Below are positions 1 to 64,000 of a stretch of DNA of 64,000 nt, one piece after another. The DNA lies in the IMG/VR virus record IMGVR_UViG_3300017917_001123, positions 186,001 through 250,000 of that record; one strand, 5' to 3'. How positions within the stretch are numbered: position 1 is the first letter of the stretch; every line of letters starts with the position of its first letter. Below the pieces are notes generated by a model. The model worked only from the letters and a program-made list of their open reading frames with translations. It searched no databases and was not told where the DNA came from. A program made the translations under genes and the position numbers.

Positions 1-2445
1 GCAGACGCAAATCCAGGTTTAGTAACAATTACAGGTACTGCCGCAACATTAAGTGCTCTAGGTATTACAGCAGGAACATATCAGAACGCAGAATTAACTA
101 TTGCTCCTCACACACAATATCCAGACTACACAGGATTCCCAACAGGTTCTGTTTATGTTAAGACAACAAGTCCTAACAATGGCGCAAGCTGGGTAGTAAA
201 ACAATATAGTGGTACTGCTCAAGCATTTAATCAAGTTTCAAGCCCAATCTACACAGATTCAGCATCAGCAATTTACGCAATCGACAGAACAGGCGGTACA
301 GCAATTCCTGTAGGAACAATTTATGTTGAAGGTAACTTCAACGGCGGAACATCTGCTTCTACATCAAGCGGTCTTGTTTCATTAGCTGAATTCCGTGTTC
401 AGCGTCGTGCCGCAGTTGCTCCAACAACAATTACAAGCACAGCAGGTCAAAGCGCACCAGTTCTACCAAACGGTGCTCAACTAACTGTTAAAGAATCTTT
501 AGCTGGTTCAGCAACGTTATCAGCTGCCAAGACAATCGTTCTAAACGGAACAACTGTTGAAGCTCTTGTAACACAAATTAACTCAGCAGGATTTACAAAC
601 GTTTCTGCCGCAGTTAATGGCAATGGCACAATTAGCATTAGCCACAGACTAGGTGGTGAGATTCTATTCAAAGATCCAGGCAACATTATGGGTGCCGCAG
701 GATTTACTGCTTATGCCTATAACTCAAACACTGATGTTTGGGCAGGAACAGAAAATCTATATACAGCAGGTTCAAACATTGCTGACGGCTACACTCATAG
801 AGCAAGTAACTGGCAACCACTAGTTTACACAGCTTCAGCTAGAGCACCAGAAACTGATCCAGTTGACGGAACACTATGGTACAGCTCTGTAATTAACGAA
901 GTTGATATTATGTATCACAACGGTACTACTTGGGTAGGTTACGCAAATGCGTTCCCTCAAACAGATCCAAATGGTCCAATCGTTACAGCAAGCGAGCCAA
1001 CAGCACAAAGCGACGGCACACCTCTAGTAAACGGCGACATCTGGGTCAAGACAGGAAATACTGATCGCTATGGTCAAGATTTCTATGTATTCAACGGTAC
1101 AACATTACGTTGGGAACAACAAGATCCAACAGACCAAACATCACCGAACGGTTGGGTGTTTGACGATGCTCGCTGGGCAACAAGCGGTTCTTCTACAGAG
1201 CCATCAACAATCGTTGCTCTACGTAGTTCAAACTATGTAGATCCAGATTGTCCAGATCCAGCAAACTATCCACGTGGCACACGCCTATGGAACCTACGTC
1301 GTAGTGGTTTCAACGTTAAGAAGTTTGTTAAGAATCATATCGACATTTATAGCAACAACGGACAGAACATTCGTTTCAACAACGAACCAATGGACGGTTC
1401 TAACGCAACTGTTCCATACAGTCCAGATCGTTGGGTTTCTGTAAGTCCAAACAACGCAGACGGTTCAGGCACATTTGGTCGTCACGCACAACGTTCGTTT
1501 GTTGTATCAGCTCTAAAATCAGAATTTGATACAAACCAAGAAATTCGTGATACAGATACATTGATCTTTAACTTAATTGCTTGCCCAGGTTATCCTGAAG
1601 TAATTTCAAATATGGTAAACCTAAATAACGATCGCGCACAAACAGCGTTTGTTATCGGTGATACACCATTCCGCTTACAGCCTACAGGCTCTGAGTTAGC
1701 GGCGTGGGGTGGAAATACAGCAAGAGCAACAGACAACGGCGACAAGGGCGCAGTTACATATAACGAATATATGGCAATGTTCTATCCAAGTGGTTATACA
1801 AATGACAACTTAGGAAACTACATCGTTGTTCCTCCAAGCCACATGATGTTACGTACATTTGTAACAAGTGACCAGAAGAGCTACCAATGGTTTGCTCCAG
1901 CAGGCGCACGTCGTGGTATTGTTGACAACGCAACTGCAGTTGGCTACGTTAACGCAAGCGGCGAGTTTACTCCTGCGGCGCTACCACAAGGCTTGCGCGA
2001 TGTTTTAGCAACTACAGGTAAGATCAACCCGATTGCTACAATGAATGGCGCAGGTATTATGAACTTTGGTAACTATAGCCGTGCTAATGCCGCAAGCTCG
2101 TTAGATAGAATTAACGTTGCTCGCTTAGTAGCATATCTACGTCGTCAGCTAGACGTTCTAGTTCGCCCATTCTTGTTCGAACCAAACGATCAGTTAACAC
2201 GTAACGAAGCTAAGAACGCAGTTGAGAGCTTCTTATTAGAATTAGTCGGTCAACGTGCCCTATACGACTTTATTGTTGTATGTGACACAAGTAATAACAC
2301 TCCAGCAAGAATTGATCGTTCTGAGCTATGGATTGATATTGCTGTTGAACCAGTTAAGGCAGTCGAATTCATTTACATTCCAGTTCGCTTGCTTAACACC
2401 GGCGCTATCAAGTCAGGTAATTTTGGCCAGGTAACAAACGGTTAA
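1..2445 (+). CDS. Contractile tail sheath protein (T4 gp18-like), 5'-truncated by window
   Basis: Frame 1 is open from base 1 into the 688..2445 ORF. C-terminal sheath motifs: WFAPAG.RRG, LDRINVARL, FLFEPND, IDIAVEPVKAVEFIYI. Precedes the tube gene. Confidence 0.95.
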   Translation, partial: ADANPGLVTITGTAATLSALGITAGTYQNAELTIAPHTQYPDYTGFPTGSVYVKTTSPNNGASWVVKQYSGTAQAFNQVSSPIYTDSASAIYAIDRTGGTAIPVGTIYVEGNFNGGTSASTSSGLVSLAEFRVQRRAAVAPTTITSTAGQSAPVLPNGAQLTVKESLAGSATLSAAKTIVLNGTTVEALVTQINSAGFTNVSAAVNGNGTISISHRLGGEILFKDPGNIMGAAGFTAYAYNSNTDVWAGTENLYTAGSNIADGYTHRASNWQPLVYTASARAPETDPVDGTLWYSSVINEVDIMYHNGTTWVGYANAFPQTDPNGPIVTASEPTAQSDGTPLVNGDIWVKTGNTDRYGQDFYVFNGTTLRWEQQDPTDQTSPNGWVFDDARWATSGSSTEPSTIVALRSSNYVDPDCPDPANYPRGTRLWNLRRSGFNVKKFVKNHIDIYSNNGQNIRFNNEPMDGSNATVPYSPDRWVSVSPNNADGSGTFGRHAQRSFVVSALKSEFDTNQEIRDTDTLIFNLIACPGYPEVISNMVNLNNDRAQTAFVIGDTPFRLQPTGSELAAWGGNTARATDNGDKGAVTYNEYMAMFYPSGYTNDNLGNYIVVPPSHMMLRTFVTSDQKSYQWFAPAGARRGIVDNATAVGYVNASGEFTPAALPQGLRDVLATTGKINPIATMNGAGIMNFGNYSRANAASSLDRINVARLVAYLRRQLDVLVRPFLFEPNDQLTRNEAKNAVESFLLELVGQRALYDFIVVCDTSNNTPARIDRSELWIDIAVEPVKAVEFIYIPVRLLNTGAIKSGNFGQVTNG

Positions 2446-2484
2446 TGGGATGGTAAATATTAAGGAACAAGGAGCACATATATT

Positions 2485-3111
2485 ATGGCTATCGCAAGTT
2501 TAAGCAAATTATCAGTACCACTACCGCCAGGCCAGAGTTCTAGCAGTCAAGGTCTACTGATGCCAAAGTTAAAGTACAGATTCCGTGTACTATTTGAAAA
2601 CTTTGGCGTTAGCAAGCCAACTACAGAACTAACCAAGCAGGTAGTTAATGCTGGTCGTCCTAACTTAACATTTGATCAAGTTGAATTGCACGTTTACAAC
2701 TCAAAAGTTAAGTATGCTGGCAAGCACACATGGGAAGACATCAGTGTTGTTATTCGTGACGATGTAACAGGTGCTGTAAGCAAGTTAGTCGGCGAACAAC
2801 TACAGAAGCAATTTGACTTCTTTGAGCAAAGTTCTGCTAGCTCAGGTATTGATTATAAGTTTACAACTAAGATCGAAATCCTAGATGGCGGTAACGGTGC
2901 TTATGAACCAAACGTATTAGAAACATTCGAATTATTAGGTTGTTATCTAAAGCAAGCGCAGTATCAGCAGGGTGATTACAGTTCATCGGATCCAATGGAT
3001 ATTACATTATCTATTGCCTACGATAACGCAATCCAGACAGATGTCTCTGGCAACCCAATTGGAATTGGCGTAGCTGTTGGACGTACTTTAGGTACTCTAG
3101 CAACTGGTTAA
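2485..3111 (+). CDS. Tail tube protein (T4 gp19-like)
   Basis: 208 aa directly after the sheath gene. KYAGKHTWEDISVVIRDD and ETFELLGCY motifs. AGGAG RBS. Confidence 0.9.
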   Translation: MAIASLSKLSVPLPPGQSSSSQGLLMPKLKYRFRVLFENFGVSKPTTELTKQVVNAGRPNLTFDQVELHVYNSKVKYAGKHTWEDISVVIRDDVTGAVSKLVGEQLQKQFDFFEQSSASSGIDYKFTTKIEILDGGNGAYEPNVLETFELLGCYLKQAQYQQGDYSSSDPMDITLSIAYDNAIQTDVSGNPIGIGVAVGRTLGTLATG

Positions 3112-3152
3112 TCCAAAAAGTTGTTTTAGACAAAGTCTATATAAACTTACAC

Positions 3153-3181
3153 AAGACCCGGGTTTTACCGGGTCTTTTTTT
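3153..3181 (+). terminator. Rho-independent terminator
   Basis: AAGACCCGG-gtttta-CCGGGTCTT followed by a T run, after the tube gene. Confidence 0.9.
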
Positions 3182-3197
3182 GTGTATAAATATTATC

Positions 3198-4736
3198 ATG
3201 CCATCCATTGTTGATTATCTTGCCGGTTATACTAACCAAGGACAAATGCGTGATTTCCAACACGCTAGTCGCCTATACGTTGATAATATATTTGCTCTTG
3301 CTCCTAAGACGAGCTGGATCTATTATGTTGTCTTTTCTATTGAACCTAGTGCTATTACAGAAGTACAATGGAAGAATCAGCGCAGAGACTACGAAGCAGG
3401 TATGCTCGTTAAAAGTGCTGACCTTCCTAAGTTTCAAATTCAAACAGAAACTTTAAATCAGTACAATAGAAAAACAAACGTACAAACAAAAATTACGTAT
3501 CAGCCTATTTCATTTACATTCCACGACGACCAAAGTAACGTTACTAACAGTTTGTGGGTTAACTATTTTAGATACTACTACAGAGATACATGGCATGGAC
3601 AAAAGGTTGGCACAACTAGTGAACTAACAAACAAACCGTTTGCCTTTAAAAATACAAAATACGAACCTGCTGAAAATACAGCGGCGGCCCCAGACGGCAG
3701 ACCCGGAATTCCAGGCTCTTATGGTCTTAATAACAACCAAAGTAAGCCATTCTTTAATGCAATTACTATCTATCAATTAAATCAAAAAAGATTTACAAGC
3801 TATGTAATTGTAAACCCATTAATCACATCTTGGGAACATGATCGACTTGATCAGACTCAAGGAAGCAAGTTTGCTGAAAATAAAATGACCATTGCCTATG
3901 AAACTGTTTTCTATGGCGAAGGAAAAGTAAGACGAGATACACCGGGCGGCTTTGCTACATTCCATTACGATTTAACTCCTAGTCCGTTAAGTATTGGCGG
4001 AGGTGGCACAAATACAATCTTTGGTCCTGGCGGTATTATTGCCGGCGTTGATAATATATTTGGAGCAGATGACGGTTTATTATCAAGAGGTCTAAACGGA
4101 AATCCTTTGAACTTACTTGGCGTCGGTATTGCTGGCTCTAACTTATTAAGAAATGCTAGAAATATTACACGAGAGAGTTTAAAAGCAGAAGGACAGGCAA
4201 TTACTAAATCAGCTATACAAGGTTTTCTAACCGGAGGCAGTGGCGGATTTACTGGAATGATTAATGGCGGTATTGGCGCATTGAGTAATTCTCTGGGTTT
4301 TGGTCCAAAGACTGGAACACTATTAGTAGGGTCAAACTTTGTTCCAAACAGACCAACAGCAAATCCGGGGGACGTTGTGTCAGGATCTTCTGGAGGGTCT
4401 GCTAGTTCTAAGGCTCCCATAGACACATCAATATATTCTAAAGACGAAATTAATTCTGCGTCAGATGCTGATTTAGTTGACTTCGATTCATCCTTAAAGT
4501 CAAATCAACAAGGTCTAGAACAACGATTAGAAAAAGCAAAAGAACTAGATTCCGAATTCCAAGAAAAATATAACGATGCTCTAGCAACTAATGGCCAAGC
4601 TGCCGCAGATGCTGTAAGAAAAGAATTTTCTTCAAAGGGCTATGAAGATCCTGCTAAACTCCAAGCAAACTTAAACGCAAACCTTGCTAACCAAAAAGCA
4701 GTGAGCGGCAGACTAGAACAATTAATTACACCATAA
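3198..4736 (+). CDS. Tail-tube-like baseplate/tube-initiator protein (gp48/gp54-like N-terminus, Gly-rich C-terminus)
   Basis: LVKSADLPKF...YQPISFTFHDD...NPLITSWEHD tube-fold pattern. Start moved to ATG 3198, 5 nt after TAAATA. Confidence 0.65.
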   Translation: MPSIVDYLAGYTNQGQMRDFQHASRLYVDNIFALAPKTSWIYYVVFSIEPSAITEVQWKNQRRDYEAGMLVKSADLPKFQIQTETLNQYNRKTNVQTKITYQPISFTFHDDQSNVTNSLWVNYFRYYYRDTWHGQKVGTTSELTNKPFAFKNTKYEPAENTAAAPDGRPGIPGSYGLNNNQSKPFFNAITIYQLNQKRFTSYVIVNPLITSWEHDRLDQTQGSKFAENKMTIAYETVFYGEGKVRRDTPGGFATFHYDLTPSPLSIGGGGTNTIFGPGGIIAGVDNIFGADDGLLSRGLNGNPLNLLGVGIAGSNLLRNARNITRESLKAEGQAITKSAIQGFLTGGSGGFTGMINGGIGALSNSLGFGPKTGTLLVGSNFVPNRPTANPGDVVSGSSGGSASSKAPIDTSIYSKDEINSASDADLVDFDSSLKSNQQGLEQRLEKAKELDSEFQEKYNDALATNGQAAADAVRKEFSSKGYEDPAKLQANLNANLANQKAVSGRLEQLITP

Positions 4737-4737
4737 T

Positions 4738-5115
4738 ATGAAAAAATTTTATAACAATGTTCCTACGTCAACATCTATAGATAGCTCTTACAATTCAAAA
4801 GAAGGCCTATCAAATTTCTACGGAAGCGAACTTCCAATGAACGCATCTGCGTTGGATGCTATGAGAGGTTTTTTTGAAAGTAGAGGATTTAGTACCGAAG
4901 CCGCAGACAGTATTGCGTTCATTATGTTTTATCAAGCAGACATTGACGGCTACAATCCGTTTGATGTATTAGATAATGTAAAAGGGTTAAACAGCGCAGA
5001 GCTAACATTGCTGGTTACTGAAATTTTAAACTTTAATAGATTTAAAACTAGTTTCTTAGGAATGTCAGCTACCTTCACTACACAATCTGAAGTCGAAAGA
5101 GAGATTTTACCTTGA
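4738..5115 (+). CDS. Hypothetical virion morphogenesis protein
   Basis: 125 aa ORF coupled between the tail and head-completion genes. Confidence 0.6.
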   Translation: MKKFYNNVPTSTSIDSSYNSKEGLSNFYGSELPMNASALDAMRGFFESRGFSTEAADSIAFIMFYQADIDGYNPFDVLDNVKGLNSAELTLLVTEILNFNRFKTSFLGMSATFTTQSEVEREILP

Positions 5116-5549
5116 GTCTAAAGTTTGCTAAAGGTCCATACAAACTTAAAAACCCAGAAAAATATATCGGAACAGGAACACCGATGTATCGTAGCAGTTG
5201 GGAGCTCGCTGTAATGCGTATGTGTGACAATAATCCATCAATACAGCAATGGGCTAGCGAAAGCATAAAAATTCCTTATAGAGATCCACTAACGGGAAAA
5301 CAAACAGTATATGTGCCCGACTTCCTAGTTGTATATGTTGACCGCAATCAAAAGAAACATGCCGAAGTTTGGGAAATTAAACCAGCTAATCAGATGCTAA
5401 AAGAAAAAGTTGGTAAAAATGTTTATAACCAAGCGCAGTACGTTAAAAATCAAGCAAAGTGGCAGGTTGCTAATCAATGGTGCCGCACTAATGGACTCAA
5501 ATTTAGAGTAATAAACGAGCACGATATTTTCCACACAGGCAAGAAATAA
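5112..5549 (+). CDS. Head completion nuclease (T4 gp4-like, TnsA-like PD-(D/E)xK)
   Basis: NPEKYIG, YRSSWE, WASE, YVPDF, EIKP motifs. Confidence 0.88.
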   Translation: MSLKFAKGPYKLKNPEKYIGTGTPMYRSSWELAVMRMCDNNPSIQQWASESIKIPYRDPLTGKQTVYVPDFLVVYVDRNQKKHAEVWEIKPANQMLKEKVGKNVYNQAQYVKNQAKWQVANQWCRTNGLKFRVINEHDIFHTGKK

Positions 5550-5562
5550 GGTAAGTAATAAT

Positions 5563-6042
5563 ATGACTAAAAAGTTAGAAGAACTACTAAACATTTCGCC
5601 TGCGGAACAAAAGCCTATAGAGACGCCCGTAGAAGAAGCAGTTCCTACACATATTGATCTACAGGCAAACTTAGCAGAGTTTGATAAAATTTCTGCGGCA
5701 TTGCCACAAGTTCGCGGACTGGGCGATATTAGCGATTCAGAACTAGATGCCCTAGCAAATAAAGCAGAACAAGCCTATGACGATTTAATGGATTTAGGCA
5801 TGAACGTCGAAGCCCGCTACGGAGCACGTATGTTTGAAGTAGCAGGAACAATGCTACAAGCGGCAATTAACGCTAAATCTGCTAAAATAGACAAAAAATT
5901 AAAGATGGTTGAGCTACAGTTAAAGAAGCTTGCTATTGACAAGAAAGACAACCCCGGAAGTAACGATGGCGTTGTTCCAGGAGAGGGTTACGTAATTGCT
6001 GACCGTAATAGCCTACTCGAAAAATTGAAGAATATGAAATAA
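5563..6042 (+). CDS. Probable terminase small subunit
   Basis: 159 aa helical protein with ARMFEVAGTML and C-terminal ADRNSLL, located upstream of terL. Assignment is by similarity of pattern and position. Confidence 0.5.
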   Translation: MTKKLEELLNISPAEQKPIETPVEEAVPTHIDLQANLAEFDKISAALPQVRGLGDISDSELDALANKAEQAYDDLMDLGMNVEARYGARMFEVAGTMLQAAINAKSAKIDKKLKMVELQLKKLAIDKKDNPGSNDGVVPGEGYVIADRNSLLEKLKNMK

Positions 6043-6063
6043 ATAAAGGGTAGGAATTACATT

Positions 6064-6627
6064 ATGAAAACATTTAAAGACTATCTAACAGAGAGCAAGA
6101 AAACCTACAATTTTAAGATTAAAATTGCAGGAGAGCTTGATGCTGGTTACGAAGGATACTTAAAAACTGTCCTAGAAAAGTATTCAGTATCTGGCTTCAA
6201 AAAAGTTGGCAAAACTCCAACACAATCACTACCACTTGATTTCCCAAGAGTTCAAAACGCAGAAGTAAATGTTTACGAAGTAACCCTTGATTATCCTACA
6301 ACATCTTTTGAACTACGTGAATATATTTCTGCTCAATGTAAATTAGGCATGGATCACGTTGTTGTTCGTTCACCTAACGAACCAACTGAAGCATATCAAG
6401 AGCCTGTCAAAGAAGCTGACGGCGCTCTATTAACTAAAGATTATGAACAAGGCATTGATGGCTCAAAATTATATGGCGACAAATACAATGCTAGCTTTGT
6501 AAAAGCACTTAACGACGAATTAAAGGCCAATCGTAAAGAAAGGGGCGAAGTTATTCCTAACACAGCAGACGGAAAGACTACGAACGATGTGGCACCGAAT
6601 AACACAAGCCCTGTAGGGTCAAAATAA
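6064..6627 (+). CDS. Hypothetical head-associated protein
   Basis: N-terminus MKTFKDYLTE resembles the T4 capsid-targeting sequence. Confidence 0.55.
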   Translation: MKTFKDYLTESKKTYNFKIKIAGELDAGYEGYLKTVLEKYSVSGFKKVGKTPTQSLPLDFPRVQNAEVNVYEVTLDYPTTSFELREYISAQCKLGMDHVVVRSPNEPTEAYQEPVKEADGALLTKDYEQGIDGSKLYGDKYNASFVKALNDELKANRKERGEVIPNTADGKTTNDVAPNNTSPVGSK

Positions 6628-6638
6628 GGAAAACAATC

Positions 6639-7424
6639 ATGCAGATGATCGACGTATTAAAAAGATTGGCAGAATTAGATGACGCCAACGGTGGCATTAA
6701 AGAATCCACAAAAATGATTCAGGATCCAACTGTTGCTGTGATTAACGAATCAACAGTTCAGGAATGCGGTCCGATGGGAATGCCTGGAATGGGCGCACCT
6801 AGTGGACAGCCAGCAAGTTTTAGCATTAACGCAACAGCCGCAAGCGGTAACGAAGTTGCTAGTATGCTAACACAAATCATGACACTAGCTGGAGTTAAAG
6901 CAGGCGGTGACGCAATGGGCGGCGAACCAGAAAAAGGTCCGTTAACTGGCGAACCTCCAATGAAGTCCGCAGGCGACGACATGAAGGCTGCAATCCAAGC
7001 AATCGATCAAGCAGAACAAGAAACTGCCGCAATGGGTAGTGACATGGATGGTCCAGAAATGGAAACTGACATGGATCCAACTGACGGCGCAATGGGCGGA
7101 GAAGAACCTGCTCCAGTTTCTGACATGGCACAAGATGTTCAAAGCATGGCCGACGAATTAGCAGACAAAGATAAAGAAGATTTAGGCTTAGAAAGTTTTG
7201 ATAATACTCCAGAAGTACAAACACGTAAGACAGATCCGTTAAACGATTTTGCTCAAATTATCAATAAAGTTCGTGAGTTTGAGTACACACCTCCAAACAG
7301 TGGATCAAACCCAATGAAGGCAGAAAGCGTAGAATCACAAGAAACTTCAGTTAAAGAAAGCACAGGTATTGTCGATTTAACTACTCAACTTTTTAAAGAA
7401 TATCAATCTTTTAAGGCACAGTAA
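6639..7424 (+). CDS. Acidic low-complexity virion/scaffold-like protein
   Basis: 261 aa, D/E/M-rich, AGGA RBS, followed by a terminator. Confidence 0.55.
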   Translation: MQMIDVLKRLAELDDANGGIKESTKMIQDPTVAVINESTVQECGPMGMPGMGAPSGQPASFSINATAASGNEVASMLTQIMTLAGVKAGGDAMGGEPEKGPLTGEPPMKSAGDDMKAAIQAIDQAEQETAAMGSDMDGPEMETDMDPTDGAMGGEEPAPVSDMAQDVQSMADELADKDKEDLGLESFDNTPEVQTRKTDPLNDFAQIINKVREFEYTPPNSGSNPMKAESVESQETSVKESTGIVDLTTQLFKEYQSFKAQ

Positions 7425-7441
7425 TAGTTTCAAGTATTACC

Positions 7442-7469
7442 AAATAGGCTCTTCGGAGCCTATTTTTTT
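7442..7469 (+). terminator. Rho-independent terminator (UUCG loop)
   Basis: AAATAGGCTC-TTCG-GAGCCTATTT followed by a T run. Confidence 0.92.
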
Positions 7470-7483
7470 CATTAAATAAATGT

Positions 7484-9073
7484 ATGGCTTTAAACAGTTC
7501 TAGCACCCTAATCAAGACTGCTAATAAAACGCAGAAATGGACTGAACAAGATATTCAGGACATTATGCTGTGTTCTGACATGGAAAATGGACACAAGTAT
7601 TTCTTACGAAATTTCTTTGCTATCCAGCATCCAACACGCGGTCAAATCAAATACGAAGCATACGGATATCAGGATGCTCTAGTAGATAGTTTACACAAGT
7701 ATCGTTTTAATATTAATATGCTACCACGTCAGAGTGGTAAAACTACTACTGCGGTTGGATACCTACTATGGTATGCGATGTTTAAACCAGACCAAACAAT
7801 TCTAATTGCCGCGCACAAATACACAGGTGCTCAGGAAATTATGCAACGTATTCGTTATGCCTACGAATTATGTCCTGATCACATTAGATGCGGTGTTGTA
7901 AGTTATAACAAACAGTCAATCGAATTTGACAATGGCTCTCGTATTGTAGCGCAGACAACTACTGAAAACACAGGTCGTGGTATGTCTATTTCATTACTAT
8001 ACTGTGACGAGTTTGCGTTCGTTGCTCCTAACATTGCCAACGAGTTCTGGACTTCTATTTCGCCTACACTAGCAACTGGTGGTAAGGCGATTATTACATC
8101 GACACCTAACTCGGACGAAGACCAATTTGCGGAAATTTGGTTTGGCGCAATTAAAACTGAAGACGAATTTGGTAACCAACGTGAAGACAGCATTGGTGTA
8201 AACGGTTTCCATGCGTATAAGTCAAACTGGTGGGATCACCCCGATCGTAACGAAGAGTGGAAGCAAGTTGAAATGGGCCGTATCGGTGAAGAACGCTTCC
8301 GTCGTGAATACGGTTGCGAATTCTTAGTCTATGATGAAACACTGATTAGTTCTGTGTTCATGGCACAAATGGAAAGCAAAGAGCCTATTATGAAAATGGG
8401 ACAAGCACGTTGGTACAAGAAAATTGATCCTAAATGTACATACATTGTTGCCCTTGACCCTAGCTTAGGAACAGGCGGCAACTATTCAGCAATCGAAGTT
8501 ATTGAAATTCCGTCAATGATTCAAGCGGGCGAATGGCACCACAATTTAACACCAATTCAAAGTCAGGTAAAAATTATGCGTGACATGTGTCGTTTTATTA
8601 ATGACGCATGTGAAGAAAAGGGTGTTCAAGCAAGCATTTATTATTCTGTAGAAAACAATACCGTTGGTGAAGCCGCACTTGTTGCTATCGCCGAACTGGG
8701 TGAAGAAACATTCCCGGGCATGTTCCTAAGCGAGCCTATTAAAAAGGGACACGTTAGACGCTATCGCAAAGGCTACAATACTACAGAAAAAGCCAAGGTT
8801 GCTACGTGTGCTAAAATGAAGCACCTTATAGAAACTCGCAAATTATCAATTAACAGTAGATCATTTATTAGTCAGCTAAAAACCTACATTGCCCAAGGTG
8901 TAAGTTTTGGTGGTAAAAACGAAGAACCTGACGATTTAGTATCTGCTATGCTTGTTGCTATCCGTATGATTATGCAACTACAAGATTGGGATCCTTCAGT
9001 TTACGACACAATGCACGACTACGTAAACGACGAAATGGAGCTCCCGCTACCAATTTACATCAGCAGTTTTTAA
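7484..9073 (+). CDS. terL: Terminase large subunit (T4 gp17-like)
   Basis: Walker A PRQSGKTT, Walker B LLYCDEFAF, ITSTPN coupling motif, nuclease ALDPS, VENN and DDLV. Confidence 0.96.
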   Translation: MALNSSSTLIKTANKTQKWTEQDIQDIMLCSDMENGHKYFLRNFFAIQHPTRGQIKYEAYGYQDALVDSLHKYRFNINMLPRQSGKTTTAVGYLLWYAMFKPDQTILIAAHKYTGAQEIMQRIRYAYELCPDHIRCGVVSYNKQSIEFDNGSRIVAQTTTENTGRGMSISLLYCDEFAFVAPNIANEFWTSISPTLATGGKAIITSTPNSDEDQFAEIWFGAIKTEDEFGNQREDSIGVNGFHAYKSNWWDHPDRNEEWKQVEMGRIGEERFRREYGCEFLVYDETLISSVFMAQMESKEPIMKMGQARWYKKIDPKCTYIVALDPSLGTGGNYSAIEVIEIPSMIQAGEWHHNLTPIQSQVKIMRDMCRFINDACEEKGVQASIYYSVENNTVGEAALVAIAELGEETFPGMFLSEPIKKGHVRRYRKGYNTTEKAKVATCAKMKHLIETRKLSINSRSFISQLKTYIAQGVSFGGKNEEPDDLVSAMLVAIRMIMQLQDWDPSVYDTMHDYVNDEMELPLPIYISSF

Positions 9074-9084
9074 TAAATATACTC

Positions 9085-11292
9085 ATGAACGCCTTAGAAC
9101 TTATTGCCCAAGATTTATTTGACAAAGTACGCAGTCGCTTCTCTAACCTACAAATGGGCGGAGAAAGTGGGTCTGTAACTGTACAGCCTACAGAAGCACG
9201 TTTCTTTGATTTTGACTTTGTTGTAGAGGGCAACAACTTAGGCCGTGTTAGCATCAGCATTAACGATGTTGGCACATTAAAAGTATATTACAGCCAGGGC
9301 ATTGTTGAAGATCGTGATTCGATTACACAAGGCTTTTGGTTTGATTTTTTAAGAGAAATGCGTCAGTTTGCTAAACGCAGAATGTTACGATTTGATACTC
9401 GCGACATTACAAAAGGCAATCTAGACAAAAACGATTTTGCTTATCTAGCACAGCAAGGAGCACAGCAACAGCCTGCTCCAACACAAGTACAACAACCAGT
9501 CGCACAGGAATCTAACATGACCGAATCTTCAATGTACGGTAGCTCAAAGAGCTCTTACCGCCCACTAGACAAAACTCTTTTAATTGTTCGCCACAATCAC
9601 AAAGTCGGCGAAGACAGAGGAGCTCGTAGCCGTAGCAACAACATCCAGTCAATTTTCATTCAAAATGAAGCAGGCGAGCGTTTTAAATATCCGTTTGTAC
9701 ACATGGCTGGTGCTAAGGCAATGCAACGTCACGTTGCTAACGGTGGTACACCATTTGACACAGCAGGTTCCGCAATCATTGGAATGAGCGAGCAAATTAA
9801 TCAGCTAGGTAAGTTTAAGCGCCAAGTAGGTAATGTTGAACAACTAACAACAGAAGCACGTGGTATTGTTGATCGTGTTGGTCAGAAGTTATCCAGCCTA
9901 CGTTCAACAATGGAATCTATTGCTAAACAAACACACTATGAAGCATGGCGTGAAAGTTTAGAAGAAGCACACGCAGACCTCAGTGACATTGACGAAGCAA
10001 CAATCGAAGATTACAAGAGCAAGTTTACAGTAAGTTCTTTCAAAGAAGACTTAACACAATATTTCCCATTACTTTATAAAGTAATGCAAGAAACAAGCAC
10101 AGTTGACCTAGACGACTATGTTGGCGAGGCAAAAGATGATGCTTGTGACGACTGCGGCAAAGATCCTTGTGAGTGCGAAGAAGACACTAAAGAAAGCATG
10201 GACGCATTTGAAGCATGGGCAGAAGAAGTAACAGAAGGTCCTTTTGAAGACGCAATGGAAGAGGGTGCTAATAAAGTAGATATTCCTGCTTACAAGCGCA
10301 AAGCTAGCGGCGATAAAGATTGGAAAGTTACACAAAAAGATCTCGACGCTGCCGACGAGAAGAACATTTCTAGTCGTGCTGGTTTACAAAAACTTAAGAG
10401 AGATCTTAAAGTTGAAGGCTATTATATTGGCGCAGAAGATTTGCCAGATTGGACACGCGATGCCCTACACCGTGTTAGCCGCGGCGAAGTTCAAGATTGG
10501 ACTGAACTATATGGCGAGCTAATGAACTTTATTGACGACGAAAGCAAAGCAGAACGTATTGCTAAGTTAACATTTGCCAAAGGCGGCGGCGTTGATTCAA
10601 TGGCACAGCATCGTGTTAAAGCAGAGCCAGAGATGGATGTTCCAAAAGACGACAGTGAAGACGATGACGATTCTTTCTTAAACAAACTACGTGCTCAAGC
10701 ACGTTCTGGTTCTATCAAGCCAGGTCTAGATACAGGTGAAAAAGAATCAATGGAAGAGCCAAAAGGCAATCCATACAAAGAAATCGCCGAAGTAGTACTA
10801 AGTCATTTTGATCGTGAAACTGGAAAATTCCCACTAGGTGAAACTGGTGTTGTTGTTAAGATCAGCAAAGAGTTTGGAGACAGAGCAGGACAATTAGCAG
10901 AAAAGCTAATCCAGCATCTACAGTCAACTCACGAAGCACAAACTCAAATGGAAGCAATTCGTAGACTAAGTGGTTTACCTCCGCTAACAGAAGCAGAAAA
11001 GAAAACAATGAGTCGTGCCGCTAAAGGTAACGAGAAATATGGTAAAGACGGAATGAAGGCATTAGCCAAAGCCGGTCGCGACGGTGCTAGCGAAAAGAAG
11101 TTAGATTCTATTAGAAATAAATTTGACAAATATGATGAATCAACTGGTGACTACTCTGCAAAGAAAGCCGCCGCTGGTAAAGACTTAGGCAAGCCTGGTA
11201 AAAACTTTGCTAAGATTGCAAAGAAGTCCGGTGGCGGAGAGAAAGGCGAGCGTATTGCTGGCGCAGTTCTAGCTAAATTACGTAAAAAATAA
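9085..11292 (+). CDS. Large acidic virion (probably head-internal) protein
   Basis: Start moved to ATG 9085 (TAAATA-N5-ATG). Acidic linkers, IRRLSGL motif, basic C-terminal repeats. Confidence 0.6.
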   Translation: MNALELIAQDLFDKVRSRFSNLQMGGESGSVTVQPTEARFFDFDFVVEGNNLGRVSISINDVGTLKVYYSQGIVEDRDSITQGFWFDFLREMRQFAKRRMLRFDTRDITKGNLDKNDFAYLAQQGAQQQPAPTQVQQPVAQESNMTESSMYGSSKSSYRPLDKTLLIVRHNHKVGEDRGARSRSNNIQSIFIQNEAGERFKYPFVHMAGAKAMQRHVANGGTPFDTAGSAIIGMSEQINQLGKFKRQVGNVEQLTTEARGIVDRVGQKLSSLRSTMESIAKQTHYEAWRESLEEAHADLSDIDEATIEDYKSKFTVSSFKEDLTQYFPLLYKVMQETSTVDLDDYVGEAKDDACDDCGKDPCECEEDTKESMDAFEAWAEEVTEGPFEDAMEEGANKVDIPAYKRKASGDKDWKVTQKDLDAADEKNISSRAGLQKLKRDLKVEGYYIGAEDLPDWTRDALHRVSRGEVQDWTELYGELMNFIDDESKAERIAKLTFAKGGGVDSMAQHRVKAEPEMDVPKDDSEDDDDSFLNKLRAQARSGSIKPGLDTGEKESMEEPKGNPYKEIAEVVLSHFDRETGKFPLGETGVVVKISKEFGDRAGQLAEKLIQHLQSTHEAQTQMEAIRRLSGLPPLTEAEKKTMSRAAKGNEKYGKDGMKALAKAGRDGASEKKLDSIRNKFDKYDESTGDYSAKKAAAGKDLGKPGKNFAKIAKKSGGGEKGERIAGAVLAKLRKK

Positions 11293-11328
11293 TTGGCTCA
11301 TTTAACCACAAAATCAGTCGACTAAAAG

Positions 11329-11357
11329 TTGACAGGATAAATAAAAGCGCATACAAT
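11329..11357 (+). promoter_or_regulatory. Sigma70-type promoter with nested late TAAATA box, upstream of SSB
   Basis: TTGACA 11329-34, 17 bp spacer, TACAAT 11352-57. TAAATA at 11338-43. Confidence 0.75.
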
Positions 11358-11439
11358 AACATGTATGCGTTTTTTCTTTTTAGTCAGTTGGCTTTAAAGA
11401 AATGGCAAATACTAAAGGCATATTATAAGGAGAAACATT

Positions 11440-12450
11440 ATGGCATCTTTAGCAGAAATTCGTGCGAAACTTCAAGAAGCACAAAATCGTCAAGGCGGGC
11501 AATCCGCACAAGCAGGCGACAACGCAATTTACCCCCACTGGAACATCTCAGAGAACTCAGAAGCAGTAGTTCGCTTCCTTCCTGACGGCGATCCAGATAA
11601 CACATTCTTCTGGGTAGAACGTGCTATGATCAAGCTACCTTTCGCAGGTATCAAAGGCGAGACAAATAGCAAACCAGTAACTGTACAAGTTCCCTGTATG
11701 GAAATGTGGGGCGAAACTTGCCCAATTCTAACTGAAGTACGTCCTTGGTTTAAGGATAAGTCTTTGGAAGACATGGGTCGTAAGTACTGGAAGAAGCGTT
11801 CATACCTGTTCCAGGGCTTTGTTGTTGACAGCCCACTGAAGGAAGATAAAACTCCTGAGAATCCAATTCGTCGATTCATCATCGGTAGCCAAATCTTTAA
11901 CATTGTTAAAGCGGCTCTAATGGATCCAGAAATGGAAGATCTGCCAACCGATTACCTACGTGGTGTTGATTTCAAAATCACTAAAACTAGCAAGGGCGGT
12001 TACGCAGACTATTCTACTTCTAAGTATGCTCGCCGTGAGCGCAGTCTTACTGACGAAGAAAAAGCCGCAGTTGAGCAACATGGTTTGTTCAATCTAAAGG
12101 ACTTCCTACCTAAGAAGCCAGGTGAAGTTGAACTTAAGGTTATCAAGGAAATGTTTGAAGCATCTGTTGATGGTGAAGCATTTGACATGGAACGTTGGGG
12201 TCAATACTACAAGCCTAGCGGTATGGGTGGAAGTGGTTCCGCAACAGGATCTACAACAGCACCAAAGGCATCTGCTCCAGCAGATGAAGATGACGCCCCT
12301 TTTGAATCAGCGGCTTCAGCACCCGCGGTAAAAGTTGCTGAAACAGCGCCTGCTCCAAAGGCAGAAGCTCCAGCGGCATCTAGCGGAAACGAAGCAAGCC
12401 AACGTGCTCAAGACATTTTGGCAATGATCCGTAACCGTCAAAAATCTTAA
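11440..12450 (+). CDS. Single-stranded DNA-binding protein (T4 gp32-like)
   Basis: AVVRFLP, CPI, YWKKRSY, GVDFKITKT...YADYSTSK motifs. Acidic/Ala-Pro tail. Confidence 0.92.
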   Translation: MASLAEIRAKLQEAQNRQGGQSAQAGDNAIYPHWNISENSEAVVRFLPDGDPDNTFFWVERAMIKLPFAGIKGETNSKPVTVQVPCMEMWGETCPILTEVRPWFKDKSLEDMGRKYWKKRSYLFQGFVVDSPLKEDKTPENPIRRFIIGSQIFNIVKAALMDPEMEDLPTDYLRGVDFKITKTSKGGYADYSTSKYARRERSLTDEEKAAVEQHGLFNLKDFLPKKPGEVELKVIKEMFEASVDGEAFDMERWGQYYKPSGMGGSGSATGSTTAPKASAPADEDDAPFESAASAPAVKVAETAPAPKAEAPAASSGNEASQRAQDILAMIRNRQKS

Positions 12451-12465
12451 TTTGGGAGATAGACT

Positions 12466-13530
12466 ATGGGAAAAGCCTTCGATATTTCGAAGTTCCGTAA
12501 GTCTATCACCAAGTCTATTGACGGACTTGGTATAGGCTTCAATGATCCAACTGATTGGATCAGTACAGGGAACTATGCGTTAAATTACCTAATCAGCGGC
12601 GACTTCTTTAAAGGAGTACCACTGGGTAAGGTTACTGTGTTTGCTGGTGAATCCGGCGCAGGTAAGTCATACATCTGCTCTGGTAACATTATCAGACACG
12701 CACAAGAACAAGGCATTTATGTTGTTCTAGTTGATAGCGAAAACGCTCTTGACGAAGAATGGCTAAAGGCTTTGGGTGTAGATACAAGTGAAGATAAGTT
12801 GCTGAAACTTAACATGGCAATGATTGACGACGTTGCTAAGACTATCAGCGAATTCATGAAGGAATACAAGTCAATGCCGGACGAAGATCGTCCAAAGGTA
12901 TTGTTTGTTATCGATTCGCTAGGTATGTTGCTTACTCCGACTGACGTTAATCAGTTTGAAGCAGGCGAAATGAAGGGTGACTTAGGTCGCAAGCCTAAAG
13001 CACTGACAGCACTTGTTCGTAACTGTGTAAACACTTTTGGATCGTATAACGTTGGTCTAGTTTGTACTAACCACACATACGCATCACAAGATATGTTTGA
13101 TCCAGATGACAAGATCAGCGGTGGTCAAGGATTTATCTACGCAAGCTCGATCGTTGTTGCTATGAAAAAGCTCAAACTCAAAGAGGATGAGGACGGCAAC
13201 AAAGTATCCGATGTTTTGGGTATCCGTTCAGCATGTAAGGTTATGAAGACTCGCTATGCGAAGCCCTTCGAATCTGTTCAAGTTAAAATTCCATACTCAA
13301 CTGGTATGAGTCCTACATCCGGACTTGTTGACATGTTCGAGAAAATGGGTGTATTATCTAAAGTAGGTAACAAACTTGCCTACACTGATAAAGAATCAGG
13401 TGAGATTATGGCCGAGTTCCGCAAAAACTGGACCGAAGATAAGCTCATGCTAATTATGAAGCAATGGGACGAAAAAGCAGTAACAGCTAGCCCACAACTT
13501 GAAGAGGACGAAGAGGCATCAAATGGATGA
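12466..13530 (+). CDS. uvsX: RecA-like recombinase UvsX
   Basis: Walker A GESGAGKS, VDSENA, VIDSLG, TNHTY, SGG.G motifs. Confidence 0.95.
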   Translation: MGKAFDISKFRKSITKSIDGLGIGFNDPTDWISTGNYALNYLISGDFFKGVPLGKVTVFAGESGAGKSYICSGNIIRHAQEQGIYVVLVDSENALDEEWLKALGVDTSEDKLLKLNMAMIDDVAKTISEFMKEYKSMPDEDRPKVLFVIDSLGMLLTPTDVNQFEAGEMKGDLGRKPKALTALVRNCVNTFGSYNVGLVCTNHTYASQDMFDPDDKISGGQGFIYASSIVVAMKKLKLKEDEDGNKVSDVLGIRSACKVMKTRYAKPFESVQVKIPYSTGMSPTSGLVDMFEKMGVLSKVGNKLAYTDKESGEIMAEFRKNWTEDKLMLIMKQWDEKAVTASPQLEEDEEASNG

Positions 13531-13771
13531 AAATCTAATCATGACAATTTGGGATCTATTCCGTGAATACATCCCTGAAAAGAATCGCGAAATGGCCGCA
13601 AACCAGTACGTCGATTTCCTAGCGAACGAGTTTGACCCGGAAGTACTAGCAGGGTTCATGGGGTATGATGCCCAATTGGATGATGCTATCAAGTTAGTCA
13701 TTCAAGAAGAAGGTCTAGAAGAAGAGACCTACGACGAAGATGACTACGGATACGATGACGAGGACTATTAA
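13523..13771 (+). CDS. Small acidic hypothetical protein
   Basis: ATG overlaps the uvsX stop. D/E/Y-rich tail. Confidence 0.7.
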   Translation: MDENLIMTIWDLFREYIPEKNREMAANQYVDFLANEFDPEVLAGFMGYDAQLDDAIKLVIQEEGLEEETYDEDDYGYDDEDY

Positions 13772-14226
13772 TGAGCTGGTACAGTAAAGTTAGTCGAGAT
13801 ATCGCCAACTTACCAGACTGTATTGATTATTACTATACTCAACTGGAGGAGGCAAGGAAGGAAGTAAAGGTTTACGGTAACCTTGAAAAGGCTTCTGCGG
13901 CTCTTCCGGGCATTGTAGAACAGCGTTTCAACCAGCTTCAAGAAATTGAAGCTGTGTTGGAATACTTGAACATCGAGCTACGTCGAACACGTAGCAAAGT
14001 TTTTAGAAAATACTTAGAGAATTATCAGCGAGCACTGAGTAGTAGAGATTGCGAAAAGTTTGCTGAAGGTGAGGCCGACGTAGTCGATCTAGAAAAAATT
14101 GTTAACGAGTTTGCCTTGTTACGCAATCAATGGCTAGGGATTATTAAAGGTCTTGATATTAAACAATGGCAGATTTCTAACATTATCAAACTTAGAACTG
14201 CTGGAATGGAAGATGTGCAGGTCTAA
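13771..14226 (+). CDS. uvsY: Recombination mediator UvsY-like
   Basis: 151 aa coiled-coil protein ending KQWQISNIIKLRTAG, located between uvsX and uvsW. Confidence 0.8.
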   Translation: MSWYSKVSRDIANLPDCIDYYYTQLEEARKEVKVYGNLEKASAALPGIVEQRFNQLQEIEAVLEYLNIELRRTRSKVFRKYLENYQRALSSRDCEKFAEGEADVVDLEKIVNEFALLRNQWLGIIKGLDIKQWQISNIIKLRTAGMEDVQV

Positions 14227-14228
14227 TC

Positions 14229-15458
14229 ATGTACGTAGAAGACTTAGTCGAACGACTTGTTGGTTATGGCAAGTACCTATTCGAACCTAATATCATTCAA
14301 GGTAACGGGTGGGAATATAACTTTGCTACATCCGTTGCTAATCAGCTATCAAACGGAAACTCACTAACCGAAAAACAAGCCACAATGGCTGTTAAGATTC
14401 TCAAGAAGTACAAACGAGAACTTGAAGCATATTTTAACAAACCAATTGACTTAGACAATCCTGTCTTTAGGAATCCGTTTAGACAACTTACAGAAGAAAA
14501 GTCAATTAGGATTGAAGAAGTCAATGGCGAAAAGCAAATCCTTGTTAGATTTTCCTACAATCAAGATATTGTTAAGCAGTTTCAAGATTATGTTAACAGT
14601 TCAGAGTGGAAGAGCTTCCGGTGGGGAAGTGTCCTAAAACAAGAAGTAGGTGCGTGGAATCACGACCTTCGAGCATGGACGTTTAAGCTCAAAGAAGACA
14701 ACATTTTCTGGTTACACAATAACTTACTCGATAAGGGCTTTATTGAAGACGAGCAATTTAAGCAGTATGTTGAAGAGATAACAAGTGTTATCGAAAAAAT
14801 GTATGACTATGCTCCTTGTGTGGTAAAAGAAGACGGAGTCTACAAATATAAAAACGTTTCTCATAAAATTCCGGACATTAATTCTGACAATGTCTTAGAA
14901 GTTTTGTTTAAGGCTAAGAGCGCAGGAGTAACAGCGTGGAGTGAGGAGGTTGATAGAGATTTAAGAGCAAATTCTTGCTCTTCGGTTACTATGGCCGTAT
15001 TAAATTCATCTAAAGCACTATACGTTGATAATTCTGCTTATACTACAGCTGAATTTAAGGATATCATTAAGCACGGTGGTCCAGTCCTTATAATCATTCC
15101 CGGCGGAAGTGAGACTCAATATACAATGGCTTGGCATAAACTAGCACAAGACTGGGGCATTCCTAGTTCAGAAATGAGTGTGATGTTTAGAATGCCAAAC
15201 GAAAGTCACGGCACCTTTAACAAATACGTTCGTGATAACTTGCTGAACAATGAAATTACTGAAAATACCAAAATTGTATTTGTTAGCACAAAGTTACCGA
15301 AGCCTCTGATCAAATCCGGTATTAGATTCAATTCAGTAATAAATCTAGGTTACTATAGAGATCTACATTTTTCCATGTCTGTGGTCTTGAATTCAACCAC
15401 CAATGTGTGTTATTATAACAACAAGCAACCATATGGGGTAACTGTTGTCAACAGCTAA
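14229..15458 (+). CDS. Hypothetical protein in recombination module
   Basis: 409 aa ORF translationally coupled to uvsW. Confidence 0.7.
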   Translation: MYVEDLVERLVGYGKYLFEPNIIQGNGWEYNFATSVANQLSNGNSLTEKQATMAVKILKKYKRELEAYFNKPIDLDNPVFRNPFRQLTEEKSIRIEEVNGEKQILVRFSYNQDIVKQFQDYVNSSEWKSFRWGSVLKQEVGAWNHDLRAWTFKLKEDNIFWLHNNLLDKGFIEDEQFKQYVEEITSVIEKMYDYAPCVVKEDGVYKYKNVSHKIPDINSDNVLEVLFKAKSAGVTAWSEEVDRDLRANSCSSVTMAVLNSSKALYVDNSAYTTAEFKDIIKHGGPVLIIIPGGSETQYTMAWHKLAQDWGIPSSEMSVMFRMPNESHGTFNKYVRDNLLNNEITENTKIVFVSTKLPKPLIKSGIRFNSVINLGYYRDLHFSMSVVLNSTTNVCYYNNKQPYGVTVVNS

Positions 15459-16896
15459 ATTAATCATTAAAGACGAGATCAATGTTAAGTTCGAAGGACT
15501 TGATTTAGATACTCGTAAAGAACTTACAAAGAAATTTAAATTCTTTGATCCAGCCGCACGATATATGCCTGCGTTTAAACTAGGGCGTTGGGACGGCTGT
15601 ACTCCATTTTTTGGTCTAGGCGGTACAACCTACGTCAGTATGCTAGACAGAGTCCTTCCACTGTTAACTCAATGGGGTTATCATATTGAAGTAGAAGATT
15701 TACGTAAACATAATCAATTACAGTTTGAAAAAGTAACAGAAGAATACTGGGGAGAAAAGTGTTGGCCCGAAGGACATAGATTTGAAGGCGAACCAATCCG
15801 ATTACGTGACGACCAAGTTGAAGTTGTAAACAAGTTTTTAGAAAATCCACAATGCCTACAAGAAGTTGCTACAGGCGCAGGTAAGACAATTATGACTGCG
15901 ACTCTAGCAAAGATTTGTGAGAAGTATGGCCGAACAATGGTTATTGTTCCGAACAAAGATCTTGTTATTCAAACCGAAGAAGATTTTCGGAACGTGGGAT
16001 TAGACGTCGGCGTTTACTTTGGCGATCGCAAAGAACTAGGAAAAACACATACAATTTGTACGTGGCAAAGTCTAAACATCTTAGATAAAAAATCGCACGA
16101 CAATAGTGAGGTTCTAACACTAGCAGAATTCATTGACGGCGTTAACGCAATTATTGTTGACGAAGTACATATGGCTAAAGCCGAAGTTCTTAAAAAATTG
16201 TTAACTGTTAACTTTGCCAATGCTCCTATTCGTTGGGGTCTAACAGGAACAGTCCCTAAAGATGATCTTAGTTTTGAAAGCATTAAGTGTGCTTTAGGTG
16301 ATGTCGTACACCGTGTGAGTGCGTACGATCTACAGCAAAAGGGTGTGCTGAGTGAATGTCACGTGAACATAGTTCAAACGCAAGAATGGAAAGAGTTCGA
16401 AAGCTATCCAGCTGAACTTAAATTCCTTGTTAGTGACGAAGATAGAATGAGCTGGGTAGCAAAATTAGTCAACGGCATTAAGGATTCGGGAAATACGTTA
16501 GTTTTAGTAGACAGAATCGACACTGGAAACTTCTTAATTAATGAGCTTCCTGATGCTGTGTTTATTAGTGGTAAAATTAAATCAACAACCCGAAAGGAAC
16601 AGTATCGTGAAGTGGCAACCGCAGATGACAAGATTATTGTGGCGACTTACGGTGTGGCCGCTGTGGGTATTAATATTCCAAGGATTTTTAATTTGGTTCT
16701 TATTGAGCCCGGAAAGAGCTTTGTCCGCGTTATACAAAGCATTGGACGAGGCATTCGAAAAGCAGAAGATAAAGACTTCGTCCAAATCTGGGATATCACA
16801 GCCAACACCAAGTACGCCAAGAGGCACCTCACTGAACGGAAGAGGTACTATAAAGAAGCAAGGTATCCGTTCACTATTGAGAAGGTAAAATATTAA
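15445..16896 (+). CDS. uvsW: SF2 helicase UvsW
   Basis: ATGAGKT, DEVH, GLTGT, QSIGRGIR motifs. Confidence 0.93.
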   Translation: MSTAKLIIKDEINVKFEGLDLDTRKELTKKFKFFDPAARYMPAFKLGRWDGCTPFFGLGGTTYVSMLDRVLPLLTQWGYHIEVEDLRKHNQLQFEKVTEEYWGEKCWPEGHRFEGEPIRLRDDQVEVVNKFLENPQCLQEVATGAGKTIMTATLAKICEKYGRTMVIVPNKDLVIQTEEDFRNVGLDVGVYFGDRKELGKTHTICTWQSLNILDKKSHDNSEVLTLAEFIDGVNAIIVDEVHMAKAEVLKKLLTVNFANAPIRWGLTGTVPKDDLSFESIKCALGDVVHRVSAYDLQQKGVLSECHVNIVQTQEWKEFESYPAELKFLVSDEDRMSWVAKLVNGIKDSGNTLVLVDRIDTGNFLINELPDAVFISGKIKSTTRKEQYREVATADDKIIVATYGVAAVGINIPRIFNLVLIEPGKSFVRVIQSIGRGIRKAEDKDFVQIWDITANTKYAKRHLTERKRYYKEARYPFTIEKVKY

Positions 16897-17399
16897 TGCA
16901 AATACTAACATTAGAAAACAAAACTTTTTATCTAAATGATCTTCCTGAAGAGATAGATGAGGATTTTCGTTACAGCGTTTTAGATAACAGCGATAACCAA
17001 AATCCCGATTACTTTTTTCTTCCTTTGATTTTTCTAGAAAGTTTTACTGGTCCTGCGGCAGTTTTGCGTGTCGGTCCTCACGAAGTTACAATGCCACTTG
17101 ATTGGTGTACTATTGTTGGAGATCCTACAGGGCCTGATATGGAAGTATTACCTCTTACTAGTTTAAATGATAGAGGATTTAAAACTTTCTGCTTCAATCC
17201 GTTAAGTAGCTTCCGCCCGGAGTTTCATGAGATTGATATTATTAATGTCTACCCAGATGTTAAATGGTACTTCCCTAAAATGAAACCAGGTCAGCTTCTA
17301 ACTACTCCGCTTCATCCTGGCGAGAAACCACTATGTGCTTATTTTGTTAAAGAAGTTAGTCGCCAAAGTGAGATTGTGAACTACTCAGCTTGTTGGTAA
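16896..17399 (+). CDS. Hypothetical beta-rich protein
   Basis: 167 aa ORF coupled to uvsW (TAATG). Confidence 0.7.
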   Translation: MQILTLENKTFYLNDLPEEIDEDFRYSVLDNSDNQNPDYFFLPLIFLESFTGPAAVLRVGPHEVTMPLDWCTIVGDPTGPDMEVLPLTSLNDRGFKTFCFNPLSSFRPEFHEIDIINVYPDVKWYFPKMKPGQLLTTPLHPGEKPLCAYFVKEVSRQSEIVNYSACW

Positions 17400-17400
17400 A

Positions 17401-17643
17401 ATGGGAAACTTAAAGCCAGGTGCTACTTACATATATGAAAGAGCTAATGGTGTGACCTATGCCCGCGAAGTTGGCCAGACTGATAGGATAGTAATTGGTT
17501 ATGACGCAGACGCTATAGTAAATCCTTACAATTCTCTTTGGAAAGATGTACTTGAAGCGTCTAAACATAACCCTGATTTACACAGAGCACTAGAACGTGT
17601 TATAATATTGTATCATCTAACTAAGGACAAAAATGGCTCTTGA
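17401..17643 (+). CDS. Hypothetical protein
   Basis: 80 aa ORF in operon. Confidence 0.65.
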   Translation: MGNLKPGATYIYERANGVTYAREVGQTDRIVIGYDADAIVNPYNSLWKDVLEASKHNPDLHRALERVIILYHLTKDKNGS

Positions 17644-18088
17644 TATTAAACGTGAATTAAATGCTGTAGACAGAAAAGTCTACGACTTTTACGACAATCT
17701 TACGGATCAAGAAAAGAAAGAGTTTAGTCCTTATATATTGATGCGCTATGTCTCAAACGTACAAGGTGATAGAGATATTCAAGAGTGGTTTGTTGAAATG
17801 ACCAATGAACTTGTGAATAAACATCACTGGGTACTGAGTAAAAATCACAAAGCACTTCTATGGAAATTGTTTGCCGGAACTGGCGCAGGCGTTAATTGCT
17901 ATCATCCGTATCTTAAAGCAGGCACTAAAGAAAAAGCAAACAAGATCGAAAAGTTGTTGGTTGAAATTTACCCAGCAATGAAACTTAGCGAAATTAAAAT
18001 GCTAGCATCTATGATGACTAAAGCAGATAAAGAAGAGCTCTTTGATAAAATGGGCTTTGATAAGAAGCAAAGAAAAGACTATGAGTAA
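17633..18088 (+). CDS. Clamp loader small subunit (T4 gp62-like)
   Basis: FSPYILMRYVS...N pattern and size match gp62-like proteins. Replication context. Confidence 0.6.
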   Translation: MALDIKRELNAVDRKVYDFYDNLTDQEKKEFSPYILMRYVSNVQGDRDIQEWFVEMTNELVNKHHWVLSKNHKALLWKLFAGTGAGVNCYHPYLKAGTKEKANKIEKLLVEIYPAMKLSEIKMLASMMTKADKEELFDKMGFDKKQRKDYE

Positions 18089-18755
18089 CTATTGTCTAAC
18101 TCCGATGACTGTAACTGAGATTAACAGTCTTTTGGGTAAAAATTTTGCTAAGACATTTCAGAAAGAAATGGATCTTATTATCGATCCCTTACGCAAATAT
18201 ATTGCTAAAGGTTATCCGCTTGCTTTAGGAAAAGAGCAATGGGAATATGTTGTAGCAGAAAGTATTCCTAAGGGAAAATGGTGCGGTGCTGGTAAGAGTA
18301 TTATTGACGTTCGTGTTGATGACAAAGGCATGGACGTAAAAGGCGTCAGTAAACAAAACAAGTCTTCGGCATCAACTGAAGCAAGTATGTATCAAACTTT
18401 TCAAGATGAAGCAAAGGCATTTTTTAATGCTAAAGATCCAGAAAAGATTTGGAATCTGTTTGTAAATGGTTGGCTAGAAAAAGTTAAGTCAGTTAAAGAA
18501 TACTACTTGATTGGTATTGTTCGTCAAAAAGAAACATTAGATTGCTCGCTGTGTGCTTTTAAAGTAACAAACACTAGTCTGCCATTTGATACAGAAAATT
18601 GTAAGTTTTCCAGCAAATCTATGAAGGTTTTGGGACTAGCAGATCCTGCTCTTTTAGAAACAAGAGTGTATATTAGTAAGACTAGACTCGAACTAAAACT
18701 TAAAAAGAAAATTTGGAACGATCCGTTGTACTCACTACCGATATATAAATTTTAA
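18081..18755 (+). CDS. Putative PD-(D/E)xK restriction-endonuclease-like protein
   Basis: E...IIDV-x6-MDVKG motif. Basic, 224 aa. Confidence 0.4.
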   Translation: MSNYCLTPMTVTEINSLLGKNFAKTFQKEMDLIIDPLRKYIAKGYPLALGKEQWEYVVAESIPKGKWCGAGKSIIDVRVDDKGMDVKGVSKQNKSSASTEASMYQTFQDEAKAFFNAKDPEKIWNLFVNGWLEKVKSVKEYYLIGIVRQKETLDCSLCAFKVTNTSLPFDTENCKFSSKSMKVLGLADPALLETRVYISKTRLELKLKKKIWNDPLYSLPIYKF

Positions 18756-18757
18756 TA

Positions 18758-19450
18758 ATGGAATTAGCAGAACAACCTTTCAAATGTGTACATTGCGGTA
18801 AGCGTTTTATGCAGGAAAAGACGCTAATGGCTCATATGTGCGAGCCGAAACGTCGAGCGATGCAGAAAAACGAAAAGCGAGTCCAGGCTGGCTATATGGC
18901 ATGGAATCGTTGGTACGAACTTAGCCAGAACCAACGTAAACCAAAGAGCTATGAAGATTTTTGTAAGAGTTCTTATTATAACGCATTCGTTAAGTTTGGC
19001 AGTTTTGTTACAAACGTAAATCCGTTGTATCCGGAGAAGTTTATCGACTTTGTTATTCGCAGTGGAGTGAAACTTGACCACTGGTGTAGGGATGAACTTT
19101 ATGAGCAGTACCTATACGAGATGCTAAAGATTGAACCCGTAGAGAACGCAGTACAAAGAACACTTACAACAATGCTCGAATGGGCAGATGCTAACAATGC
19201 CGCATGGACACACTACTTCAGATATGTTAACGCAAACAGATTAGTTCAACATATTAAAGATGGCAAAGTAAGTGCGTGGGTAATTCTTAACTGTTCTACA
19301 GGCAAAGCCGCATTAGAGTCCATGAATGACGAACAGTTAGAAATGATTCAGCCTGCTCTTGATATCCCTCACTGGTTGAGAGAATTTAGAAAGAGACACA
19401 CTGATGTAGACTTTGTAAAAGAAGTCTGTAAGGAAAGTGGAATAGAATGA
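18758..19450 (+). CDS. Zinc-finger-containing hypothetical protein
   Basis: FKCVHCGKRF...LMAHMC, a C2H2/C2HC-like N-terminus. Confidence 0.7.
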   Translation: MELAEQPFKCVHCGKRFMQEKTLMAHMCEPKRRAMQKNEKRVQAGYMAWNRWYELSQNQRKPKSYEDFCKSSYYNAFVKFGSFVTNVNPLYPEKFIDFVIRSGVKLDHWCRDELYEQYLYEMLKIEPVENAVQRTLTTMLEWADANNAAWTHYFRYVNANRLVQHIKDGKVSAWVILNCSTGKAALESMNDEQLEMIQPALDIPHWLREFRKRHTDVDFVKEVCKESGIE

Positions 19451-19791
19451 ATAAGAAATACTACCTCGACGATATTGTAAAAACGTTTGACGGTCATATA
19501 GAACGCAGTCCTATGAAATTTAGGAGAGTACAATACGATACTCGAGAATGGTGGCAAGATCCAAAATCAACAGCAACAGATGTTTTAAATTCTTACAGGT
19601 TTGAAACTATTGGCGGCGTTGCTATTCATATTCCAGACGACAAGGTACAAGACTTTGTTAGCTTTATGAGTCCTAGACTAAAGGCCAAAGAGATGGAAAT
19701 TAGAGCTAATGTACCTGCCGTACAGAAAGCATACGAACATTATCAGTTACTTTTAAAAATGTGTGGAGGGGATTACGATGCCGGATATTGA
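19447..19791 (+). CDS. Hypothetical protein
   Basis: 114 aa ORF coupled on both sides. Confidence 0.65.
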   Translation: MNKKYYLDDIVKTFDGHIERSPMKFRRVQYDTREWWQDPKSTATDVLNSYRFETIGGVAIHIPDDKVQDFVSFMSPRLKAKEMEIRANVPAVQKAYEHYQLLLKMCGGDYDAGY

Positions 19792-20347
19792 TATTGACTT
19801 CGCAGACAGAACCCGAGCACTTGAGATAATTAAGCATGTACCTGCGGCGATGGCAGGCGGCAAAAAACATAACACAGGTGTTTATTGCCACGAGATTCCT
19901 GTAAATCCACTTACAGGATTGAGTAGTATTGAATATCAAGAAGCAGAAGAAAGAGGTTATTTTAAGATAGACTTTCTTAACGTAAGCATCTATAATGACG
20001 TTAAGGATGAAGCGCATCTCAAACAACTAATGGAGGCTGAACCGCTATGGGATCTTTTGGAACAAGACGACTTCACAAATTTACTATTCCACGTAAATGG
20101 GCATGGCTCCTTGATGAGGCAGATGAAGCCCCGGAGTATCGAAGAATTGGCAATGTGTCTAGCTTTAATCCGCCCTGCGAAGAAACACCTAATTGGGAAG
20201 AGCTTTACGGAGATTGGGCAGACGATATGGGAGAAGCCGGAGAACGGTGATTACTACTTTAAGAAGGCACATGCTATTGCGTATGCCCATGTTATTGTAG
20301 TTCAGATGAATTTAATCTGCGAAGGTATTAGCTACGGACACTCTTAG
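19778..20347 (+). CDS. Minimal DNA polymerase III alpha (DnaE)-like catalytic module, 189 aa
   Basis: PDIDIDF, KHNTGV, GYFKIDFL, LALIRP, FKKAHAIAY in canonical order. GGAGG RBS before ATG 19778. Confidence 0.85.
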   Translation: MPDIDIDFADRTRALEIIKHVPAAMAGGKKHNTGVYCHEIPVNPLTGLSSIEYQEAEERGYFKIDFLNVSIYNDVKDEAHLKQLMEAEPLWDLLEQDDFTNLLFHVNGHGSLMRQMKPRSIEELAMCLALIRPAKKHLIGKSFTEIGQTIWEKPENGDYYFKKAHAIAYAHVIVVQMNLICEGISYGHS

Positions 20348-20723
20348 GGCTACGGACAAGCTGGATTGACTTGCGCTTGATTCGTTTTTCAGCAATTTCG
20401 CTCAAGTTAACGGTGGGCCCAAAAACTATCGTAACATCTTTACTGTTAAAGGTTTTGATGTAAGGCCTAAAAATTGTCATTTCTTGTTTTAGAAAAATAT
20501 TGATAGGAATTTTACGATTTGACTCCCACCACCAGCTTTCGCCGAACTCTAAAAACATGCTTTTTTCTTGTTCCGTGCGAATTACCCCAAAATCGTAGAT
20601 ACTTGTAACGTTAGAATCGTAGTTTATAATAATACCTACGTATTCGTCCTCGTTACATTTAATACAAGTGATAAACGGAAACTTTTCCTGGAATTCCTGA
20701 TCTTTTCGTGACGTCATGTACAA
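20328..20723 (-). CDS. Hypothetical protein
   Basis: ~130 aa ORF with WWWESNRKIPINIF, divergent from the next gene. Confidence 0.7.
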   Translation of the reverse strand: MYMTSRKDQEFQEKFPFITCIKCNEDEYVGIIINYDSNVTSIYDFGVIRTEQEKSMFLEFGESWWWESNRKIPINIFLKQEMTIFRPYIKTFNSKDVTIVFGPTVNLSEIAEKRIKRKSIQLVRSPKSVRS

Positions 20724-20734
20724 TAAATATGCTT

Positions 20735-21643
20735 ATGCAAAAATTACCTGTCTATTTATATACCAATCGCTATAGTGTAATATTAGATCTGGACAACATT
20801 CGAGGTGTGAACAACGTCATGTATCAACGCAACCTAATATTTCAAAAAGGACTTAAAAATAAAGTCCGTATTGAGTTTAAAAACTCCGATCAAAAGCCAG
20901 TAGACATTAGTTCTGGCACATTTTATTTCAAAATGTTTGGTCAAGGCAATGTTATGCCGTTTGCTCCGAAGCAACTCACAGTATTAGATGACGGAGTGAC
21001 CACAAGCACCAGAGGATTGGCGGTTCTTACGCTATCAGAGAGCGATACAGTAGACATTCTTCCTCAAAGTTACAATTTTGCGATTACTAGTTTAGACAGC
21101 GAAGGCAATTATAACCCAACCTATGCCAACACATATTATAATGTTCAGGGTACTGCCGAAATTCGTGACGACGTTGAGCCATATCTAACTGAAAGTGTTG
21201 AGATGAGCTCGTTCCTTGCTTACCGAGACAGTCCAACCGACCGAAATGGCCAGGTACAGCACAACTGGTGGAGCTTCCATAGCGGTAACATGGATGCCGA
21301 TCCTTCATTTAATACCAATACTGGACTACAGACACTGGCATTTTATCTATCTAACTTCAAAGGTCATATCGACGTCTACGCTACTCTTCAAAATGACCCA
21401 TCCGGTTCGGGGAACGACAATGAAGATTACGCTCTAGTCAAAACAGTGACCTATTCAACCAATACAACAGGTACCAAGTACACTAACATCACCGGAAATT
21501 ATACCCATCTTAAGGTAAAATATGTTCCAGACGCCGATGTTACTGGTACAAACTGGTACGGAGCATCCTCGGGTGGTAATCCAACACCAGGTGAGCAATA
21601 TTGGCCTAACGGAAAAGTTGACAAGATCCTGTTTAGAAGCTAA
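20735..21643 (+). CDS. Virion structural protein (BppU-like/Ig-like N-terminus)
   Basis: Beta-rich, Thr/Asn-rich. TAAATA-N5-ATG late start. Confidence 0.5.
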   Translation: MQKLPVYLYTNRYSVILDLDNIRGVNNVMYQRNLIFQKGLKNKVRIEFKNSDQKPVDISSGTFYFKMFGQGNVMPFAPKQLTVLDDGVTTSTRGLAVLTLSESDTVDILPQSYNFAITSLDSEGNYNPTYANTYYNVQGTAEIRDDVEPYLTESVEMSSFLAYRDSPTDRNGQVQHNWWSFHSGNMDADPSFNTNTGLQTLAFYLSNFKGHIDVYATLQNDPSGSGNDNEDYALVKTVTYSTNTTGTKYTNITGNYTHLKVKYVPDADVTGTNWYGASSGGNPTPGEQYWPNGKVDKILFRS

Positions 21644-21646
21644 AAT
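21618..21646 (+). promoter_or_regulatory. Sigma70-type promoter for primase (probably leaderless)
   Basis: TTGACA-17-TAAAAT, with ATG 6 nt downstream. Confidence 0.7.
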
Positions 21647-21652
21647 AACTGT

Positions 21653-22651
21653 ATGAACCTCATACAGGCAACCTTCTTACAATATTTGCCTCCGAAAAGA
21701 AAACAAACACCCAGTGGTTGGGTCAGTTTTAACGCCCCTTGTTGCGTACATAACGGAGAAAGGCAAGACAAACGCCAACGTGGCGGTGTTTTGACCAGCG
21801 GAGAAGGTGGTTTCCAATACCATTGCTTCAACTGTAACTTCAAAGCCGGTTGGCAACCAGGAAAATTACTCAGTAAGAACACAAAAAACCTCATGAGATG
21901 GTTGGGAATGCCAGACGATGAGGTTAGTAAGCTCAGCCTCGAAGCTCTTAAGAACAAAGAAGAGCTAGACAAAACACCCATACCGCTAAATTTCAGCCTT
22001 GAGCCGAAAAATTTGCCAGAAAATTGCCTTTCTATTGAAGAATGGATTCAAGCAGGTTGTGAAGAACCAGAATTTTTAGAAGTTGTCGGTTACATTTTAG
22101 ACAGAGGTATGGAGCTCGACTGGTATAACTGGATGTGGACTCCTGAAGCAGGTTATAGTGACCGCGTCATTGTGCCGTTTTATCATGAAAAAGTGGTTGT
22201 AGGGTGGACAGGACGAAAAATTCGTGACGGAAAGCCAAAATATTTGACCACAGCACAACCGGGATATGTGTTTAACATTGACGCACAGACGCATGACAGA
22301 AAATTTGTCATAGTCACGGAAGGGCAATTTGATGCTATTGCTATTGATGGTGTAGCAATTGGTCATAATGACCCAAATCAGACACAAATTGCCAGAATTA
22401 ACCAGCTAGGGAAAGAAGTTATTGTTGTCCCTGATAACGACAAGCCCGGTGCTCAAATGATTGAAAAGGCACTAGAGGCGGGATGGACGGTAAGTTTGCC
22501 AGATTGGGGTCCGGGTGTTAAAGACGTAGCAGACGCAGTAAAGAAATTTGGAAGAATTTACACACTTTTCACGATTTTACAGTATCGAGAACAAGGTGAA
22601 GTAAGTATCAAGCTAATACAAAAGAAACTAGAACATAAGAATGAAGAATAA
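21653..22651 (+). CDS. DNA primase (T4 gp61/DnaG-like)
   Basis: Zn-binding PCC...HCFNC. TOPRIM motifs TEGQFD and PDNDKPG. Confidence 0.92.
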   Translation: MNLIQATFLQYLPPKRKQTPSGWVSFNAPCCVHNGERQDKRQRGGVLTSGEGGFQYHCFNCNFKAGWQPGKLLSKNTKNLMRWLGMPDDEVSKLSLEALKNKEELDKTPIPLNFSLEPKNLPENCLSIEEWIQAGCEEPEFLEVVGYILDRGMELDWYNWMWTPEAGYSDRVIVPFYHEKVVVGWTGRKIRDGKPKYLTTAQPGYVFNIDAQTHDRKFVIVTEGQFDAIAIDGVAIGHNDPNQTQIARINQLGKEVIVVPDNDKPGAQMIEKALEAGWTVSLPDWGPGVKDVADAVKKFGRIYTLFTILQYREQGEVSIKLIQKKLEHKNEE

Positions 22652-24083
22652 TCCAACGACAAATTACAGTTACGACGTTCAAAAATTATATATTGAAATG
22701 TTCATGAGCAATGCCGAGACATTTGTGCGTTGCCAGAACATATTTGACCCCGAAAATTTCGACAGAAAGCTCCAAGAAACAGCGAGTTTTATCAACACTT
22801 ATGTAAACGAATACAAGGTCATGCCAGAGGCGGCAATCGTCAATGCCGCATGTAACACAACACTTCAACCAGCAGAACTTCCTGAGGAAAATTATGAATG
22901 GCTGATGGACGAATTTGAGCGTTTTTCACGTCACAAGGCGCTCGAAAGGGCAATTTTAAAGTCAGCAGAAATGCTAGATAAAGGCGAGTATGGTCCTGTT
23001 GAAAAAATGATCAAAGACGCTGTACAAATTTCTTTAAACAAAGATATGGGTACAGATTATTTTGAAGATCCAAGAGCACGCCTTGAAGCATTGAAGAACA
23101 GTAACGGTCAAATTTCCACAGGTTGGCCATCAGTTGACAAAAAATTGTATGGTGGATTTAACAGGGGTGAATTGAACATTTGGTGTGCGGCGTCAGGTGG
23201 CGGTAAATCTTTGTTCCTTGCTAACTTAGGAATTAACTGGGCATTAGCAGGTTTGAATGTTTTGTATCTAACATTCGAACTTAGTGAAAATTTAGTGTCA
23301 ATGCGTATGGATAGTATGTTAACAGGCGTTGCCGCACGTGAAATTTTTAAGAATCTTGAGGACGTTGAACTTAAGGTTAAAATGACAGGCAAGAAGTCAG
23401 GTAACATTCAAATCAAGTATATGCCGTCTGGCAAGAACGCAAACGACATTAGAGCATACTTGAAAGAATATCAGGTTAAAAAAGGCTTCAAGCCAGACAT
23501 TATTTTAATTGACTACTTGGACTTGATGATGCCAATGAGCGTTAAGGTTAGCCCGAGTGACTTGTTCGTTAAGGACAAATATGTATCGGAAGAACTTCGT
23601 AACCTTGCGATGGAAACACAGGCGATTGTTTGTACAGCATCACAGTTAAACCGTTCAGCAGTTGAAGAAATTGAGTTTGATCACAGCCATATTTCAGGAG
23701 GCTTGTCAAAGATTCAAACAGCGGATAACGTGATTGGTATTTTTACAAGTCGTGCTATGAAGGAACGCGGACGTTATCAAATTCAATTTATGAAGACACG
23801 TTCGTCGTCTGGTGTGGGTCAAAAAGTCGACTTAGAATTTGACGTTGATACACTGAAAATTAATGACTTAATGGAAGATGATGATACTGGTAGTGGATTT
23901 AAGAAACCAGTTGGCTCAAGCATCTATGAGTCGCTAAAGAAGACTTCAACTGTTGTTGATCAAAGCACAGGGGAAATTAAATCCGATCCTACTGAAGGAA
24001 TTAGTGTAGGCAAAATTAAGGGAGTTCAAGGCACATCTAAAGTGCGAGAATTGCTTGCTGGATTAAATCCCGAAAAGGATTAA
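22641..24083 (+). CDS. Replicative helicase (T4 gp41/DnaB-like)
   Basis: ASGGGKS, IDYLDLM, ASQLNR, KTR motifs. Confidence 0.95.
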   Translation: MKNNPTTNYSYDVQKLYIEMFMSNAETFVRCQNIFDPENFDRKLQETASFINTYVNEYKVMPEAAIVNAACNTTLQPAELPEENYEWLMDEFERFSRHKALERAILKSAEMLDKGEYGPVEKMIKDAVQISLNKDMGTDYFEDPRARLEALKNSNGQISTGWPSVDKKLYGGFNRGELNIWCAASGGGKSLFLANLGINWALAGLNVLYLTFELSENLVSMRMDSMLTGVAAREIFKNLEDVELKVKMTGKKSGNIQIKYMPSGKNANDIRAYLKEYQVKKGFKPDIILIDYLDLMMPMSVKVSPSDLFVKDKYVSEELRNLAMETQAIVCTASQLNRSAVEEIEFDHSHISGGLSKIQTADNVIGIFTSRAMKERGRYQIQFMKTRSSSGVGQKVDLEFDVDTLKINDLMEDDDTGSGFKKPVGSSIYESLKKTSTVVDQSTGEIKSDPTEGISVGKIKGVQGTSKVRELLAGLNPEKD

Positions 24084-24640
24084 AATAGATCGGCGATCTT
24101 GTTATTAACACAATGACTGATCGCCCGTTGCCATTGTTCTTCCCCGGAACCCATTAAACAAATATCTAAAGCGGCAGGTGCTGTGAGCCATCTATGATCT
24201 GGTGTCCACGGTGCTATGCCGCTTTGTTCACCTTCTAATTGGCCTGCGCTCCATGCGGCTAAGCCAACTCCTGCTCTCCAAAATTTAGGACCTTCTCCTT
24301 GACTAATTGCGGCCAAAACTGAAAGGTCCCCTGTAATTCCAATATCGTGTGTTATTTGTAAAGTACTTGAACTAGACCAGTCCATACTATGGACAACATG
24401 TACTCTAGCAGGCTCAACTGGGCCACCTAAATACACTCTTTCATTACCCCTGTACTCAATTCCTGCAGCGTTCATAACCGTGGGCATATCGAGCGTATGT
24501 GACTCTTTGTTAACAATAACACCCCATGCTCCATTGACTCCATGCTGAACTACCAAAACAATGCTTTTGGCGAAATGTGGACTGGTATTTTTAGGTTGGC
24601 TTACGAGTATTTGTCCTGATAATGAATTAAAACCGGTCAT
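24080..24640 (-). CDS. YqgE/AlgH (DUF179) family protein
   Basis: FAKSIVLV.QH...GAWGVIVN, YLGGPV, G.AAWSAGQLEGE...W motifs. Confidence 0.85.
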   Translation of the reverse strand: MTGFNSLSGQILVSQPKNTSPHFAKSIVLVVQHGVNGAWGVIVNKESHTLDMPTVMNAAGIEYRGNERVYLGGPVEPARVHVVHSMDWSSSSTLQITHDIGITGDLSVLAAISQGEGPKFWRAGVGLAAWSAGQLEGEQSGIAPWTPDHRWLTAPAALDICLMGSGEEQWQRAISHCVNNKIADLF

Positions 24641-24669
24641 GCTGATATTTAAGCAATAAATATACCTAT

Positions 24670-25359
24670 ATGTATATCTTTGAGTTTAATTCCCCAATAG
24701 AGGTCCACGATAGCCTAAACCCTGTGTTATGGGACGGCGAAGAAATTCGGCGCGAAATCCAGGTCAAACTGTTAAAAATCGCCAAAGAATTCTATAGTTT
24801 TTTGGGGATTTCGACTCGAATTGACGACGTTTTAATCACTGGCTCGCAAGCCAACTACAACTACACTAAACAGAGCGATATTGATCTTCATTTAATTGTA
24901 GATTTTAGCCAAGTAGAATGCGAAGGAGAAGTTCGCGCTTTGTTTGATGCTAAACGCAGATTATGGAAACAGAACCACGATATTACAATTAAGGGTATTC
25001 CTGTCGAATGTTATGTTGAAGATTTAAATGATCCGGCAGTTACAGCAAGTTATAGCATCATTACCCAAAGCTGGATTAAGCAACCAAATCGAGACATTAA
25101 AGACTATGACAAACAGCGTGTTGAAGAACTTGCTACAATGTGGTCAAAAGTTATCGATCAAGCAATTGAGTCTAGGGATTTAGGTGTAATCGAGGCCGTA
25201 AAAAATTCCCTAGCAATCTTTCGCAGAAAGAGTCTTGCTAAGGACGGTGAATTTGGTTCTGGAAATTTAGCGTTTAAGGCGCTGAGAAATAGTGATTATG
25301 TAGGCCGCCTAATGACAGCCTACAATGATGCTAAAGATCAATCTTTAAGCCTGTCCTAA
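24670..25359 (+). CDS. Pol-beta superfamily nucleotidyltransferase
   Basis: TGS.ANYNY...SDIDLH and VECY third-acid strand. Confidence 0.8.
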   Translation: MYIFEFNSPIEVHDSLNPVLWDGEEIRREIQVKLLKIAKEFYSFLGISTRIDDVLITGSQANYNYTKQSDIDLHLIVDFSQVECEGEVRALFDAKRRLWKQNHDITIKGIPVECYVEDLNDPAVTASYSIITQSWIKQPNRDIKDYDKQRVEELATMWSKVIDQAIESRDLGVIEAVKNSLAIFRRKSLAKDGEFGSGNLAFKALRNSDYVGRLMTAYNDAKDQSLSLS

Positions 25360-25707
25360 CCAGGGTGGCGGTTCTGTCGTAACCTGGTTTTCTCGAAGTT
25401 GTTGTAACTGAATTTTTAAATTATCAGTTAGTTCAGCAATTTTATCTTCCCCTAATTGGTCTTCTAAAATTACCTCAACATCTTCTTTTGTTAAGTTCTT
25501 GTAGGCAACATAATTTTCTTGTGTTGCTCCTGCCTTTAGGGCATCAACAGCAATTTCAGTTTCGCCGTACAACGGAGCACGATTACCGTGCTCGTCTGAA
25601 CCCCACAGCGTCCAGTAGACTCTAGTAACTACGTTTTCATAGTTACCGACCTTAGCTGTGGATTCTAGCTTATCGATATCCCAATCGAAAAAATACTGTT
25701 CTTCCAT
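25345..25707 (-). CDS. Probable tail-fibre-associated/chaperone protein
   Basis: Acidic 120 aa ending PPPW, downstream of the tail fibre gene. Confidence 0.5.
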   Translation of the reverse strand: MEEQYFFDWDIDKLESTAKVGNYENVVTRVYWTLWGSDEHGNRAPLYGETEIAVDALKAGATQENYVAYKNLTKEDVEVILEDQLGEDKIAELTDNLKIQLQQLRENQVTTEPPPWLGQA

Positions 25708-25708
25708 T

Positions 25709-25993
25709 TTATCTAGGTGCCCAAGGCTTTACTTCTGGGTTATAAATTGAGCTTGGCTTGCCAAACTCTGCTTCAACTTCTTTTTGGTTACGTAATAAGC
25801 GACCGTCTGGTAGTTGAATAACTGGCAGGTTGCTCCAGTTAGGGCTTGCTGATTTAAATTGATCCCAAGTCCATAAAGCATTATCGATTGGACGCTCTTC
25901 TACGTCAACATCTAGTTCCTTAAGAATTTTAACAACTTTCATTGAAAGCGAATCTAGAGGTCTAGTCCAAATAATACATTTTTTCTTTTCCAT
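25709..25993 (-). CDS. Glutaredoxin-fold protein lacking CxxC
   Basis: IIWTRPLDSLS in place of the CPYC loop. NLPVI cis-Pro motif. Confidence 0.5.
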   Translation of the reverse strand: MEKKKCIIWTRPLDSLSMKVVKILKELDVDVEERPIDNALWTWDQFKSASPNWSNLPVIQLPDGRLLRNQKEVEAEFGKPSSIYNPEVKPWAPR

Positions 25994-26005
25994 GTTTCTT
26001 TACCC

Positions 26006-27910
26006 TTAAATGTTACTTCTAATTAACCAAGAATATTTAATATTCGTAATAGAGCAGGTTGTGTTAGTTAGATTGGTTGCTTGATTAAAGTCTGTGTTGA
26101 ACACAGGAATCTTAATCAACGCAGGATTTGTATAAGGTGCGTTGGCGCCTGATGTAAATCCAATACCAATTCTATCTGTCTTGTTACCTGCTGTGTTAGG
26201 TTGGATGATGTAAGTATTGTCAGGATATAAGTGAACTTCTAAAGTACCCTTGTAATACTCAGTGTTGGTTGAGTCAGTGAAGCTAACAGCAAGCTCACCG
26301 AACGTAACTCCAGTACAGTCTAGAACAAACATAGTAGCAGTTGTACCGTATGGTTGGCCTGCTGGTAATGTAATAGGATCTCCGCCGACTGTTGCGGCAT
26401 TTAGACCGCCAATGCTTGCTGACTGTGTTCCGTAGTCGTCCATCTGAGCAACACGCGACCATGTATCTGCTTGTTGTAGATAGAAAGTTTCACTTATTCC
26501 GTATGTGATTGCTGTATCAATAGTTACATAAGCAACCCCTGCGGCTGTGGCAATGTTTGTAATAGCATAGCTAGTGTTTTTAGCATTGTTATATAATCTC
26601 CAAGTTCCTGAAGAATAACCTGCTTTAGAATTATCAATAGTTGCTAACCACTGGCTGGCCGCACTTGTAACAATATTAGTTGAAGTTGTTGCTGCCGCAT
26701 TAGTTGTGTAAGGACTTGGATTGAAGTCTGACTTAGCAAAGTATAGATAATTTACATCGCCACGAATTTGTCCTGCTTCTTGATTTAATTGACCCTTTAA
26801 TGTTGTAGGAGGAATCAACTCAACTTTAACAGTTGATGTATTGATACTAATACGTCCAGTCTGATCAAACGTTAGACCAGCACCAATAATAACACCACCG
26901 AGTGAAGAACCGGTTGCTGGTGAAATTTGGAATGTTTGTGGCTTGTCTACTAGATCGTTATAGCTACCAGATACTGCGACTGTGGCAAGACCTAAGTTTG
27001 TTACCGCGTTGGCTTTTTGTTCGGTTGTTAAGTTTTGTGTGTTAACGTCAACACGAAGTCTGTTTGCTAGAGCATCAGTTACTGATGTTGATGTGCTAGC
27101 TGCAGATAACTCTTGTAATACCTGATAGAATGTACCAGATGTAGCAATTGCCGCATCAATTTGTTGACCAACAATTTGATCAACTTGACTTGTTGTTACA
27201 TAAGATGCTAGTGTAACTGTGCTTACATAGCCAACGTCGTTTTGGAATTGAGAAACAAGTGTTGGAACATCTAATAGGTCTTTGTAATTGCCTGTTAGAG
27301 CAACAGCAAACTGACCAACACGCTTAACAGTACCATTACCGCCGGCAACAGCGCCGTTGTTAAGAGCAGTAAAGACTGTTCCTGTATTGCTATTTGCCGC
27401 ACCTGCTAAGGTCCAGTTACTGCTTCCTGGGTTAACAATTTCATACTGATATGTTTCAACTAAGGATCCAGGGCTAATTGGAGCAGGGCTAAATTCACGT
27501 AGGTTACCTGTGGCAAATGTTGGACGTTGATTTAGGTCTCCGTAGTTGCCTGTAGTAGCAACTAGAGCAAGACCGCCTGCGCCACTAACAGTGGTCCATT
27601 GGAATTGTCCACTGCCATTAATACCTAAAACCTGGCCTGTTTCAGCATTATTTGCCGCACGAATGTGGCTTGGAATAATAACCGCATTCTGTCCAGTTGG
27701 AATTTGTGTTTCGCCAATTGTACCAGAAAGGCCGCTAAATGCCGATGCACCGCCTTCAAAGTAGGGAAGTTCGTTCCAGTAGGCAACGCCATTACCGATT
27801 TTAAACTTACCTGTGTTAATTTCATACCCAAGCTCACCTTGGCTTAGGATTGGGTTAACGGAAGCCCAGTTAGCTACCGTATCTCTTCTAAATTGAATCT
27901 TTTGTGCCAT
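26006..27910 (-). CDS. Tail fibre protein with Mtd_N-type N-terminus
   Basis: MAQKIQFRRDT..NW...NPILSQGELGYE..TGKFKIGNG. Three A.VA.(T/S)G(N/S)Y.DL repeats. ATGSSLGGV motif. Confidence 0.85.
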   Translation of the reverse strand: MAQKIQFRRDTVANWASVNPILSQGELGYEINTGKFKIGNGVAYWNELPYFEGGASAFSGLSGTIGETQIPTGQNAVIIPSHIRAANNAETGQVLGINGSGQFQWTTVSGAGGLALVATTGNYGDLNQRPTFATGNLREFSPAPISPGSLVETYQYEIVNPGSSNWTLAGAANSNTGTVFTALNNGAVAGGNGTVKRVGQFAVALTGNYKDLLDVPTLVSQFQNDVGYVSTVTLASYVTTSQVDQIVGQQIDAAIATSGTFYQVLQELSAASTSTSVTDALANRLRVDVNTQNLTTEQKANAVTNLGLATVAVSGSYNDLVDKPQTFQISPATGSSLGGVIIGAGLTFDQTGRISINTSTVKVELIPPTTLKGQLNQEAGQIRGDVNYLYFAKSDFNPSPYTTNAAATTSTNIVTSAASQWLATIDNSKAGYSSGTWRLYNNAKNTSYAITNIATAAGVAYVTIDTAITYGISETFYLQQADTWSRVAQMDDYGTQSASIGGLNAATVGGDPITLPAGQPYGTTATMFVLDCTGVTFGELAVSFTDSTNTEYYKGTLEVHLYPDNTYIIQPNTAGNKTDRIGIGFTSGANAPYTNPALIKIPVFNTDFNQATNLTNTTCSITNIKYSWLIRSNI

Positions 27911-27911
27911 T

Positions 27912-28142
27912 TTATGCTCCGCCTCCGTCGAGGGTCTCGTCTGGTGTAAAAACTGTAGCAGCCGAACCACCATCTACGGCTGTTGGACTTATCCCGGTAA
28001 CACTAATAGGAACTCCGCCTGGTGTTGCGCCGTCGCCTACATAAGCGTCAAGGGTGTTTAGATCAACAAAAATCTGCCCACGAGGCAGAACTAGGGCATC
28101 GTCTGTTAAGACTTCTTTTCCCTGATAAATTCTATATGGCAT
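27912..28142 (-). CDS. Small Mtd_N-like fibre accessory protein
   Basis: GQIFVD...YVGDGATPGG and DGG repeats. Confidence 0.6.
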   Translation of the reverse strand: MPYRIYQGKEVLTDDALVLPRGQIFVDLNTLDAYVGDGATPGGVPISVTGISPTAVDGGSAATVFTPDETLDGGGA

Positions 28143-28184
28143 GCGAATAGTTCCTTACAAGTGTATTAGGTTAAATACGTTACT

Positions 28185-28619
28185 ATGCTATTTACCGTCA
28201 ACGTCGAAACAATTGACTTTCCGACCCCAATGTTATTGAAAAATTTAGTACCCGGATACGGTACTAAAAGCCGCCCTTTTACCCTTTCTAAGGGCAAATT
28301 GGGCTATGATTATAACCTACCACAGGAAAGCGAAACAGGCCGTGAAGTTATTCCGGGAAAAATTGAACTGGAAAAGTTAATTGAGCTTTTTAACCGTTGT
28401 GTAAACTTTGTCAACGTTAAAGAAGCACGTATGCTGGGCTATAAAAACTTCCACTGGCCCGGGCACGTTTTTGCCAATCAGCCAATCTATGTACAATATA
28501 CTGTACAGCGATTAAAGCCTAGACTGATGTGTACAGATGTTGACTGGCTATGCGAGCTTAAAGATGCCAGTGATAAAACCGCTTGCTCGCTGACAATCAA
28601 ACAACGTGTCTATCCCTAA
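28185..28619 (+). CDS. Hotdog-fold (MaoC/FabZ-like) protein, divergent
   Basis: VIPG...FHWPGHVFANQPIYVQYTV pattern. Confidence 0.4.
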   Translation: MLFTVNVETIDFPTPMLLKNLVPGYGTKSRPFTLSKGKLGYDYNLPQESETGREVIPGKIELEKLIELFNRCVNFVNVKEARMLGYKNFHWPGHVFANQPIYVQYTVQRLKPRLMCTDVDWLCELKDASDKTACSLTIKQRVYP

Positions 28620-28666
28620 TATCTGATCTTAAATAGTTCTATTAACTTAGCACTTAAAGGATCACG

Positions 28667-29494
28667 ATGTTTTATAAATTCAAACCAGGCCCATACGAGC
28701 CAGCAACTCCAAAAGCAAATCAACCCTTGACTTTTAGCCAGACATGGACGTTTGGGGACATCATTTACTCTATGATTCCTATTAGACTTCTAGGGGGCGG
28801 TGAATTTTACCTACGCCTAGAAAACCTGGACAATCTATGTAAAAACGTCATTGGTTGGCCCAACGGTGGCACACACTCGGGTCGTATGCGCCAAAAAGAC
28901 TTTGAACTACTAGCACCCCTAATCGAAGCACAGCCCTATATTAAAAAGTGGGCAGTATGGAACGGGGAAGAAATCACTCATCCTTTGGATAATATCTGTT
29001 GCTGGTTCTATGGCAACGTCATTGACAAGGGACACTATGGGCGCCTGTACAGCCTAGCCGTTGGTCTCGACCCTGACCAGTGGGAACCAGAAATTACTCG
29101 TCCTTGGCTGACCAACGTTAAAAAGACTCACGTAGCGGGTAAACACATTGTGATCAGCAAGACTGATCGCTATGGCAACGGACAGGTACATCCAGTATGG
29201 CAGCGGATTGTTTCTGATGAGTGGTACAAACAGGCTGTATTTGTGGGCACCAAAGAAGAACATCAGGCCTACGAAGAAGACTTTAAAATTTCAATTCAAC
29301 ATTATCCTACAGAAGACCTACTAGAGCTAGCAGAAGTTATCAACGGCGCAGAGCTCTACATCGGAAACCAATCCGTGGGCATGGCCATTGCTCAGGGCTT
29401 GGGTGTTAATTTCTGGTGTGATCACCGCAAGGACAACTGTACTCTAGAAGGTTGCGAAACTTACTTCCGGAGACCAAATGGATCATACTTCTAA
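28667..29494 (+). CDS. GT-B glycosyltransferase, family 9 (heptosyltransferase)-like
   Basis: FGDIIYS, LIEAQPYI, DLLELAEVINGAELYIGNQS...IAQGLG motifs. Confidence 0.75.
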   Translation: MFYKFKPGPYEPATPKANQPLTFSQTWTFGDIIYSMIPIRLLGGGEFYLRLENLDNLCKNVIGWPNGGTHSGRMRQKDFELLAPLIEAQPYIKKWAVWNGEEITHPLDNICCWFYGNVIDKGHYGRLYSLAVGLDPDQWEPEITRPWLTNVKKTHVAGKHIVISKTDRYGNGQVHPVWQRIVSDEWYKQAVFVGTKEEHQAYEEDFKISIQHYPTEDLLELAEVINGAELYIGNQSVGMAIAQGLGVNFWCDHRKDNCTLEGCETYFRRPNGSYF

Positions 29495-30077
29495 TCGTAC
29501 ACCAATCAATTTAGACTCAAACGGTGACGAAATCACCTTTGAGGGCTGGGAATTACTGTATCGTAGCTTTTACGATCTGTGGCTCAGCCCCTGTAAGACC
29601 TATCTAGTTGAGCACTACCCGCACGGTAATCGTGAAACAGACCGACTGATGAAAACTGCTCACAATCAGGCCTGTTTTATACACGACTCGAAACTGCGTA
29701 ACATTAACCGCATGGGCCAGATCATAGGTGTCAAGAACTGGGAATATATGCTGGTCCATGAATTTACCGGCTGTCATTGGTATGGCAACGAAGATTGGCC
29801 CGAGGACTTTCCCCAACTACTTAAAGATCTAGAACGAGCAGAAGTAGCGTGGCCCACAATCAAGCCAGCTAATCTATACCGCAATCCCGAAGGTGAACTG
29901 CGCTGTATAGCACCCGCCCTGGCACAGGAATACCAATCACAGCCCACTAACCTACGCTTCTGGGGTCAATACCTAGACCGCGACGAGGAGCGTGAGATCA
30001 ATCAACTGCCCATTCAGGACAACTATCTAGATTTTAGAATTTGGATGGATCAGAAGTTCGGGCCGGCACTCCTGTAA
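29478..30077 (+). CDS. Kinase-like fold protein, probably catalytically degenerate
   Basis: WPTIKPANLYRNPEGELRCIAP resembles HRDIKPxN...LIDF but lacks the aspartates. Confidence 0.4.
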   Translation: MDHTSNRTPINLDSNGDEITFEGWELLYRSFYDLWLSPCKTYLVEHYPHGNRETDRLMKTAHNQACFIHDSKLRNINRMGQIIGVKNWEYMLVHEFTGCHWYGNEDWPEDFPQLLKDLERAEVAWPTIKPANLYRNPEGELRCIAPALAQEYQSQPTNLRFWGQYLDRDEEREINQLPIQDNYLDFRIWMDQKFGPALL

Positions 30078-30108
30078 ACAGCGGCGAAGCCGCGGTAGCG
30101 CACTACGC

Positions 30109-30138
30109 AAAAAATTAGGGCCTTTAAAGCCCTATTTT
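30109..30138. terminator. Bidirectional terminator between convergent genes
   Basis: A run, TAGGGC-ctttaaa-GCCCTA, T run. An adjacent GCGGC-GAA-GCCGC hairpin starts at 30081. Confidence 0.65.
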
Positions 30139-30349
30139 ATTCACTCTTAAGTCCCCAGCGTATCCGCAACCATATCCGCTCGTGTATATAGTAGTCTATG
30201 CTTAATAATACATGTAGAGCAGTAGCAAATCCCGTAGCACTAGCCAAGTTCCCGGTAAACATCCAAGTCCATAGAATAGTAAACAACCATGCTGTTAAGC
30301 GATAGGTCAGCATACGAACTAGGGTGCGTTGATGTGTTTCCTGTATCAT
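30137..30349 (-). CDS. DUF2061-like small membrane protein
   Basis: ETHQRTLVRMLTYR...YYIHERIW..I.WG. Confidence 0.75.
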   Translation of the reverse strand: MIQETHQRTLVRMLTYRLTAWLFTILWTWMFTGNLASATGFATALHVLLSIDYYIHERIWLRIRWGLKSE

Positions 30350-30576
30350 TTCTGTAGTGAATTAATGTGATCCAGTTTGGTCTGATACTGGGTGATCTGA
30401 TTGTTAATACGCTGTATGCTGAGCTCGATATCCTGTATGCGCTTGCGAGTATCAAAACTAACGTGCAGTGGATTCTCCGGCAGACCCGAGCGTATGCTTT
30501 CTAAGTAAGCAGTAATCTTTGTTTTACGTTGCTCTAACAATTTAATGTGAGCTGATATTTTGGCGGCTAGGAACAT
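30346..30576 (-). CDS. Small coiled-coil protein
   Basis: Heptad-like sequence, coupled to the downstream gene. Confidence 0.55.
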   Translation of the reverse strand: MFLAAKISAHIKLLEQRKTKITAYLESIRSGLPENPLHVSFDTRKRIQDIELSIQRINNQITQYQTKLDHINSLQK

Positions 30577-30580
30577 AAAC

Positions 30581-30781
30581 TTAGTTAGTCCAGCGTAGAA
30601 CGTACATGGTAAGATCTGACTCGCGAGCAAACTCAATACAGTAGTTAGATCCTACTTGTACATAGTTCCACCCGGGTGTATAACGATCTAGCCATGATTC
30701 TAACTCTACCCACTGGTTAAACCAATTGTTGTCTACTATACCGTTATTGTGTAGGAAGTCACATTTGATGCGTGTTGCCAT
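30581..30781 (-). CDS. Small protein, paralog of 30792..31055
   Basis: Shared ELESWL and F...D.TM(F/Y)VL(K/R)W motifs. TAAATA upstream. Confidence 0.65.
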   Translation of the reverse strand: MATRIKCDFLHNNGIVDNNWFNQWVELESWLDRYTPGWNYVQVGSNYCIEFARESDLTMYVLRWTN

Positions 30782-30791
30782 AGTCAAGTAT

Positions 30792-31055
30792 TTAAGATGA
30801 CCATTTAAGCACAAACATAGTTCGATCACGGGCTAGAGCAAAGGCTACGCAGGCTTGCCAATATTCCTGCTCTTGTGTAGTAGCGTAGGCCCAGCGTGAG
30901 TAATGAGGACCAACAAAACGTTCTAGCCACGACTCTAGCTCTAAGACAGAGTCTACCCAATCTATCTGTAATGAGGGCCCCGAGAGTTTAGGCCACGGTG
31001 CTACAGCTATGTGGGGAAAATACGGTTGTATAGGATGATCTATAATACAGCGCAT
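30792..31055 (-). CDS. Small protein, paralog of 30581..30781
   Basis: Same motifs. TAAATA 7 nt upstream of the ATG. Confidence 0.65.
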   Translation of the reverse strand: MRCIIDHPIQPYFPHIAVAPWPKLSGPSLQIDWVDSVLELESWLERFVGPHYSRWAYATTQEQEYWQACVAFALARDRTMFVLKWSS

Positions 31056-31445
31056 GATGAAATATTTACATCGAGACTGTATTCTACTGTACAAAGGCCG
31101 CTATAGCAGCCTAATTTTCGCTAGCGCAAAAATTTTTAAAACCCGATTTCACACATATACATCAATATTTGTGCCCTTGGGTCTACGGTTTTTTCGATCG
31201 AATTGATATTGAAGTGTTAGATAACGATACATAGACTTAGTTATCAGGCCGGTCTATGCACAGAGTAAAAATTTTGCTGTAAAAAATTCACCATTGGTCA
31301 AGATCTCGGCCCCTGGTGATCTAGTCTAACTCATGGTTGAATTTTTGGCATGCCCGCAAAAGTTGCGCTTGCTTGCTTGTTAAAAAGGGACCCCAGGTAC
31401 CCCCAGAGCCCCCCACCGGTCGCCCTCTCGGGCTCTCTCACCACC

Positions 31446-31736
31446 TCAGACCAGTTCTTCGTCTACGGCCTTAAGGTCGAAGTCAAAGCCTTCTGCTTCC
31501 AGCTCAGCGATCGCTTCGTTGAACAGACTCTCTAACTGACGCAGGCTAGCCGCACGGGCCCGGTCCTTTGTACGCTTACGTAGTGCACTGCCCTTAGCGT
31601 AGACTATAGCATAGTGCTCACTACAGTAGCTCTTGCCTGCGAGTGTAGCACAGCCGCAGTAGGGTGTAGGCTTAAGCCTGTTAGACATGTCCTGTGGATC
31701 GTAGTCTGGGCCTAGGTATTGGCATGTGTTAGTCAT
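31446..31736 (-). CDS. GcrA C-terminal-domain-like Zn protein
   Basis: TCQYLG...YCG......SYCSEH..IVY parallels GcrA C.WP.G...FCG...YC..H...AY. Confidence 0.6.
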   Translation of the reverse strand: MTNTCQYLGPDYDPQDMSNRLKPTPYCGCATLAGKSYCSEHYAIVYAKGSALRKRTKDRARAASLRQLESLFNEAIAELEAEGFDFDLKAVDEELV

Positions 31737-31747
31737 AGTGTTAGTCC

Positions 31748-32617
31748 TTAAGCACGACGCATACAAGTAGTCTTAGCCATAGCCTTCCACGTCTTGGGGA
31801 AGCTCTTGCGCAGGTCAGCTACCTTGAGTACCATACGCAGGCTCAGCTCACGAAGTTGGGTTTGGTTAGCTTCAATGAACTCTACGACTTCAGCTTTGAC
31901 TGAGTCTTCGAACTCGTATGAGTCCAGCATGCCTTTGTCGTTTACCACTTGCTTGATGCGGAGGATCTTCTCACGGTTAGTGTCCATCTGCAGATCGATG
32001 TAGTGACAGCGTGACTCAAGCGCATCCAAGTGATCGCGAAGCTTCTTAGACTTTACGTGCTCGAACTTAATATTAGTAATAAAGATAGCCGCACCCTTGA
32101 ACTCGAACTTGTCCGGGATACCTTCTGAACGGAGCAGGCGGCTGTCAGTGTTCCAAGCGATCGTACGCTTCTTGCTGGAGTCCAAGGCACCCTTAAGGAT
32201 GTTCAAGCTGAGGTCGTCGAGCAGTACAGAGTCGCAGTCGTCAAAGACTAGAACGTGCTTGGCATCCGAGAACTCGTAGAGTTTGGCGTACAAGCCCAGA
32301 GCTGACATGGCACCCTTGACGATCTCATACTTGGGCTTGCGCTCGCCAAGTACATCGAACAGGCCGTCTTTGGACAGTACTTCTTCAACACCAAAGCTCT
32401 TGCCCACACCAGGAGGGCCACTGACAATCATAGCACGGACATCACCCGACTTAACGGCCTTGGTCATCTCAGTGAGGATTTCAAAACGCTCGCCCAGGCG
32501 CTCCAGGATCTCTTGATCAGTCTCTTTGTTAACTTCTGCTTCACGGGCTTTGATAGCGTCCGTGTCGAATTCTAGAATAGTTGCGCCCTTGCTAGCTTTT
32601 GCGGTTGCTTTTGCCAT
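31748..32617 (-). CDS. AAA+/P-loop ATPase
   Basis: GPPGVGKS, LVFDDCD, IFITN, ALESR motifs. Confidence 0.85.
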   Translation of the reverse strand: MAKATAKASKGATILEFDTDAIKAREAEVNKETDQEILERLGERFEILTEMTKAVKSGDVRAMIVSGPPGVGKSFGVEEVLSKDGLFDVLGERKPKYEIVKGAMSALGLYAKLYEFSDAKHVLVFDDCDSVLLDDLSLNILKGALDSSKKRTIAWNTDSRLLRSEGIPDKFEFKGAAIFITNIKFEHVKSKKLRDHLDALESRCHYIDLQMDTNREKILRIKQVVNDKGMLDSYEFEDSVKAEVVEFIEANQTQLRELSLRMVLKVADLRKSFPKTWKAMAKTTCMRRA

Positions 32618-32662
32618 TTGTGGTGTCCTTATGTAGTTGTCTAAGTGTGTATTATACTGCCG

Positions 32663-32884
32663 TTATCGGTAGCTGTCAATCAATTCTTTTACCGAATTGT
32701 CGACTTCGTTGACCTCGTCCAGGAATGCCCAAAGCATCATAGTGATCACAATGCGAGCATCAACGGCGTCTGCTTCGGGGAGTGTGCGGACAAAACGATC
32801 CACATCCTCCCGGGAGCCCATGCCCCAAATCAGATCAGCCAGAATGCGCTGTTTGGCGTTCAGGCCCTCGATCTGGATCATCAT
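32663..32884 (-). CDS. Early hypothetical protein
   Basis: 73 aa, coupled to the upstream gene. Confidence 0.7.
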   Translation of the reverse strand: MMIQIEGLNAKQRILADLIWGMGSREDVDRFVRTLPEADAVDARIVITMMLWAFLDEVNEVDNSVKELIDSYR

Positions 32885-33153
32885 ACTGCCTCCAGCATGT
32901 TAGCTGGCACTCGCCACAGACCCTGTGCGGTACGGACTGTGATGTACTTGATGGCGATCTTTTCCACAGAACCCGTCATGTCCACACCGCGCTTGGTAGA
33001 GTGGAAACGAACGGCCTGCCCAATCTTCAGTGAGCGTTTTACACTCTTCTGGAGGCTAGCACGGGCAAATTTGATGGCATCGATCATGCTTCCCAGTTCA
33101 GTGTCAGTCCAGTTGCCAAACATGATCGCAGAGTTGACTTGCTTGATATCCAT
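32881..33153 (-). CDS. Early hypothetical protein with SH3/KOW-like C-terminus
   Basis: LKIGQAVRF...GSVEKI...WRVPANML. Own promoter and RBS. Confidence 0.75.
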   Translation of the reverse strand: MDIKQVNSAIMFGNWTDTELGSMIDAIKFARASLQKSVKRSLKIGQAVRFHSTKRGVDMTGSVEKIAIKYITVRTAQGLWRVPANMLEAV

Positions 33154-33225
33154 TTGTGAGCTCCTTTGTTTCAGTGTATGTGTGTATTATACGGTCTAGA
33201 ATTGGTTTTGTCAACCAAAGACCCT

Positions 33226-33435
33226 TCAACAATCAGGGTCAAAATCCATCCACTCAGTGAGCTCATCGGGCTGGCCGTCGTCCTCGTATTCGTCTTCGTC
33301 GAGGATGTCGTTGGCACGCATCATATCAGCCACATCGTCTTCACTCATGTAAGCCAGGGCCATCTCTGCGACTGCTTGGGCAGAGATCAAACCTTCGTCC
33401 ATCATCTCAATCAGCTTGTTGGTCTGTGTACGCAT
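33226..33435 (-). CDS. Small very acidic early protein
   Basis: Own promoter and RBS. Ends EWMDFDPDC. Confidence 0.75.
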   Translation of the reverse strand: MRTQTNKLIEMMDEGLISAQAVAEMALAYMSEDDVADMMRANDILDEDEYEDDGQPDELTEWMDFDPDC

Positions 33436-33523
33436 CTTGGGCTCCTTTTGTTTAGTGTATGTGTGTATTATACGGCCAATTTACCAGTTTGTCAACCCCT
33501 TTGACTGTTGTATTTTTGCCACA

Positions 33524-33709
33524 CTAGTCAATCTGTACGTCAATCAGCTTGCCGTCCCTAAAGATGTAGTACTCGTTGATGCGACCGTAATAGGCCCAGA
33601 TACAGCCATTGCCTTCTGTGAGGGTATAGCTGGTGATGCCCTTTTGCTTGAGTTCCTCTGTGACAACCATGACTTCCAGAGGATTGAGCCTAGGATGAAT
33701 GCTGATCAT
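33524..33709 (-). CDS. Early hypothetical protein
   Basis: ATG 33709 follows the upstream stop. Confidence 0.6.
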   Translation of the reverse strand: MISIHPRLNPLEVMVVTEELKQKGITSYTLTEGNGCIWAYYGRINEYYIFRDGKLIDVQID

Positions 33710-33710
33710 A

Positions 33711-33959
33711 TCAACCCCAGTCCTTCTTGTCGCCGTTGCGTTCGTTGTCGTCGTATCCGGCCATGTACTCAGTGACTTCATCCTCAGTCAAGTCAGTGAC
33801 TTCTGGGAAGTTGTAGGTACCGTTGGGGAACCAGTGAGGCTTAGGGCCACGGCCGTAATAGCTGTCGGCACTTCCACGATCGTAGAGGCTACCATGACGA
33901 CCACGATCAAACTGGACGCCCTTAAGGGCACGAACAACCTTTTCCTTTTCGGTAAACAT
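33711..33959 (-). CDS. Early hypothetical protein
   Basis: HGSLYDRGSADSYYGR...EYMAGY. Confidence 0.75.
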   Translation of the reverse strand: MFTEKEKVVRALKGVQFDRGRHGSLYDRGSADSYYGRGPKPHWFPNGTYNFPEVTDLTEDEVTEYMAGYDDNERNGDKKDWG

Positions 33960-34135
33960 TAGATTTCCTCCTTGATCATCAGTGTGCCCATGTACATCAA
34001 CATCAGGCTAGTCACTGCCACGCCAATGCTGGCAATCAGGTGCGATGTTTCGATGCTGTTCTCAACACCACCGACTCCGAAGCCTGCGCCAACCAAGCCA
34101 ACGATAAATGCCACTGCGCCAATCTTTTGTTTCAT
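33959..34135 (-). CDS. Small two-TM membrane protein
   Basis: Two hydrophobic segments. Own promoter and RBS. Confidence 0.7.
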   Translation of the reverse strand: MKQKIGAVAFIVGLVGAGFGVGGVENSIETSHLIASIGVAVTSLMLMYMGTLMIKEEI

Positions 34136-34316
34136 ATTCAGCTCCTGTTTGTTTAGTGTATGTGTGTAGTATAGCTTCAATTTACCACTTTGTCAACCGT
34201 TTTTAGGACCTGTTGTGTAAAAACAACACCCCCTTCGATTCGCTGATAAAGCTCTGCGACTGCCTGTACATAGAAACGCATAATGCGGCCCTTGCTGGTA
34301 ATCAGTGTGTATTCCA

Positions 34317-34493
34317 TCAACGATCCTTCATACGCTTGAACACAGCCATCATCTCTTTGTCATTCTCCAGCTTCTTGCGGAGCTTCTCCCAAGCACGATC
34401 CTCATCCAAGTGTTCGTTGTTCACAGAACGGCCGTTGCTCAGGTCCATGTTCCGCTTGTCCCACTTGGCCTGTTGCTTCTTGGAAATCTTCAT
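34317..34493 (-). CDS. Small early protein
   Basis: Promoter plus AGGAG. Ends VFKRMKDR. Confidence 0.65.
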   Translation of the reverse strand: MKISKKQQAKWDKRNMDLSNGRSVNNEHLDEDRAWEKLRKKLENDKEMMAVFKRMKDR

Positions 34494-34656
34494 TGCTTTG
34501 CTCCTTGCTATGTGTGTATTATACAACCGGTTTTACCAAATGTCAACCAAAAGATCTGTTGTATTTTTGCCACAAAAGGTGAACCCCGCGTACTTCACAG
34601 TAGGCAGGGTTCGGGGGTTGCCCGGGACACTACCCCCGGGACTTTGGAGCGATCGT

Positions 34657-34932
34657 TTAGAGTGTGATGCCCATTGCTTCGGCTTTGTAGCCTAGAGCAA
34701 CGATACGGCGTGATGGGCGACCCAACTCGTATTCAGTAACGGTAACGCCATTGCCTGCTGTGCGTGAGTTCGCATAAACAGCATAACCAGCTTGGCGGAT
34801 ACGGCTTGCTTCTGCGCTGATGTTGCCAATGCCGAAACGCTTCTTGGCTTCGCTTTGCGTCAACTTCTGACCAGCTTGAAGTGCTGTAAACAATTTACCT
34901 GTTTTTGTTTCTGGATTAATTCTCTTTAACAT
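34657..34932 (-). CDS. Winged helix-turn-helix protein
   Basis: KLFTALQAGQKLTQSEAKKRFGIGNISAEASRIRQAGYAV followed by a beta-wing. Confidence 0.7.
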   Translation of the reverse strand: MLKRINPETKTGKLFTALQAGQKLTQSEAKKRFGIGNISAEASRIRQAGYAVYANSRTAGNGVTVTEYELGRPSRRIVALGYKAEAMGITL

Positions 34933-34987
34933 ATTTTTTTCCTCTATATAAAGGCTGACTACTGCCAGCGTTCTACTATTATAGCAC

Positions 34988-35434
34988 CTAGGCCAGGCCT
35001 TGTCTAGCTTTTTGGAGTTTTTCCTCCTGCGCCATTGCCCAAGCCCGATCAAAATTAGGGCTAGAAACTCTATCTGTAAGCCAATTGGTAAATCCATCAA
35101 TCAAAGGCAGGCGCATAGCTATTTCGTCTGACTTCTCCCACCAACTGTAATCAATATCAGGGCCTTCACGGGTAACACCTACTTGGCGCAGACCTGATTG
35201 CTTGAGCAGGACGGTGTGCTTCCATTTGCGTAGGACAACATCCTCAACCTCACGCCAATGACGTAGTGCCCAGGACTCTACTTCATCGCCCCGCTGTTCT
35301 AGCTCAACAATGAGTCCACGAACAGCATCCAGTCTACGACCAAGGGCTTCAATCTCAGCATCTGCTTGAGCCCAGTCCTTATAGAACTGTGGAGTTACAT
35401 ATTCAACTGTTCTTTTTGATCGAAACATTGGCAC
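34988..35434 (-). CDS. Early hypothetical protein (start uncertain)
   Basis: ORF in minus-strand operon. Confidence 0.55.
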   Translation of the reverse strand: MPMFRSKRTVEYVTPQFYKDWAQADAEIEALGRRLDAVRGLIVELEQRGDEVESWALRHWREVEDVVLRKWKHTVLLKQSGLRQVGVTREGPDIDYSWWEKSDEIAMRLPLIDGFTNWLTDRVSSPNFDRAWAMAQEEKLQKARQGLA

Positions 35435-35606
35435 GGAAGAAGGCTCCTAGGATAACCACGGCAAACCAGTTGTAGAGTGTGTAAGGGTCTTGACCAAGCA
35501 CGCCGGGGAAGAGTTGATTGAATGCCCAGATCGTTAGCAAAGGCCCGATAGCAACCACAAGGATGACTAGAGCAACGACACTGGCGATGGTAAACAGACT
35601 TTTCAT
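35403..35606 (-). CDS. Small membrane protein
   Basis: Two hydrophobic helices. GGAG RBS. Confidence 0.7.
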   Translation of the reverse strand: MKSLFTIASVVALVILVVAIGPLLTIWAFNQLFPGVLGQDPYTLYNWFAVVILGAFFRANVSIKKNS

Positions 35607-35642
35607 GTATTCTCCAAGAAAGGGGCACTCTGGCCCCTACTA

Positions 35643-36080
35643 TCACATCAATGCTGGTTCAGCGTTGGCCAAAATGTCCTCGACCTTAGACATTGCTTCT
35701 GCCTCAGACTGAACAGCAGTCTTGACAGAGGCCTGACCAGTCTTGGTCTTAGCCTTAGCTTCCTTCTTAGCAGGAGCCTTAGCCTTAGCCTTAGTTGCCT
35801 TAGCCTTAGGAGCAGCCTTAGCCGGCTTAGCAGTAACGCCACGCTTGTCAGCCGCCGCTTCGAGAGCCGCTTGGACTTCTTTGTTACCGTTGGCAAAGTC
35901 GATGCTCAACAGGAACGCTACAGCGTCTTCCTTAGACATCGGGTGACGCAACTCGACGATGTCAATGTCCTTGTGGCCATTCTTGGCAAGTACTTTGACA
36001 CGCAGGGCATCGTTACAGAAACGAACCTTGAACTCACCATTCAAGCGCGAAACACCAGCATGAGAAAAAACGTTAGACAT
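35643..36080 (-). CDS. Protein with histone-H1-like Lys/Ala tail
   Basis: AKPAKAAPKAKATKAKAKAPAKK encoded by AAGGCT repeats. Confidence 0.75.
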   Translation of the reverse strand: MSNVFSHAGVSRLNGEFKVRFCNDALRVKVLAKNGHKDIDIVELRHPMSKEDAVAFLLSIDFANGNKEVQAALEAAADKRGVTAKPAKAAPKAKATKAKAKAPAKKEAKAKTKTGQASVKTAVQSEAEAMSKVEDILANAEPALM

Positions 36081-36169
36081 AAAATACCTTTCTGTGTGTG
36101 TTTAAAAAGTTAACAGCAATCTCTTACTGTTTTAATAGTATAGCACCAAAATGCCCAAAAGTCAACCCC

Positions 36170-36340
36170 TTAGGCGCCATAGTAAGGGCTGAATTCCTCA
36201 TCGGATTGTGGCTTAAATGCCACATCTTTGAGTTGTTTAACGGTCCAATCCATTGCCGCCGGATTGGGCTCAAATTCCGGCACTCCGTCCTCAGAAACAT
36301 CGTAGTCCGTGTCCTCGGTGATCATTGCGAAACGACTCAT
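36170..36340 (-). CDS. Small acidic protein (56 aa, not in ORF track)
   Basis: Manual translation MSRFAMITEDTDYDVSEDG...PYYGA. ATGA overlap with the upstream gene. Confidence 0.6.
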   Translation of the reverse strand: MSRFAMITEDTDYDVSEDGVPEFEPNPAAMDWTVKQLKDVAFKPQSDEEFSPYYGA

Positions 36341-36525
36341 AGCTCTACCTCCTCATCAATTACTTCAATGTCAGTGATCCGAAACTCACCTGCGTCTGTG
36401 CTGACCCCACAAAACGCATCTCGGAAACTTTGGTTCTCAGCTAGGAAGTTATAGACATCCTGCTTGTCAGTGCCCTCAGGCACTTCAATCTCTTGCCTAA
36501 GGGTTGTGGTTACCATTACCTTCAT
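36337..36525 (-). CDS. Small acidic protein
   Basis: ATGA-coupled 62 aa ORF. Confidence 0.65.
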   Translation of the reverse strand: MKVMVTTTLRQEIEVPEGTDKQDVYNFLAENQSFRDAFCGVSTDAGEFRITDIEVIDEEVEL

Positions 36526-36908
36526 TCGTCTGCCTCCAGTGCTTCGTGTTCAAACGCATCAGTCAGCAAGCCGTTAAACTCGCCGTAGAACTCAACATAC
36601 CACTTGCCGTCTTTGCGGAGGATGTAGTTGTATTCCTCTCCTTGTGCTTCGCGACGGTACTCTGCGAAGTCCTTGTACATACGCTGAGGGCAGTCCTCGC
36701 CACGTTCCTTGTAGAAAGTACAACCGCTAACAGTTTCGTCCAGCGAGCTCATGTCGCCGTTGTCCAACAGCTCGCGGACCAGGAACGGGTCTGTGTAGTG
36801 GTTCTGCAGAATCTTGCCGTTGTGATCCAAGTAGCCGTCCCAGTGGCAGTAAATTTGACCAACAGTACCGTCTGCGTACTCCAGGGCGATAGTAGAACGA
36901 GTTGCCAT
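36522..36908 (-). CDS. Phage early hypothetical protein
   Basis: MATRSTI...IYCHWDGY..HNG motif. Own promoter. Confidence 0.8.
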   Translation of the reverse strand: MATRSTIALEYADGTVGQIYCHWDGYLDHNGKILQNHYTDPFLVRELLDNGDMSSLDETVSGCTFYKERGEDCPQRMYKDFAEYRREAQGEEYNYILRKDGKWYVEFYGEFNGLLTDAFEHEALEADE

Positions 36909-36989
36909 TTATGAGCTCCTTTTGTTTCAGTGTGTATGTATTATATGACCAATTTACCAGTTTGTCAACCAACCCTACAGCCTGTAGGG

Positions 36990-37352
36990 TTATTGTTGCT
37001 CAAAAGCCACAGTAACGTCGACCTCAATGTCCGTAACATCGCCAGCAAGGTCAAACTTCAAGCCGGTAACAGCCGCGCCGTATTGTGCGGCCTTAAGGCG
37101 GCGCTCAACTTCGTGGCGCAGGTCGCCCAGCATATCGTTGAGAAAGTCCTGTGCGCTGTCTTTAACGCCTTTCAGCGTCTCTTGGATGCCGTTGCGGCTC
37201 ATGTCCTCTTGCCCGTCTACGATCATGTCGATAAACGCTTCGGTCTGACCAACGAGGGCTTGCTCAACAATAGCGTCGATCAGCTCGCGCTTTGCCCACA
37301 GGATCTCGCTGGCCTTAAAGGTCTGCTCACGTGCCTTGTAAACAACAGTCAT
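36990..37352 (-). CDS. Early hypothetical protein
   Basis: Own promoter and RBS. Confidence 0.75.
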   Translation of the reverse strand: MTVVYKAREQTFKASEILWAKRELIDAIVEQALVGQTEAFIDMIVDGQEDMSRNGIQETLKGVKDSAQDFLNDMLGDLRHEVERRLKAAQYGAAVTGLKFDLAGDVTDIEVDVTVAFEQQ

Positions 37353-37409
37353 TTCTTGCTCCTTTTCCTAACTGTCTAGCCTATAGTATAACACCGGTTT
37401 TACCACTTG

Positions 37410-37655
37410 TCAACCGATATCTGCAGTAACCCTGTTCTCTGTAGGGTTATAGGTCAGGAACACTTTGCCAAAGGTAGCACCGCGCCCGTCTTCGTCGTGG
37501 TACTCTACTTTGTAGCAAAACTGTCCGCCGTTGGTTATGCCCAGGAACTTGGCACCCTTGAACGCCATCATCTTGTAACCGCAGGAGTCCAAGGTCATAG
37601 CTAAGGTGTGGGTGCTGTAGCTGGTTAGGAGTTTGAGTGTTTCAGCAGTAATCAT
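37410..37655 (-). CDS. Early hypothetical protein
   Basis: ATGA-coupled. Stop lies in the next promoter's TTGACA. Confidence 0.7.
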   Translation of the reverse strand: MITAETLKLLTSYSTHTLAMTLDSCGYKMMAFKGAKFLGITNGGQFCYKVEYHDEDGRGATFGKVFLTYNPTENRVTADIG

Positions 37656-37897
37656 CCCAGCACCACCACTTCTGTGCCCTCAACAACAGGCTCGCCTTCG
37701 TCATCGTAGTCAAAGTCGTCTTGGTCTACGACCTTGTGCATACGGTGGTAGTCGCTGTACTTGACATAGCCTACCTCTACGCTGTCTACAGTAGGAGCCA
37801 CTTGAGTGCGCCAGTGGTCGCCGTAGTTGTATTGGAAGTGGACTTCGGCGTCCGGGTTCTCCATTTGTAGCAGTTCAATGAGCTCGGAAACTTTCAT
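37652..37897 (-). CDS. Small acidic early protein
   Basis: MKVSELIELL...PDAEV N-terminus. Confidence 0.75.
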   Translation of the reverse strand: MKVSELIELLQMENPDAEVHFQYNYGDHWRTQVAPTVDSVEVGYVKYSDYHRMHKVVDQDDFDYDDEGEPVVEGTEVVVLG

Positions 37898-38142
37898 GCT
37901 TGCTCCTTAAAGTAAACGACTTTGATGCGTCCGTTAGTTTGTACGAAAGCACAGTTGTCTTCAAACTGTACATCCGGATGGGCTAGGACCTGCTTAGTAA
38001 ACATTTTAACAGTTCGCACGTTAACGGCACCCTGCCAATCCTCGCGGGCCACGCCCTCATTGTAACTGTACTTGCCGCGGCAACCGCACATGCAACCTAC
38101 TTTGCCCGAATAAACTTTTGCAACTTTGCTGACGTTTAACAT
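37894..38142 (-). CDS. Early protein with CMCGC motif
   Basis: YSGKVGCMCGCRGKY. Own promoter and RBS. Confidence 0.75.
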   Translation of the reverse strand: MLNVSKVAKVYSGKVGCMCGCRGKYSYNEGVAREDWQGAVNVRTVKMFTKQVLAHPDVQFEDNCAFVQTNGRIKVVYFKEQA

Positions 38143-38238
38143 TTCTGCTCCTGCTTGTTTAGTGTATGTGTGTAGTATAACACAAATGGTTTTACCTGTC
38201 AACCCCTTTTATAAAAGCCCTTTCGGGCTGTAGGGTTA

Positions 38239-38388
38239 TTAGGCAGGTACTACTTTAATAAGCATAAAACTGTTTAGGCTGTTAAGTTCCTGATGGAACG
38301 CGGCTACAGCTTGTTTACGTGTGCAAGGGCGTGTTAGGGCTGTATGCACTTGGTTTTTGTAGTAGTAATGTATAACGTATTGTTTCAT
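38239..38388 (-). CDS. 49 aa basic early protein (not in ORF track)
   Basis: Manual translation MKQYVIHYYYKNQVHTALTRPCTRKQAVAAFHQELNSLNSFMLIKVVPA. Own promoter and AGGAG. Confidence 0.7.
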   Translation of the reverse strand: MKQYVIHYYYKNQVHTALTRPCTRKQAVAAFHQELNSLNSFMLIKVVPA

Positions 38389-38438
38389 GGTCGCTCCTTT
38401 AGTGTATGTGTGTAGTATAACACACTTTTACCAAAGTG

Positions 38439-38660
38439 TCAACCCCAAGCGTTATATAACCCTATAGCGCATACGGATATAGCTACAACGTTAACAATGA
38501 ACTGTGGCTTATTTGCCACACGTATAGTCCATGTCAAGTACAGTAGCCCGCCTAGCAAACCAAACAGGGGGTCCAACTTTAGCTCCCTGTAAAAGTTCAT
38601 CAACACGTACATTGCCAAGATGCAGGCAGTGCCTGCCCACTGTAGTACTGTATTAAGCAT
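38439..38660 (-). CDS. Small three-TM membrane protein
   Basis: Hydrophobic. ATG overlaps the upstream stop. Confidence 0.7.
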   Translation of the reverse strand: MLNTVLQWAGTACILAMYVLMNFYRELKLDPLFGLLGGLLYLTWTIRVANKPQFIVNVVAISVCAIGLYNAWG

Positions 38661-38832
38661 TGTCAAATTCCATTACGTCACAACGCAAGTCGTCTACAAT
38701 GTCCTCAATCCTATTGTGCGTCTCATAGCACACGTCACTGTCACCCAGCACCTCTTGTATTAATGCGTCCGCATCCTCTAGCAAATCTATTGCCTCACGC
38801 AGTTTAGCTGCCTTTTGTTTTGCTGTTAACAT
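38653..38832 (-). CDS. 59 aa acidic helical early protein (not in ORF track)
   Basis: Manual translation MLTAKQKAAKLREAIDLLEDADALIQEVLGDSDVCYETHNRIEDIVDDLRCDVMEFDNA. Own promoter and AGGAG. Confidence 0.75.
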   Translation of the reverse strand: MLTAKQKAAKLREAIDLLEDADALIQEVLGDSDVCYETHNRIEDIVDDLRCDVMEFDNA

Positions 38833-38917
38833 GTTCGCTCCTTGTTGTTTAGTGTATGTGTGTAGTATAGCACAGTTTTACCACTTTGTCAACTGTGCTA
38901 TACAATAACCCTATGCT

Positions 38918-39283
38918 TTAGTCAACTACGTGCACGTCAGCAAAACTAGCATAGCCAAACTTAGCTTCCCAGCTAGCAATAAAGTCTCTGCCTACGTCTA
39001 AGCTAACAAAGTCATCACCCTGCATGCCCTGCTCGCTATAGCACAAGTCTACAACAAGCCCATGCTCTGTAATAAACTGCATTAAGTCTATTTTAAATTG
39101 TTTGTCTGTGTAAATTAGCCCGTCTTTATAAACGTCCCAAGTGTCTGTGTTAAAAAACACACGCAGTTCCCCATACTCCTTGTCCTCGCTAACAAAGCCC
39201 AAGCGCATGTCTGTAATCTCTACAGCTTTTTGCACGTTGCTCCAGTAGCCATCGCCGCTAGTGTTAAAAATAACTTTTTGCAT
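38918..39283 (-). CDS. Acidic early protein, 121 aa, proline-free
   Basis: TSGDGYWS...GLIYTD...YSEQGMQGDDFVSLDV. Own promoter and RBS. Confidence 0.8.
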   Translation of the reverse strand: MQKVIFNTSGDGYWSNVQKAVEITDMRLGFVSEDKEYGELRVFFNTDTWDVYKDGLIYTDKQFKIDLMQFITEHGLVVDLCYSEQGMQGDDFVSLDVGRDFIASWEAKFGYASFADVHVVD

Positions 39284-39382
39284 TTGTTTGCTCCTTGCAG
39301 TGTTTAAGTGTGTAGTATAGCACCAATTTACCACTTTGTCAACTACTACGTAAAAAAACCCTACGCAGGGTAGGGCTATTGT

Positions 39383-39655
39383 TTAAATGTTAGCTATAAC
39401 ACGAACGTATTGGAATCCGGCGCAACGGGTAGCAAAATTGCGTACAGAACCCGAACGCTTTACAGGGTTTTTAATTGTACTACGCAAAAAGTTATACAAT
39501 ACATCGGCGGAACTGGCATTGTTTAAAACAAAAGTAACACTACGACGCGGATTACTAGTGTTTGCTTTTGTTTTAAGCGTACGGTCGGTATATGTACGTA
39601 CATAGTTTACATTTGCTGCACGTGCTACAGCGCGGACTTGTTTAGTGCTTAACAT
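39383..39655 (-). CDS. Basic early protein, 90 aa, glutamate-free
   Basis: Own promoter and AGGAG. Confidence 0.7.
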   Translation of the reverse strand: MLSTKQVRAVARAANVNYVRTYTDRTLKTKANTSNPRRSVTFVLNNASSADVLYNFLRSTIKNPVKRSGSVRNFATRCAGFQYVRVIANI

Positions 39656-39703
39656 ACTTGCTCCTTTAGTGTCTGTGTAGTATAGCACCAATTTACCAGT
39701 TTG

Positions 39704-40228
39704 TCAAGTCTTTTTGTAAAAAATATGCTGTCCAATCTGTTGTATTTTCACAACACTCCTTGACCAAATAGGTTCTTTAATGTAGTCCGCATGATAGAAG
39801 GTACTATGTTCCAACCCTGCTACCCTATAGCCCTCCTGGAGCACCTTGTGAGCAACCTCCTTGCTTTCTGCCCACAAAGGCCCTTTAGGTTGAGCATAGC
39901 GTTTCTTCTTGTCCAATGTCCAGCTGAACTGAGCCCGAGCATAGACAACCTTACATATATCAGTACCCCAGCGTTTCTCCTTTAGTCGATTGAGTGTTAC
40001 CTGTGCGACAGCAAACTTACCTAACCGGTCCTCCACACCGGCTTCATAGAAAATGTTCTTGGCCAAACAGTCTGCTTCAGCAGAAGTATGCTGAACACGC
40101 TGTTGAGTCTTGATCAAATAGATCTTGATCTCTTGTATGTCATCGTGAAGGGTAGAGATCTCCAGTTGCTGGAACGCCAGGATGGCGAACATGGCCACCC
40201 CAGCTAGGATCTTCCATATGCCGTTCAC
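39704..40228 (-). CDS. Cell wall hydrolase (SleB/Hydrolase_2 family)
   Basis: CLAKNIFYEAG, AVAQVTLNR, ICKVVY..AQFSW, IGQHIFY. N-terminal TM segment. Confidence 0.9.
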   Translation of the reverse strand: MNGIWKILAGVAMFAILAFQQLEISTLHDDIQEIKIYLIKTQQRVQHTSAEADCLAKNIFYEAGVEDRLGKFAVAQVTLNRLKEKRWGTDICKVVYARAQFSWTLDKKKRYAQPKGPLWAESKEVAHKVLQEGYRVAGLEHSTFYHADYIKEPIWSRSVVKIQQIGQHIFYKKT

Positions 40229-40851
40229 TTGTGTGGCTCCAAGTTGTTCTTCTCTACACCGTCCTTATACCAGTCGGTGAGTTCCTCGTCCTCTTCGTCC
40301 TCATACTCGGCCATAGACTCGGAGATGCCATACTCATCATCCAGTTCGTCGCCAACGACATCACGCACGGTTTTAGAAGTCTCACCGCCGAACTCAATAC
40401 ACTCGTCACTGCCGTTATACCAACGACCTACATAGGCCATGCCTGGTTCGTAGTAGGTAGCCTCTACTTCAAAGCCGTCATCTACTAGGGCCTCGTAGAT
40501 GCCTACGGGCGGGGCCCACGCAGAGTCAAAGCCGAACTCAATGGTGTTGTTCTCAATCTTTATATCAGGGTCGTAGGCATCAACATCCCACTTGGTGCCC
40601 CAATGATTCACGCAGAAGTCATACCAGTTGGCCACACCATATTTGGCAATGTTCTCGGCACTCCGGCGCTCGAGCTCAATCTGGTCCGGATTCGTTTCGT
40701 CACCAACTCGACCTGCTACAATGTTCAGGTCCTCTGGAATCGGAACCACATGCTTACAGAAGTTGCCTTCCTTAATGGCCTCAACGAGGGCTTCAAGTTT
40801 CTGGGTATCTTCGTGGCTGATTACCACACGGTTGTTGCACCAATTAGGCAT
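40225..40851 (-). CDS. DUF1281/YubB-like ferredoxin-fold protein
   Basis: MPNWCNN, WYDFCVNHWGTKWD, FDSAWAPP, YYEPG motifs. Confidence 0.8.
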   Translation of the reverse strand: MPNWCNNRVVISHEDTQKLEALVEAIKEGNFCKHVVPIPEDLNIVAGRVGDETNPDQIELERRSAENIAKYGVANWYDFCVNHWGTKWDVDAYDPDIKIENNTIEFGFDSAWAPPVGIYEALVDDGFEVEATYYEPGMAYVGRWYNGSDECIEFGGETSKTVRDVVGDELDDEYGISESMAEYEDEEDEELTDWYKDGVEKNNLEPHK

Positions 40852-40861
40852 AGTAGGCTCC

Positions 40862-41125
40862 TTAGTTGAATTCGTAGAAAGTGACGCTAGGATCGATGCT
40901 TTGGAGTTCTTGAGCACAACGGCGCAGGAACTGGGCACGGGCACGGACTTGGCTTGCGGGCAGTTCGCCATCGCAGGTAAGGTTCTCTGGGCTAAGATCC
41001 GCATCCAGCGAATCCGCAATCTTTTGACGGTCCTGGGCGTTGAGCAGGCTGAGCTCCTTGCCGTTGAAAATTTTGGACCAGCTGTTTTTCATTTCAACAT
41101 AGGTTTCCAAGTTCTGAATATTCAT
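40862..41125 (-). CDS. Early hypothetical protein
   Basis: LSPENLTCDGE motif. Own promoter and RBS. Confidence 0.75.
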   Translation of the reverse strand: MNIQNLETYVEMKNSWSKIFNGKELSLLNAQDRQKIADSLDADLSPENLTCDGELPASQVRARAQFLRRCAQELQSIDPSVTFYEFN

Positions 41126-41182
41126 TTTCGCTCCTGTTTCGTTAGTGTCTAGTGTATAGTATAACATCGGTTTTACCGGATG

Positions 41183-41377
41183 TCAACCCCTTTTGGTAAC
41201 TTTTTTAACTAATACGAAAGTACGACCACGCAAATCGAACTTCAAAGGCTTATTGAACACCTTGTGCTCGTTGGTGTCTTTTTTGACATAGGCTAGGCAC
41301 TTGTCCCCGTCTAGGAGGTACAGGTGGTTACAGTCCGACCCGTCCTCCCAAACTGTAGTCTCACGCATCCACTTCAT
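41183..41377 (-). CDS. Early hypothetical protein
   Basis: ETTVW...NHLYLL...FDLRGRTF. Confidence 0.7.
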   Translation of the reverse strand: MKWMRETTVWEDGSDCNHLYLLDGDKCLAYVKKDTNEHKVFNKPLKFDLRGRTFVLVKKVTKRG

Positions 41378-41631
41378 TACATGCTCCAGTAGGCTTCTGA
41401 GCTGGGCGAGCAATAGCGCGGAGTGTCATAGCGTTCCTTATACTCAGCACCGCCCATCAAGTTCTTGCGAGTTACATAAGTTTCGTGGATTTCGCGAATG
41501 TATCCTGGGCGAACTGGGTTGGCTCGCTCCACAGCCGCCAGCGTCATGTCCGCAAAGTCCGTCTTGGACACCAGCTTCATGCCCTCTTTGCATCGCTTGT
41601 CCAACTTATAAATTTCTACGGTATATTCCAT
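41377..41631 (-). CDS. Early hypothetical protein
   Basis: Ends DTPRYCSPSSEAYWSM. Own promoter. Confidence 0.75.
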   Translation of the reverse strand: MEYTVEIYKLDKRCKEGMKLVSKTDFADMTLAAVERANPVRPGYIREIHETYVTRKNLMGGAEYKERYDTPRYCSPSSEAYWSM

Positions 41632-41755
41632 GTCGCTCTCCTTAGTGTCTAGTGTATAGTATAACACAGGTTTTACCACTTGTCAACCAAAAAAAGAGGG
41701 TGTTGCTTTTATACAACACCCCCATAAAGGGCCTGCGTTGCACAGGCCGGAGCAA

Positions 41756-42103
41756 TTAATCCAATCGGCTACCTGCGTAGGCTTCCACGCCCAACATCTG
41801 CTTCAGGAACTCTGCGGCCGCCTCGGCACCCGCTTCCAAAGTGTCCACGTTCTGGACGCCCAAACCACTGGGGTTCCACAGCTGAAGTCCACCACCGTAA
41901 GCAGGACGGAAACCTGCCTCCTTCAGTGCCATACCCAGTTTGGTGTTGCCACGAACCTTGTAGACCGTAACCCAAGCAAAGCCACAGGCGTATTGGTCAC
42001 GTCCGCCCAGCTTCTCCTGGAAGAACTTGGTTGCCGCTTGACGGGCTTCCTGCTTGGCACCCTCAACAAAACTCAGAACCTGCTCTTTAGTGAATCCACT
42101 CAT
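41756..42103 (-). CDS. Early hypothetical protein
   Basis: ACGFAWV...AYAGSRLD. Own promoter. Confidence 0.75.
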   Translation of the reverse strand: MSGFTKEQVLSFVEGAKQEARQAATKFFQEKLGGRDQYACGFAWVTVYKVRGNTKLGMALKEAGFRPAYGGGLQLWNPSGLGVQNVDTLEAGAEAAAEFLKQMLGVEAYAGSRLD

Positions 42104-42160
42104 CTTTCGCTCCTTTAGTTAACTATCTAGCCTATAGTATAGCACCGGTTTTACCTTTTG

Positions 42161-42859
42161 TCAACCGACAATTGGAATAACCCTACGAACGAATCCGGTA
42201 TTGTCCTTCTTAGCACGGCCCTTGGCTTTCAACCCAGCGATAACACCCTTAGGGTCCAAAAAGCGCAGGTCAGTGTCATCAGCATTGAAAACAGGGCGGC
42301 CCATGTAAGCTTCGGGCAGTTTATCAAAGACCATAGCCACGTTCATGCCCTGCGCCACAGCCTTAGCCACGTCCGCATCGTTACCGTCTGCGGCACTGAA
42401 GGTCAAGTGGTAGTTCTTAAGGTGCGACACTTTGCGGCCCAGGACCTTAGTGTAGTCATAGAACTGTACTTCCGGAAACTTCTCAATGATACCGTACTTC
42501 TCCCAGCTCAAGTCCGATGTACCATTCAAGCGGAACACGGGCGTCAAACCCAACTTCGCGGCCTGCTTGATGCCCAGTTTAATGTCTGCTTCCAAGTCCT
42601 TCATGAAAGCATCGCGGTTCTCAAAGAAGTACTTGGTCTTGCGGATGCGAGCCTGCTGGATCACGTTGGTGTTCTCACCTTTGCGGAACATGCCGCCACG
42701 ACCGGCAGTATTAAGGCAAGCGGCTGTACAACCTGCGGTGCGCTTAGGGCATACTTCTTTGCCCGACAAGTCAGCAGGAGCAAGGTGTAGGATGTAGCTC
42801 AGGTAACCCAGCTTCGTACCCTTCTGGATCTTAGGATTTGCAGTGCTCAATAGTTTCAT
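42161..42859 (-). CDS. GP88-family radical-SAM-like protein
   Basis: CPKRTAGCTAAC (Cx6Cx3C), FRLNGTSD, QFYDYTK, YHLTFS motifs. Confidence 0.75.
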   Translation of the reverse strand: MKLLSTANPKIQKGTKLGYLSYILHLAPADLSGKEVCPKRTAGCTAACLNTAGRGGMFRKGENTNVIQQARIRKTKYFFENRDAFMKDLEADIKLGIKQAAKLGLTPVFRLNGTSDLSWEKYGIIEKFPEVQFYDYTKVLGRKVSHLKNYHLTFSAADGNDADVAKAVAQGMNVAMVFDKLPEAYMGRPVFNADDTDLRFLDPKGVIAGLKAKGRAKKDNTGFVRRVIPIVG

Positions 42860-42930
42860 CTCTTGCTCCTTATTAATGTTTCTAGTCTCTAGTATAACAC
42901 CGGTTTTACCACTTGTCAACCAATACCCGT

Positions 42931-43269
42931 TCAATCTCCACGGGTATCTGTATTCAGCATGGGCTTCAACTTGCGGCGGAGTTCCACTTCCAAGTCGTGT
43001 CCTGCCTGCTTGCCACGTGCCGTGCCCAGAACGCGAACACCTATTTCAGTCTTGTCGTTGAGCTCACGCAGGGCCACGCAAAGGAGCCAATTCTTGCTTT
43101 CAGTCTTTGCGCGATAGAAATGCTTGGCTGCACGTGTCCGTGCGCTCTTAAGAGCTGTGGACTCTGTTTTGGCTGTGACACCAACATAAGTCATGCCGTT
43201 GACCGTAAGCTCATAGACTACATGAGTACGATCTGCACGCTTTTTACGGGGACGCTTTTCTAAGTTCAT
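42931..43269 (-). CDS. GIY-YIG-like protein (leaderless start)
   Basis: VVYEL..NGMTYVGVT...R...E...LN. ATG 6 nt after the -10. Confidence 0.6.
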   Translation of the reverse strand: MNLEKRPRKKRADRTHVVYELTVNGMTYVGVTAKTESTALKSARTRAAKHFYRAKTESKNWLLCVALRELNDKTEIGVRVLGTARGKQAGHDLEVELRRKLKPMLNTDTRGD

Positions 43270-43350
43270 GAGTGTAGTATAACACGGTTTTACCACTCTG
43301 TCAACCCCTAAAGAATACCCGAGTGGGCCGTAGGGTTTCAGAAATTCCGG

Positions 43351-43379
43351 TTGACATTCGGTAAAACCTGTGCTATACT
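43351..43379 (+). promoter_or_regulatory. Divergent plus-strand copy of the early promoter
   Basis: TTGACA-ttcGGTAAAacctgtgc-TATACT. Confidence 0.85.
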
Positions 43380-43513
43380 GTAGGCACAATGAGAGATAAG
43401 AAGAAAGCCATAAGGGCACGAGGGTTCGAACAGACTTGCTGGGGATGGACGGCGAGGGCCACCCCCCTATTTGGCTCGGTGATGAAAATATAGTAGGCTG
43501 CTCAAAATAGCCG

Positions 43514-43546
43514 CAAAAAAACCCTAGGCCAAATACCTCCTAGGGT
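43514..43546 (-). terminator. Minus-strand terminator
   Basis: ACCCTAGG-10nt-CCTAGGGT followed by a U run on the minus strand. Confidence 0.8.
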
Positions 43547-43781
43547 CTCCCTGCCCGGGTCTACCGCAACGTGACTCCGAACCGTTTGCGCTCAGTCTAC
43601 TCTAGGCCCAGGGCCTTCGACTCTAGCACAGTGACTTCTGTGGCAATTCACAGCACCTAAGGTCTGTACTGTTACCAGTATTCTTTCACGCTAGGCGTTT
43701 AACCGCATTATCAGTCTAGAGCAATTCCGTCACCTTAGTCATCGGCCGAATTGTTAACTGTTTCGTGTGCTGTTACGGCAC
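43514..43781 (-). ncRNA. Candidate structured non-coding RNA (~265 nt) downstream of tRNA
   Basis: No minus-strand ORF of note. Bounded by a TAAGTA box and a terminator. Multiple 6-7 bp complementary segments. Confidence 0.5.
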
Positions 43782-43802
43782 AAAATACTTAGCTCTGCCC
43801 GG

Positions 43803-43879
43803 TGGTGGGCCCAACAGGACTCGAACCTGTGACCAAGCGATTATGAGTCGCCTGCTCTAACCAACTGAGCTATAGGCCC
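43803..43879 (-). tRNA. tRNA-Ile2 (CAT, lysidine type)
   Basis: GGGCCTATAGCTCAGTTGGTTAGAGCAGGCGACTCATAATCGCTTGGTCACAGGTTCGAGTCCTGTTGGGCCCACCA. Cloverleaf with encoded CCA. Anticodon arm matches E. coli ileX as recalled. Confidence 0.9.
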
Positions 43880-43902
43880 CCGGGATTAATATTATACAGG
43901 AT

Positions 43903-44853
43903 TTACTTCCTTAATCCTAGTGCGGCCTGTAGCTTTTGGGCGGCATTCATAGTATTAGCAGTCTGCCCGTAGGGTGTATATGTTTGTCCCGCACCTGTGC
44001 CGTTGGGTTTTTCTGCTGATCCTAGGGCCTGTGCAGCGGGGTCACCAGTGGCCTGTGCAGCGGGGTTGGGTATGCCCGTGTCTACAAGCGATCTAACCTG
44101 TACACCTTCTGGATCCGCAATGTCTACGAAGGTCCAGTTGCCCAACAGCACAGGATTACCATCTACACGACGATTCCACTTACGCATATAGTACTTGTCT
44201 GCAGCGGGGTTCAGCCCGAGCTGGTCTACAAGGTTAGCAAACACAGAGTCGATCAGGATCATTGTCTCCGCACCTTCTAGAACTCGTAACCAATCGAATA
44301 CGGAATAACCTTCTAGCTCCCGCAACTCAATACATTGTACACCCGGTTCAACAATGGACAGATCAATGTCATAGCTCATATCACTAGCATGACCCTGATA
44401 TACCATATAGCGTTCTTGTGTGACTACACTATTATACAGTGATTTTTCTGCAGCGGGGTCCCGGTCTATACACTCGGCCAACTCCCACTTGTGACTAAAT
44501 GGTACTTCCGCTTGAGCATACTTGTATTGATCGAACTTAAACTGGGCAAAGTGACTCTTATTAGTACGCTCTGGATGACTACTCAAATACTGATACAACC
44601 ACAATTCCTCAGTTACTCCAATAGCGGTCAACTGCTTGTGCGGATTCTCATAAAAGAAAGCGCCATATTCATCTACGGGCACTGACATCCAACGAACCCA
44701 GGGAGCCGCTCGAACCATTTGTTGATAAAAGGGTTCACATACGGGCCAATATACTTCGTAGCCTCTACGTGTATATTCCTTAGCGATAGGTAGAGCAATG
44801 ATGATATCACCAAGTCCTCTACTCTGAATAAAACCAATTCTTTGTTGTGACAT
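43903..44853 (-). CDS. GT9-like glycosyltransferase
   Basis: SRGLGDIIIALP, DWLRVLEGAETMILIDSVFANL motifs. Confidence 0.7.
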   Translation of the reverse strand: MSQQRIGFIQSRGLGDIIIALPIAKEYTRRGYEVYWPVCEPFYQQMVRAAPWVRWMSVPVDEYGAFFYENPHKQLTAIGVTEELWLYQYLSSHPERTNKSHFAQFKFDQYKYAQAEVPFSHKWELAECIDRDPAAEKSLYNSVVTQERYMVYQGHASDMSYDIDLSIVEPGVQCIELRELEGYSVFDWLRVLEGAETMILIDSVFANLVDQLGLNPAADKYYMRKWNRRVDGNPVLLGNWTFVDIADPEGVQVRSLVDTGIPNPAAQATGDPAAQALGSAEKPNGTGAGQTYTPYGQTANTMNAAQKLQAALGLRK

Positions 44854-45083
44854 TTAAAGATCCTTATACGTGTGCAGCGGGGTCCCTACTATTAACATTC
44901 TGTAGGGTTCTGTAGACAATACTTACCACCCCATCCATCTGGCGCACGTATATACTGACGCGGACCATCACGCTCTAAGCAGTAGTCACGACCATAACAA
45001 CCTCGAGTAGTGATACAACCACTCAGTGATACCATAGCAAATATCACGATCAAAGATCTGCATGCATGCAAGAACAGCGGGGT
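44032..45083 (+). repeat. Same-strand dispersed motif TGCAGCGGGGT (5 exact copies, 1 partial)
   Basis: Copies at ~44032, 44056, 44200, 44449, 44873. CAGCGGGGT at 45075. Confidence 0.85.
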
Positions 45084-45098
45084 ATTAGCTTTCAACAT
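44892..45098 (-). CDS. Small putative lipoprotein
   Basis: Hydrophobic stretch plus LSGC lipobox. Confidence 0.55.
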   Translation of the reverse strand: MLKANTPLFLHACRSLIVIFAMVSLSGCITTRGCYGRDYCLERDGPRQYIRAPDGWGGKYCLQNPTEC

Positions 45099-45222
45099 AT
45101 ACTAAGAGATCTCCGTACTGTGACCGAGCTATAACAAGCGCATCATTATATGATTCAGCCAGTACGCCCACTCTAGTAGTGCCCCCGAACTGACTCTTTA
45201 CTGTAGCTGTGTATGTTTTCAT
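45085..45222 (-). CDS. Small early protein
   Basis: 45 aa behind the promoter at 45232-45260. Confidence 0.6.
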   Translation of the reverse strand: MKTYTATVKSQFGGTTRVGVLAESYNDALVIARSQYGDLLVYVES

Positions 45223-45267
45223 AGTGTATATAGTATAGCACCACCGCATGGTTTTGTCAATGATCAA

Positions 45268-45380
45268 TGGTAAAAACGGTGGAAAAAGGTGGTGAAAATG
45301 GTGGGGAAAGGTGGTAAAATTCAGGGATTTTGGGGCAGTTTTTGTGGCTTTTCAGCGATTTTTAGGCTAAAAAATTTTGG
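45268..45380 (+). repeat. Five ~10-12 bp GGTGG(T)AAAA-like units followed by phased T tracts
   Basis: tggtaaaaac ggtggaaaaa ggtggtgaaaat ggtggggaaa ggtggtaaaat. Confidence 0.75.
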
Positions 45381-45480
45381 ATCAGGGTGGGGGTGACAGG
45401 CATTACTGCAATACTTTCTACTGTTTTTCACAGTTTCCTGACTGTATTACCAGGCCCCCTAGAGCCTAATACCATTGTGC

Positions 45481-45741
45481 TTACACGTAGTAAGTGCCCA
45501 TGATGTTCTCTACACAGTTGCTGAACTGTAGTAGGAATAGTGTTTGAAGTTTGCTGTTAGTAGGTAATTCCACTACCCACGCTATGTTTGAGTATGTTAT
45601 TCGTGTCTTATAGCAGTCCACTCCGATCTGCTGACAGTATAGAAAAATGTCATCTAGTCTACTGTTGATTCTGTATAGAGTGGTTTTTCTGACGGAAGTG
45701 CTTGAGTTTGTTTTTGACATGGACACGTACAGCAGAGTCAT
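45481..45741 (-). CDS. Hypothetical protein (start uncertain)
   Basis: ORF ending TLFLLQFS... Confidence 0.5.
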   Translation of the reverse strand: MTLLYVSMSKTNSSTSVRKTTLYRINSRLDDIFLYCQQIGVDCYKTRITYSNIAWVVELPTNSKLQTLFLLQFSNCVENIMGTYYV

Positions 45742-46090
45742 TACGCATAAGATCTACTATAACACCTATTAAGAACCCGACCATCCACGCATAGGCCAGA
45801 GCACGTACACGGTACTTCTTATTGGTAATTGTGCACATTTCCTGCCATAACCATTCGTGTTCCGGGTCTTTATATACGGGCTGGTTCATCTGTTTAATTG
45901 TGCTTTACATATAGCACGTATTTGCCCCAACGCTCTTTGGCCATCATTTGTGCTTCTAGATAGCTACTGGCTTCCACTGTCTGCGTCCAGTTTTGTGTGG
46001 GCTGTGCTGGATTGTTTAGGACTACTGTATAAGTCATTGGTCTGCTCCAAAATGCTTGTATATGCTATTTAGTGGTGGTTAAATATCCGC

Positions 46091-46549
46091 ATGAGTCAAG
46101 ATAACAGTCAACCATTTTGGAAATCTATACGTGGTGTAGGCCGTCCCGGAACACATCGTCCTTTGTGGGAAGTAGAGTCTAAATCGGTTCCCTATAAAGA
46201 ATACGATGATCTTGAAGTCCGTCCCGCAGAGCATATTCCCGTGCCCGCTCCCATACATCAACGCTGTGGGCTCCCAGCAGATCGTGATTGGCCCAATCGT
46301 TGGTGGTGTCACTTCTGCTGGGAAGAAGTAAAAGCACCCATTAATCCCAATGCTATGATACCCAAGGCTGCAGTACCTGAGGGTGGACTATTGGAACCCA
46401 CATTGTCGGATCCCCGAGGGGAAACTATCTGTCCTAAGTGTGCTCAGAGTCGCAGACCTCGAGCGGATAATCGGGGTTGGGAATGTGGTTGTGGGGAAAC
46501 ATGGAATCCCGAGGGTGTGCGTCGTGTATCGCCGACTAATGGTTTTTAA
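46091..46549 (+). CDS. Cys/His-rich Zn-ribbon protein
   Basis: HQRCG, CHFC, CPKC, CGCG. TAAATA-N5-ATG start. Confidence 0.65.
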   Translation: MSQDNSQPFWKSIRGVGRPGTHRPLWEVESKSVPYKEYDDLEVRPAEHIPVPAPIHQRCGLPADRDWPNRWWCHFCWEEVKAPINPNAMIPKAAVPEGGLLEPTLSDPRGETICPKCAQSRRPRADNRGWECGCGETWNPEGVRRVSPTNGF

Positions 46550-46563
46550 AAGAGAGAATTATA

Positions 46564-47193
46564 ATGAGTTTTAATGGTAATCCAAATATTGAACAGCATC
46601 GTCTAAAGCCCCAGGGCGAACGCTACTACTATTCTAGTACTGAGTGGTTTTTTAACCTACAGGATCTAGATCGTTTGCGGGGTCTAGTGGGGCAGTTAGA
46701 AGCTGGTACTGTTCGCGCCTCGCATGAGCCGCAGAGTGTACAGCCTGAACTTAGATCTAGTATGGTTTCGTTTATCGAACCTACTGCGGATTCTGGTTGG
46801 CTATACGAAAAGATTGGGGAAGCTATACGTTTCCATAATCAGACCTACTATGGCTACGATATCACGGGTATTGAGCATCTACAGTTTACCGAATACCCTG
46901 CGGGCGAAGGCTTCTATAAGCCGCATATGGACTGGGGTTCTGGTATGGTTATGGGCCGCGGCGATCTTTGCCGTAAGCTATCCTTTAGCATACAGTTATC
47001 TAATCCTGATAGCTACGAAGGTGGCGACTTCCGTATTCTTAATGGGCAGGACTTTACGCAACAAAGTGAAAAATTACGGCAGTTTGGTACTATCGTTGTA
47101 TTCCCTAGCTGGATCCTACACGAAGTTACTCCTGTAACACGGGGTACTCGTCGAAGCCTAGTTGGCTGGTGTGTGGGTCCGGATTTCCGTTAA
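46564..47193 (+). CDS. 2OG-Fe(II) oxygenase (prolyl-hydroxylase/PiuC-like)
   Basis: HMD, RKLSFSIQL, YEGG, HEVTPVTRGTRRSLVGW motifs. Confidence 0.92.
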   Translation: MSFNGNPNIEQHRLKPQGERYYYSSTEWFFNLQDLDRLRGLVGQLEAGTVRASHEPQSVQPELRSSMVSFIEPTADSGWLYEKIGEAIRFHNQTYYGYDITGIEHLQFTEYPAGEGFYKPHMDWGSGMVMGRGDLCRKLSFSIQLSNPDSYEGGDFRILNGQDFTQQSEKLRQFGTIVVFPSWILHEVTPVTRGTRRSLVGWCVGPDFR

Positions 47194-47265
47194 AATTTTG
47201 TCTACCCCGATTTTTCTTTTGCAAGCCGCTTCGCGGAAGAGGGTTGGGTATAACGGAGTGGTAAA

Positions 47266-47823
47266 TTGACCCTGAAAATTGCTCAAAGCCTATTTGATCT
47301 TGTAGAAGGTTCTGTGCTAGAGCTGGGCTCGCATGACGGGTCGTGGTTTACCCAGTATCTAGTTGATCGTGCTGGTAGTGTCTGCTGTATAGAGCTAGAT
47401 GGTATTGCCCTAGCCCGTGTACGTGAACAATGGCCTAGAGTGCGCTGTCTACAAGCAGACTTTCATCAGGCTGTTTCGGGAGTGGGTTGTTACGATAACG
47501 TAGTTCTCTTTGGTGTGTTAGGTCATACCCCCAACCCACTGGGCTTGTTAGAAGATATTGTACACTATGTCAAACCCCGGCGTATATTCCTAGAAGCAGA
47601 GCCCGGAGGTGTTGTGCGTTGCGTTAGGGAGGGTGTTAATCAACCCGGACAGCGTCAAAGTCGTAGGGCTACCTGTGGACTCAGCATACAGTTAGGCACA
47701 CGCATATATACGGATGCTCTGGCTAATTTGGGCTACAAGCCCATTAGGACTTATAGGGAGTCAGAGGGCATCAAACAAGGATTAGAATACACAGTCTATG
47801 ATCTACACACAACAAGCACGTAG
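47266..47823 (+). CDS. Class I SAM-dependent methyltransferase
   Basis: VLELGSHDG, IE, YDNVVLFGVLGH motifs. Confidence 0.75.
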   Translation: MTLKIAQSLFDLVEGSVLELGSHDGSWFTQYLVDRAGSVCCIELDGIALARVREQWPRVRCLQADFHQAVSGVGCYDNVVLFGVLGHTPNPLGLLEDIVHYVKPRRIFLEAEPGGVVRCVREGVNQPGQRQSRRATCGLSIQLGTRIYTDALANLGYKPIRTYRESEGIKQGLEYTVYDLHTTST

Positions 47824-48934
47824 CATTCCGCCCTATACAAATACCCAGGCCTACGATAAGTTTACTAGGTTGGACAATCAGCCCGTGTTTCTCTACGATG
47901 AGTTGGACAGTACCGTACACGGAGTAGAGCCCGTAGATGCTTTCAATGAGCAGGTATGGGCAGAACTAAGGGTAAATCCTGAAGCCCGACTCTTGATCAA
48001 CTTCCCCGGGGACTTTCTAAATCTACACGATATATCTAAACTAAAGCTGGCCCAAGAGCAACACTCTATACCCGCAGATCGTATCTGGGTCATAGTCATG
48101 GACGCTAACGTTGTGGACTTTGTGGAACAGCGTTGGCAGGGTGTTAGGGTCTGTGCCTATAACTTATTGTTGGCTAGAATACAGATACCACACGTTGGTA
48201 ATCCAGGCGATCAGCGTTTCAGTGTCCTGAGCCGTAACTATAGACCCTGGCGTTTAGAGTTTTACCTACATCTGCTCAAGGCAGGGGTGCTGGATCGCAC
48301 GGTCTACAGCTTTCACAACATAGACCCTTACCTTACTGGCAAAAGCATCTACACCGCAGAAGATCTCTACAACGATGCTCGCAATGCGGGCTTTGACATC
48401 AAGGACAGCCAACTTAGAAACTGGTTTGCGGGCATACCCTACGATCTACCCAACAGCAATAAGTTCAACAAACATCACAATGCTACCTACGATGCTATCC
48501 GTCGTGCGGGGGTACACCTGTTAATTGAAAGCCATTTTGATCCCTACATTTACTGGCCCAGCTACAGGCATATGGACCCTCGTGAGTTTAGCCCAGGATT
48601 CCCTACAGAAAAGACCTACAAGGCCATGGCCTGTGCTCGTCCATTTATTGCTGTGACCACACCTTACTTCTTAGAAAGTGTTAGGGCTCTGGGCTTTAAA
48701 ACATTCAGCCCTTGGATAGACGAAAGCTATGATACTATTGTAGATAACCGGGCTCGTATGCGGGCCATTGCTGATGAAGTAGCCAGACTAAACAGCCTAG
48801 ACCCAGAAGAGTTTCAGACCCTGTTCTATAATCTAAGCTCTGTAATTCTACACAATTATAATTGGGTACAAGAACTACAACGCAGAAACACCCTGCCCGA
48901 TAACTGGGCCTGGCTCAAGGAACACATAGAATGA
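47798..48934 (+). CDS. Glycosyltransferase-like protein (GT10-like C-terminus)
   Basis: IES...FPTEKTYKAM...PFI...GFKTFSPWIDESYD...HNY. Confidence 0.6.
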   Translation: MIYTQQARSIPPYTNTQAYDKFTRLDNQPVFLYDELDSTVHGVEPVDAFNEQVWAELRVNPEARLLINFPGDFLNLHDISKLKLAQEQHSIPADRIWVIVMDANVVDFVEQRWQGVRVCAYNLLLARIQIPHVGNPGDQRFSVLSRNYRPWRLEFYLHLLKAGVLDRTVYSFHNIDPYLTGKSIYTAEDLYNDARNAGFDIKDSQLRNWFAGIPYDLPNSNKFNKHHNATYDAIRRAGVHLLIESHFDPYIYWPSYRHMDPREFSPGFPTEKTYKAMACARPFIAVTTPYFLESVRALGFKTFSPWIDESYDTIVDNRARMRAIADEVARLNSLDPEEFQTLFYNLSSVILHNYNWVQELQRRNTLPDNWAWLKEHIE

Positions 48935-49683
48935 AACTAGCACAAGAGCTCTACGAATACTTTAATACCCTACACGTCAAATACCCACCCAAGGAGTATA
49001 GGGTAGATTGGCAAGAAGGTAAACCCGTACCCTACCTAGTTATAGATAACTTCTTACCTGATCATATCTACAGGGCCGCACAGGCAGAGATAAAAGATAT
49101 ACCCCCACATCAATGGACACAGTTCACACGTAGGGGTAGCCTAATGAATGAGTGTAAAAATCTAGCAGGTGCGCCCATACTACAGACCTTAACCCACTGC
49201 TTTAATAGCGGTGTGTTCTTAGATTGGCTAGAGGGCTTTACAGGCTTAGAACGTGTTATATCGGATCCACGACTTGTGGGTGCGGGCTTGAGCACATGCC
49301 AACCCGGGCATAGCCTAAAGCTACACACAGACTTTAACTGGAACGAACAGCTACATCTTAATAGGGCTATGAGCCTTATTCTATACCTAGCCCCTGAATG
49401 GGACCCTGCTTGGGGTGGGGGACTAGAGTTCTGGGACTTTGAGCGTACCCAATGTGTTAGCAAAGTGGACTGTTTGCCTAATCGCTTGTTGTTGTGGCTA
49501 TATGACGAGCGCCTAATACACGGCTACCCAGAGCCTATTCAATGCCCCCAAGGGCATCAACGTGAAAACCTGCGCTTGTTCTACTACAAGAGTAACAGCA
49601 CCCCCGAGAGCCAGCCACATCGCTCACTGTACTGGTGGGACGAGGCCCTAAAGGCCCCGTACGATGTTAGAACTGAAAAGTAA
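48931..49683 (+). CDS. 2OG-Fe(II) oxygenase (Oxy_3-like)
   Basis: LHTDFN, WGGGLEFW, NRL, HGYP...R motifs. Confidence 0.9.
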   Translation: MKLAQELYEYFNTLHVKYPPKEYRVDWQEGKPVPYLVIDNFLPDHIYRAAQAEIKDIPPHQWTQFTRRGSLMNECKNLAGAPILQTLTHCFNSGVFLDWLEGFTGLERVISDPRLVGAGLSTCQPGHSLKLHTDFNWNEQLHLNRAMSLILYLAPEWDPAWGGGLEFWDFERTQCVSKVDCLPNRLLLWLYDERLIHGYPEPIQCPQGHQRENLRLFYYKSNSTPESQPHRSLYWWDEALKAPYDVRTEK

Positions 49684-50511
49684 TTAGAATGTGCCGTTGT
49701 TAGCACGTTCCGCTAGAACAAAAGGATTATTCCATTGCTGTAGTTCTGGAATGCTCTGTACTAGATAGGGCTTGTTAAGGGCTTGAGCAATAGCACAGAC
49801 CCAACCGTTTGGTGTACAGATAGTTTGGTTCATACCACTGATCCACTGTGCTAGTTCTCCAGGGTGATCTACTTCTACGTGGCTAGTTTGAATTTTAGTT
49901 ACATTCTTGAACTCTTGATATTCGGACTTTGTGCCTACAAATACGCTGACAGCACCTACGTTCTGTTGGGCCCATTGACTGTAGACATCTCTATCTTCCC
50001 ACCCAGAACCGGCAAACACAACACCCTTGCCCTGCGGGCGTCCTGGAATAGCAGGAATGTCTAGCCAGCTGTTCATACGGATCTGTTGCCACTTGGTCCA
50101 GTGAACATGCGTTACTTTACCAAAGCGATCCATGGGATGCATGTTAAAGCGATTGTCCATGTCTATAGTATAATCAATCTTATCTAAGTCATGATCTACA
50201 ATTTCGCCTGCCCATACATTCACACTCTTAACCCACTTTTGGTTTTGTACCAATGAGCAGATAACATCAAAGTCATCTTGATTTAGACGACCCTGCCATT
50301 CCGGTGTAGCGTACTGCCCTTTGTAGTATAGGGTCTTTGGCGGAATCAACCCTAGGGCAATATAAACATGCCCACCCCCAAGTGCTTTGACATAGGCCAT
50401 TGCTTGGATTACTTCAATGGGTGTTCCAGAAATCTTAAATGTAGTTTCCCCGTAAGCGTGTTCAGGGTTGAACAAGGGGTTTGCGCTGTGATCGGTATGT
50501 TCTAGTTTCAT
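49684..50511 (-). CDS. Degenerate GT9-like protein, paralog of 28667..29494
   Basis: Shared LGGG, GRL.Q.DF, VW.GE, VFVGTK.E, ELA..I.G, AIAQ.L. Confidence 0.65.
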   Translation of the reverse strand: MKLEHTDHSANPLFNPEHAYGETTFKISGTPIEVIQAMAYVKALGGGHVYIALGLIPPKTLYYKGQYATPEWQGRLNQDDFDVICSLVQNQKWVKSVNVWAGEIVDHDLDKIDYTIDMDNRFNMHPMDRFGKVTHVHWTKWQQIRMNSWLDIPAIPGRPQGKGVVFAGSGWEDRDVYSQWAQQNVGAVSVFVGTKSEYQEFKNVTKIQTSHVEVDHPGELAQWISGMNQTICTPNGWVCAIAQALNKPYLVQSIPELQQWNNPFVLAERANNGTF

Positions 50512-50536
50512 ATGGATATTTAACTTGGTATATAAC

Positions 50537-50565
50537 TTGACAGAAAATTTTCTGCCTCGTATAAT
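50537..50565 (+). promoter_or_regulatory. Consensus sigma70 promoter
   Basis: TTGACA-17-TATAAT. Confidence 0.85.
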
Positions 50566-50600
50566 TCTAACATAACTATTATAAAGGAGTCAAACTTAAT

Positions 50601-50795
50601 ATGTTAAAACCAGGTCCAAACTACAGGATGAGCGCACAGGCAAAACGTTTTCTTGCTACCATCATCGATCCGCACAAACGTGGCGAGTTTAAACGTGCTA
50701 CTATTCAAGCAGAATTAGCCGCTCAACTTCAACCTAAGCGTGAGAAAAAACCACGTAATGGTAACTTCGTCCAAGACAGTAGCGCAGACGAATAA
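50601..50795 (+). CDS. Small basic protein
   Basis: AGGAG RBS after a consensus promoter. Confidence 0.7.
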   Translation: MLKPGPNYRMSAQAKRFLATIIDPHKRGEFKRATIQAELAAQLQPKREKKPRNGNFVQDSSADE

Positions 50796-50951
50796 AACCC
50801 GTTATAATAGAGTGAATGGCCAAAAATGACCGTTTTTGGCCTATTATTTTGCCCGATATTAAAATAGGGCACTAACTAAAACTACGCTCTTTAAATTTTT
50901 GGAGTTTACACACACTGACAGCGTAAAAATAACTTAAAGGAGGACAGCGAC

Positions 50952-51623
50952 ATGTCTAAAATACACAGAGTTTTTACTGTGCTATTAGCATTAGCGGCCC
51001 TGACCGTAACGGTACCCGGTCAAGCCGAGACCCCGACTCAAGAGGGTCAATATTTTGTAGTCTCAGAAGTTAGCGATAGACTACAATCTTTTGTATCATC
51101 GATAACACAACCTGTTATCAACGTAAAAGACCTAACATGTCTTGCTCGTAACATTTTCTTCGAAGCGGCGAATGAGCCTGAAGAAGGTAAAGTAGCAGTT
51201 GGTCTAGTCACATTGAATAGAGTACAAGACGGACGTTTTGGTAATTCTATTTGCGGTGTAGTAGATCAGCGTTCTACAAGAGTAGTCGAACGTGAGAATA
51301 CCCGTGTTGTTAAAACAGTATGGGGTACTAAGACAGAGAAGTTTACAGTCTTAGAAAAGATCACGACATGCCAATTTAGTTGGCGTTGTATGTCTACTAG
51401 AAATCCCAAACCTCATGATGAAAGATGGCTTGAAAGTCAAGAAATAGCACGAAACTTGCTTGCCAGCAAATACACCTACGAGGATTGGAGATACAAATAT
51501 GCTGAAGCTTTATATTTCCACGCAACCGGTATTCGCCCTTCTTGGGCAAAACAAAAGGAACACGTAGGTCGTATAGGCGGGCATAAATTTTACGCAGAAA
51601 AGGAGAAGCTTGTCAGTTTCTAA
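50952..51623 (+). CDS. Cell wall hydrolase (SleB/Hydrolase_2 family), second copy
   Basis: Signal peptide. CLARNIFFEA, AVGLVTLNR, CQFSW, IGGHKFY motifs. Confidence 0.9.
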   Translation: MSKIHRVFTVLLALAALTVTVPGQAETPTQEGQYFVVSEVSDRLQSFVSSITQPVINVKDLTCLARNIFFEAANEPEEGKVAVGLVTLNRVQDGRFGNSICGVVDQRSTRVVERENTRVVKTVWGTKTEKFTVLEKITTCQFSWRCMSTRNPKPHDERWLESQEIARNLLASKYTYEDWRYKYAEALYFHATGIRPSWAKQKEHVGRIGGHKFYAEKEKLVSF

Positions 51624-51634
51624 TAAATACTGAC

Positions 51635-51847
51635 ATGAGAGCACATGAATTCATTACTGAAAAAACAGACCCAAAACTTTGTCGTTCTACCAAACGTCTT
51701 GGAAGAAGCGACCAGAGTAGTTGCGTGTCTCAGGGATTACGTCCACACCATAGTGGTAAAACTTTTAGAGGTCAGCCTATCAAGCACAAAAAGATAAAAG
51801 GCTCTAAGTATGGTGGACCACTTCCCGATTATGACGGTAAAGAGTAA
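51635..51847 (+). CDS. Small basic late protein with MRAHEFITE leader
   Basis: TAAATA-N5-ATG start. Capsid-targeting-like N-terminus. Confidence 0.65.
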   Translation: MRAHEFITEKTDPKLCRSTKRLGRSDQSSCVSQGLRPHHSGKTFRGQPIKHKKIKGSKYGGPLPDYDGKE

Positions 51848-51892
51848 ACCATAAAACGTTTTTAACCACTTGGCCCCCGGCTAATTAAGATT

Positions 51893-52651
51893 ATGAAAAT
51901 AGTTTTAGTTACCGGGGGTTTCGACCCTATACACTCTGGACACATTGAATATCTTGAAGCCGCAAAGGAATTGGGCGATGAGTTAGTTGTCGGACTTAAC
52001 TCCGATGAATGGTTAGAACGTAAAAAGGGCAGAGCATTTATGCCCTTTGAAGAACGTCAAGCCATTATGCTTAGTATCAGACCAGTCAACTGGGTAATCA
52101 ACTTTGATGACGAAGACGGCTCTGCTAGATTTGCTATCCATGCGGTCCGTGAAAAGTTTCCGGATGCTACAATTATTTTTGCCAACGGCGGAGACCGCAC
52201 AGAAGATAATATTCCTGAAATGGATGTCGAAGATGACAATATTGAATTTGTATTTGGTGTTGGTGGCAAAAACAAAAAGAACTCTAGCAGTTGGATATTA
52301 GAAGAATGGAAGGCACCTAAAACAGAACGTCCTTGGGGATACTATCGTGTATTACATGAAGTACCTGGTACTAAGGTTAAAGAGTTAACAATTGAGCCTG
52401 GGCAGAGTTTGAGTATGCAACGCCATGCCGATCGAGCAGAGTTTTGGTTAGTAACAGAAGGGCAATGTGAAGTACGTCAACAGATGTCTAGTGGATACAC
52501 CATTCCGCCTGTTGTATTACAAACACACGACGGTATAGAAATATCAAAAGGCGAATGGCATCAACTAGTGAACCCTTTTAAGAAACCATGTCGCATTGTT
52601 GAAATACAATTTGGCGATCGATGTGTGGAAGAAGATATCGAGAGGAAGTAA
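51893..52651 (+). CDS. Cytidylyl/adenylyltransferase (HxGH) fused to type II phosphomannose-isomerase cupin
   Basis: GGFDPIHSGH, GLNSD, NGGDR, then ERPWG, SMQRH..RAEFW, IVEIQFG..EEDIER. Confidence 0.9.
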   Translation: MKIVLVTGGFDPIHSGHIEYLEAAKELGDELVVGLNSDEWLERKKGRAFMPFEERQAIMLSIRPVNWVINFDDEDGSARFAIHAVREKFPDATIIFANGGDRTEDNIPEMDVEDDNIEFVFGVGGKNKKNSSSWILEEWKAPKTERPWGYYRVLHEVPGTKVKELTIEPGQSLSMQRHADRAEFWLVTEGQCEVRQQMSSGYTIPPVVLQTHDGIEISKGEWHQLVNPFKKPCRIVEIQFGDRCVEEDIERK

Positions 52652-53544
52652 TGTATAAGTTTATCGATCCAAAGATTAACTCAGGCGACAAACTTATTAT
52701 TGGAATTGGCGACAGTTACACACAGGGTATTGGTGCTTACACAGATGCTACTTGGAAGAAACACAATGGCCGTATTCCTGTATATACTAGCGATAAAGAT
52801 CTAATTAAAGAGCAGTACGAAGGAAGTTGGGTCAATCAAATACAATCTTTGATGCCGGGTTGGAAAGGCCTTAACTTAGGTGTAGCAGGAACAGGCAATC
52901 GTTCGGCATTGAAAGAATTATACTTCCATGAACCAACGATAGCAAAAGCTAGCGAAGCCGTTGTTGTTTATCTGTTAAGTGGGTTTGAACGTTTTGATTT
53001 TATCTCAAAAGAGTTTGTCAGCGAACACGCACACTTTGAAGCTATGTGGCCAAACTATTGGGATACAGGCTGTAAAGTTCCTGAGCTGTGGAAAGCCTAT
53101 GCTGACCATGTACACTCAGATAGATTTATGGCCGGCGAGGCAATGTTAAACATTTTAGAAGCACAGATGTACTGCCAAGCTAAGGGATTTAAACTCTTGG
53201 TCATTAGCGCATTTGATACTCGCTTTCAACGTAGATGGTTTGATAGAAATTTAGTACAAGGTCTGTTTAATCTAAAGCCAACAGGAACAAACATAGACTT
53301 TATAGATCAGTTTGATTGGTCACAGGCAGTATATCCACAAGGGTGTTCTACAATTATTCATTTGTTAACTAGACTAGAAGGACACGATGATTCTATGGCC
53401 GAAGGCAGATTCTACGGTCATTATAGTAAATTGGATTTTCCATCAGAATATATCACCACTTGTGTTCACCCAACCCGCAAAGGTCATGCTATAATAGCAG
53501 AAGAAGTTGTAAAAGCAATTAAAGAACGCGGCTATGAAAATTGA
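52651..53544 (+). CDS. SGNH/GDSL hydrolase-like protein
   Basis: IGDSYT, NLGVAGTGN, HPTRKGH motifs. Confidence 0.75.
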   Translation: MYKFIDPKINSGDKLIIGIGDSYTQGIGAYTDATWKKHNGRIPVYTSDKDLIKEQYEGSWVNQIQSLMPGWKGLNLGVAGTGNRSALKELYFHEPTIAKASEAVVVYLLSGFERFDFISKEFVSEHAHFEAMWPNYWDTGCKVPELWKAYADHVHSDRFMAGEAMLNILEAQMYCQAKGFKLLVISAFDTRFQRRWFDRNLVQGLFNLKPTGTNIDFIDQFDWSQAVYPQGCSTIIHLLTRLEGHDDSMAEGRFYGHYSKLDFPSEYITTCVHPTRKGHAIIAEEVVKAIKERGYEN

Positions 53545-54127
53545 TACTGAACACTTACATTATTGGATGATGGCTATTAGACAAAGTCCAGATCCTATTC
53601 GTACAATGGATGCCTTTTGGCAAGGACAAATGAAAAGCAAGGAATGGCTTGTTGATGAACTCCGTGCTTCTGTCAACAGTCCTGTGAGCATTGACATACA
53701 CGGCGGCTGGGTAGGGGTCTTAGCAAGTATGATATTCCAAAGCGATATCATTACCAAACACATTCGTAGTGTTGATATTGATCCTACATGCGAGCCTATT
53801 GCTACAATGATGAATAAAGGCGAAGAGATAGTAGGTAAGTTCCGTGCTGTTACCGCCGACATGTGTGCTATCCGTAGCGATGCTGATGTTGTTATTAATA
53901 CAAGTTGTGAACACATTACACAAGAACAATTTGACTTTTGGAAGACTGGCATTCCTCACAATAGTCTTGTTGTACTACAGAGCAACAATTACAATATACC
54001 AGAACATGTTCGTATTGCTAATAGCCTAGATGAGTTTAACAAACAATGCGACCTACGTATTGTTTATTACAAAGGCGAACTTAAACTGCCCAACTATACT
54101 AGATACATGATTATTGGTTACGCATGA
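53534..54127 (+). CDS. SAM-dependent methyltransferase-like protein
   Basis: IHGGWVG, VDID, VINTSCEH, RYMIIG motifs. Confidence 0.7.
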   Translation: MKIDTEHLHYWMMAIRQSPDPIRTMDAFWQGQMKSKEWLVDELRASVNSPVSIDIHGGWVGVLASMIFQSDIITKHIRSVDIDPTCEPIATMMNKGEEIVGKFRAVTADMCAIRSDADVVINTSCEHITQEQFDFWKTGIPHNSLVVLQSNNYNIPEHVRIANSLDEFNKQCDLRIVYYKGELKLPNYTRYMIIGYA

Positions 54128-55179
54128 CATACCCTTCAGACATTAAAGCACTAGCAATGGAACTAACTGACAAGTGTCAGGCTAGTTGCCCTATGTGTCT
54201 GCGTAATCATTTTGGTGGAGCAGAAAGAGATATTGTCAACAATGTAGAAATAACATTGGCTGACTTCAAGCAATGGTTTCCTCCAGAGTTTATTTCTAAC
54301 TTAGAAAACTTTTATTGCTGTGGTAACTTAGGCGATCCTGCTATTGCTAAAGACTGTTTAGAGATATATCAATACGTCCGTAGTTGTAATCCTACTACAC
54401 GAATGGCTCTACACACAAATGGCAGTATGCGTAATCCTGAATGGTGGGCTAAGTTTGCTGAGATCAACACACAGATTATCTTTGGCATTGACGGGTTTAA
54501 AGGAGAGCATGAACTGTATCGCAAAGGAACTAATTGGGATAAGATAATTGCCAATGCTCGTGCGTTTATAGATGCCGGTGGCGATGCTAGATCTGATACC
54601 ATTGTATTCAAACACAACGAAGCACGTATTGATGAACTAAAGGCTTATCTAGAAAGCATCGGCTTTAAGGGTGTTAATGTATTTGCTACTAATCGGTTTT
54701 ATTCTCTGCCTGTGTTTCCTGTACAAGATAGAAACGGTAATCACATCTACGACTTAGAGCCCCCTACAGATCCAAAGTGGCATCCTGTAGTGTTTAAGCC
54801 TAACACAGTAAAGCTAGTTCAAAAAGAAGAATATCAAAAGCTAATTGATCACAGCGTTATTGAACCTAGCTGTGCTATTAAGAAAGAGATATACATCACA
54901 GCCAAGGGCGATGTGTATCCTTGTTGCTGGGCAGTTAACCATAACGACTACGATCACAAAGAACTAGATCCCAATCTTTCTATCCTGCGTGACAGATTAG
55001 TAAAGTCTACATTTGACCTAATGAGTGATATTGGGTTGCCTAACCTACACGGCAGTAATATCTTTACTGTAATGAGCAAGCACAATTGGCAAAGCAAGTT
55101 GCCTAAGCATTGGGATACAGACAAGAAGTTAATCTGTATTAAGAACTGTGCTAAGAACTTAAAACAACTCGCAGAGTAA
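54124..55179 (+). CDS. Radical SAM protein with C-terminal SPASM/twitch
   Basis: CQASCPMC, GNLGDP, HTNG, IDG, GDVYPCC, C..NC. Confidence 0.92.
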   Translation: MTYPSDIKALAMELTDKCQASCPMCLRNHFGGAERDIVNNVEITLADFKQWFPPEFISNLENFYCCGNLGDPAIAKDCLEIYQYVRSCNPTTRMALHTNGSMRNPEWWAKFAEINTQIIFGIDGFKGEHELYRKGTNWDKIIANARAFIDAGGDARSDTIVFKHNEARIDELKAYLESIGFKGVNVFATNRFYSLPVFPVQDRNGNHIYDLEPPTDPKWHPVVFKPNTVKLVQKEEYQKLIDHSVIEPSCAIKKEIYITAKGDVYPCCWAVNHNDYDHKELDPNLSILRDRLVKSTFDLMSDIGLPNLHGSNIFTVMSKHNWQSKLPKHWDTDKKLICIKNCAKNLKQLAE

Positions 55180-55833
55180 TTCTACTCCGCGCTGTCTAAT
55201 TCTTTCAATAACAGGGTTAATGACTTCATGGTCGCAGTTTAGGAATAGTTCCTTTTCGTTTGGTGATTCAAAGCCAGTGACCTGTTTGCTCTTAACAAGT
55301 TTGTTGATAGTGCCCATTAGTTCAATATAACTAGCCTGCTTCCAATCAATAGGACCATCTACTACTTTAAGATGTACTCCTTGTTTATTTGATTCGAAGT
55401 GTGGCAATAGAACTCTAATGTTAAGATGTATTCTAGGCACACCACCCCAGTTAGCCGCAACGTGTGTTTGACTAGTGTCCATATACCATGTGCGTCCGTC
55501 TGCGGGGATATGATGTAGGCGATTGTTTGTAATATCTACAAGGTAACTGTGTTCGTTAGTTATAATTGGTAAATGTATTCTATCATCTGGATCGGTGTGT
55601 GCTGTATAACTTTCTCCACTACCTAGTGTTAATAGTCTTGCTTGTCCTATATTAGGTAACACAGCTAATACATTGCCTAAAGGTGTGCCAACAAACTCTT
55701 CCTTTGTTTGCCAAGGGTCGTTAAAGAATTTACCAGTGGGCCTATTAAGATCGTATCGCTTATCTAATGTAAGGCTAAGCACTTGATCTACAATAGGTTG
55801 AATTGGAAATTTGTGTTGGAGTTCTGTTAGCAT
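55159..55833 (-). CDS. Asp/Asn beta-hydroxylase-like 2OG-Fe(II) oxygenase
   Basis: HTD, RIHLPIITN, H.A.N.G..PRIHL motifs. Confidence 0.75.
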   Translation of the reverse strand: MLTELQHKFPIQPIVDQVLSLTLDKRYDLNRPTGKFFNDPWQTKEEFVGTPLGNVLAVLPNIGQARLLTLGSGESYTAHTDPDDRIHLPIITNEHSYLVDITNNRLHHIPADGRTWYMDTSQTHVAANWGGVPRIHLNIRVLLPHFESNKQGVHLKVVDGPIDWKQASYIELMGTINKLVKSKQVTGFESPNEKELFLNCDHEVINPVIERIRQRGVELLCELF

Positions 55834-55845
55834 TTAAATATATTT

Positions 55846-56553
55846 ATGGACCTAAAAATACCCTTTGATACAAGCTGGCGTAGTGTTGCTATTGCCATGA
55901 GTGGCGGAGCAGACAGCACAATGTTAGCATACCTGATTTGTAATAACATTCCTAGCAATCGGTTGTTTACTGTTCATGTAATCAATAATATCCGTTGCTG
56001 GAAAACTAAACCTTGGCAACAATACGACTTTAATAGTGTATTGCGTTGGCTGGAGGATCGCTTTCAAAACATTACCTTTGTTGTACATAGAAACTTTGTT
56101 CCACCTGAAATGGAGTATGCTTATGGTACAATGATTACAGACGAATATGGTAAAACAGTTAGTGGCGATACTATCGAACTGCGGGCCTTTGCTGAGTATG
56201 TTTGCCTTGCTCAGGATGTTGATGCGTACTTCAATGGTGTTACCAAAAATCCAAAAGATATAGAAGGAATGCCTGCTCGTGATGTAGAGCCTACAGAAGA
56301 CAACAAACATTTAGAGCAAATGGTACATATGGGCAAATTAGTTTACCACCCATTTAGATTTGTAGATAAGAGCGAAATTGTGTTACAATATAAAGCATTG
56401 GGTTTAGATGATCTCTTTAGTTTAACTAGAAGTTGCGAAGGAGAATTTGAAAATATCACATACAAGACATATACTCCTGGACAATATGTTCCTGTATGCG
56501 GCAAATGCTTTTGGTGTAAAGAACGTGAGTGGGCAATTGAACGAACGGTTTAA
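55846..56553 (+). CDS. QueC-like PP-loop ATP pyrophosphatase
   Basis: SGGADS PP-loop, PF..DK.EI, TRSC...CGKCFWC Zn motif. Confidence 0.75.
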   Translation: MDLKIPFDTSWRSVAIAMSGGADSTMLAYLICNNIPSNRLFTVHVINNIRCWKTKPWQQYDFNSVLRWLEDRFQNITFVVHRNFVPPEMEYAYGTMITDEYGKTVSGDTIELRAFAEYVCLAQDVDAYFNGVTKNPKDIEGMPARDVEPTEDNKHLEQMVHMGKLVYHPFRFVDKSEIVLQYKALGLDDLFSLTRSCEGEFENITYKTYTPGQYVPVCGKCFWCKEREWAIERTV

Positions 56554-57802
56554 AACATTTTGTATGCATCCCTTTACGGGATTAGCAACACGCGAAGACG
56601 GCGCAGTTAAGATCTGTTGCCGTAGTCTTCCTATTGGCTGGATACAAGAACAAAGCCTAGAAGAAATATGGAACGGTGAAAAGATGCGTGAAGTTCGCCG
56701 CCAAGTACAAAACGGAGAACGACCTGATGTATGTAAGCCTTGTTTTGATTTAGAAGATCAAGGAGTTGAAAGTCTACGTCAGCGTCACATCAAAGGCGAC
56801 ATCCCAGAAGCACGTATTAATCTATATCCTAGTGCTCTTACCAAGTTGACTAACAATTACACAATGCCTTTTGAATTTCCTACAATGGAAATCAAACTAA
56901 ACAATCTATGTAATTTAAAATGTCGAATGTGTAACCCTTTAGACAGCACTAATTGGAAAGACTGGGATGCTGTTGTTCCGTTCTATAAAAAAGAAAACAA
57001 TTATCTTGTTCCTACAATTGACAGGCTTGTAGATACACCAGGCAAATACATTGGTCCTTTTGATGACAGCGATAATTGGTGGAAGAGTTTTGAGAAACTA
57101 ATTCCACATTTTAAACGAGTAGAGTTTGCCGGCGGCGAACCCTTGATGGATCCTAACCACTACAAGATACTAGACATGCTAAAGCCCTACGGCAAGAACA
57201 TGGAAATCAAATATGCTACAAACGGAACTACTCTAGGAATTAGCAAAGGAAGAACTATTCATGACTATTGGCCACATTTTAAGTCAGTTGCCGTTAACGT
57301 CTCTTTGGACGGCATTGGCTCTGTTTATGACTACATTCGGACTAACAGTAGCTTTAGCCAAGTTGAAGAAAACATTAAAGAAATCAAATCAATCCCAAAT
57401 GTAAGTAGGGTAGTTGGGGCATTTACAGCACAAGCTGGTAACATACTACAAGCCGCAGACTGTATAGATTATTTCTTAAACAAAATGGGCATTGTATTTT
57501 ATTCACACAGAGTGAGTTATCCAAACGTGTTGTCCGCACAGGTATTGCCTAATGAACTAAAACAAGTAGCAATTGATAGATTGCGAGAAGTTAGTATGCG
57601 TGTGCCTACATTTGATATTGTAAAACAACATCCTATCCTAGAAAAGATTACACAGCAACAGATACAAGACAACATTAACTATCTACAGGCTAAGGACGAA
57701 AGCGATCGTTGGCAAGAGTTCTTAGACTTTAACTTTGCTTTAGATGCCACACGTGGACAAAGTTTGTTAGACGCTGTTCCAGAATTTAAGGCGTATGTAT
57801 GA
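56537..57802 (+). CDS. Radical SAM protein with N-terminal twitch/SPASM-like domain
   Basis: CMHPF..CC...C..C, CNLKCRMC, AGGEP. TTG start inferred. Confidence 0.9.
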   Translation: MNERFKTFCMHPFTGLATREDGAVKICCRSLPIGWIQEQSLEEIWNGEKMREVRRQVQNGERPDVCKPCFDLEDQGVESLRQRHIKGDIPEARINLYPSALTKLTNNYTMPFEFPTMEIKLNNLCNLKCRMCNPLDSTNWKDWDAVVPFYKKENNYLVPTIDRLVDTPGKYIGPFDDSDNWWKSFEKLIPHFKRVEFAGGEPLMDPNHYKILDMLKPYGKNMEIKYATNGTTLGISKGRTIHDYWPHFKSVAVNVSLDGIGSVYDYIRTNSSFSQVEENIKEIKSIPNVSRVVGAFTAQAGNILQAADCIDYFLNKMGIVFYSHRVSYPNVLSAQVLPNELKQVAIDRLREVSMRVPTFDIVKQHPILEKITQQQIQDNINYLQAKDESDRWQEFLDFNFALDATRGQSLLDAVPEFKAYV

Positions 57803-58605
57803 GATTGTCTTTGTGGGCAGGCAATACTGAACTAACTTTCAAAGTTCGTGATACAGATATAGCACAACGTTGGGCACAGGAAGTTGCTAAGAACTATCCA
57901 CTATATGAAACAGATAGATTTCAAGGATGGCCCACAGATAAAGATATTAAATGGTACAAAGAACAGCTACAGCATCAAGTAGATGTTATCTTCGAGCATA
58001 GAGGATATCCGAGACTAGAAGTAACTACAATAGATCAAAACACACTAAACTATCTACATAAGATATTTGAAACTGTTCGTGGAGAGATTAACACAGGCAC
58101 AGACATCTACATGACAGGAGATGCTAATTTTCAATATGCTGTAGATAGACTTAATATTCTAGTACACGAATGCGAACACTTTATGCGTAACACAGCCTAC
58201 CCTAGCATTGTTGTTACATTTAAGGATAGACCTAGAATACCTTTACTAGAAGAAGACTACAATCACTTTACCTTTGCTTGGGAATACGGTGCTGTCTACA
58301 TTAACTATTGTGAAGTAGGCAAGCCTATTCTAGATGTTATCAAAGACGGTGATGACCTAGTAGGCGAAGATAACATTCGTCCGTTAGAATATTATAGTTC
58401 TGACTTTATGGTAAAGCTGGGTCCTAGCACAAACAGCGACGACTGGCATAAGAAAGCAGAAGTTGTATCTAAATGGCTACAGAACCATCCACGTAAGTTT
58501 AAACACACATCGCTAGGACTTATTCCTGTAGCAGACTTAGATCCCGTACAGTTCTTTGACTTATCAAAGATAGAACCAAAGGTTACTCGTGTATGTATAG
58601 TGTAA
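57799..58605 (+). CDS. Hypothetical protein in radical SAM cluster
   Basis: LNYLHKIFE, LNILVHECE, YINYCEVGK. Possibly metal binding. Confidence 0.7.
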   Translation: MRLSLWAGNTELTFKVRDTDIAQRWAQEVAKNYPLYETDRFQGWPTDKDIKWYKEQLQHQVDVIFEHRGYPRLEVTTIDQNTLNYLHKIFETVRGEINTGTDIYMTGDANFQYAVDRLNILVHECEHFMRNTAYPSIVVTFKDRPRIPLLEEDYNHFTFAWEYGAVYINYCEVGKPILDVIKDGDDLVGEDNIRPLEYYSSDFMVKLGPSTNSDDWHKKAEVVSKWLQNHPRKFKHTSLGLIPVADLDPVQFFDLSKIEPKVTRVCIV

Positions 58606-59489
58606 CTAGTCGATGGCCGCATCAGAATAGTATTAAGGTAGAATGGAACCTTGGCAAGCGTTGTAACTACGACTGCTCCTACTGCCCCAGTTCTATACAC
58701 GATAATACAAGTCCGCACACTGACATAGAGATATTAAAGTCTGTAGTAGACAAACTAATGACTTTGGGTAAACCTATTCGTTTAAGTTTTACAGGTGGCG
58801 AGCCATGCGTACATCCTAAATTTGCTGACCTTGTACGATATGCCAAACAACAAGGAGTAAGTTGGATCAGTGTAACAACTAACGGCACATTGCCTTACGA
58901 GTTCTATGCTAGCCTACCTGTTGATCAGTATGTATTCAGCATACACTTAGAATACGATTGGCGCCGGGTGTTTAATACTGTAGAAAGTGTAGTAGACTTA
59001 ACCAAGAGTAAAGTCATTGCCCAAATTATGGCACATCATGATTACATGGATGCGGCCAGACAGTTACGATCTAGATGTTTGTTAGCAGAGATTCCAAATA
59101 CAGTTAGACGCATACGTTGGACAGAAGGCGACCACGATCTATTTGATGACATGCGTTATCATCCAGACGATTTAAAGTGGATCAAAGAACAAGAAGCAAC
59201 AGTACAAGGTAATTGTGTTGTTGACGATAAGATAATACACGCTAACGATGTAATTAAACTACATCTAAACAAATTTAAAGGTTGGACTTGTCACGCAGGT
59301 ATAGAAAGCCTAATGATAAATTGGGACGGTGACGTACATCGTGCTACTTGTAGAGTAGGTGGTAGTCTAGGCAACATATACGAAGGTACCTTTGTTGTCC
59401 CTAGCGATCCAGTCACTTGTGACCGTAACTTCTGTACCTGCGCGGCAGACATTCCATTAACCAAATATGATCCAAACCACAGCAATTAA
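58593..59489 (+). CDS. Radical SAM protein with C-terminal Cys cluster
   Basis: CNYDCSYC, TGGEP, TTNG, C...C...C.C. Confidence 0.92.
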   Translation: MYSVTSRWPHQNSIKVEWNLGKRCNYDCSYCPSSIHDNTSPHTDIEILKSVVDKLMTLGKPIRLSFTGGEPCVHPKFADLVRYAKQQGVSWISVTTNGTLPYEFYASLPVDQYVFSIHLEYDWRRVFNTVESVVDLTKSKVIAQIMAHHDYMDAARQLRSRCLLAEIPNTVRRIRWTEGDHDLFDDMRYHPDDLKWIKEQEATVQGNCVVDDKIIHANDVIKLHLNKFKGWTCHAGIESLMINWDGDVHRATCRVGGSLGNIYEGTFVVPSDPVTCDRNFCTCAADIPLTKYDPNHSN

Positions 59490-60579
59490 TCTAAGCACGG
59501 ACGAAGGCATGATGGTTACCTGGGATATAGGTAAGCGTTGTAACTACGACTGTACCTATTGTGATGCTACACGACACACAAACACAAGTCCACACGCTAG
59601 TCTAGAAGAACTTGTTGAAACGTTTGAGTTTATTCGTGCTTGGACGGATCTATACAACAGCAAACGTAAAACTCCTACCTACATTAACATTAACTTCACA
59701 GGCGGAGAGCCTACAGTTAATCCAAACTTCTGGAAACTTGTAGATTACATTAAACAGTTTCCTAACTTCCATATGGGCCTAACAACTAATGGCACATGGG
59801 ACATAAGACGCTTGCCTAACATTATAGATAACTTTGTAGGTGTTACTGTTAGTTGGCATGCCGAAGCTGATCAAAAGTTACGAACACGGGCATTGAACAA
59901 TATACTTGCTATCAGTAAGAGTCATTTGTGGCTACAGGTAAATGTAATGCTACACACAGACTTATGGGACGAAACAATGGAAGCCTGTAAGTTTTTAGAT
60001 GACAACAATATCAATTACAATCCTGTGCCTATTGGTGATGGCCCGGATACTGCTACATGGGTTGCGGATAAGAACGGAGTAATGCGTAGAACTACGCATA
60101 CCTATACAGCAGAACAACAGCAATGGTTCTTTAACAAAATGAACATCACTGCCAAGATAGCAGAAGCAAAGAAAGGCAACAAGGTAGGACGCACTTGTTG
60201 TGGAGGACGTTGCCTAACTGCTAAAGTAGACAACGAATGGCAACCAGTTAAGTTAGTTAATACAGAGTTTAAAGAATGGAACTGTATGGTTGATTGGTAC
60301 TTCCTACACATTGATCAAGAGGTAGGAGAAGTATACCATCATCAGACTTGTCAAGCCCTGCGTGGAGGTAAGCGCGGTGCTATTGGTAAGTTAAGCGATA
60401 AGACTGTTCTACTAGATAATCTGCGTCAACTACTAGAACAGCCTAGCATTACGCCTGTTGTATGTCCAAATCAGCGATGTGGATGTGGGATGTGTGTTCC
60501 GAAAGCAAAGAGCTTTGATGACTTTGAACTGATGTGGAACAATCTAATAAGTGTGCCAGTTCAGGGAACACAGTCTTAA
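59467..60579 (+). CDS. Radical SAM protein, paralog of 58593..59489
   Basis: CNYDCTYC, TGGEP, CPNQRCGCGMC. Confidence 0.92.
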   Translation: MIQTTAINLSTDEGMMVTWDIGKRCNYDCTYCDATRHTNTSPHASLEELVETFEFIRAWTDLYNSKRKTPTYININFTGGEPTVNPNFWKLVDYIKQFPNFHMGLTTNGTWDIRRLPNIIDNFVGVTVSWHAEADQKLRTRALNNILAISKSHLWLQVNVMLHTDLWDETMEACKFLDDNNINYNPVPIGDGPDTATWVADKNGVMRRTTHTYTAEQQQWFFNKMNITAKIAEAKKGNKVGRTCCGGRCLTAKVDNEWQPVKLVNTEFKEWNCMVDWYFLHIDQEVGEVYHHQTCQALRGGKRGAIGKLSDKTVLLDNLRQLLEQPSITPVVCPNQRCGCGMCVPKAKSFDDFELMWNNLISVPVQGTQS

Positions 60580-61921
60580 AGTCTGTTCCTCTAATACTAT
60601 CTAAGTTCTTAATGTATTCAGCAAACGCAGGCAATTGACTGCTATGGTCTTCGCTGTCCATAAAGTCTAACACCGCTTGCCAACGCTTCCACCCGTATGG
60701 ATTGATCTTCCAGAAGTCTTCGTCCTGTCTGTAGTTCTCGTGTAGCCAGTTGGCTAGTTCACCAAACAGTTTGCGTACTTCTGCTTTGTCTGCTTGTGGC
60801 AAGCATTTGATGCTTAAGAACGTAGGCAAGTACAGCAAGTGCATGTTAACTAAGCCACCGCCCATCTGTACATCTCCCGGAACAAGTCCTAGATTAATCT
60901 TCTTAAAGTTCTCTTTCACCTTCCAACGGATAAAGTCTGGTAGATGTTTAACATTAAGGATTTGAATAGCAGTAGCAATACTAACCTGTATGTTGTCTGG
61001 AGTGTTGTCTAGTTTGTGTAGGTTCTTAACAATAGTATCCCAATCGCTAGGATAACGAATATAATAGTTGCGAGCATCTGTAGCATCTAAACTTACAGCA
61101 AACTTTACTTTAGAAAAGTTCTTCCATAAGTCAATAGTTTCGTCGTCTAGCAATAATGCGTTACTATTGTAACGAATAAGGATCTTGTCTGCGTAGCCTT
61201 GTCTAATAATCTCTTGTAGGAACTTCTTGTGTTCCTTAATCATTAACGGCTCGCCTCCGGCAAAGTAAACTTGTTTTAAGTTTGGAATCTGTGCGTTAAT
61301 CTGTTCCCAGAAGTCCGGGTTCTCGTACCATACATTATTAAATGTATCTGCGTCCCAACGCATCTGTTCTGCTACAATTGGAAAGGTTGTGCGCTTTAAT
61401 AGTTTATCATGGTCCTGTACCCAACGACTGCTATCGTGCGGTGAGCACATCACACACTTGAGGTTACAGGTATGCCCTAGTCGTAGATCTAAGTAGGTTA
61501 GTTTATCTGGAACAACTCCATCGACTGTGTTAGCAACAAGTTCTTCTAGATCAATGCCGTCATTCATCCATGTGTATGTTTCCCATAGGCGTTTACTGAT
61601 AACATCTTTGTCTTCTTCGGCAATACACTTTGAACAGCTAGCAGGGATTTGTCCAGCAAGCATTGTCTTACGAACATCGCGCATGTATTCGTTGTTCCAT
61701 GCTTCTAAGGGCTTGCTGTTACCAAAGTTAGCAGGTTGTCCTGATTCGTTCTTAACTAGGCCTACTGTATGATCTGTGCCTGCTCCGCTAGCGTTAGCCG
61801 AACAACATAGTCGCATATCGCCGTTAGGTCTTGTAGCAAAGTGAATCCAAGGTAGTACGCAGAAGGTACGACTACCTGTCTTCTCTTCAAGTATTTGGTA
61901 GAATTTTTCTTTTCGTGTCAT
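60449..61921 (-). CDS. Radical SAM protein with N-terminal twitch-like domain, paralog of 56537..57802
   Basis: CVLPW..CC...CSKC, CNLKCVMC, AGGEP. Confidence 0.92.
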   Translation of the reverse strand: MTRKEKFYQILEEKTGSRTFCVLPWIHFATRPNGDMRLCCSANASGAGTDHTVGLVKNESGQPANFGNSKPLEAWNNEYMRDVRKTMLAGQIPASCSKCIAEEDKDVISKRLWETYTWMNDGIDLEELVANTVDGVVPDKLTYLDLRLGHTCNLKCVMCSPHDSSRWVQDHDKLLKRTTFPIVAEQMRWDADTFNNVWYENPDFWEQINAQIPNLKQVYFAGGEPLMIKEHKKFLQEIIRQGYADKILIRYNSNALLLDDETIDLWKNFSKVKFAVSLDATDARNYYIRYPSDWDTIVKNLHKLDNTPDNIQVSIATAIQILNVKHLPDFIRWKVKENFKKINLGLVPGDVQMGGGLVNMHLLYLPTFLSIKCLPQADKAEVRKLFGELANWLHENYRQDEDFWKINPYGWKRWQAVLDFMDSEDHSSQLPAFAEYIKNLDSIRGTDFKTVFPELAHLLDCSTSVQSHQSSLLSEHTSHIHIADLDIQQA

Positions 61922-62486
61922 TGCACATATTCGAAGTTAGTCGCTTGATGCTTTCATCTGTAGCACCAAACTTAGTTTTAATCTGCTCTATGGTAAAAGG
62001 AGTTAACTTAAATTCAAAGTCTACGTTATTATAACACGAATTGTTAATCCAGTCATTAATTACTTTATAAACATCGGTAAAAGGAATACCTGTATCTGTG
62101 CTAACCGCATCTTCTAACATTGAAATGGTTAAATGTAATAGAGTTACTTTTGGATCTAGGCTCAGTGAACGGCAACGTTCTGCTAGCAGTTTCTTTTTAC
62201 GGCTGTAGTCGCTCTGTATAAGTTGGTCATACTGCCCTGCGATACTGCCCATAACTACAAGATTAGTTTTACCAGCAAGCGCATCTAGCAAAGGCAGTTG
62301 TCCTGCGTTAGTGTTCAAGATTACTATGTCGCAAGTTTCTGCTACTGGTATAACCTTGCTAACGTCTTGCTCTAAGTCTAATCCTGAAAGTCTGCTAGCA
62401 CCAATAACTTCGTGCCCGTCCTTAATAAATTGACCAAAGAGGTACTTACCTAGCCCACTAGTGTGGCCTGTAATGAATATTCTCAT
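61887..62486 (-). CDS. Short-chain dehydrogenase/reductase-like protein
   Basis: ITGHTSGLG, GS, YSRKK (YxxxK). Confidence 0.8.
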   Translation of the reverse strand: MRIFITGHTSGLGKYLFGQFIKDGHEVIGASRLSGLDLEQDVSKVIPVAETCDIVILNTNAGQLPLLDALAGKTNLVVMGSIAGQYDQLIQSDYSRKKKLLAERCRSLSLDPKVTLLHLTISMLEDAVSTDTGIPFTDVYKVINDWINNSCYNNVDFEFKLTPFTIEQIKTKFGATDESIKRLTSNMCNDTKRKILPNT

Positions 62487-63100
62487 ATCTGTCCTGTTAT
62501 TTTTAATAGAGCAGGCATGTCTTCTCTCTTAACTGAAAAGAACATGTGTACTCTAGGAGTTGTATCTTGGTTCTTAACGCTGTGCATTAATGTTGTATCT
62601 AATGCCCAAGAGGATCCATCTGCCGGATAGTGTTCCCAACTTATAGGTTGTCTGTTCTCGTCGTCCCACGTGAAGAAACTCTTAGGAGGACTGTAAATTG
62701 GAAAGTGTATGTGCCAAGCATCGTCGGTATGCGACTCGATATAGTTTCCCCCGGGTGTTTCTGATATGCCTAGTCTATAGGCCATTGGGATCTTTTCTAA
62801 CAATCGTTCGGCAATACCGAAAACCATATCAGTTCTTTTCTTGCCGTCTGTAAAGTCGCTGGTTAAAACATTCCACGGAGCACATATCTGATCGTCATTC
62901 TTTAGATATGTTGTCAAAGCCCAACCGCTGGCCATCTTTGTTAAATCGATGTTTGGATCGTTGTAGGCTTCGCGCTTGATGTATTGCTTCTGTTCTGTCG
63001 CAACCCATTTACGATCAGCAAACTTAGTCTTAATGATATCATAGAACTCTCTTAGTTCGTTAATATCTGCTGTGATGTTTAACTTTATTTGCCTATCCAT
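62483..63100 (-). CDS. Asp/Asn beta-hydroxylase-like oxygenase, paralog of 55159..55833
   Basis: HTD, IHFPI, PADG, HSVKN...PRVH motifs. Confidence 0.75.
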   Translation of the reverse strand: MDRQIKLNITADINELREFYDIIKTKFADRKWVATEQKQYIKREAYNDPNIDLTKMASGWALTTYLKNDDQICAPWNVLTSDFTDGKKRTDMVFGIAERLLEKIPMAYRLGISETPGGNYIESHTDDAWHIHFPIYSPPKSFFTWDDENRQPISWEHYPADGSSWALDTTLMHSVKNQDTTPRVHMFFSVKREDMPALLKITGQI

Positions 63101-63141
63101 GAAAATATTTATAGGTGCTCTAGCCTAGCTTAAATATTTGT

Positions 63142-64000
63142 ATGGCCTTCTACAACACAATCAAAGAGTTAGACATAGAACACAGCGCAGTTTGTAATGC
63201 GGCCTGTCCTCAGTGTACAAGAGAGCTTCGCCCCGGAGACTACAGTTGGTTTAACCAAACATGGCTTCCTACAGAGTTTTACCAAGAGCGTATTCCACAA
63301 TATGTATTAGACAACTTAGAAACTATCTTCTTTAGTGGCATGGTAGGCGATCCTTGTGCGGCTCCTAACTTCTTAGAAGTGTGTAAGGTTATTAAAGAAC
63401 GTGCTCCGCATATCCATATTAAGATTAGTACTAATGGAGGTATGCGTAGTCCTGCTTGGTGGGCAGAGCTTGCTAGTATATTAGGGCAAGGTAGTTGGGT
63501 TCGTTTTGCTATTGACGGACTAGCAGACACTAATCATATCTATCGTGTTAATGTAAGTTGGAATAAAGTTGTTGCTAACGTAGATGCGTTTATTAAATCT
63601 GGCGGAGAAGCAGAATGGCAGTATATTGTGTTCAAACACAACGAGCATCAAGTAGAAGAAGCAAAGAAATTATCTGAAGATATGGGCTTTGCTAGATTTG
63701 TTATTAGACGCAGTCATCGCTTCTTGCTAGATGCTCTATTTGAAACACAGTACGTGGGTATCTCTGTTCCTACTAATGACAAATATGTACATCCGTTGAT
63801 TCTACAAAAGAAGAAAGTGTTTAACATTGTAGATGCGTTAAAAGTATCCAACGATAGTAGTGTAACTTGTGAAGTACAAGGACGCAAGAGTGTTTACATA
63901 TCAGCAGATGGTTGGGTGTTTCCTTGTGTATATACAGGAACATGTGTTCACTTAATGAAGACACGCAGTCTACATGACGGTTGGACTAAGTTATGGGAAG
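63142..64000 (+). CDS. Radical SAM protein, paralog of 54124..55179, 3'-truncated by window (not in ORF track)
   Basis: Manual translation MAFYNTIKELDIEHSAVCNAACPQC...GMVGDP...STNG...IDG...GWVFPC. TAAATA-N5-ATG start. Confidence 0.9.
   Translation, partial: MAFYNTIKELDIEHSAVCNAACPQCTRELRPGDYSWFNQTWLPTEFYQERIPQYVLDNLETIFFSGMVGDPCAAPNFLEVCKVIKERAPHIHIKISTNGGMRSPAWWAELASILGQGSWVRFAIDGLADTNHIYRVNVSWNKVVANVDAFIKSGGEAEWQYIVFKHNEHQVEEAKKLSEDMGFARFVIRRSHRFLLDALFETQYVGISVPTNDKYVHPLILQKKKVFNIVDALKVSNDSSVTCEVQGRKSVYISADGWVFPCVYTGTCVHLMKTRSLHDGWTKLWE

What the first reader, a model, noticed from the sequence alone, without database searches (positions are those of the whole stretch)
44027..45083. Oriented TGCAGCGGGGT array written into coding and intergenic DNA
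Seen: five exact 11-mers in ~850 bp plus a 9-mer, all on one strand. Four encode (D/N)PAA with identical codons in the glycosyltransferase, one is intergenic (44873), and the 9-mer is in another gene in a different frame (45075). I did not notice the 11-mer elsewhere. It contains GCAGC, which the rest of the window appears to avoid. Inference: a polar protein-binding array (origin iterons, packaging or partition sites, Chi/KOPS-like) beside the 45.3 kb intergenic element.
Basis: partly seen in the sequence, partly recalled or inferred. Interest (0 to 1): 0.7.

Follow-up and report, generated by a model that had tools for sequence, protein, structure and literature searches.

The report
Oriented repeat array in origin-like module
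A short DNA word repeated six times on one strand of a giant pond phage is a real, conserved signal found in hundreds of related uncultured phages, and it most likely marks a replication origin or early-gene control region.

Summary
TGCAGCGGGGT occurs five times, plus one 9-mer, on one strand within 1.05 kb, and nowhere else in the 331.6 kb jumbo T4-like phage genome. It persists even though it contains the genome's two most-avoided words (TGCA, GCWGC).

It is a nucleic-acid-level element. Codons under the motif are frozen among orthologs (7/8 against 54/190 elsewhere). Orthologs without the motif lack the P-A-A peptide.

About 170 distinct copies of a 14-nt consensus, AAnACCCCG(C/T)TG(T/C)A, occur in related uncultured phages, 164:7 on one strand. 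The array is tied to a conserved module rather than to the glycosyltransferase gene. The module order is:
- array
- G-rich repeats and an invariant block
- A-tracts with DnaA-box-like sites
- σ70 promoter
- tRNA-Ile2(CAU)
- a small GIY-YIG nuclease

In the window's lineage, genes inserted between the promoter and the tRNA have acquired motif copies.

The best reading (~0.4) is iteron-like protein-binding sites of an origin-like early-control region, comparable to the T4 oriE iterons. The main rivals are a transcription operator or roadblock, RNA-level sites, and nuclease or recombination sites. I reject Chi/KOPS-like signals, promoters, host repeats and chance. The binding factor is unknown.

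The parts
44032..44042 (-). Motif copy 1 (sense ACCCCGCTGCA), codons 271-274 of the GT-like gene. With copy 2 it forms a 24-nt tandem pair, each copy followed by CAGGCC.
44056..44066 (-). Motif copy 2, codons 263-266 of the GT-like gene (N-P-A-A).
44200..44210 (-). Motif copy 3, codons 215-218 (N-P-A-A). The position is conserved in L012 and L013.
44449..44459 (-). Motif copy 4, codons 132-135 (D-P-A-A). The position is conserved in L012-L015.
44873..44883 (-). Motif copy 5, intergenic, 20 nt upstream of the GT-like ATG. A copy is conserved 24-32 nt upstream of the ATG in L012-L014.
45075..45083 (-). Motif copy 6 (9-mer ACCCCGCTG), codons 6-8 (T-P-L) of the lipoprotein-like ORF. A copy at the same place is seen in L012.
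43903..44853 (-). GT-B fold (GT9-like) glycosyltransferase-like gene, 316 aa, that carries four copies. Its C-terminal ~60 aa are low-confidence or disordered.
44892..45098 (-). 68-aa Cys-rich lipoprotein-like ORF (signal peptide plus LSGC lipobox by eye), conserved in relatives.
45085..45222 (-). 45-aa small ORF, a conserved family found next to the GT gene. It has a weak match to the PHROG 'RNA polymerase inhibitor' family (E 0.008-0.04).
45232..45260 (-). σ70-type promoter TTGACA-17-TATACT with TG (11 of 12), homologous to the promoter that drives the tRNA directly in tight-array relatives.
45270..45316 (-). Four TTTTnCCACC boxes at ~11-bp phase. Each matches the DnaA-box consensus TTWTNCACA at 8 of 9 positions. 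The stretch is A-tract rich.
45380..45409 (-). Conserved non-coding block (TAATGCCTGTCACCCCCACC...), homologous to the near-invariant TATAGCCTCTCnnCCCCACC block of relatives.
43891..43898 (-). Extended -10 element (TGTATAAT) between the GT stop codon and the tRNA. This is a likely tRNA-proximal promoter, read directly from the sequence.
43803..43879 (-). tRNA with CAU anticodon, of tRNA-Ile2 (lysidine) type. It is the downstream anchor of the module.
42931..43272 (-). Stand-alone GIY-YIG nuclease domain protein of 112 aa, a conserved downstream member of the module.

Best explanation
The TGCAGCGGGGT copies (ACCCCGCTGCA on the transcribed-sense strand) are binding sites for a sequence-specific factor that is probably phage-encoded. 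They belong to a single-copy, conserved cis-acting module of a large clade of uncultured T4-like freshwater phages.

The module order is: oriented site array, G-rich short repeats, an invariant non-coding block, A-tracts with DnaA-box-like sites, a strong σ70 early promoter, tRNA-Ile2(CAU), and a small GIY-YIG nuclease.

The most likely function is an origin-like region in which the sites act as iterons. The factor would occupy 2-6 like-oriented sites cooperatively, in preferred registers of 26, 31 and 57 bp. Host DnaA and intrinsic bending would organise the neighbouring DNA, and early transcription would activate or prime initiation, as proposed for T4 oriE.

In the window's lineage, a small-ORF plus glycosyltransferase cassette sits between the promoter and the tRNA. 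The upstream copy has been lost. New copies have been selected inside the inserted genes, mostly at pre-existing Asn/Asp-Pro codons, which overwrites the local peptide as P-A-A.

Shown: reality of the array, its uniqueness in the genome, nucleotide-level selection, strict polarity, module membership and site turnover. Inferred: protein binding, the identity of the factor, and the replication role.
For: - Single locus. The motif is unique to one place in 331.6 kb. It is likewise single-locus and strand-exclusive in other large relatives: 0/7, 0/5 and 0/6.
- Selection on the DNA. Codons under the motif are frozen in 7 of 8 columns against 54 of 190 elsewhere (p=0.0012). An ortholog without the motif has no P-A-A.
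- Maintained against restriction-site purging.
- The element. A 14-nt linear consensus from 171 copies with no conserved hairpin. 164 sense against 7 antisense copies over 638 kb.
- Spacing. Sharp preferred values of 26, 57, 31 and 52 nt with unconserved spacers.
- Position. All copies lie 160-1900 nt upstream of the tRNA(CAU) and none lie downstream.
- Module blocks are conserved and homologous to window 45.23-45.42 kb.
- DnaA-box consensus is 8-10-fold enriched between array and promoter. Perfect or phased boxes occur in L092 and L091.
- The array sits at a strand-switch point and a local cumulative GC-skew minimum.
- A lineage-wide concerted variant (ACCTTG in all four copies in L091; ACCCCGTT in other lineages) argues for a co-evolving binder.
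- It is not a host repeat.
- Precedent: T4 oriE has direct-repeat 'iterons', an early promoter and transcriptional divergence (PMC3016281).
Against: - No initiator (Rep-like) gene was identified next to the array.
- The dominant spacings (26 and 57 bp) are half-integral helical turns, unlike the ~22-bp same-face spacing of classical iterons.
- In the window the six copies are scattered over 1 kb of transcribed DNA and lie downstream of the promoter and DnaA-like boxes. In tight-array relatives they lie upstream.
- The strict agreement with the direction of transcription fits an RNA-level or non-template-strand role equally well.
- DnaA-box consensus sites are enriched but not universal (15 sites in 30 regions). 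The window's boxes are 8/9 matches.
- The GC-skew minimum is explained by gene orientation alone.
- There are no replication, coverage or binding data.
Confidence: 0.4

Rival explanations
1. DNA-level transcription control. The sites are operators, roadblock sites or upstream regulatory sites for a phage regulator. This regulator would time or insulate the early σ70 promoter(s) and the tRNA unit, for example by shutting off the early operon or blocking read-through from the upstream operon into the strong tRNA promoter.
For: - In tight-array loci the array starts right after the stop codon of the upstream operon and lies 270-330 nt upstream of the tRNA promoter.
- In one lineage a copy fills the spacer and extended -10 of the conserved promoter (L041, L044).
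- A-tract bent DNA lies between the array and the promoter.
- It is a single locus per genome.
- Cooperative spacing.
Against: - Only 2 of 172 copies overlap a promoter, and there is no fixed register to any -10 element.
- Copies up to 1.2 kb downstream of the promoter, inside coding DNA, are unusual for operators.
- No regulator gene was identified.
- The DnaA-box-like cluster is not explained.
Confidence: 0.2
2. RNA-level, or non-template-strand, element. The motif works in the transcript as repeated binding or cleavage sites for an RNA-binding protein or endoribonuclease. Its effect would be on translation, stability or processing of the early operon and tRNA precursor.
For: - Strict sense-strand polarity, 164:7.
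- A conserved copy lies 20-38 nt upstream of the GT start codon, next to the Shine-Dalgarno sequence.
- Copies spread along the transcribed interval when genes are inserted between promoter and tRNA, in any reading frame.
- Spacing of 26 nt and pairs of sites, which need no helical phasing.
Against: - One locus per 330 kb genome is atypical for an RNA regulon signal.
- Tight arrays lie upstream of the promoter and would be transcribed only by read-through.
- The promoter-embedded copies in L041 and L044 would not be in that promoter's RNA.
- There is no conserved RNA structure and no Rfam match.
- No RNA data exist.
Confidence: 0.2
3. Nuclease or recombination sites. The motif is recognised or nicked by the conserved neighbouring GIY-YIG nuclease. 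Alternatively it acts as a local Chi-like attenuator of exonuclease resection that sets recombination or co-conversion boundaries next to the tRNA and nuclease genes.
For: - A stand-alone GIY-YIG nuclease with invariant catalytic-type residues is a conserved module member.
- It is found in 37 of 53 loci with arrays and 0 of 16 without.
- Polarity points toward the nuclease and tRNA side.
- The GT gene lies on either side of the module in different lineages, so rearrangements happen here.
Against: - The co-occurrence is confounded by synteny, and 8 loci with room for the gene lack the nuclease.
- The 112-aa protein has no evident DNA-targeting domain.
- The complex prediction could not be evaluated.
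- The 15-mer is not repeated in any bacterial genome.
- There is no evidence of nicks.
Confidence: 0.1
4. Packaging (pac/cos-type) or partition (centromere-type) sites.
For: It is a polar, single-locus array of direct repeats.
Against: - The large terminase gene lies 36 kb away at window 7484-9073, and no small-terminase or partition gene is nearby.
- The module is not at a consistent distance from contig ends: 230 kb into G000, and 5.7 kb from an end in G001.
- These are T4-like phages, which to my knowledge package by headful without a strict pac site.
Confidence: 0.05
5. No function: a chance repeat, a protein-level (D/N)PAA repeat with favoured codons, or a remnant of recent duplication.
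For: Copies in the gene use pre-existing conserved Asn/Asp-Pro positions (ENP and RDP in the family consensus).
Against: - No shuffle of 100 reached 5 hits.
- There are intergenic and other-frame copies.
- Codons are frozen.
- The motif is conserved in about 170 copies across loci with only 40-75% protein identity, and it occurs in non-coding arrays with 26-nt spacing.
Confidence: 0.01

Closest known systems
Bacteriophage T4 oriE 'iterons' (12-nt direct repeats near repEA/repEB)
   Same: - T4-like phage.
- A cluster of short direct repeats conserved in syntenic regions of relatives.
- Next to an early (host σ70) promoter.
- At a point where transcription switches strand and strand composition shifts.
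- Role still undefined (PMC3016281).
   Different: - The sequence is different and the site is 14 nt, not 12 nt.
- Copies are not evenly spaced.
- This array is linked to a tRNA(CAU), DnaA-box-like sites and a GIY-YIG gene.
- Homology to repEA/repEB was not tested.
- Copies migrate into inserted genes.
Iteron-type theta origins of plasmids and phages (P1 oriR, F ori2, RK2 oriV, R6K gamma, lambda ori inside gene O)
   Same: - Like-oriented direct repeats next to DnaA boxes and an A/T-rich bent region.
- Iterons can lie inside coding DNA (lambda O).
- Lineage-specific site variants co-evolve with the binder.
(All from my knowledge of these systems.)
   Different: - No Rep or initiator gene found.
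- Spacing of 26, 31 and 57 bp rather than ~22 bp.
- Window copies are dispersed over 1 kb.
- The host phages are lytic and T4-like.
Oriented terminator/barrier arrays beside stable-RNA genes (for example TTF-I 'Sal box' repeats flanking rDNA units; Tus-Ter)
   Same: Repeated polar protein-binding sites lie between an upstream transcription unit and a strong stable-RNA promoter, and orientation matters. This is an analogy from general knowledge.
   Different: These are eukaryotic or enterobacterial systems with unrelated sequences and proteins. No barrier activity has been shown here.
Chi / KOPS / DNA uptake sequences
   Same: A short, strand-oriented word.
   Different: Those signals are spread genome-wide with replication-linked orientation. 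This motif occurs at one locus per genome and is not repeated in bacterial genomes.

Membership tests
Iteron-type replication origin | Three or more direct repeats in one orientation at a single locus | tested here: met
   Six copies on one strand at one locus in 331.6 kb. Relatives have 2-6 copies, 164:7 by strand.
Iteron-type replication origin | Regular spacing that places sites on one helical face (about 21-23 bp) | tested here: not met
   The spacing peaks are at 26, 57, 31 and 52 nt. Window spacings are 24, 144, 249, 424 and 202 nt.
Iteron-type replication origin | Adjacent DnaA boxes and an A/T-rich or bent region | tested here: inconclusive
   TTWTNCACA is 8-10-fold enriched between array and promoter, but only 15 sites occur in 30 regions. 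Perfect or phased boxes occur in L092 and L091. The window has four 8/9 matches at 11-bp phase plus A-tracts.
Iteron-type replication origin | Cognate initiator gene encoded next to the iterons | tested here: not met
   Neighbours are a GT-B enzyme, small ORFs, a GIY-YIG nuclease, GP88 and 2OG oxygenases. No Rep-like family was found.
Iteron-type replication origin | Replication initiates at the locus | not testable with these tools
   Only assembled contigs of a pond metagenome are available, with no raw-read depth and no cultured host.
T4 oriE-like origin | Early host-type promoter beside the repeats, at a point of transcriptional divergence and skew shift | tested here: met
   Promoter at 45260-45232. 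The strand switch is at 45.3-46.1 kb. There is a local cumulative GC-skew minimum. For the T4 features see PMC3016281.
T4 oriE-like origin | Homologs of repEA/repEB nearby | not tested
Chi / KOPS-like genome-wide polar signal | Many copies spread over the genome with orientation bias | tested here: not met
   All copies lie within 1.05 kb. The 15-mer gives only single, chance-level hits in bacterial genomes.
Promoter for a phage-encoded single-subunit RNA polymerase | Phage RNAP gene present and promoter copies at many transcription units | tested here: not met
   No PF00940 match, although the control genomes did not ring either. No RNAP was found among proteins of 700-1300 aa, while T4-like core genes were. 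The motif occurs at one locus only.
σ70 promoter element or transcription-start motif | Fixed register to a -10 or -35 hexamer | tested here: not met
   No offset shows enrichment of -10-like hexamers. Only 2 of 172 copies lie inside a strong promoter.
pac/cos packaging site | Next to terminase genes or at genome ends | tested here: not met
   TerL is 36 kb away. The module's position relative to contig ends is inconsistent.
attP arm-type sites of a tRNA-targeting integrase | Integrase gene adjacent and sites on both arms around the tRNA core | tested here: not met
   No copy lies downstream of the tRNA. No integrase was found among the conserved neighbours.
Known structured RNA / CRISPR-like repeat | Rfam match or conserved hairpin | tested here: not met
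   Only the tRNA matches Rfam. Nothing is conserved outside the 14-nt linear motif.

The most novel reading that the evidence does not exclude
The array is a previously undescribed kind of phage cis-element. It would be a mobile 'site cloud' that must lie within about 0.2-2 kb upstream of a tRNA-Ile2/GIY-YIG unit and is re-created inside any gene inserted there. A dedicated factor, possibly the stand-alone GIY-YIG nuclease acting as a strand-specific nickase, would read it on one strand (non-template DNA or RNA). That would couple early transcription to nick- or R-loop-primed replication or recombination in a large clade of uncultured T4-like phages.
Probability: 0.12. Interest if true: 0.8.

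Novelty: new variant of a known kind. Interest (0 to 1): 0.6.

Why it matters
Replication origins and early-control regions of T4-like and jumbo phages are poorly defined. Even the T4 oriE repeats have no established role.

This work gives a sharply defined 14-nt site, a conserved module with ordered blocks, and natural variants. The variants include a concerted CC→TT lineage, C/T lineages, and lineages where the sites were forced into coding DNA. All of this spans hundreds of uncultured freshwater phages. Together it provides a concrete bait for finding the binding factor and a marker for locating the same region in new phage genomes.

It is also a clean example of a non-coding signal dictating a peptide (P-A-A) inside an enzyme, and surviving strong purging of restriction sites.

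Tried and rejected
1. DNA similarity to cultured phages: only the tRNA matched. The GT gene has no homolog in cultured phages.
2. Pfam, PHROG and PDB sequence searches of the GT gene and neighbours: mostly empty.
3. Phage-RNAP promoter idea, prompted by the resemblance of AATACCCCGCTGTAG to T7-type promoters and a weak Gp2-like ORF. No RNAP was found and the motif is at a single locus. Rejected.
4. σ70 promoter or transcription-start register: no enrichment.
5. Host repeat (USS, REP or Chi): only single hits per bacterial genome.
6. Base-pairing of the motif with the adjacent tRNA: at most a 7-bp match with a wobble, and it is lost in the window's TGCA variant (by eye). Rejected.
7. Hairpin, terminator or i-motif: only a minority of copies are followed by GGG(G), and nothing in the logo is conserved there.
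8. L053 repeat array: it has an 18-nt period and is a coding repeat on the other strand. Unrelated.
9. Protein-DNA complex prediction for the GIY-YIG protein: the tool does not evaluate such complexes. No evidence either way.
10. RNA or raw-read evidence: only Logan contigs of a pond metagenome are available, and no RNA run was listed.
11. Literature search for the motif: only unrelated primer hits.
12. The primary T4 oriE paper (PMC94188) is not held.
Full report
**1. The observation**

TGCAGCGGGGT occurs exactly at window 44032, 44056, 44200, 44449 and 44873, all on the + strand. With one mismatch allowed there are no further hits, and none of 100 dinucleotide-preserving shuffles reached five. 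The 9-mer CAGCGGGGT is also at 45075.

The window belongs to a single 331,570-bp virus contig with 40.9% GC. In that whole genome the 11-mer occurs only at these five places and never on the other strand. The 9-mer occurs six times on + and never on -.

The genes here run on the minus strand, so the sense form is ACCCCGCTGCA.
- Four copies lie in ORF 43903..44853 and read (G/A)AC CCC GCT GCA, which encodes D/N-P-A-A.
- One copy lies 20 nt upstream of that ORF's ATG, in the gap after ORF 44892..45098.
- The 9-mer covers codons 6-8 (T-P-L) of ORF 44892..45098, in a different frame.

GCWGC is the most under-represented 5-mer of the genome (88 sites, obs/exp 0.18). TGCA is the most under-represented 4-mer (198 sites, obs/exp 0.14). 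The motif is these two words overlapped.

**2. Selection acts on the nucleotides, not the protein**

The ORF has about 700 unnamed metagenomic homologs. Its AlphaFold model (pLDDT 83) has a GT-B fold closest to GT9 heptosyltransferases.

Four close orthologous loci at 76-86% protein identity carry ACCCCGCTGCAC. The copies lie:
- at the same codons (132, 215, 263, 271) and 24-32 nt upstream of the ATG;
- at lineage-specific places (codons 70, 135, 172, and about 700 nt upstream);
- always on the sense strand.

I looked at codon columns where all five close orthologs share the amino acid. The codon is identical in 7 of 8 columns under the motif and in 54 of 190 elsewhere (Fisher p = 0.0012). A 75%-identical ortholog that lacks the motif at these positions has DLAR, TEGK and DMNA instead of DPAA, NPAA and NPAA.

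Neither occurred.

**3. The motif family**

A profile-based search fetched 80 viral loci holding homologs at 39-75% identity.
- ACCCCG(C/T)T occurs 164 times on the gene-sense strand and 7 times on the other, over 638 kb.
- A logo from 171 distinct copies gives a 14-nt linear consensus, A-A-D-A-C-C-C-C-G-Y-T-G-Y-A. Nothing outside it is conserved, so there is no conserved hairpin.
- Within a genome all copies share the same variant: ACCCCGCTGCA in the window's lineage, AAAACCCCGTTGC(A/C) in another, and AAWACCTTGCTGTAGC in all four copies of L091.
- Relatives whose DNA has no GCWGC at all use variants that avoid GCWGC.
- In three other large records the 9-mer is strand-exclusive (0/7, 0/5, 0/6) and clustered at one place.
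- The 15-mer occurs in 94 viral stretches. In bacterial genomes it gives only single, scattered hits of the kind chance would give, so it is not a host repeat.
- No paper in the library mentions it in a phage context.

**4. The array belongs to a module, not to the gene**

In most loci a tRNA with a CAU anticodon lies downstream on the same strand. In loci that have this tRNA, every motif copy lies between -1900 and -160 of its start and none lies downstream of it.

Two architectures exist.

*Tight-array loci.* Here 2-4 copies of AATACCCCGCTGTAG begin right after the stop codon of the upstream operon. The conserved non-coding stretch that follows runs in this order:
- G-rich tandem repeats of about 11 nt;
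- a near-invariant block, CATTTGACTATAGCCTCTCnnCCCCACC;
- A-tracts with CCAC-type boxes;
- a σ70 promoter, TTGAC(C/A)-17-TATAAT, with an extended -10;
- a short leader;
- the tRNA.

In these loci the glycosyltransferase lies 0.5-5 kb further upstream and carries no motif copy.

*The window's architecture.* Small ORFs and the glycosyltransferase lie between that promoter and the tRNA. Motif copies are scattered through them, in untranslated gaps and in coding DNA in any frame.

The window's element at 45.23-45.42 kb aligns block for block with the relatives' non-coding region. The closest relatives L013 and L015, and tight-array loci, keep an intact copy upstream of it. The window has lost that copy.

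Other findings on the module:
- The window's tRNA is 87% identical to E. coli genes annotated tRNA-Ile, so it is the lysidine-type tRNA-Ile2.
- The first conserved protein downstream is a 112-aa protein whose model (pLDDT 89) matches GIY-YIG nuclease domains in its eleven best PDB hits. Its Y, Y, R, H, E and N positions are invariant.
- That gene is present in 37 of 53 loci with arrays and in none of 16 without. This is confounded by synteny, and 8 loci with room for it lack it.

**5. Clues to mechanism**

- (a) There is one locus per genome of about 330 kb. That is typical of origins, packaging sites or a master control region. It is not typical of promoters, terminators or RNA-regulon signals.
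- (b) Adjacent copies show sharp preferred distances of 26 (19 times), 57 (13), 31 (7) and 52 nt (5), with unconserved spacers. A register constraint of this kind is expected for cooperative binding.
- (c) DnaA-box consensus sites are 8-10-fold enriched between array and promoter. L092 has two perfect TTATCCACA boxes, and L091 has four boxes in 11-bp-phased pairs. The window has four TTTTnCCACC boxes at 11-bp phase.
- (d) The module lies where transcription switches strand (minus-strand block 30-45.3 kb, plus-strand genes from 46.1 kb). This is also a local minimum of cumulative GC skew. Gene orientation alone could produce that minimum.
- (e) The phage is T4-like: tail sheath, baseplate wedge, RIIA, B-family polymerase, and TerL 50% identical to PA5oct. 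T4 oriE offers a direct precedent. It has a cluster of 12-nt direct repeats conserved in relatives, dependence on an early promoter, and a location at a transcriptional divergence with a compositional shift. The role of its iterons has never been established (PMC3016281).

**6. Weighing the readings**

I commit to iteron-like sites of an origin-like early-control module (0.4).

The points against it:
- No initiator gene was found.
- The 26/57-bp spacings are half-integral helical turns.
- The window copies are dispersed over 1 kb of transcribed DNA.
- Strict co-orientation with transcription fits an RNA or non-template-strand role just as well.

The rivals:
- A DNA-level transcription operator or roadblock (0.2). 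It is favoured by the position between an upstream operon and a strong tRNA promoter, and by one lineage with a copy inside the promoter. It is weakened by the absence of any fixed promoter register.
- An RNA-level site (0.2). It is favoured by the polarity, the copy next to the ribosome-binding site, and the spread along the transcribed interval. It is weakened by the single locus, by arrays lying upstream of the promoter, and by the lack of structure or any Rfam match.
- A nuclease or recombination site linked to the GIY-YIG gene (0.1).
- Packaging or partition (0.05).

Rejected outright:
- Chance or a protein-driven repeat.
- Chi/KOPS-type signals.
- Host repeats.
- σ70 promoter elements.
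- Phage-RNAP promoters. No RNAP was found, with the caveat that the PF00940 control genomes did not ring either.

**7. What could not be done**

- Only assembled contigs of a pond metagenome hold this DNA, and no RNA run was listed. Depth, read ends and transcripts could not be examined.
- The complex predictor does not evaluate protein-DNA pairs.
- No cultured phage carries the gene.

The binding factor and the function therefore remain inferences.

**8. Verdict**

The array is real, strongly selected and widely conserved, and it is an oriented cis-element. The real context is a conserved tRNA-linked module.

I rate it a new variant of a known kind (iteron-like arrays of phage origins or control regions), with moderately high interest. 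The grounds are the breadth of conservation, the turnover of sites into coding DNA, and the fact that it makes the function of oriE-type repeats testable.

Noticed in passing
whole genome G000 (window = 186001-250000): Several restriction-type palindromes are strongly avoided besides TGCA and GCWGC. AGCGCT has 0 sites against ~58 expected. TGCGCA has obs/exp 0.09, GTATAC 0.10, GCACGC 0.16 and AAGCTT 0.23. This suggests a host rich in restriction systems.
   Followed up: partly
window 29000-49000 (genome 215-235 kb): A compositional island with 48% GC against ~40% elsewhere. It is less purged of TGCA and GCWGC. It consists of small minus-strand ORFs of early-region type and includes the module.
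   Followed up: partly
window 42931-43272 (-): A 112-aa stand-alone GIY-YIG nuclease domain protein with no Pfam, PHROG or PDB sequence hit. It was recognised only by predicted fold. It is highly conserved (about 76% mean column identity) just downstream of the tRNA in many relatives.
   Followed up: yes
window 43803-43879 (-): The tRNA that ARAGORN calls tRNA-Met(CAT) is of tRNA-Ile2 (lysidine) type. It is 87% identical to E. coli genes annotated tRNA-Ile and 96% identical to the tRNA of phiKZ-like Pseudomonas phages.
   Followed up: partly
window 45085-45222 (-): A 45-aa ORF directly after the σ70 promoter has a weak match to the PHROG 'RNA polymerase inhibitor' family (E 0.008-0.04). By eye it shares the pattern of T7 Gp2. 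The family sits next to the GT gene in 19 loci.
   Followed up: partly
window 43351-43379 (+) and inverted repeat 43370-43392 / 45219-45241: A second near-consensus σ70 promoter (TTGACA-17-TATACT with TG) points the opposite way, toward the tRNA and the GT gene. It mirrors the promoter at 45260-45232. It could make an antisense RNA that carries the motif as UGCAGCGGGGU.
   Followed up: no
window 46091-50511 and 56447-61921: A divergently transcribed cluster holds three 2OG-Fe(II) oxygenases, a methyltransferase, a cell-wall hydrolase and two radical-SAM proteins. It is syntenic in relatives and may be a modification pathway.
   Followed up: no
genome G000 30483-38849, 96779-110761, 140648-151423, 151838-158728, 158801-172114: Five giant ORFs of 2,296-4,660 aa. 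They were not annotated here.
   Followed up: no
L089 6405-6446; L054, L075 and L092 leaders: Palindromes of the CTGT-N8-10-ACAG type (LexA-box-like) lie between the conserved promoter and the tRNA in several relatives. TGTATA-rich words are enriched around the module.
   Followed up: no
L329 (G001 339595 region), flipped coordinates ~1975-2025: An isolated motif copy sits in the loop of a 9-bp inverted repeat (GCAGTGCTA ... TAGCACTGC) about 8 kb from the main array.
   Followed up: no

What the first reader, a model, noticed from the sequence alone, without database searches (positions are those of the whole stretch)
45262..45480. Iteron-like, intrinsically curved intergenic region at the edge of the early region
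Seen: five GGTGG/A-tract units at ~10-12 bp period, then T tracts at ~45328, 45339, 45349 and 45359, AAAAAATTTT, and strong G skew. The unit GTGGTAAAA equals the early-promoter spacer motif, here in the opposite orientation. Gene orientation switches to mostly + within ~0.7 kb. Inference: a replication origin, a pac/terminus site, or a high-avidity sink for the promoter-spacer-binding protein.
Basis: partly seen in the sequence, partly recalled or inferred. Interest (0 to 1): 0.6.

Follow-up and report, generated by a model that had tools for sequence, protein, structure and literature searches.

The report
Curved DNA upstream of first early promoter
The phased A/T-tract array is real and is the most strongly phased stretch in this 331-kb pond jumbo phage; it lies directly upstream of the first strong early promoter, so it is most likely a bent-DNA promoter element, possibly at the edge of a terminal repeat, and not a replication origin.

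Summary
Window 45262-45380 holds about ten A/T tracts spaced 10-12 bp apart. It gives the highest AA/TT helical-phase score in the whole 331,570-bp genome (25.6 against a mean of 4.0, sd 2.2; the next best is 16.8).

A consensus sigma70-type promoter, P1, abuts the array on the minus strand: -35 TTGACA at 45260-45255, a 17-bp spacer, then TG-n-TATACT at 45240-45232. P1 is the most upstream of about 20 leftward early promoters. It is the only one of 34 strong promoters in the genome with phased upstream tracts.

Eight metagenomic relatives keep the same module:
- a unique conserved distal block of about 59 nt (79% identity);
- a tract array whose sequence drifts (47% identity) while its phase relative to P1 is kept;
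- the promoter itself;
- a start codon 6-9 nt after the -10 in most copies.

Best reading (about 0.55): intrinsically curved upstream DNA that serves the first early promoter. A compatible rival (about 0.3): the module ends a long terminal repeat. Contig depth steps about 1.45-fold at 45419-45448, and phage PA5oct, the nearest cultured relative, has a 39-kb repeat rich in early genes whose left end also carries phased tracts.

An iteron origin is not supported. The units are too short, there is no easily melted element, and no initiator gene is nearby. This is a new member of a known kind, of moderate interest.

The parts
45232..45260 (-). Promoter P1. The -35 TTGACA is at 45260-45255, followed by a 17-bp spacer ending in TGc (extended -10), then the -10 TATACT at 45237-45232. 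It is the most upstream of the leftward early promoters.
   Evidence: Consensus scan gives 11 of 12 matches with TG before the -10. Genome-wide promoter list. The same promoter (TTGACT, 17 bp, TATAMT) sits at the same place in 8 relatives.
45085..45222 (-). First gene after P1, a 45-aa ORF whose ATG lies 9 nt after the -10 with no Shine-Dalgarno sequence (near-leaderless). It is followed by a small lipoprotein-like gene at 44892-45098 with an LSGC lipobox.
   Evidence: Sequence and ORFs. In most relatives the lipoprotein-like gene follows P1 directly, with its ATG 6-7 nt after the -10. No Pfam or PHROG match.
45268..45319 (.). Five GGTGG + A-tract units. Read on the promoter's sense strand they are T-tracts centred near -49, -60, -71.5, -83 and -92.5 relative to the inferred start site.
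   Evidence: Relatives have T-tracts centred at the same positions (about -50, -60, -71, -83, -93) although the sequence is only 47% identical.
45328..45363 (.). Four further tracts (T on the plus strand, A on the promoter's sense strand) centred near -104 to -136. They stay in phase with the proximal tracts. This roughly 32-bp (about 3-turn) stretch is extra in this genome compared with most relatives.
   Evidence: Distance from distal block to -35 is 137 bp here, against 105 bp in 5 relatives and 116-118 bp in 3.
45366..45418 (-). Conserved distal block. On the minus strand it reads GAAAGTA (45418-45412), a 16-nt box that is invariant in all copies (GCCTGTCACCCCCACC, 45401-45386), 7 nt, then CAAAATTTTTTAGC (45379-45366, the A/T junction tract). 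The box is single-copy in the genome.
   Evidence: The box has no second copy in the genome with up to 3 mismatches, apart from one 3-mismatch chance hit. Mean pairwise identity among 8 relatives is 79%, against 32% for the 100 nt beyond it. Exact pattern scans of the viral and metagenome collections returned only this clade plus 2 chance hits.
45419..45448 (.). Junction at which three things change in the probable source pond metagenome. Conservation among relatives ends, a minor strain variant starts to diverge, and contig k-mer depth drops from about 150 on the early-gene side to about 103.
   Evidence: table 8: records 2+3 = 148.5 and record 4 = 151.3 on the left; records 5+6 = 102.4 and record 7 = 103.8 (a contig 8,038 nt long, of which 2,109 nt lie on the stretch laid) on the right. 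One search gives the conservation edge.

Best explanation
The finding is the upstream control region of P1, the first and outermost early promoter of the phage. P1 is a consensus host-type (sigma70-like) promoter on the minus strand. About ten A/T tracts, one per helical turn from about -45 to -140, make the DNA upstream of its -35 strongly and planarly bent.

Inferred mechanism: the bend, together with the narrow minor grooves of the tracts, helps host RNA polymerase capture and wrap the upstream DNA. Alpha-subunit C-terminal domains would contact the T-run at -52 to -47. This would make P1 the promoter that fires first on the entering genome. The bent array may also act as a fixed-phase spacer. 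It would hold the conserved, single-copy distal block, which is probably a protein-binding site, on a set helical face 10, 11 or 13 turns from the promoter.

Shown here: the anatomy, the genome-wide uniqueness of the phasing, and its conservation in relatives. Inferred: the polymerase contacts, activation itself, and any factor binding at the distal block.
For: - P1 begins 8 bp from the array.
- The array is the top phased region of the whole genome. It ranks first or fifth by the two wedge-model curvature estimates.
- Of 34 strong promoters, only P1 has phased upstream tracts: amplitude 15.5 against a background of 3.1, sd 1.7, with a maximum of 11.6 in 5,000 random sites.
- In 8 relatives whose neighbouring 316-aa protein is 61-75% identical, the homologous intergenic region is again the top phased region of each locus.
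- Tract centres recur at about -50, -60, -71, -83 and -93.
- The tract phase relative to P1 is nearly identical across relatives (resultant length 0.98-0.99), while the array sequence is only 47% identical. Drifting sequence with retained phase is the pattern a structural constraint would leave, not a sequence constraint.
- The block-to-promoter distance takes the values 105, 116-118 and 137 bp, which is about 10, 11 and 13 turns.
- Precedent: the phasing of upstream A-tracts relative to the -35 sets the strength of a Bacillus phage promoter (McAllister and Achberger 1989, as cited in PMC9825172). From my own knowledge: Aiyar, Gourse and Ross 1998 on A-tracts acting through the alpha subunit.
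Against: - P1's core is already consensus, and the other early promoters (about 20) do without any curved upstream DNA. The need for an activator is therefore not obvious.
- The match to the E. coli UP-element consensus is weak: 6-9 of 14 positions against 5.0, sd 1.8, for random sequence.
- The array reaches about -140, beyond the usual reach of alpha-subunit contacts.
- Length changes in whole turns could arise from slippage between roughly 11-bp units without any selection.
- The relatives share ancestry, so phase conservation is not fully independent evidence.
- No transcript data exist; no RNA run holds this sequence.
- The host is unknown.
Confidence: 0.55

Rival explanations
1. Terminal-repeat boundary or packaging end. 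This is compatible with the best explanation. The early region would be a long direct terminal repeat, and the module would be its outer end. The conserved single-copy block would be the site where terminase recognises or cuts the DNA, or where an end-binding protein sits. P1 would lie about 170-190 bp from the physical end and point inward, so that it is the first promoter to enter the cell.
For: - PA5oct is the nearest cultured relative (TerL 50% identical). It has a 39,080-bp terminal repeat with 105 genes, many of them highly transcribed early (PMC7318152; annotated in MK797984).
- PA5oct's early genes start about 400 bp from its left physical end. That end carries phased A/T tracts in the top 0.02-0.3% of its genome.
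- In the probable source metagenome, contig depth is about 150 on the early-gene side and about 103 on the other. The change falls at 45419-45448.
- The depth polarity, the edge of conservation and the onset of strain variation all coincide within about 30 bp.
- The block is single-copy in the genome and invariant in all relatives.
Against: - The depth ratio is 1.45-1.5, not 2. It comes from contig-level k-mer depth only; raw reads were not available, so no read-end pile-up could be sought.
- A third co-occurring strain of depth about 45, identical on the left and different on the right, fits the same numbers. The DNA just right of the block is a known hot spot of gene insertion among relatives.
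- No ORF of this genome has a homologue in the PA5oct repeat.
- No contig of any relative ends at the site.
- The other boundary of the putative repeat was not found.
Confidence: 0.3
2. Operator, nucleation site or sink for a protein that recognises the GGTAAAA(CC) motif. That motif sits at a fixed place in the spacer of most early promoters, where a bound protein would repress. It recurs inverted in the array, most constantly as a unit at -55 to -43 of P1, where a bound protein could activate or nucleate a larger complex. The nearest comparison is a histone-like or early-shut-off protein.
For: - GTGGTAAAA is about 10-fold enriched in the window.
- GGTAAA lies 3-4 nt after the -35 in about 17 of the early-type promoters listed for the genome, and likewise in relatives.
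- The tract unit nearest the promoter (CCGTTTTTTACCA or close variants) is the best-kept unit of the array in 6 of 8 relatives. It is the reverse complement of the spacer motif.
Against: - No candidate binding protein was identified.
- Relatives keep only 1-2 such units. The regular five-unit array is peculiar to this genome.
- The shared string is largely 'GGT + A-tract'. It could simply be how this clade builds an A-tract.
- The array's sequence is poorly conserved (47%) while its phase is kept. That favours structure over sequence-specific binding.
Confidence: 0.1
3. Replication origin. Iteron-like repeats would bind an initiator, curvature would help assemble the complex, and transcription from P1 might help open the DNA.
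For: - The repeats are directly repeated and phased, and the region is curved, as at the lambda origin.
- There is a local minimum of cumulative GC skew at genome position 231,201.
- A strong promoter is adjacent. Some phage origins, such as those of T4 and T7, are promoter-dependent (from my own knowledge).
Against: - The units are 10-12 bp. A 22-bp period has only 2.4 copies.
- The unit sequence is not conserved in relatives.
- There is no easily melted element: 6-34% of genome windows are at least as AT-rich, and 15% are less stable.
- No initiator or other replication gene is adjacent. The DnaB-like helicase lies about 21 kb away.
- The skew minimum coincides with the strand switch, as every other skew dip in this genome does.
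Confidence: 0.05

Closest known systems
Intrinsically curved (phased A-tract) DNA upstream of strong promoters. Examples: the Alu156 promoter of Bacillus phage SP82 (McAllister and Achberger 1989, cited in PMC9825172) and the Clostridium perfringens plc promoter (from my own knowledge).
   Same: Several A/T tracts, one per helical turn, start just upstream of the -35 of a host-type promoter. The rotational phase relative to the promoter is fixed. One of the known examples is also a phage early promoter.
   Different: There are about ten tracts here, reaching about -140, against 3-5 in the classic cases. A conserved, sequence-specific distal block follows the array. The promoter core is already consensus. 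No activity data exist.
UP element of E. coli rrnB P1 and A-tract UP mimics (Ross 1993; Estrem 1998; Aiyar 1998; from my own knowledge).
   Same: A T-run on the non-template strand at about -52 to -47, where the distal UP subsite has its T-run. It is positioned for contact with the alpha-subunit C-terminal domain.
   Different: Only 6-9 of 14 consensus positions match. The region from -59 to -38 is only 55-68% A+T. Membership is therefore not shown.
Ends of long direct terminal repeats carrying early genes: PA5oct (39 kb, PMC7318152), and T5 and SPO1 (from my own knowledge). In T7, short-repeat arrays sit beside the terminal repeat, ahead of promoters A1-A3 (from my own knowledge).
   Same: A block of small early genes with many strong host-type promoters is read inward from one edge. 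Phased or short repeats lie next to that edge; PA5oct's left end also has phased tracts. A depth step falls at the edge.
   Different: The terminus is not demonstrated here. The depth ratio is 1.45, not 2. There is no homology to genes in PA5oct's repeat.
Iteron-type origins such as lambda ori (four 19-bp repeats, intrinsic bend, AT-rich region; from my own knowledge).
   Same: Directly repeated units and intrinsic curvature.
   Different: The units are half as long and are not conserved. There is no AT-rich unwinding element and no initiator gene at the site.

Membership tests
Curved-DNA upstream promoter elements | Three or more A/T tracts spaced about 10-11 bp apart, immediately upstream of the -35 of a sigma70-type promoter | tested here: met
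   About ten tracts with spacings of 9.5-12 bp run from -49 to -136. The array begins 8 bp from the TTGACA.
Curved-DNA upstream promoter elements | Predicted or measured intrinsic curvature well above the genome background | tested here: met
   The phasor score ranks first of the genome. The wedge models rank it first and fifth (parameters recalled from memory). Gel anomaly was not testable.
Curved-DNA upstream promoter elements | Fixed rotational phase between the bend and the promoter | tested here: met
   The phase is nearly identical in 9 homologous copies (R = 0.98-0.99) despite 47% sequence identity and length classes of 72, 83-85 and 104 bp. Caveat: the copies share ancestry.
Curved-DNA upstream promoter elements | Stimulation of transcription that depends on the bend and its phase | not testable with these tools
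   This needs reporter or in-vitro transcription assays. No RNA run holds the sequence.
UP element (alpha-CTD site) | Match to the consensus at -59 to -38 | tested here: not met
   Only 6-9 of 14 specified positions match, against a random mean of 5.0, sd 1.8. Only the T-run at -52 to -47 fits (consensus recalled from memory).
Iteron replication origin | Several 17-22-bp direct repeats conserved as initiator binding sites | tested here: not met
   The units are 10-12 bp. The 22-bp period has 2.4 copies. Unit sequence is not conserved in relatives.
Iteron replication origin | Adjacent AT-rich DNA-unwinding element | tested here: not met
   The highest A+T content is 72% over 40 bp, and 6% of genome windows are as rich or richer. 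Nearest-neighbour stability is unremarkable.
Iteron replication origin | Initiator or other replication gene at or beside the repeats | tested here: not met
   The neighbouring ORFs have no Pfam or PHROG replication match. The helicases lie 21-30 kb away.
Long direct terminal repeat boundary | Two-fold coverage plateau ending at the site | tested here: inconclusive
   A depth step of about 1.45-fold at 45419-45448, from contig k-mer depth only. A third strain could also explain it.
Long direct terminal repeat boundary | Pile-up of read or molecule ends at a fixed base | not testable with these tools
   Only Logan contigs were available for the runs that hold the sequence.
Long direct terminal repeat boundary | Terminase related to that of a phage with proven long terminal repeats | tested here: met
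   The best cultured match for TerL is PA5oct and its close kin, at 50% identity over 97% of the protein. PA5oct's repeat is documented. This is weak evidence at that distance.

The most novel reading that the evidence does not exclude
The module would be the physical end of the genome. The invariant single-copy block at 45386-45418 would be the site that defines the end of a long terminal repeat in this clade of PA5oct-related jumbo phages, through terminase recognition or cleavage or through end-protein binding. The strongly bent array would couple that end to the first early promoter. Host polymerase would then load within about 200 bp of the entering DNA tip, start a leaderless message, and perhaps help draw the genome in.
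Probability: 0.25. Interest if true: 0.6.

Novelty: new member of a known kind. Interest (0 to 1): 0.4.

Why it matters
How jumbo phages of the PA5oct lineage start their programme on the host polymerase is poorly known, and so is how their long terminal repeats are delimited. This locus offers a compact, conserved cis-module of about 190 bp: a distal block, a bent spacer, a consensus promoter and a near-leaderless first gene. It can be tested directly with reporter fusions, gel-shift assays and read-end mapping. If the only function is upstream curvature, it is a clean natural example of a known principle. If it also marks the end of the repeat, it would identify the first end-defining sequence for this group.

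Tried and rejected
- Megablast and blastn of the region against cultured phages found no match.
- tblastn of the 316-aa and 152-aa neighbours against cultured phages found no match.
- A 14-nt box search in the viral contigs gave mostly chance hits; 5 were real.
- An array-specific 32-mer had no other holder.
- The lipoprotein gene returned the same five contigs.
- Rfam found nothing in the finding. The only match nearby is the tRNA at 43803-43879.
- An RNA fold of the 266 nt upstream of the block gave z = -0.97, so no structured RNA or clear terminator.
- The search for an unwinding element was negative.
- A second copy of the box that could mark another repeat boundary was not found.
- Homology between this genome's early region and PA5oct's terminal repeat was not found.
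- A sigma70-type rightward promoter inside the distal block was considered. Its GTGACA has no -10 at a usable spacing, so I rejected it by eye.
- Fis and IHF sites were considered by eye and rejected, because the consensus C or WATCAA is missing.
- GC skew was considered as an origin signal and rejected, because it tracks gene strand throughout the genome.
- The second most phased regions of the genome were examined as candidates for the other repeat boundary. They lie in or beside ordinary genes.

Full report
WHAT THE GENOME IS

The window is positions 186,001-250,000 of a 331,570-bp IMG/VR virus record, classed as linear and about 93% complete. It encodes a tail sheath, a large terminase, helicases and a DnaB-like helicase, so it is a jumbo myovirus. 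The best cultured match for the terminase is Pseudomonas phage PA5oct and its close kin, at 50% identity. Long blocks are syntenic with PA5oct. The only run holding the sequence nearly in full is a pond metagenome, which is probably the source of the contig.

THE OBSERVATION

- Five purine-block + A-tract units lie between 45268 and 45319.
- T-tracts start at 45328, 45339, 45349 and 45359.
- AAAAAATTTT lies at 45369-45378.
- There are 50 G against 10 C in 45262-45400.
- The 9-mer shared with the promoter spacers is ten-fold enriched in the window. The copy in the array lies on the opposite strand to the promoter copies.

The phasing is not a chance feature. A 120-bp AA/TT phasor at period 10.5-11 puts this stretch first in the whole genome (25.6 against a mean of 4.0, sd 2.2; the next best is 16.8). 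Two wedge models, with parameters recalled from memory, rank it first and fifth for predicted curvature.

On the minus strand there is a consensus promoter, here called P1. It has TTGACA at 45260-45255, a 17-bp spacer ending in TG-n, and TATACT at 45237-45232. It starts 8 bp from the array.

Genome-wide, P1 is the outermost of about 20 near-perfect minus-strand promoters packed into genome positions 218.6-231.3 kb, the early region. Read in the promoter's sense, the array is a series of tracts centred at about -49, -60, -71.5, -83 and -92.5 (T-tracts), then -104 to -136 (A-tracts).

Among 34 strong promoters in the genome, only P1 has such an upstream region. Its amplitude is 15.5, the others score 1-8, and the background is 3.1, sd 1.7.

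P1 also differs from the other early promoters in two further ways. They share a GGTAAA(ACC) spacer motif at a fixed offset and a conserved leader with a Shine-Dalgarno sequence. P1 instead has its ATG 9 nt after the -10.

RELATIVES

The neighbouring 316-aa gene and exact pattern scans recovered eight distinct related loci from lake and pond metagenomes. All of them carry the same module in the same order.

1. A distal block that includes a 16-nt box invariant in all copies and an A4T6 junction tract. This 59-nt block is 79% identical on average. The 100 nt beyond it are 32% identical, which is effectively unalignable.
2. A tract array that is only 47% identical in sequence. Even so, it is the top phased region of every locus, and its phase relative to the promoter is essentially unchanged (R = 0.98-0.99).
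3. The promoter TTGACT, 17 bp, TATAMT.
4. In most copies, a small lipoprotein-like gene whose ATG lies 6-7 nt after the -10.

The block-to-promoter distance is 105 bp in 5 relatives, 116-118 bp in 3, and 137 bp in the window. That is about 10, 11 and 13 helical turns.

Drifting sequence with retained phase points to a structural role for the array. The invariant box, which is single-copy in the genome, points to a sequence-specific role for the distal block. One caveat applies: length changes in whole turns could arise from slippage between roughly 11-bp units.

In several relatives the module lies in a divergent intergenic region, opposite a zinc-ribbon-like gene. In the window, two small minus-strand genes have been inserted between them.

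MOST LIKELY MECHANISM

The best-supported reading is bent upstream DNA serving the first early promoter. The idea that upstream A-tracts and their rotational setting control promoter strength is established, including for a phage early promoter (cited in PMC9825172). What I infer, and have not shown, is that host polymerase uses the tracts and the bend to bind and wrap. The bend may also present whatever binds the distal block to the promoter.

Several points count against a simple activator.
- The promoter core is already consensus.
- The other early promoters lack any such element.
- The match to the UP consensus is weak.
- The array extends well beyond the reach of alpha-subunit contacts.

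THE TERMINUS READING

PA5oct has a 39,080-bp direct terminal repeat with 105 genes, many of them highly transcribed early (PMC7318152; annotated in the GenBank record). Its first rightward genes start about 400 bp from the left physical end. That end carries phased tracts in the top 0.02-0.3% of its genome.

In the pond run, Logan contigs give a depth of about 150 to the left of 45419-45448 (140.6 + 7.9, and 151.3). To the right the depth is about 103 (97.2 + 5.2, and 103.8 for a contig 8,038 nt long, of which 2,109 nt lie on the stretch laid). The side with higher depth is the early-gene side. The step coincides, within about 30 bp, with the edge of conservation and with the point where a minor variant diverges.

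This is what the end of a terminal repeat would look like if packaged DNA were diluted by replicating DNA. However, a third strain that is identical on the left and different on the right fits the same numbers. The ratio is not 2, and raw reads were not available. I therefore hold this reading at about 0.3. It is compatible with the promoter reading rather than opposed to it.

OTHER READINGS

An iteron origin fails three of its defining features: repeat length and conservation, an unwinding element, and an adjacent initiator. The skew minimum simply follows gene strand.

A sink or operator for a protein that binds GGTAAAA remains possible. The best-kept tract unit, at -55 to -43, is the inverse of the spacer motif. 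There is no protein candidate, and relatives keep only one or two such units.

COMPARISON AND NOVELTY

Functionally the array resembles the classic curved-DNA promoter elements. It meets the structural criteria that could be tested here. It does not qualify as a consensus UP element or as an iteron origin. Membership in the class of terminal-repeat ends is undecided.

I rate it a new member of a known kind. It is made more interesting by its extreme degree of phasing, the conserved distal block, the near-leaderless first gene and the possible link to a genome end.

LIMITS

- The host is unknown, and there are no transcript data and no raw reads.
- The single read-laying run used 5,001 letters.

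Noticed in passing
window 32,600-45,300 (minus strand); also L002, L004-L006 and L135: About 20 near-identical early promoter cassettes. Each has TTGACA, a spacer with GGTAAA(ACC) 3-4 nt after the -35, TG-n-TATACT, then a conserved leader (ACACTTAAACACTAAAGGAGC-like). Many are preceded by short hairpin terminators. The cassette is conserved in relatives, and copies may cause the assembly breaks seen in the relatives' contigs.
   Followed up: partly
window 43803-43879 (-): A tRNA-Met (CAT) gene sits inside the early transcription unit. It attracts contigs of many other organisms in the read-laying, which explains the depth spike there.
   Followed up: yes
window 43276-43304 (-) and 43351-43379 (+): Two perfect promoters stand back to back, 47 bp apart. 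The plus-strand one points into a minus-strand gene region with no plus-strand ORF of 40 aa or more after it, so it may drive an antisense or short transcript. The minus-strand one has its ATG 6 nt after the -10 (MNLEK...), and this leaderless-like arrangement is kept in relatives.
   Followed up: no
window 45085-45222 (-) and 45894-46037 (-); L002 5261-5407: Paralogous genes of 45 and 47 aa flank the curved module (pairwise E = 4e-5). In L002 the single homologue lies upstream of the module, not downstream. The gene has therefore moved across the module during evolution.
   Followed up: partly
window 45449-45921: A hot spot of variation lies just outside the conserved block. A minor variant in the pond run (depth about 5) replaces 45513-45813 with 287 other letters. 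Relatives carry different small genes, or none, at this place.
   Followed up: partly
window 46564-61921: The block of mainly plus-strand genes to the right of the finding is rich in modifying enzymes. It holds two 2OG-Fe(II) oxygenases, a SAM methyltransferase and four radical-SAM proteins. PA5oct is reported to carry a modified G (bioRxiv 10.1101/2025.03.31.646159). If this phage modifies G in GG or GA contexts, the G-rich array and box would be densely modified.
   Followed up: no
PA5oct MK797984 1-260 and 39,081-39,250 (loci L140, L141): PA5oct's repeat boundaries carry short repeat arrays of their own. There are three copies of a roughly 30-bp unit (AAAATTTTGGAAAT...TTGCTNTATAGG) at the left end. 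There are tandem GTCTATAGGTTC-like units just outside the right boundary, which is itself preceded by GGTGGGTGGTGG.
   Followed up: partly
window 44892-45098 (-) and homologues in L004-L006, L135: The first or second gene after P1 encodes a small lipoprotein-like protein with a signal peptide, a lipobox and a Cys-rich tail conserved as DGPRQYIRAPDGWGGKYC. By analogy with T5 Llp or the Cor proteins it could be an immediate-early superinfection-exclusion factor. It has no family match.
   Followed up: partly

What the first reader, a model, noticed from the sequence alone, without database searches (positions are those of the whole stretch)
53534..64000. Six radical SAM enzymes in three paralog pairs with hydroxylases, QueC-like ATPase, SDR and methyltransferase
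Seen: pairs 54124/63142, 56537/61921(-) and 58593/59467, each with auxiliary Cys clusters, and a hydroxylase pair 55833(-)/63100(-). Late-type TAAATA starts. Established: SPASM/twitch radical SAMs typically modify peptides or proteins or mature cofactors. Inference: a late-expressed pathway for virion protein/glycan tailoring or DNA base hypermodification. No precursor peptide was evident.
Basis: partly seen in the sequence, partly recalled or inferred. Interest (0 to 1): 0.65.

Follow-up and report, generated by a model that had tools for sequence, protein, structure and literature searches.

The report
Radical SAM tailoring island in jumbo phage
A 331-kb pond phage carries a ~50-kb, probably late-expressed island with 15 radical SAM enzymes and many oxygenases, whose conserved core recurs in dozens of uncultured aquatic phages and most likely builds or decorates an unusual sugar-containing surface molecule.

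Summary
The window contains six radical SAM (rSAM) genes in three paralog pairs, each with conserved auxiliary cysteines, plus a hydroxylase pair and TAAATA promoter-like starts.

It is only the left third of a larger island, genome 233.8-285 kb of a 331.6-kb distant T4-like jumbo phage from a pond metagenome. The island holds:
- 15 rSAMs in five families, six of them NCBIfam N_Twi_rSAM (N-terminal twitch domain)
- about 12 Fe/2OG-type oxygenases
- three B12-type rSAMs
- methyltransferases, an aminotransferase and a NodU-type carbamoyltransferase
- GT-A- and GT-B-fold proteins and a sugar nucleotidyltransferase-cupin
- two Fe-S carrier proteins at its edge

A core of seven to nine genes is conserved at 50-85% identity in 64 IMG/VR contigs. 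A four-gene mini-module sits beside the tail genes of the cultured Ralstonia phage RsoM2USA.

Bacterial N_Twi_rSAM homologues lie in glycoconjugate loci in five of six contexts examined. Hallmark DNA-hypermodification genes are absent, and I found no precursor peptide, transporter or membrane protein.

Best reading (about 0.45): a cytoplasmic, late glycoconjugate-tailoring toolkit, probably for virion decoration. The chemistry is unknown. The closest precedent is the unexplained rSAM clusters of Campylobacter phages CP220/CPt10.

The parts
47798..48934 (+). GT-B-like protein, paralog of L002:4853-6046(-)
   Evidence: 27% identity, E 2e-13 to g274853. The AF2 model of g274853 (pLDDT 63) matches only GT-B glycosyltransferases. 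No Pfam hit.
48931..49683 (+). Fe(II)/2OG oxygenase (2OG-FeII_Oxy_3)
   Evidence: PF13640, E 6e-12.
51893..52651 (+). Sugar-phosphate nucleotidyltransferase fused to a PMI-type cupin
   Evidence: PF01467 plus PF01050/PF07883. Resembles RfaE domain II and GMP_PMI. Preceded by a TAAATA-N5-ATG small ORF at 51635-51847.
52621..53544 (+). Possible GDSL/SGNH hydrolase (weak)
   Evidence: PF00657, E 8e-4, below cut-off. GDSL domains recur in the bacterial N-Twi loci.
53534..54127 (+).
   Evidence: Homologues in 64 IMG/VR loci, median 52% identity, and in RsoM2USA ORF347. No family or PDB match.
54124..55179 (+). rSAM family D, copy 1 (C-terminal auxiliary cluster)
   Evidence: PF04055 37 bits, weak SPASM hit. 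Conserved C18/22/25 plus C66/267/268/338/342. Present in 64 loci.
55159..55833 (-). Asp/Asn beta-hydroxylase-family Fe/2OG oxygenase (AspH1)
   Evidence: PF05118 26 bits. Core member in most related loci.
55835..55846 (.). Palindromic bidirectional TAAATATATTTA promoter-like element
   Evidence: Read directly. 5 nt before the ATG at 55846(+) and 7 nt before the start at 55833(-). Enrichment statistics.
55846..56553 (+). PP-loop ATP pyrophosphatase with a QueC-like C-terminal Cys motif
   Evidence: PF06508 23.7 bits and PF01171. TilS-N PP-loop. Invariant SGGxDS and C197/C218/C221/C224 in 17 homologues. No PDB relative.
56537..57802 (+). N_Twi_rSAM copy 1 (N-terminal twitch/SPASM plus rSAM core)
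   Evidence: NF033640 324 bits against a cut-off of 170. SPASM at residues 9-69. Orthologue clade at 66-81% identity.
57799..58605 (+). Unknown 268-aa protein
   Evidence: No family hit. Homologues in 6 loci.
58593..59489 (+). rSAM family B, copy 1
   Evidence: PF04055 46 bits. Five conserved C-terminal Cys. Only the N-terminal ~90 aa match viperin models.
59467..60579 (+). rSAM family B, copy 2 (nine C-terminal Cys)
   Evidence: PF04055 51 bits.
60449..61921 (-). N_Twi_rSAM copy 2, the anchor of the comparative analysis
   Evidence: NF033640 397 bits. 3,861 metagenomic homologues at E <= 1e-10, the best 120 at 72-91% identity. 67 IMG/VR loci.
61887..62486 (-). Short SDR-like Rossmann protein (weak)
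   Evidence: PF00106/PF01370, E 0.006. Weak NCBIfam SDR hits.
62483..63100 (-). Asp/Asn beta-hydroxylase-family oxygenase (AspH2)
   Evidence: PF05118 34 bits.
63106..63136 (.). Divergent promoter-like pair: TATAAATA (-) at 63106-63113 and TAAATA (+) at 63131-63136
   Evidence: Read directly. TATAAATA occurs 10 times genome-wide against about 42 expected, and 9 of the 10 lie just upstream of gene starts.
63142..64000 (+). rSAM family D, copy 2, cut by the window end. The island continues for about 35 kb (L001, L002).
   Evidence: PF04055 40.5 bits. Full ORF ends at genome 250194. Downstream content.

Best explanation
The finding is the left third of a ~50-kb island (genome 233.8-285 kb) in a distant T4-like jumbo myophage. 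The island is made of short divergent operons, each headed by the phage's TAAATA (T4-late-like) element. All its products are soluble.

I read it as a cytoplasmic glycoconjugate-building and tailoring toolkit that works in four steps:
1. Sugar-activating enzymes supply nucleotide sugars. These are the nucleotidyltransferase-cupin here, and a PfkB kinase, a UDP-sugar dehydrogenase and epimerases elsewhere in the genome.
2. GT-A- and GT-B-fold proteins attach the sugars.
3. Fifteen rSAMs perform radical C-H chemistry. They comprise six N-terminal-twitch, three family B, two family D, three B12-type and one Zn-ribbon type. About 12 Fe/2OG oxygenases act alongside them.
4. Methyltransferases, a class III aminotransferase, a PP-loop amidating or adenylating enzyme and a NodU-type carbamoyltransferase finish the decoration.

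Two phage-encoded A-type Fe-S carriers probably help load the clusters. The most likely acceptor is a virion surface protein or fibre assembled late in the cytoplasm. The alternative is a host envelope glycolipid intermediate.

Shown: gene content, paralogy, conserved catalytic and auxiliary cysteines, promoter-motif statistics, conservation of the core in related phages, GT folds, and the glycoconjugate context of the bacterial homologues.

Inferred: late timing, that the genes act in one pathway, that the substrate is a sugar or glycoconjugate, and the acceptor.
For: - rSAM inventory and families.
- Conserved CX3CX2C and auxiliary Cys.
- Conserved core in 64 loci, and synteny.
- Four separate, well-supported phage N-Twi clades distinct from the bacterial clade.
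- GT-A fold with DGDAD for g274180: pLDDT 92, Foldseek probability about 1.0 to WrtF, RmlT, ArnC, TarS and PBCV-1 A64R, VIA Z 9-10.5.
- GT-B fold for g274853.
- Nucleotidyltransferase-cupin.
- Carbamoyltransferase.
- UDP-Glc/GDP-Man dehydrogenase family, PfkB kinase and NAD epimerase elsewhere in the genome.
- RsoM2USA ORF347-350 has MT197-like, GT-A-like, N-Twi rSAM and GT-A-like genes next to the tail sheath and structural genes.
- Bacterial N_Twi_rSAM contexts hold UbiA, GT1/GT2/GT4, PMT_2, epimerase, DegT, carbamoyltransferase, GDSL, several PhyH/WelO5, AspH and an ABC ATPase in 5 of 6 loci.
- Promoter motif shared with TerL and fibre genes.
- Fe-S carriers at the island edge.
- Only 1 of 65 island proteins has a hydrophobic segment.
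Against: - No rSAM here reaches the cut-off of any functionally defined NCBIfam equivalog, so no reaction can be assigned.
- GT-like genes lie within 10 kb of the anchor in only 7 of 30 long related loci. The rSAM core is therefore not obligatorily adjacent to glycosyltransferases.
- Classical GT1 and GT2 Pfam families are absent from the genome. The GT calls rest on predicted folds, one of them with low confidence.
- The GT-A fold is shared with nucleotidyltransferases.
- Asp/Asn beta-hydroxylases, SPASM/twitch rSAMs and B12-rSAMs are equally typical of peptide modification.
- One bacterial context (Chromatiales) is not a glycan locus.
- There are no expression data.
Confidence: 0.45

Rival explanations
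1. Peptide or protein post-translational modification without a sugar focus. The rSAMs (SPASM/twitch, B12-type), Asp/Asn hydroxylases, other Fe/2OG oxygenases, the halogenase and the aminotransferase would modify a ribosomal peptide (proteusin-like RiPP) or residues of virion fibre proteins directly.
For: - The best sub-threshold NCBIfam hits include many RiPP maturases.
- There are three PF05118 hydroxylases.
- B12-rSAMs are present.
- The aminotransferase resembles the daptide-type RiPP enzyme at E 2.5e-38, among many other hits.
- Iyer et al. 2010 predicted peptide, tail-collar and collagen-like substrates for similar dioxygenase arrays, including one in cyanophage Syn9.
- One fibre-family protein has a 36-residue GXY stretch.
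Against: - No conserved small ORF, repeat-core peptide, peptidase or exporter is present in or beside the island.
- All RiPP equivalog scores are 5- to 20-fold below their cut-offs.
- The bacterial homologues' neighbours are glycan genes, not precursor or RRE genes.
Confidence: 0.2
2. Small-molecule or lipid metabolism. The island would make or remodel a cofactor, an aminoglycoside- or nucleoside-like metabolite, or host membrane lipid or lipid A acyl chains, so as to change host physiology or the envelope.
For: - The B12-rSAMs hit lipid and hopanoid B12-rSAM models best, and the Zn-ribbon rSAM hits Tes and HMPTM.
- A relative's island holds a fatty-acid desaturase.
- The AspH family includes lipid A hydroxylases (my own knowledge).
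- One bacterial locus abuts LpxD and LpxC.
- The N-Twi array of Vibrio phage K566 lies near PagP.
- Timms et al. proposed metabolic boosting for the CP220/CPt10 rSAMs.
Against: - All those hits are far below family cut-offs.
- There are no membrane proteins, acyl carrier or transporter genes in the island.
- Late-type promoters shared with structural genes fit a virion-linked role better than host metabolic boosting.
Confidence: 0.15
3. DNA base hypermodification. The PP-loop (QueC-like) enzyme, the rSAMs, the aminotransferase, the carbamoyltransferase and the GT-B proteins would build a hypermodified or glycosylated base.
For: - A QueC-like C-terminus is present.
- A QueD/PTPS homologue lies at genome 26724-27245.
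- The GT-B model also matches T4 beta-glucosyltransferase.
- Late expression fits modification after replication.
Against: - The genome has no TGT/DpdA, ThyA-family hydroxymethylase, TET/JBP or C5-DNA methylase.
- The QueC match is marginal, and no QueC or QueE equivalog is reached.
- QueD is about 210 kb from the island.
Confidence: 0.08
4. Defence or counter-defence. The family B rSAMs would be viperin-like enzymes that make nucleotide analogues.
For: The top PADLOC and NCBIfam hits of family B are prokaryotic viperins, E 1e-14 to 1e-18. Viperin structures are the top PDB sequence hits.
Against: - The matches cover only the first ~90 residues, which is the generic rSAM cluster-binding segment.
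- Scores are 54-63 bits against a cut-off of 180.
- Family B has a conserved five-to-nine-Cys C-terminal auxiliary domain that viperins lack.
Confidence: 0.03

Closest known systems
Radical SAM gene clusters of Campylobacter T4-like phages CP220 and CPt10 (Timms et al. 2010, PMC2853527)
   Same: Large T4-related myophages with 11-12 rSAM genes. These include an exchangeable ~10-kb cluster with five rSAMs plus an amino-group-transfer enzyme. Their function is unknown.
   Different: - The rSAM families differ. The N-Twi anchor finds no Campylobacter phage at E <= 1e-5, and family B matches them only over about 90 aa.
- Here there are 15 rSAMs together with about 12 oxygenases, GT-fold proteins and a carbamoyltransferase.
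- Here a core is conserved across dozens of uncultured aquatic phages.
Uncharacterised Bacteroidota loci with tandem N_Twi_rSAM (NF033640) genes
   Same: They carry the same named rSAM subfamily, often two or three in tandem. It is combined with multiple Fe/2OG oxygenases (PhyH, WelO5, AspH), a NodU-type carbamoyltransferase, GDSL, an epimerase and glycosyltransferases.
   Different: - Only 20-28% identity to the phage proteins, in a separate clade.
- The bacterial loci add UbiA, a GT-C (PMT_2) and an ABC ATPase for membrane-linked assembly and export. The phage lacks UbiA and any membrane component.
Tandem dioxygenase/halogenase arrays of cyanophage Syn9 (Iyer et al. 2010, PMC2938197)
   Same: A phage-encoded array of many diverse Fe/2OG oxygenases with Trp-halogenase-type enzymes, predicted to tailor peptides or metabolites. 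A Trp-halogenase-family gene flanks this island.
   Different: The Syn9 arrays are described as lacking rSAM enzymes. Here the rSAMs are the conserved core and the oxygenases the variable shell.
Virus-encoded glycosylation machineries (chlorovirus PBCV-1 A64R capsid glycosylation; mimivirus fibril glycans; mycobacteriophage virion glycosylation). Recalled from my own knowledge, apart from the A64R structural match.
   Same: The virus carries its own GT-A enzymes and nucleotide-sugar enzymes to decorate virion proteins in the cytoplasm. PBCV-1 A64R is among the structural matches of g274180.
   Different: None of those systems is known to use radical SAM enzymes. Glycosylation of this phage's virion is not shown.
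Aminoglycoside and nucleoside-antibiotic sugar tailoring (BtrN twitch dehydrogenase, GenK B12-rSAM C-methylase, BlsE decarboxylase, TobZ carbamoyltransferase). A 'works like' comparison from my own knowledge.
   Same: The same combination of twitch-type rSAM, B12-rSAM, class III aminotransferase and O-carbamoyltransferase acting on sugars. BlsE is a weak PDB hit of family B.
   Different: No equivalog-level similarity. The twitch domain is N-terminal here. There is no aminocyclitol or nucleoside core pathway.

Membership tests
Radical SAM superfamily (PF04055) | Pfam score above the gathering cut-off and a CX3CX2C cluster motif | tested here: met
   Fourteen genome hits are above cut-off, and a 15th (g276030) is below Pfam but above the NF033640 cut-off. 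CX3CX2C is conserved at 96-100% in homologues.
NCBIfam NF033640 N_Twi_rSAM | Full-length score above 170 bits, with a Cys-rich twitch/SPASM domain N-terminal to the rSAM core | tested here: met
   Six genes score 241-397 bits. Pfam SPASM lies at residues ~6-100, ahead of PF04055. Five N-terminal Cys are conserved.
RiPP-maturing SPASM/twitch rSAMs | An adjacent precursor peptide gene, and a score reaching a RiPP-maturase equivalog | tested here: not met
   No conserved small ORF or repeat peptide is present in the island. All RiPP equivalog scores are far below cut-off. An RRE domain was not specifically searched.
Class B (cobalamin-binding) rSAM methylases | An N-terminal B12-binding domain (PF02310) plus the rSAM core | tested here: inconclusive
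   L001:3348-4856(-) passes PF02310 (35.9 against 32.1 bits). Its 49%-identical paralog scores 21.9 bits. The third paralog has no PF02310 hit but aligns from residue 16.
QueC (7-cyano-7-deazaguanine synthase) | A full-length QueC profile match, and a preQ0 pathway context (FolE, QueD, QueE, TGT/DpdA) | tested here: not met
   Only profile positions 136-207 match, at 23.7 bits. NCBIfam gives only a TilS-N PP-loop hit. TGT is absent. QueD is present but about 210 kb away. FolE was not tested.
Viperin / pVip | A full-length match including the C-terminal nucleotide-binding region, above cut-off | tested here: not met
   Matches cover profile positions 2-94 only, at 54-63 bits against a cut-off of 180.
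Asp/Asn beta-hydroxylase family (PF05118) | Pfam score above the gathering cut-off | tested here: met
   26, 34.1 and 35.6 bits against a cut-off of 22.6. The substrate (protein, lipid or other) is not testable here.
GT-A glycosyltransferases | The nucleotide-diphospho-sugar transferase fold with a DxD motif | tested here: met
   The model has pLDDT 92. Foldseek probability is about 1.0 to many GT-A enzymes, and VIA Z is 9-10.5. D57 and D59 are invariant. The fold is shared with nucleotidyltransferases, so activity is inferred.
Phage DNA hypermodification systems | A base-installing enzyme: ThyA-family hydroxymethylase, TGT/DpdA, TET/JBP or a C5-methylase | tested here: not met
   No hit at E <= 0.01-0.1 in the 93%-complete genome.
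T4-type late promoters | A TATAAATA-like -10 element upstream of late (structural) genes, read by a gp55-type sigma factor | tested here: inconclusive
   The motif is depleted genome-wide and concentrated upstream of starts, including TerL and fibre genes. A gp55/gp33 homologue and actual timing were not tested.

The most novel reading that the evidence does not exclude
N-terminal-twitch rSAMs, with the family B and D rSAMs and the PP-loop enzyme, form a previously unrecognised and widespread phage pathway. It performs radical chemistry on sugars, for example C-C or C-methyl branching, epimerisation or deoxygenation. The products are hyper-tailored glycans displayed on virions of a cosmopolitan clade of aquatic jumbo phages. 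Bacteroidota use the same enzyme family for their own surface glycoconjugates.
Probability: 0.3. Interest if true: 0.8.

Novelty: new variant of a known kind. Interest (0 to 1): 0.62.

Why it matters
rSAM-rich clusters in large phages have been unexplained since CP220/CPt10 in 2010. This case adds three things:
- a conserved, widely distributed core, with thousands of metagenomic homologues at 60-90% identity;
- a named but functionally blank rSAM subfamily, N_Twi_rSAM;
- a concrete, testable link to glycoconjugate biosynthesis in both phages and Bacteroidota.

Cultured phages with reduced versions make the question tractable at the bench. RsoM2USA ORF347-350 is a four-gene module, and Vibrio phage K566 carries four tandem N-Twi genes.

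If the enzymes act on sugars, they would be new carbohydrate-modifying radical enzymes. Virion glycan decoration would then become a common trait of environmental jumbo phages, with consequences for adsorption, host range and particle stability.

Tried and rejected
- Megablast of the region against INPHARED gave no match.
- AmoC-phage idea: PF04896 is absent, but no control genome rang either, so this is uninformative.
- Literature searches for N-terminal twitch rSAMs or rSAM islands in jumbo phages found nothing specific.
- A pattern search of GTDB genomes with the six-paralog alignment failed because no conserved stretch was available.
- Sequence and profile searches of the PDB gave only generic or no hits: N-Twi (SkfB, E 6e-4), family B, the PP-loop protein and MT197.
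- hhalign of MT197 against the island's two true methyltransferases gave probability below 1%. The 'methyltransferase' label is therefore dropped.
- The Protein Atlas gave only weak GT2/GT92 and GT10 leads, at 0.79-0.87. I used them only to choose what to fold.
- Classical GT1 and GT2, and UbiA, are absent.
- Expression cannot be tested. The only strong holder is the probable source pond metagenome and there are no RNA runs.
- The exact-sequence look-up of the L073 N-Twi protein failed.
- TAG, TGA or TAA reassignment does not open long ORFs in the ORF-poor, GC-rich stretch at 32.6-39.7 kb.
- Complex prediction and the large representative search were not used. No claim here rests on binding or on absence of relatives.

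Full report
**Where the window lies.** The window is bases 186,001-250,000 of a single 331,570-bp virus record that CheckV rates 93% complete. PHROGs identify a tail sheath, tail tube, large terminase, gp32-type SSB, UvsX and gp41-type helicases in the first 25 kb. The terminase is 50% identical to that of the Pseudomonas PA5oct group and 43-46% identical to Rak2/CBB/Phosso-type jumbo phages. This is therefore a distant T4-like jumbo myophage. No INPHARED record matches the region at nucleotide level. The only run holding it nearly whole is a pond metagenome.

**The observation.**
- The three pairs are true paralogs at 26-31% identity, E 1e-22 to 1e-42.
- The auxiliary cysteine sets are conserved across 17-63 homologues per family.
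- The two hydroxylases are PF05118 members.
- The 'QueC-like ATPase' is a PP-loop protein whose QueC match is marginal and covers only the C-terminus.
- The 'SDR' call is weak.
- The 'methyltransferase' at 53534-54127 has no support from Pfam, NCBIfam, a PDB profile search or hhalign against the island's real methyltransferases.

**The promoter signal.** TAAATA is three-fold depleted in the genome, with 146 copies against about 484 expected. Yet 59 copies lie within 40 nt upstream of a same-strand ORF start, against 3.5 expected. Nine of the ten full TATAAATA sites do the same. The motif precedes the terminase and fibre-family genes but not the gp32, UvsX or helicase genes. That fits a late class, although timing was not measured. 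In the finding it occurs as a palindromic bidirectional element at 55835-55846 and as a divergent pair at 63106-63136.

**The finding is the edge of something larger.** PF04055 hits continue to genome 277 kb. All-against-all blastp groups the rSAMs into five families:
- six N-terminal-SPASM/twitch proteins;
- three family B;
- two family D;
- three B12-type;
- one with an HMPTM-type Zn ribbon.

The six N-terminal-twitch proteins all exceed the cut-off of NCBIfam NF033640 (N_Twi_rSAM), which is absent from 14 control genomes.

Other genes interleaved with the rSAMs:
- a third PF05118 hydroxylase;
- two 2OG-FeII_Oxy_5 proteins;
- five small HxD...H cupin-like proteins, judged by eye;
- two class I methyltransferases;
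- a class III aminotransferase;
- a NodU-type carbamoyltransferase;
- at the right edge, two A-type Fe-S carriers (PF01521) and a Trp-halogenase-family protein.

Only one of 65 island proteins has a hydrophobic segment. The few short ORFs in the island show no repeat or core-peptide features.

**Conservation.** The anchor N-Twi protein (60449-61921-) has 3,861 metagenomic homologues at E <= 1e-10, the best 120 at 72-91% identity, and 67 IMG/VR loci.
- In 55-64 of these loci the same neighbours recur at median 52-71% identity: MT197, rSAM D, the two N-Twi proteins and the family B proteins. The PP-loop protein and AspH1 recur in about 35 loci.
- Thirty long loci hold a median of seven rSAMs within 10 kb of the anchor.
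- Around this core the content varies: a halogenase, a fatty-acid desaturase, CSD-oxygenase fusions and B12-rSAMs.
- A quick ML tree resolves four well-supported phage N-Twi clades: NTwi1, NTwi2, NTwi6 with RsoM2USA, and a local NTwi3-5 expansion. They are separate from a bacterial clade. The paralogs are therefore old and were not recently captured from any sampled bacterium.

**Clues to function.**
- *Folds.* Two unannotated paralog pairs in the island were folded. g274180 (pLDDT 92) has the GT-A nucleotide-diphospho-sugar transferase fold with an invariant DxD motif. g274853 (pLDDT 63) matches only GT-B glycosyltransferases. Its paralog lies at window 47798-48934.
- *Sugar genes.* The gene at 51893-52651 is an RfaE-II-like nucleotidyltransferase fused to a PMI-type cupin. 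Elsewhere the genome has a UDP-Glc/GDP-Man dehydrogenase-family gene, a PfkB kinase and two NAD epimerase/dehydratases. In some relatives these sit inside the island.
- *Cultured phages.* RsoM2USA has a syntenic mini-module (MT197-like, GT-A-like, N-Twi rSAM, GT-A-like) next to its tail sheath and proven structural proteins. Vibrio phage K566 has four tandem N-Twi genes.
- *Bacterial contexts.* N_Twi_rSAM homologues, mostly from Bacteroidota, were examined in six contexts. In five they lie, often in tandem, among UbiA, GT1/GT2/GT4, PMT_2, epimerase, DegT, NodU-type carbamoyltransferase, GDSL, several PhyH/WelO5 oxygenases, an AspH and an ABC ATPase. One Chromatiales context is unrelated.

The phage island therefore mirrors an uncharacterised bacterial glycoconjugate toolkit but lacks its membrane and export parts.

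**Rivals.**
- *DNA hypermodification.* The genome has no ThyA-family hydroxymethylase, TGT/DpdA, TET/JBP or C5-methylase. A QueD homologue exists far from the island.
- *RiPP or direct protein modification.* This stays open because the enzyme classes fit it. However, no precursor, peptidase or exporter was found, and all RiPP equivalogs are far below cut-off.
- *Lipid or metabolite remodelling.* Scattered weak hints only.
- *Viperin-like nucleotide chemistry.* Rejected, because only the generic first ~90 residues match.

**Comparison with the literature.** Campylobacter phages CP220 and CPt10 carry 11-12 rSAM genes, including a swappable five-rSAM cluster of unknown role. Cyanophage Syn9 carries a tandem array of ten dioxygenases, and related neighbourhoods include halogenases. 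Sullivan et al. list carbamoyltransferases, halogenases and oxygenases as sporadic cyanophage genes. I found no paper on N-terminal-twitch rSAMs in phages or on their function.

**Verdict.** The best-supported reading, at about 0.45, is a late, cytoplasmic glycoconjugate-tailoring island, probably for virion decoration. The actual chemistry and the acceptor are unknown. I rate it a new variant of a known but unexplained kind of phage gene cluster.

Noticed in passing
Genome-wide; in the window e.g. 7469-7486 (TerL), 46076-46093, 49684-50522(-), 51624-51637, 55835-55848, 63131-63144: The TAAATA element shows a sharp spacing peak 5 nt before the ATG (14 genes at 5 nt, plus 8 at 4 or 7 nt), with no room for a Shine-Dalgarno sequence. 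This suggests a class of leaderless late transcripts. A second class has 18-31-nt leaders.
   Followed up: partly
Genome 329801-329875 (outside the window): ARAGORN finds a tRNA with anticodon CUA, an amber suppressor that it labels tRNA-Pyl. Reading TAG as sense did not open long ORFs in the one region tested.
   Followed up: partly
Genome 320035-320428 (outside the window): A permuted (two-piece) tmRNA gene with tag peptide ANDEVYALAA. The tag resembles proteobacterial tags, which may hint at the host.
   Followed up: no
Window 32600-39700: A ~7-kb stretch with GC about 0.48-0.50, against about 0.40 elsewhere. No ORF is longer than 184 aa under code 11 or any single stop reassignment, and there is no Rfam hit in it. 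The only hit in the scanned 29.5-46.5 kb is a tRNA at 43806-43879(-).
   Followed up: partly
L002:12581-12901(-) and L002:13344-13670(+) (genome 282581-283670): Two paralogous A-type Fe-S cluster carrier genes (PF01521, IscA/ErpA-like) sit at the right edge of the rSAM island. This is consistent with phage-supplied cluster delivery to 15 Fe-S enzymes.
   Followed up: partly
L002:13679-14929(+) (genome 283679-284929); L111:3094-3309(+): A Trp-halogenase-family flavoprotein flanks the island. A translation initiation factor IF-1 homologue lies nearby, and in related phages it marks the island border.
   Followed up: no
Genome 30483-38849, 96779-110761, 140648-172114 and others: A 13-member paralog family of very large (up to about 4,400 aa) fibre-like proteins shares an N-terminal tail-fibre motif. 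One member (94158-96776) has a 36-residue GXY stretch. The 4,660-aa ORF at 96779-110761 is the genome's largest but did not cluster with this family. These are candidate acceptors for tailoring.
   Followed up: no
L106 (Chitinophagaceae MAG, CAZYXR010000002.1, 35017-56324): A bacterial locus with six PhyH genes, a WelO5-like oxygenase, a SPASM rSAM, a multihaem-cytochrome-like protein, a Wzt-like ABC ATPase, an N-Twi rSAM and an AspH, next to ManC, LpxD and LpxC. It appears to be an uncharacterised system in its own right.
   Followed up: partly
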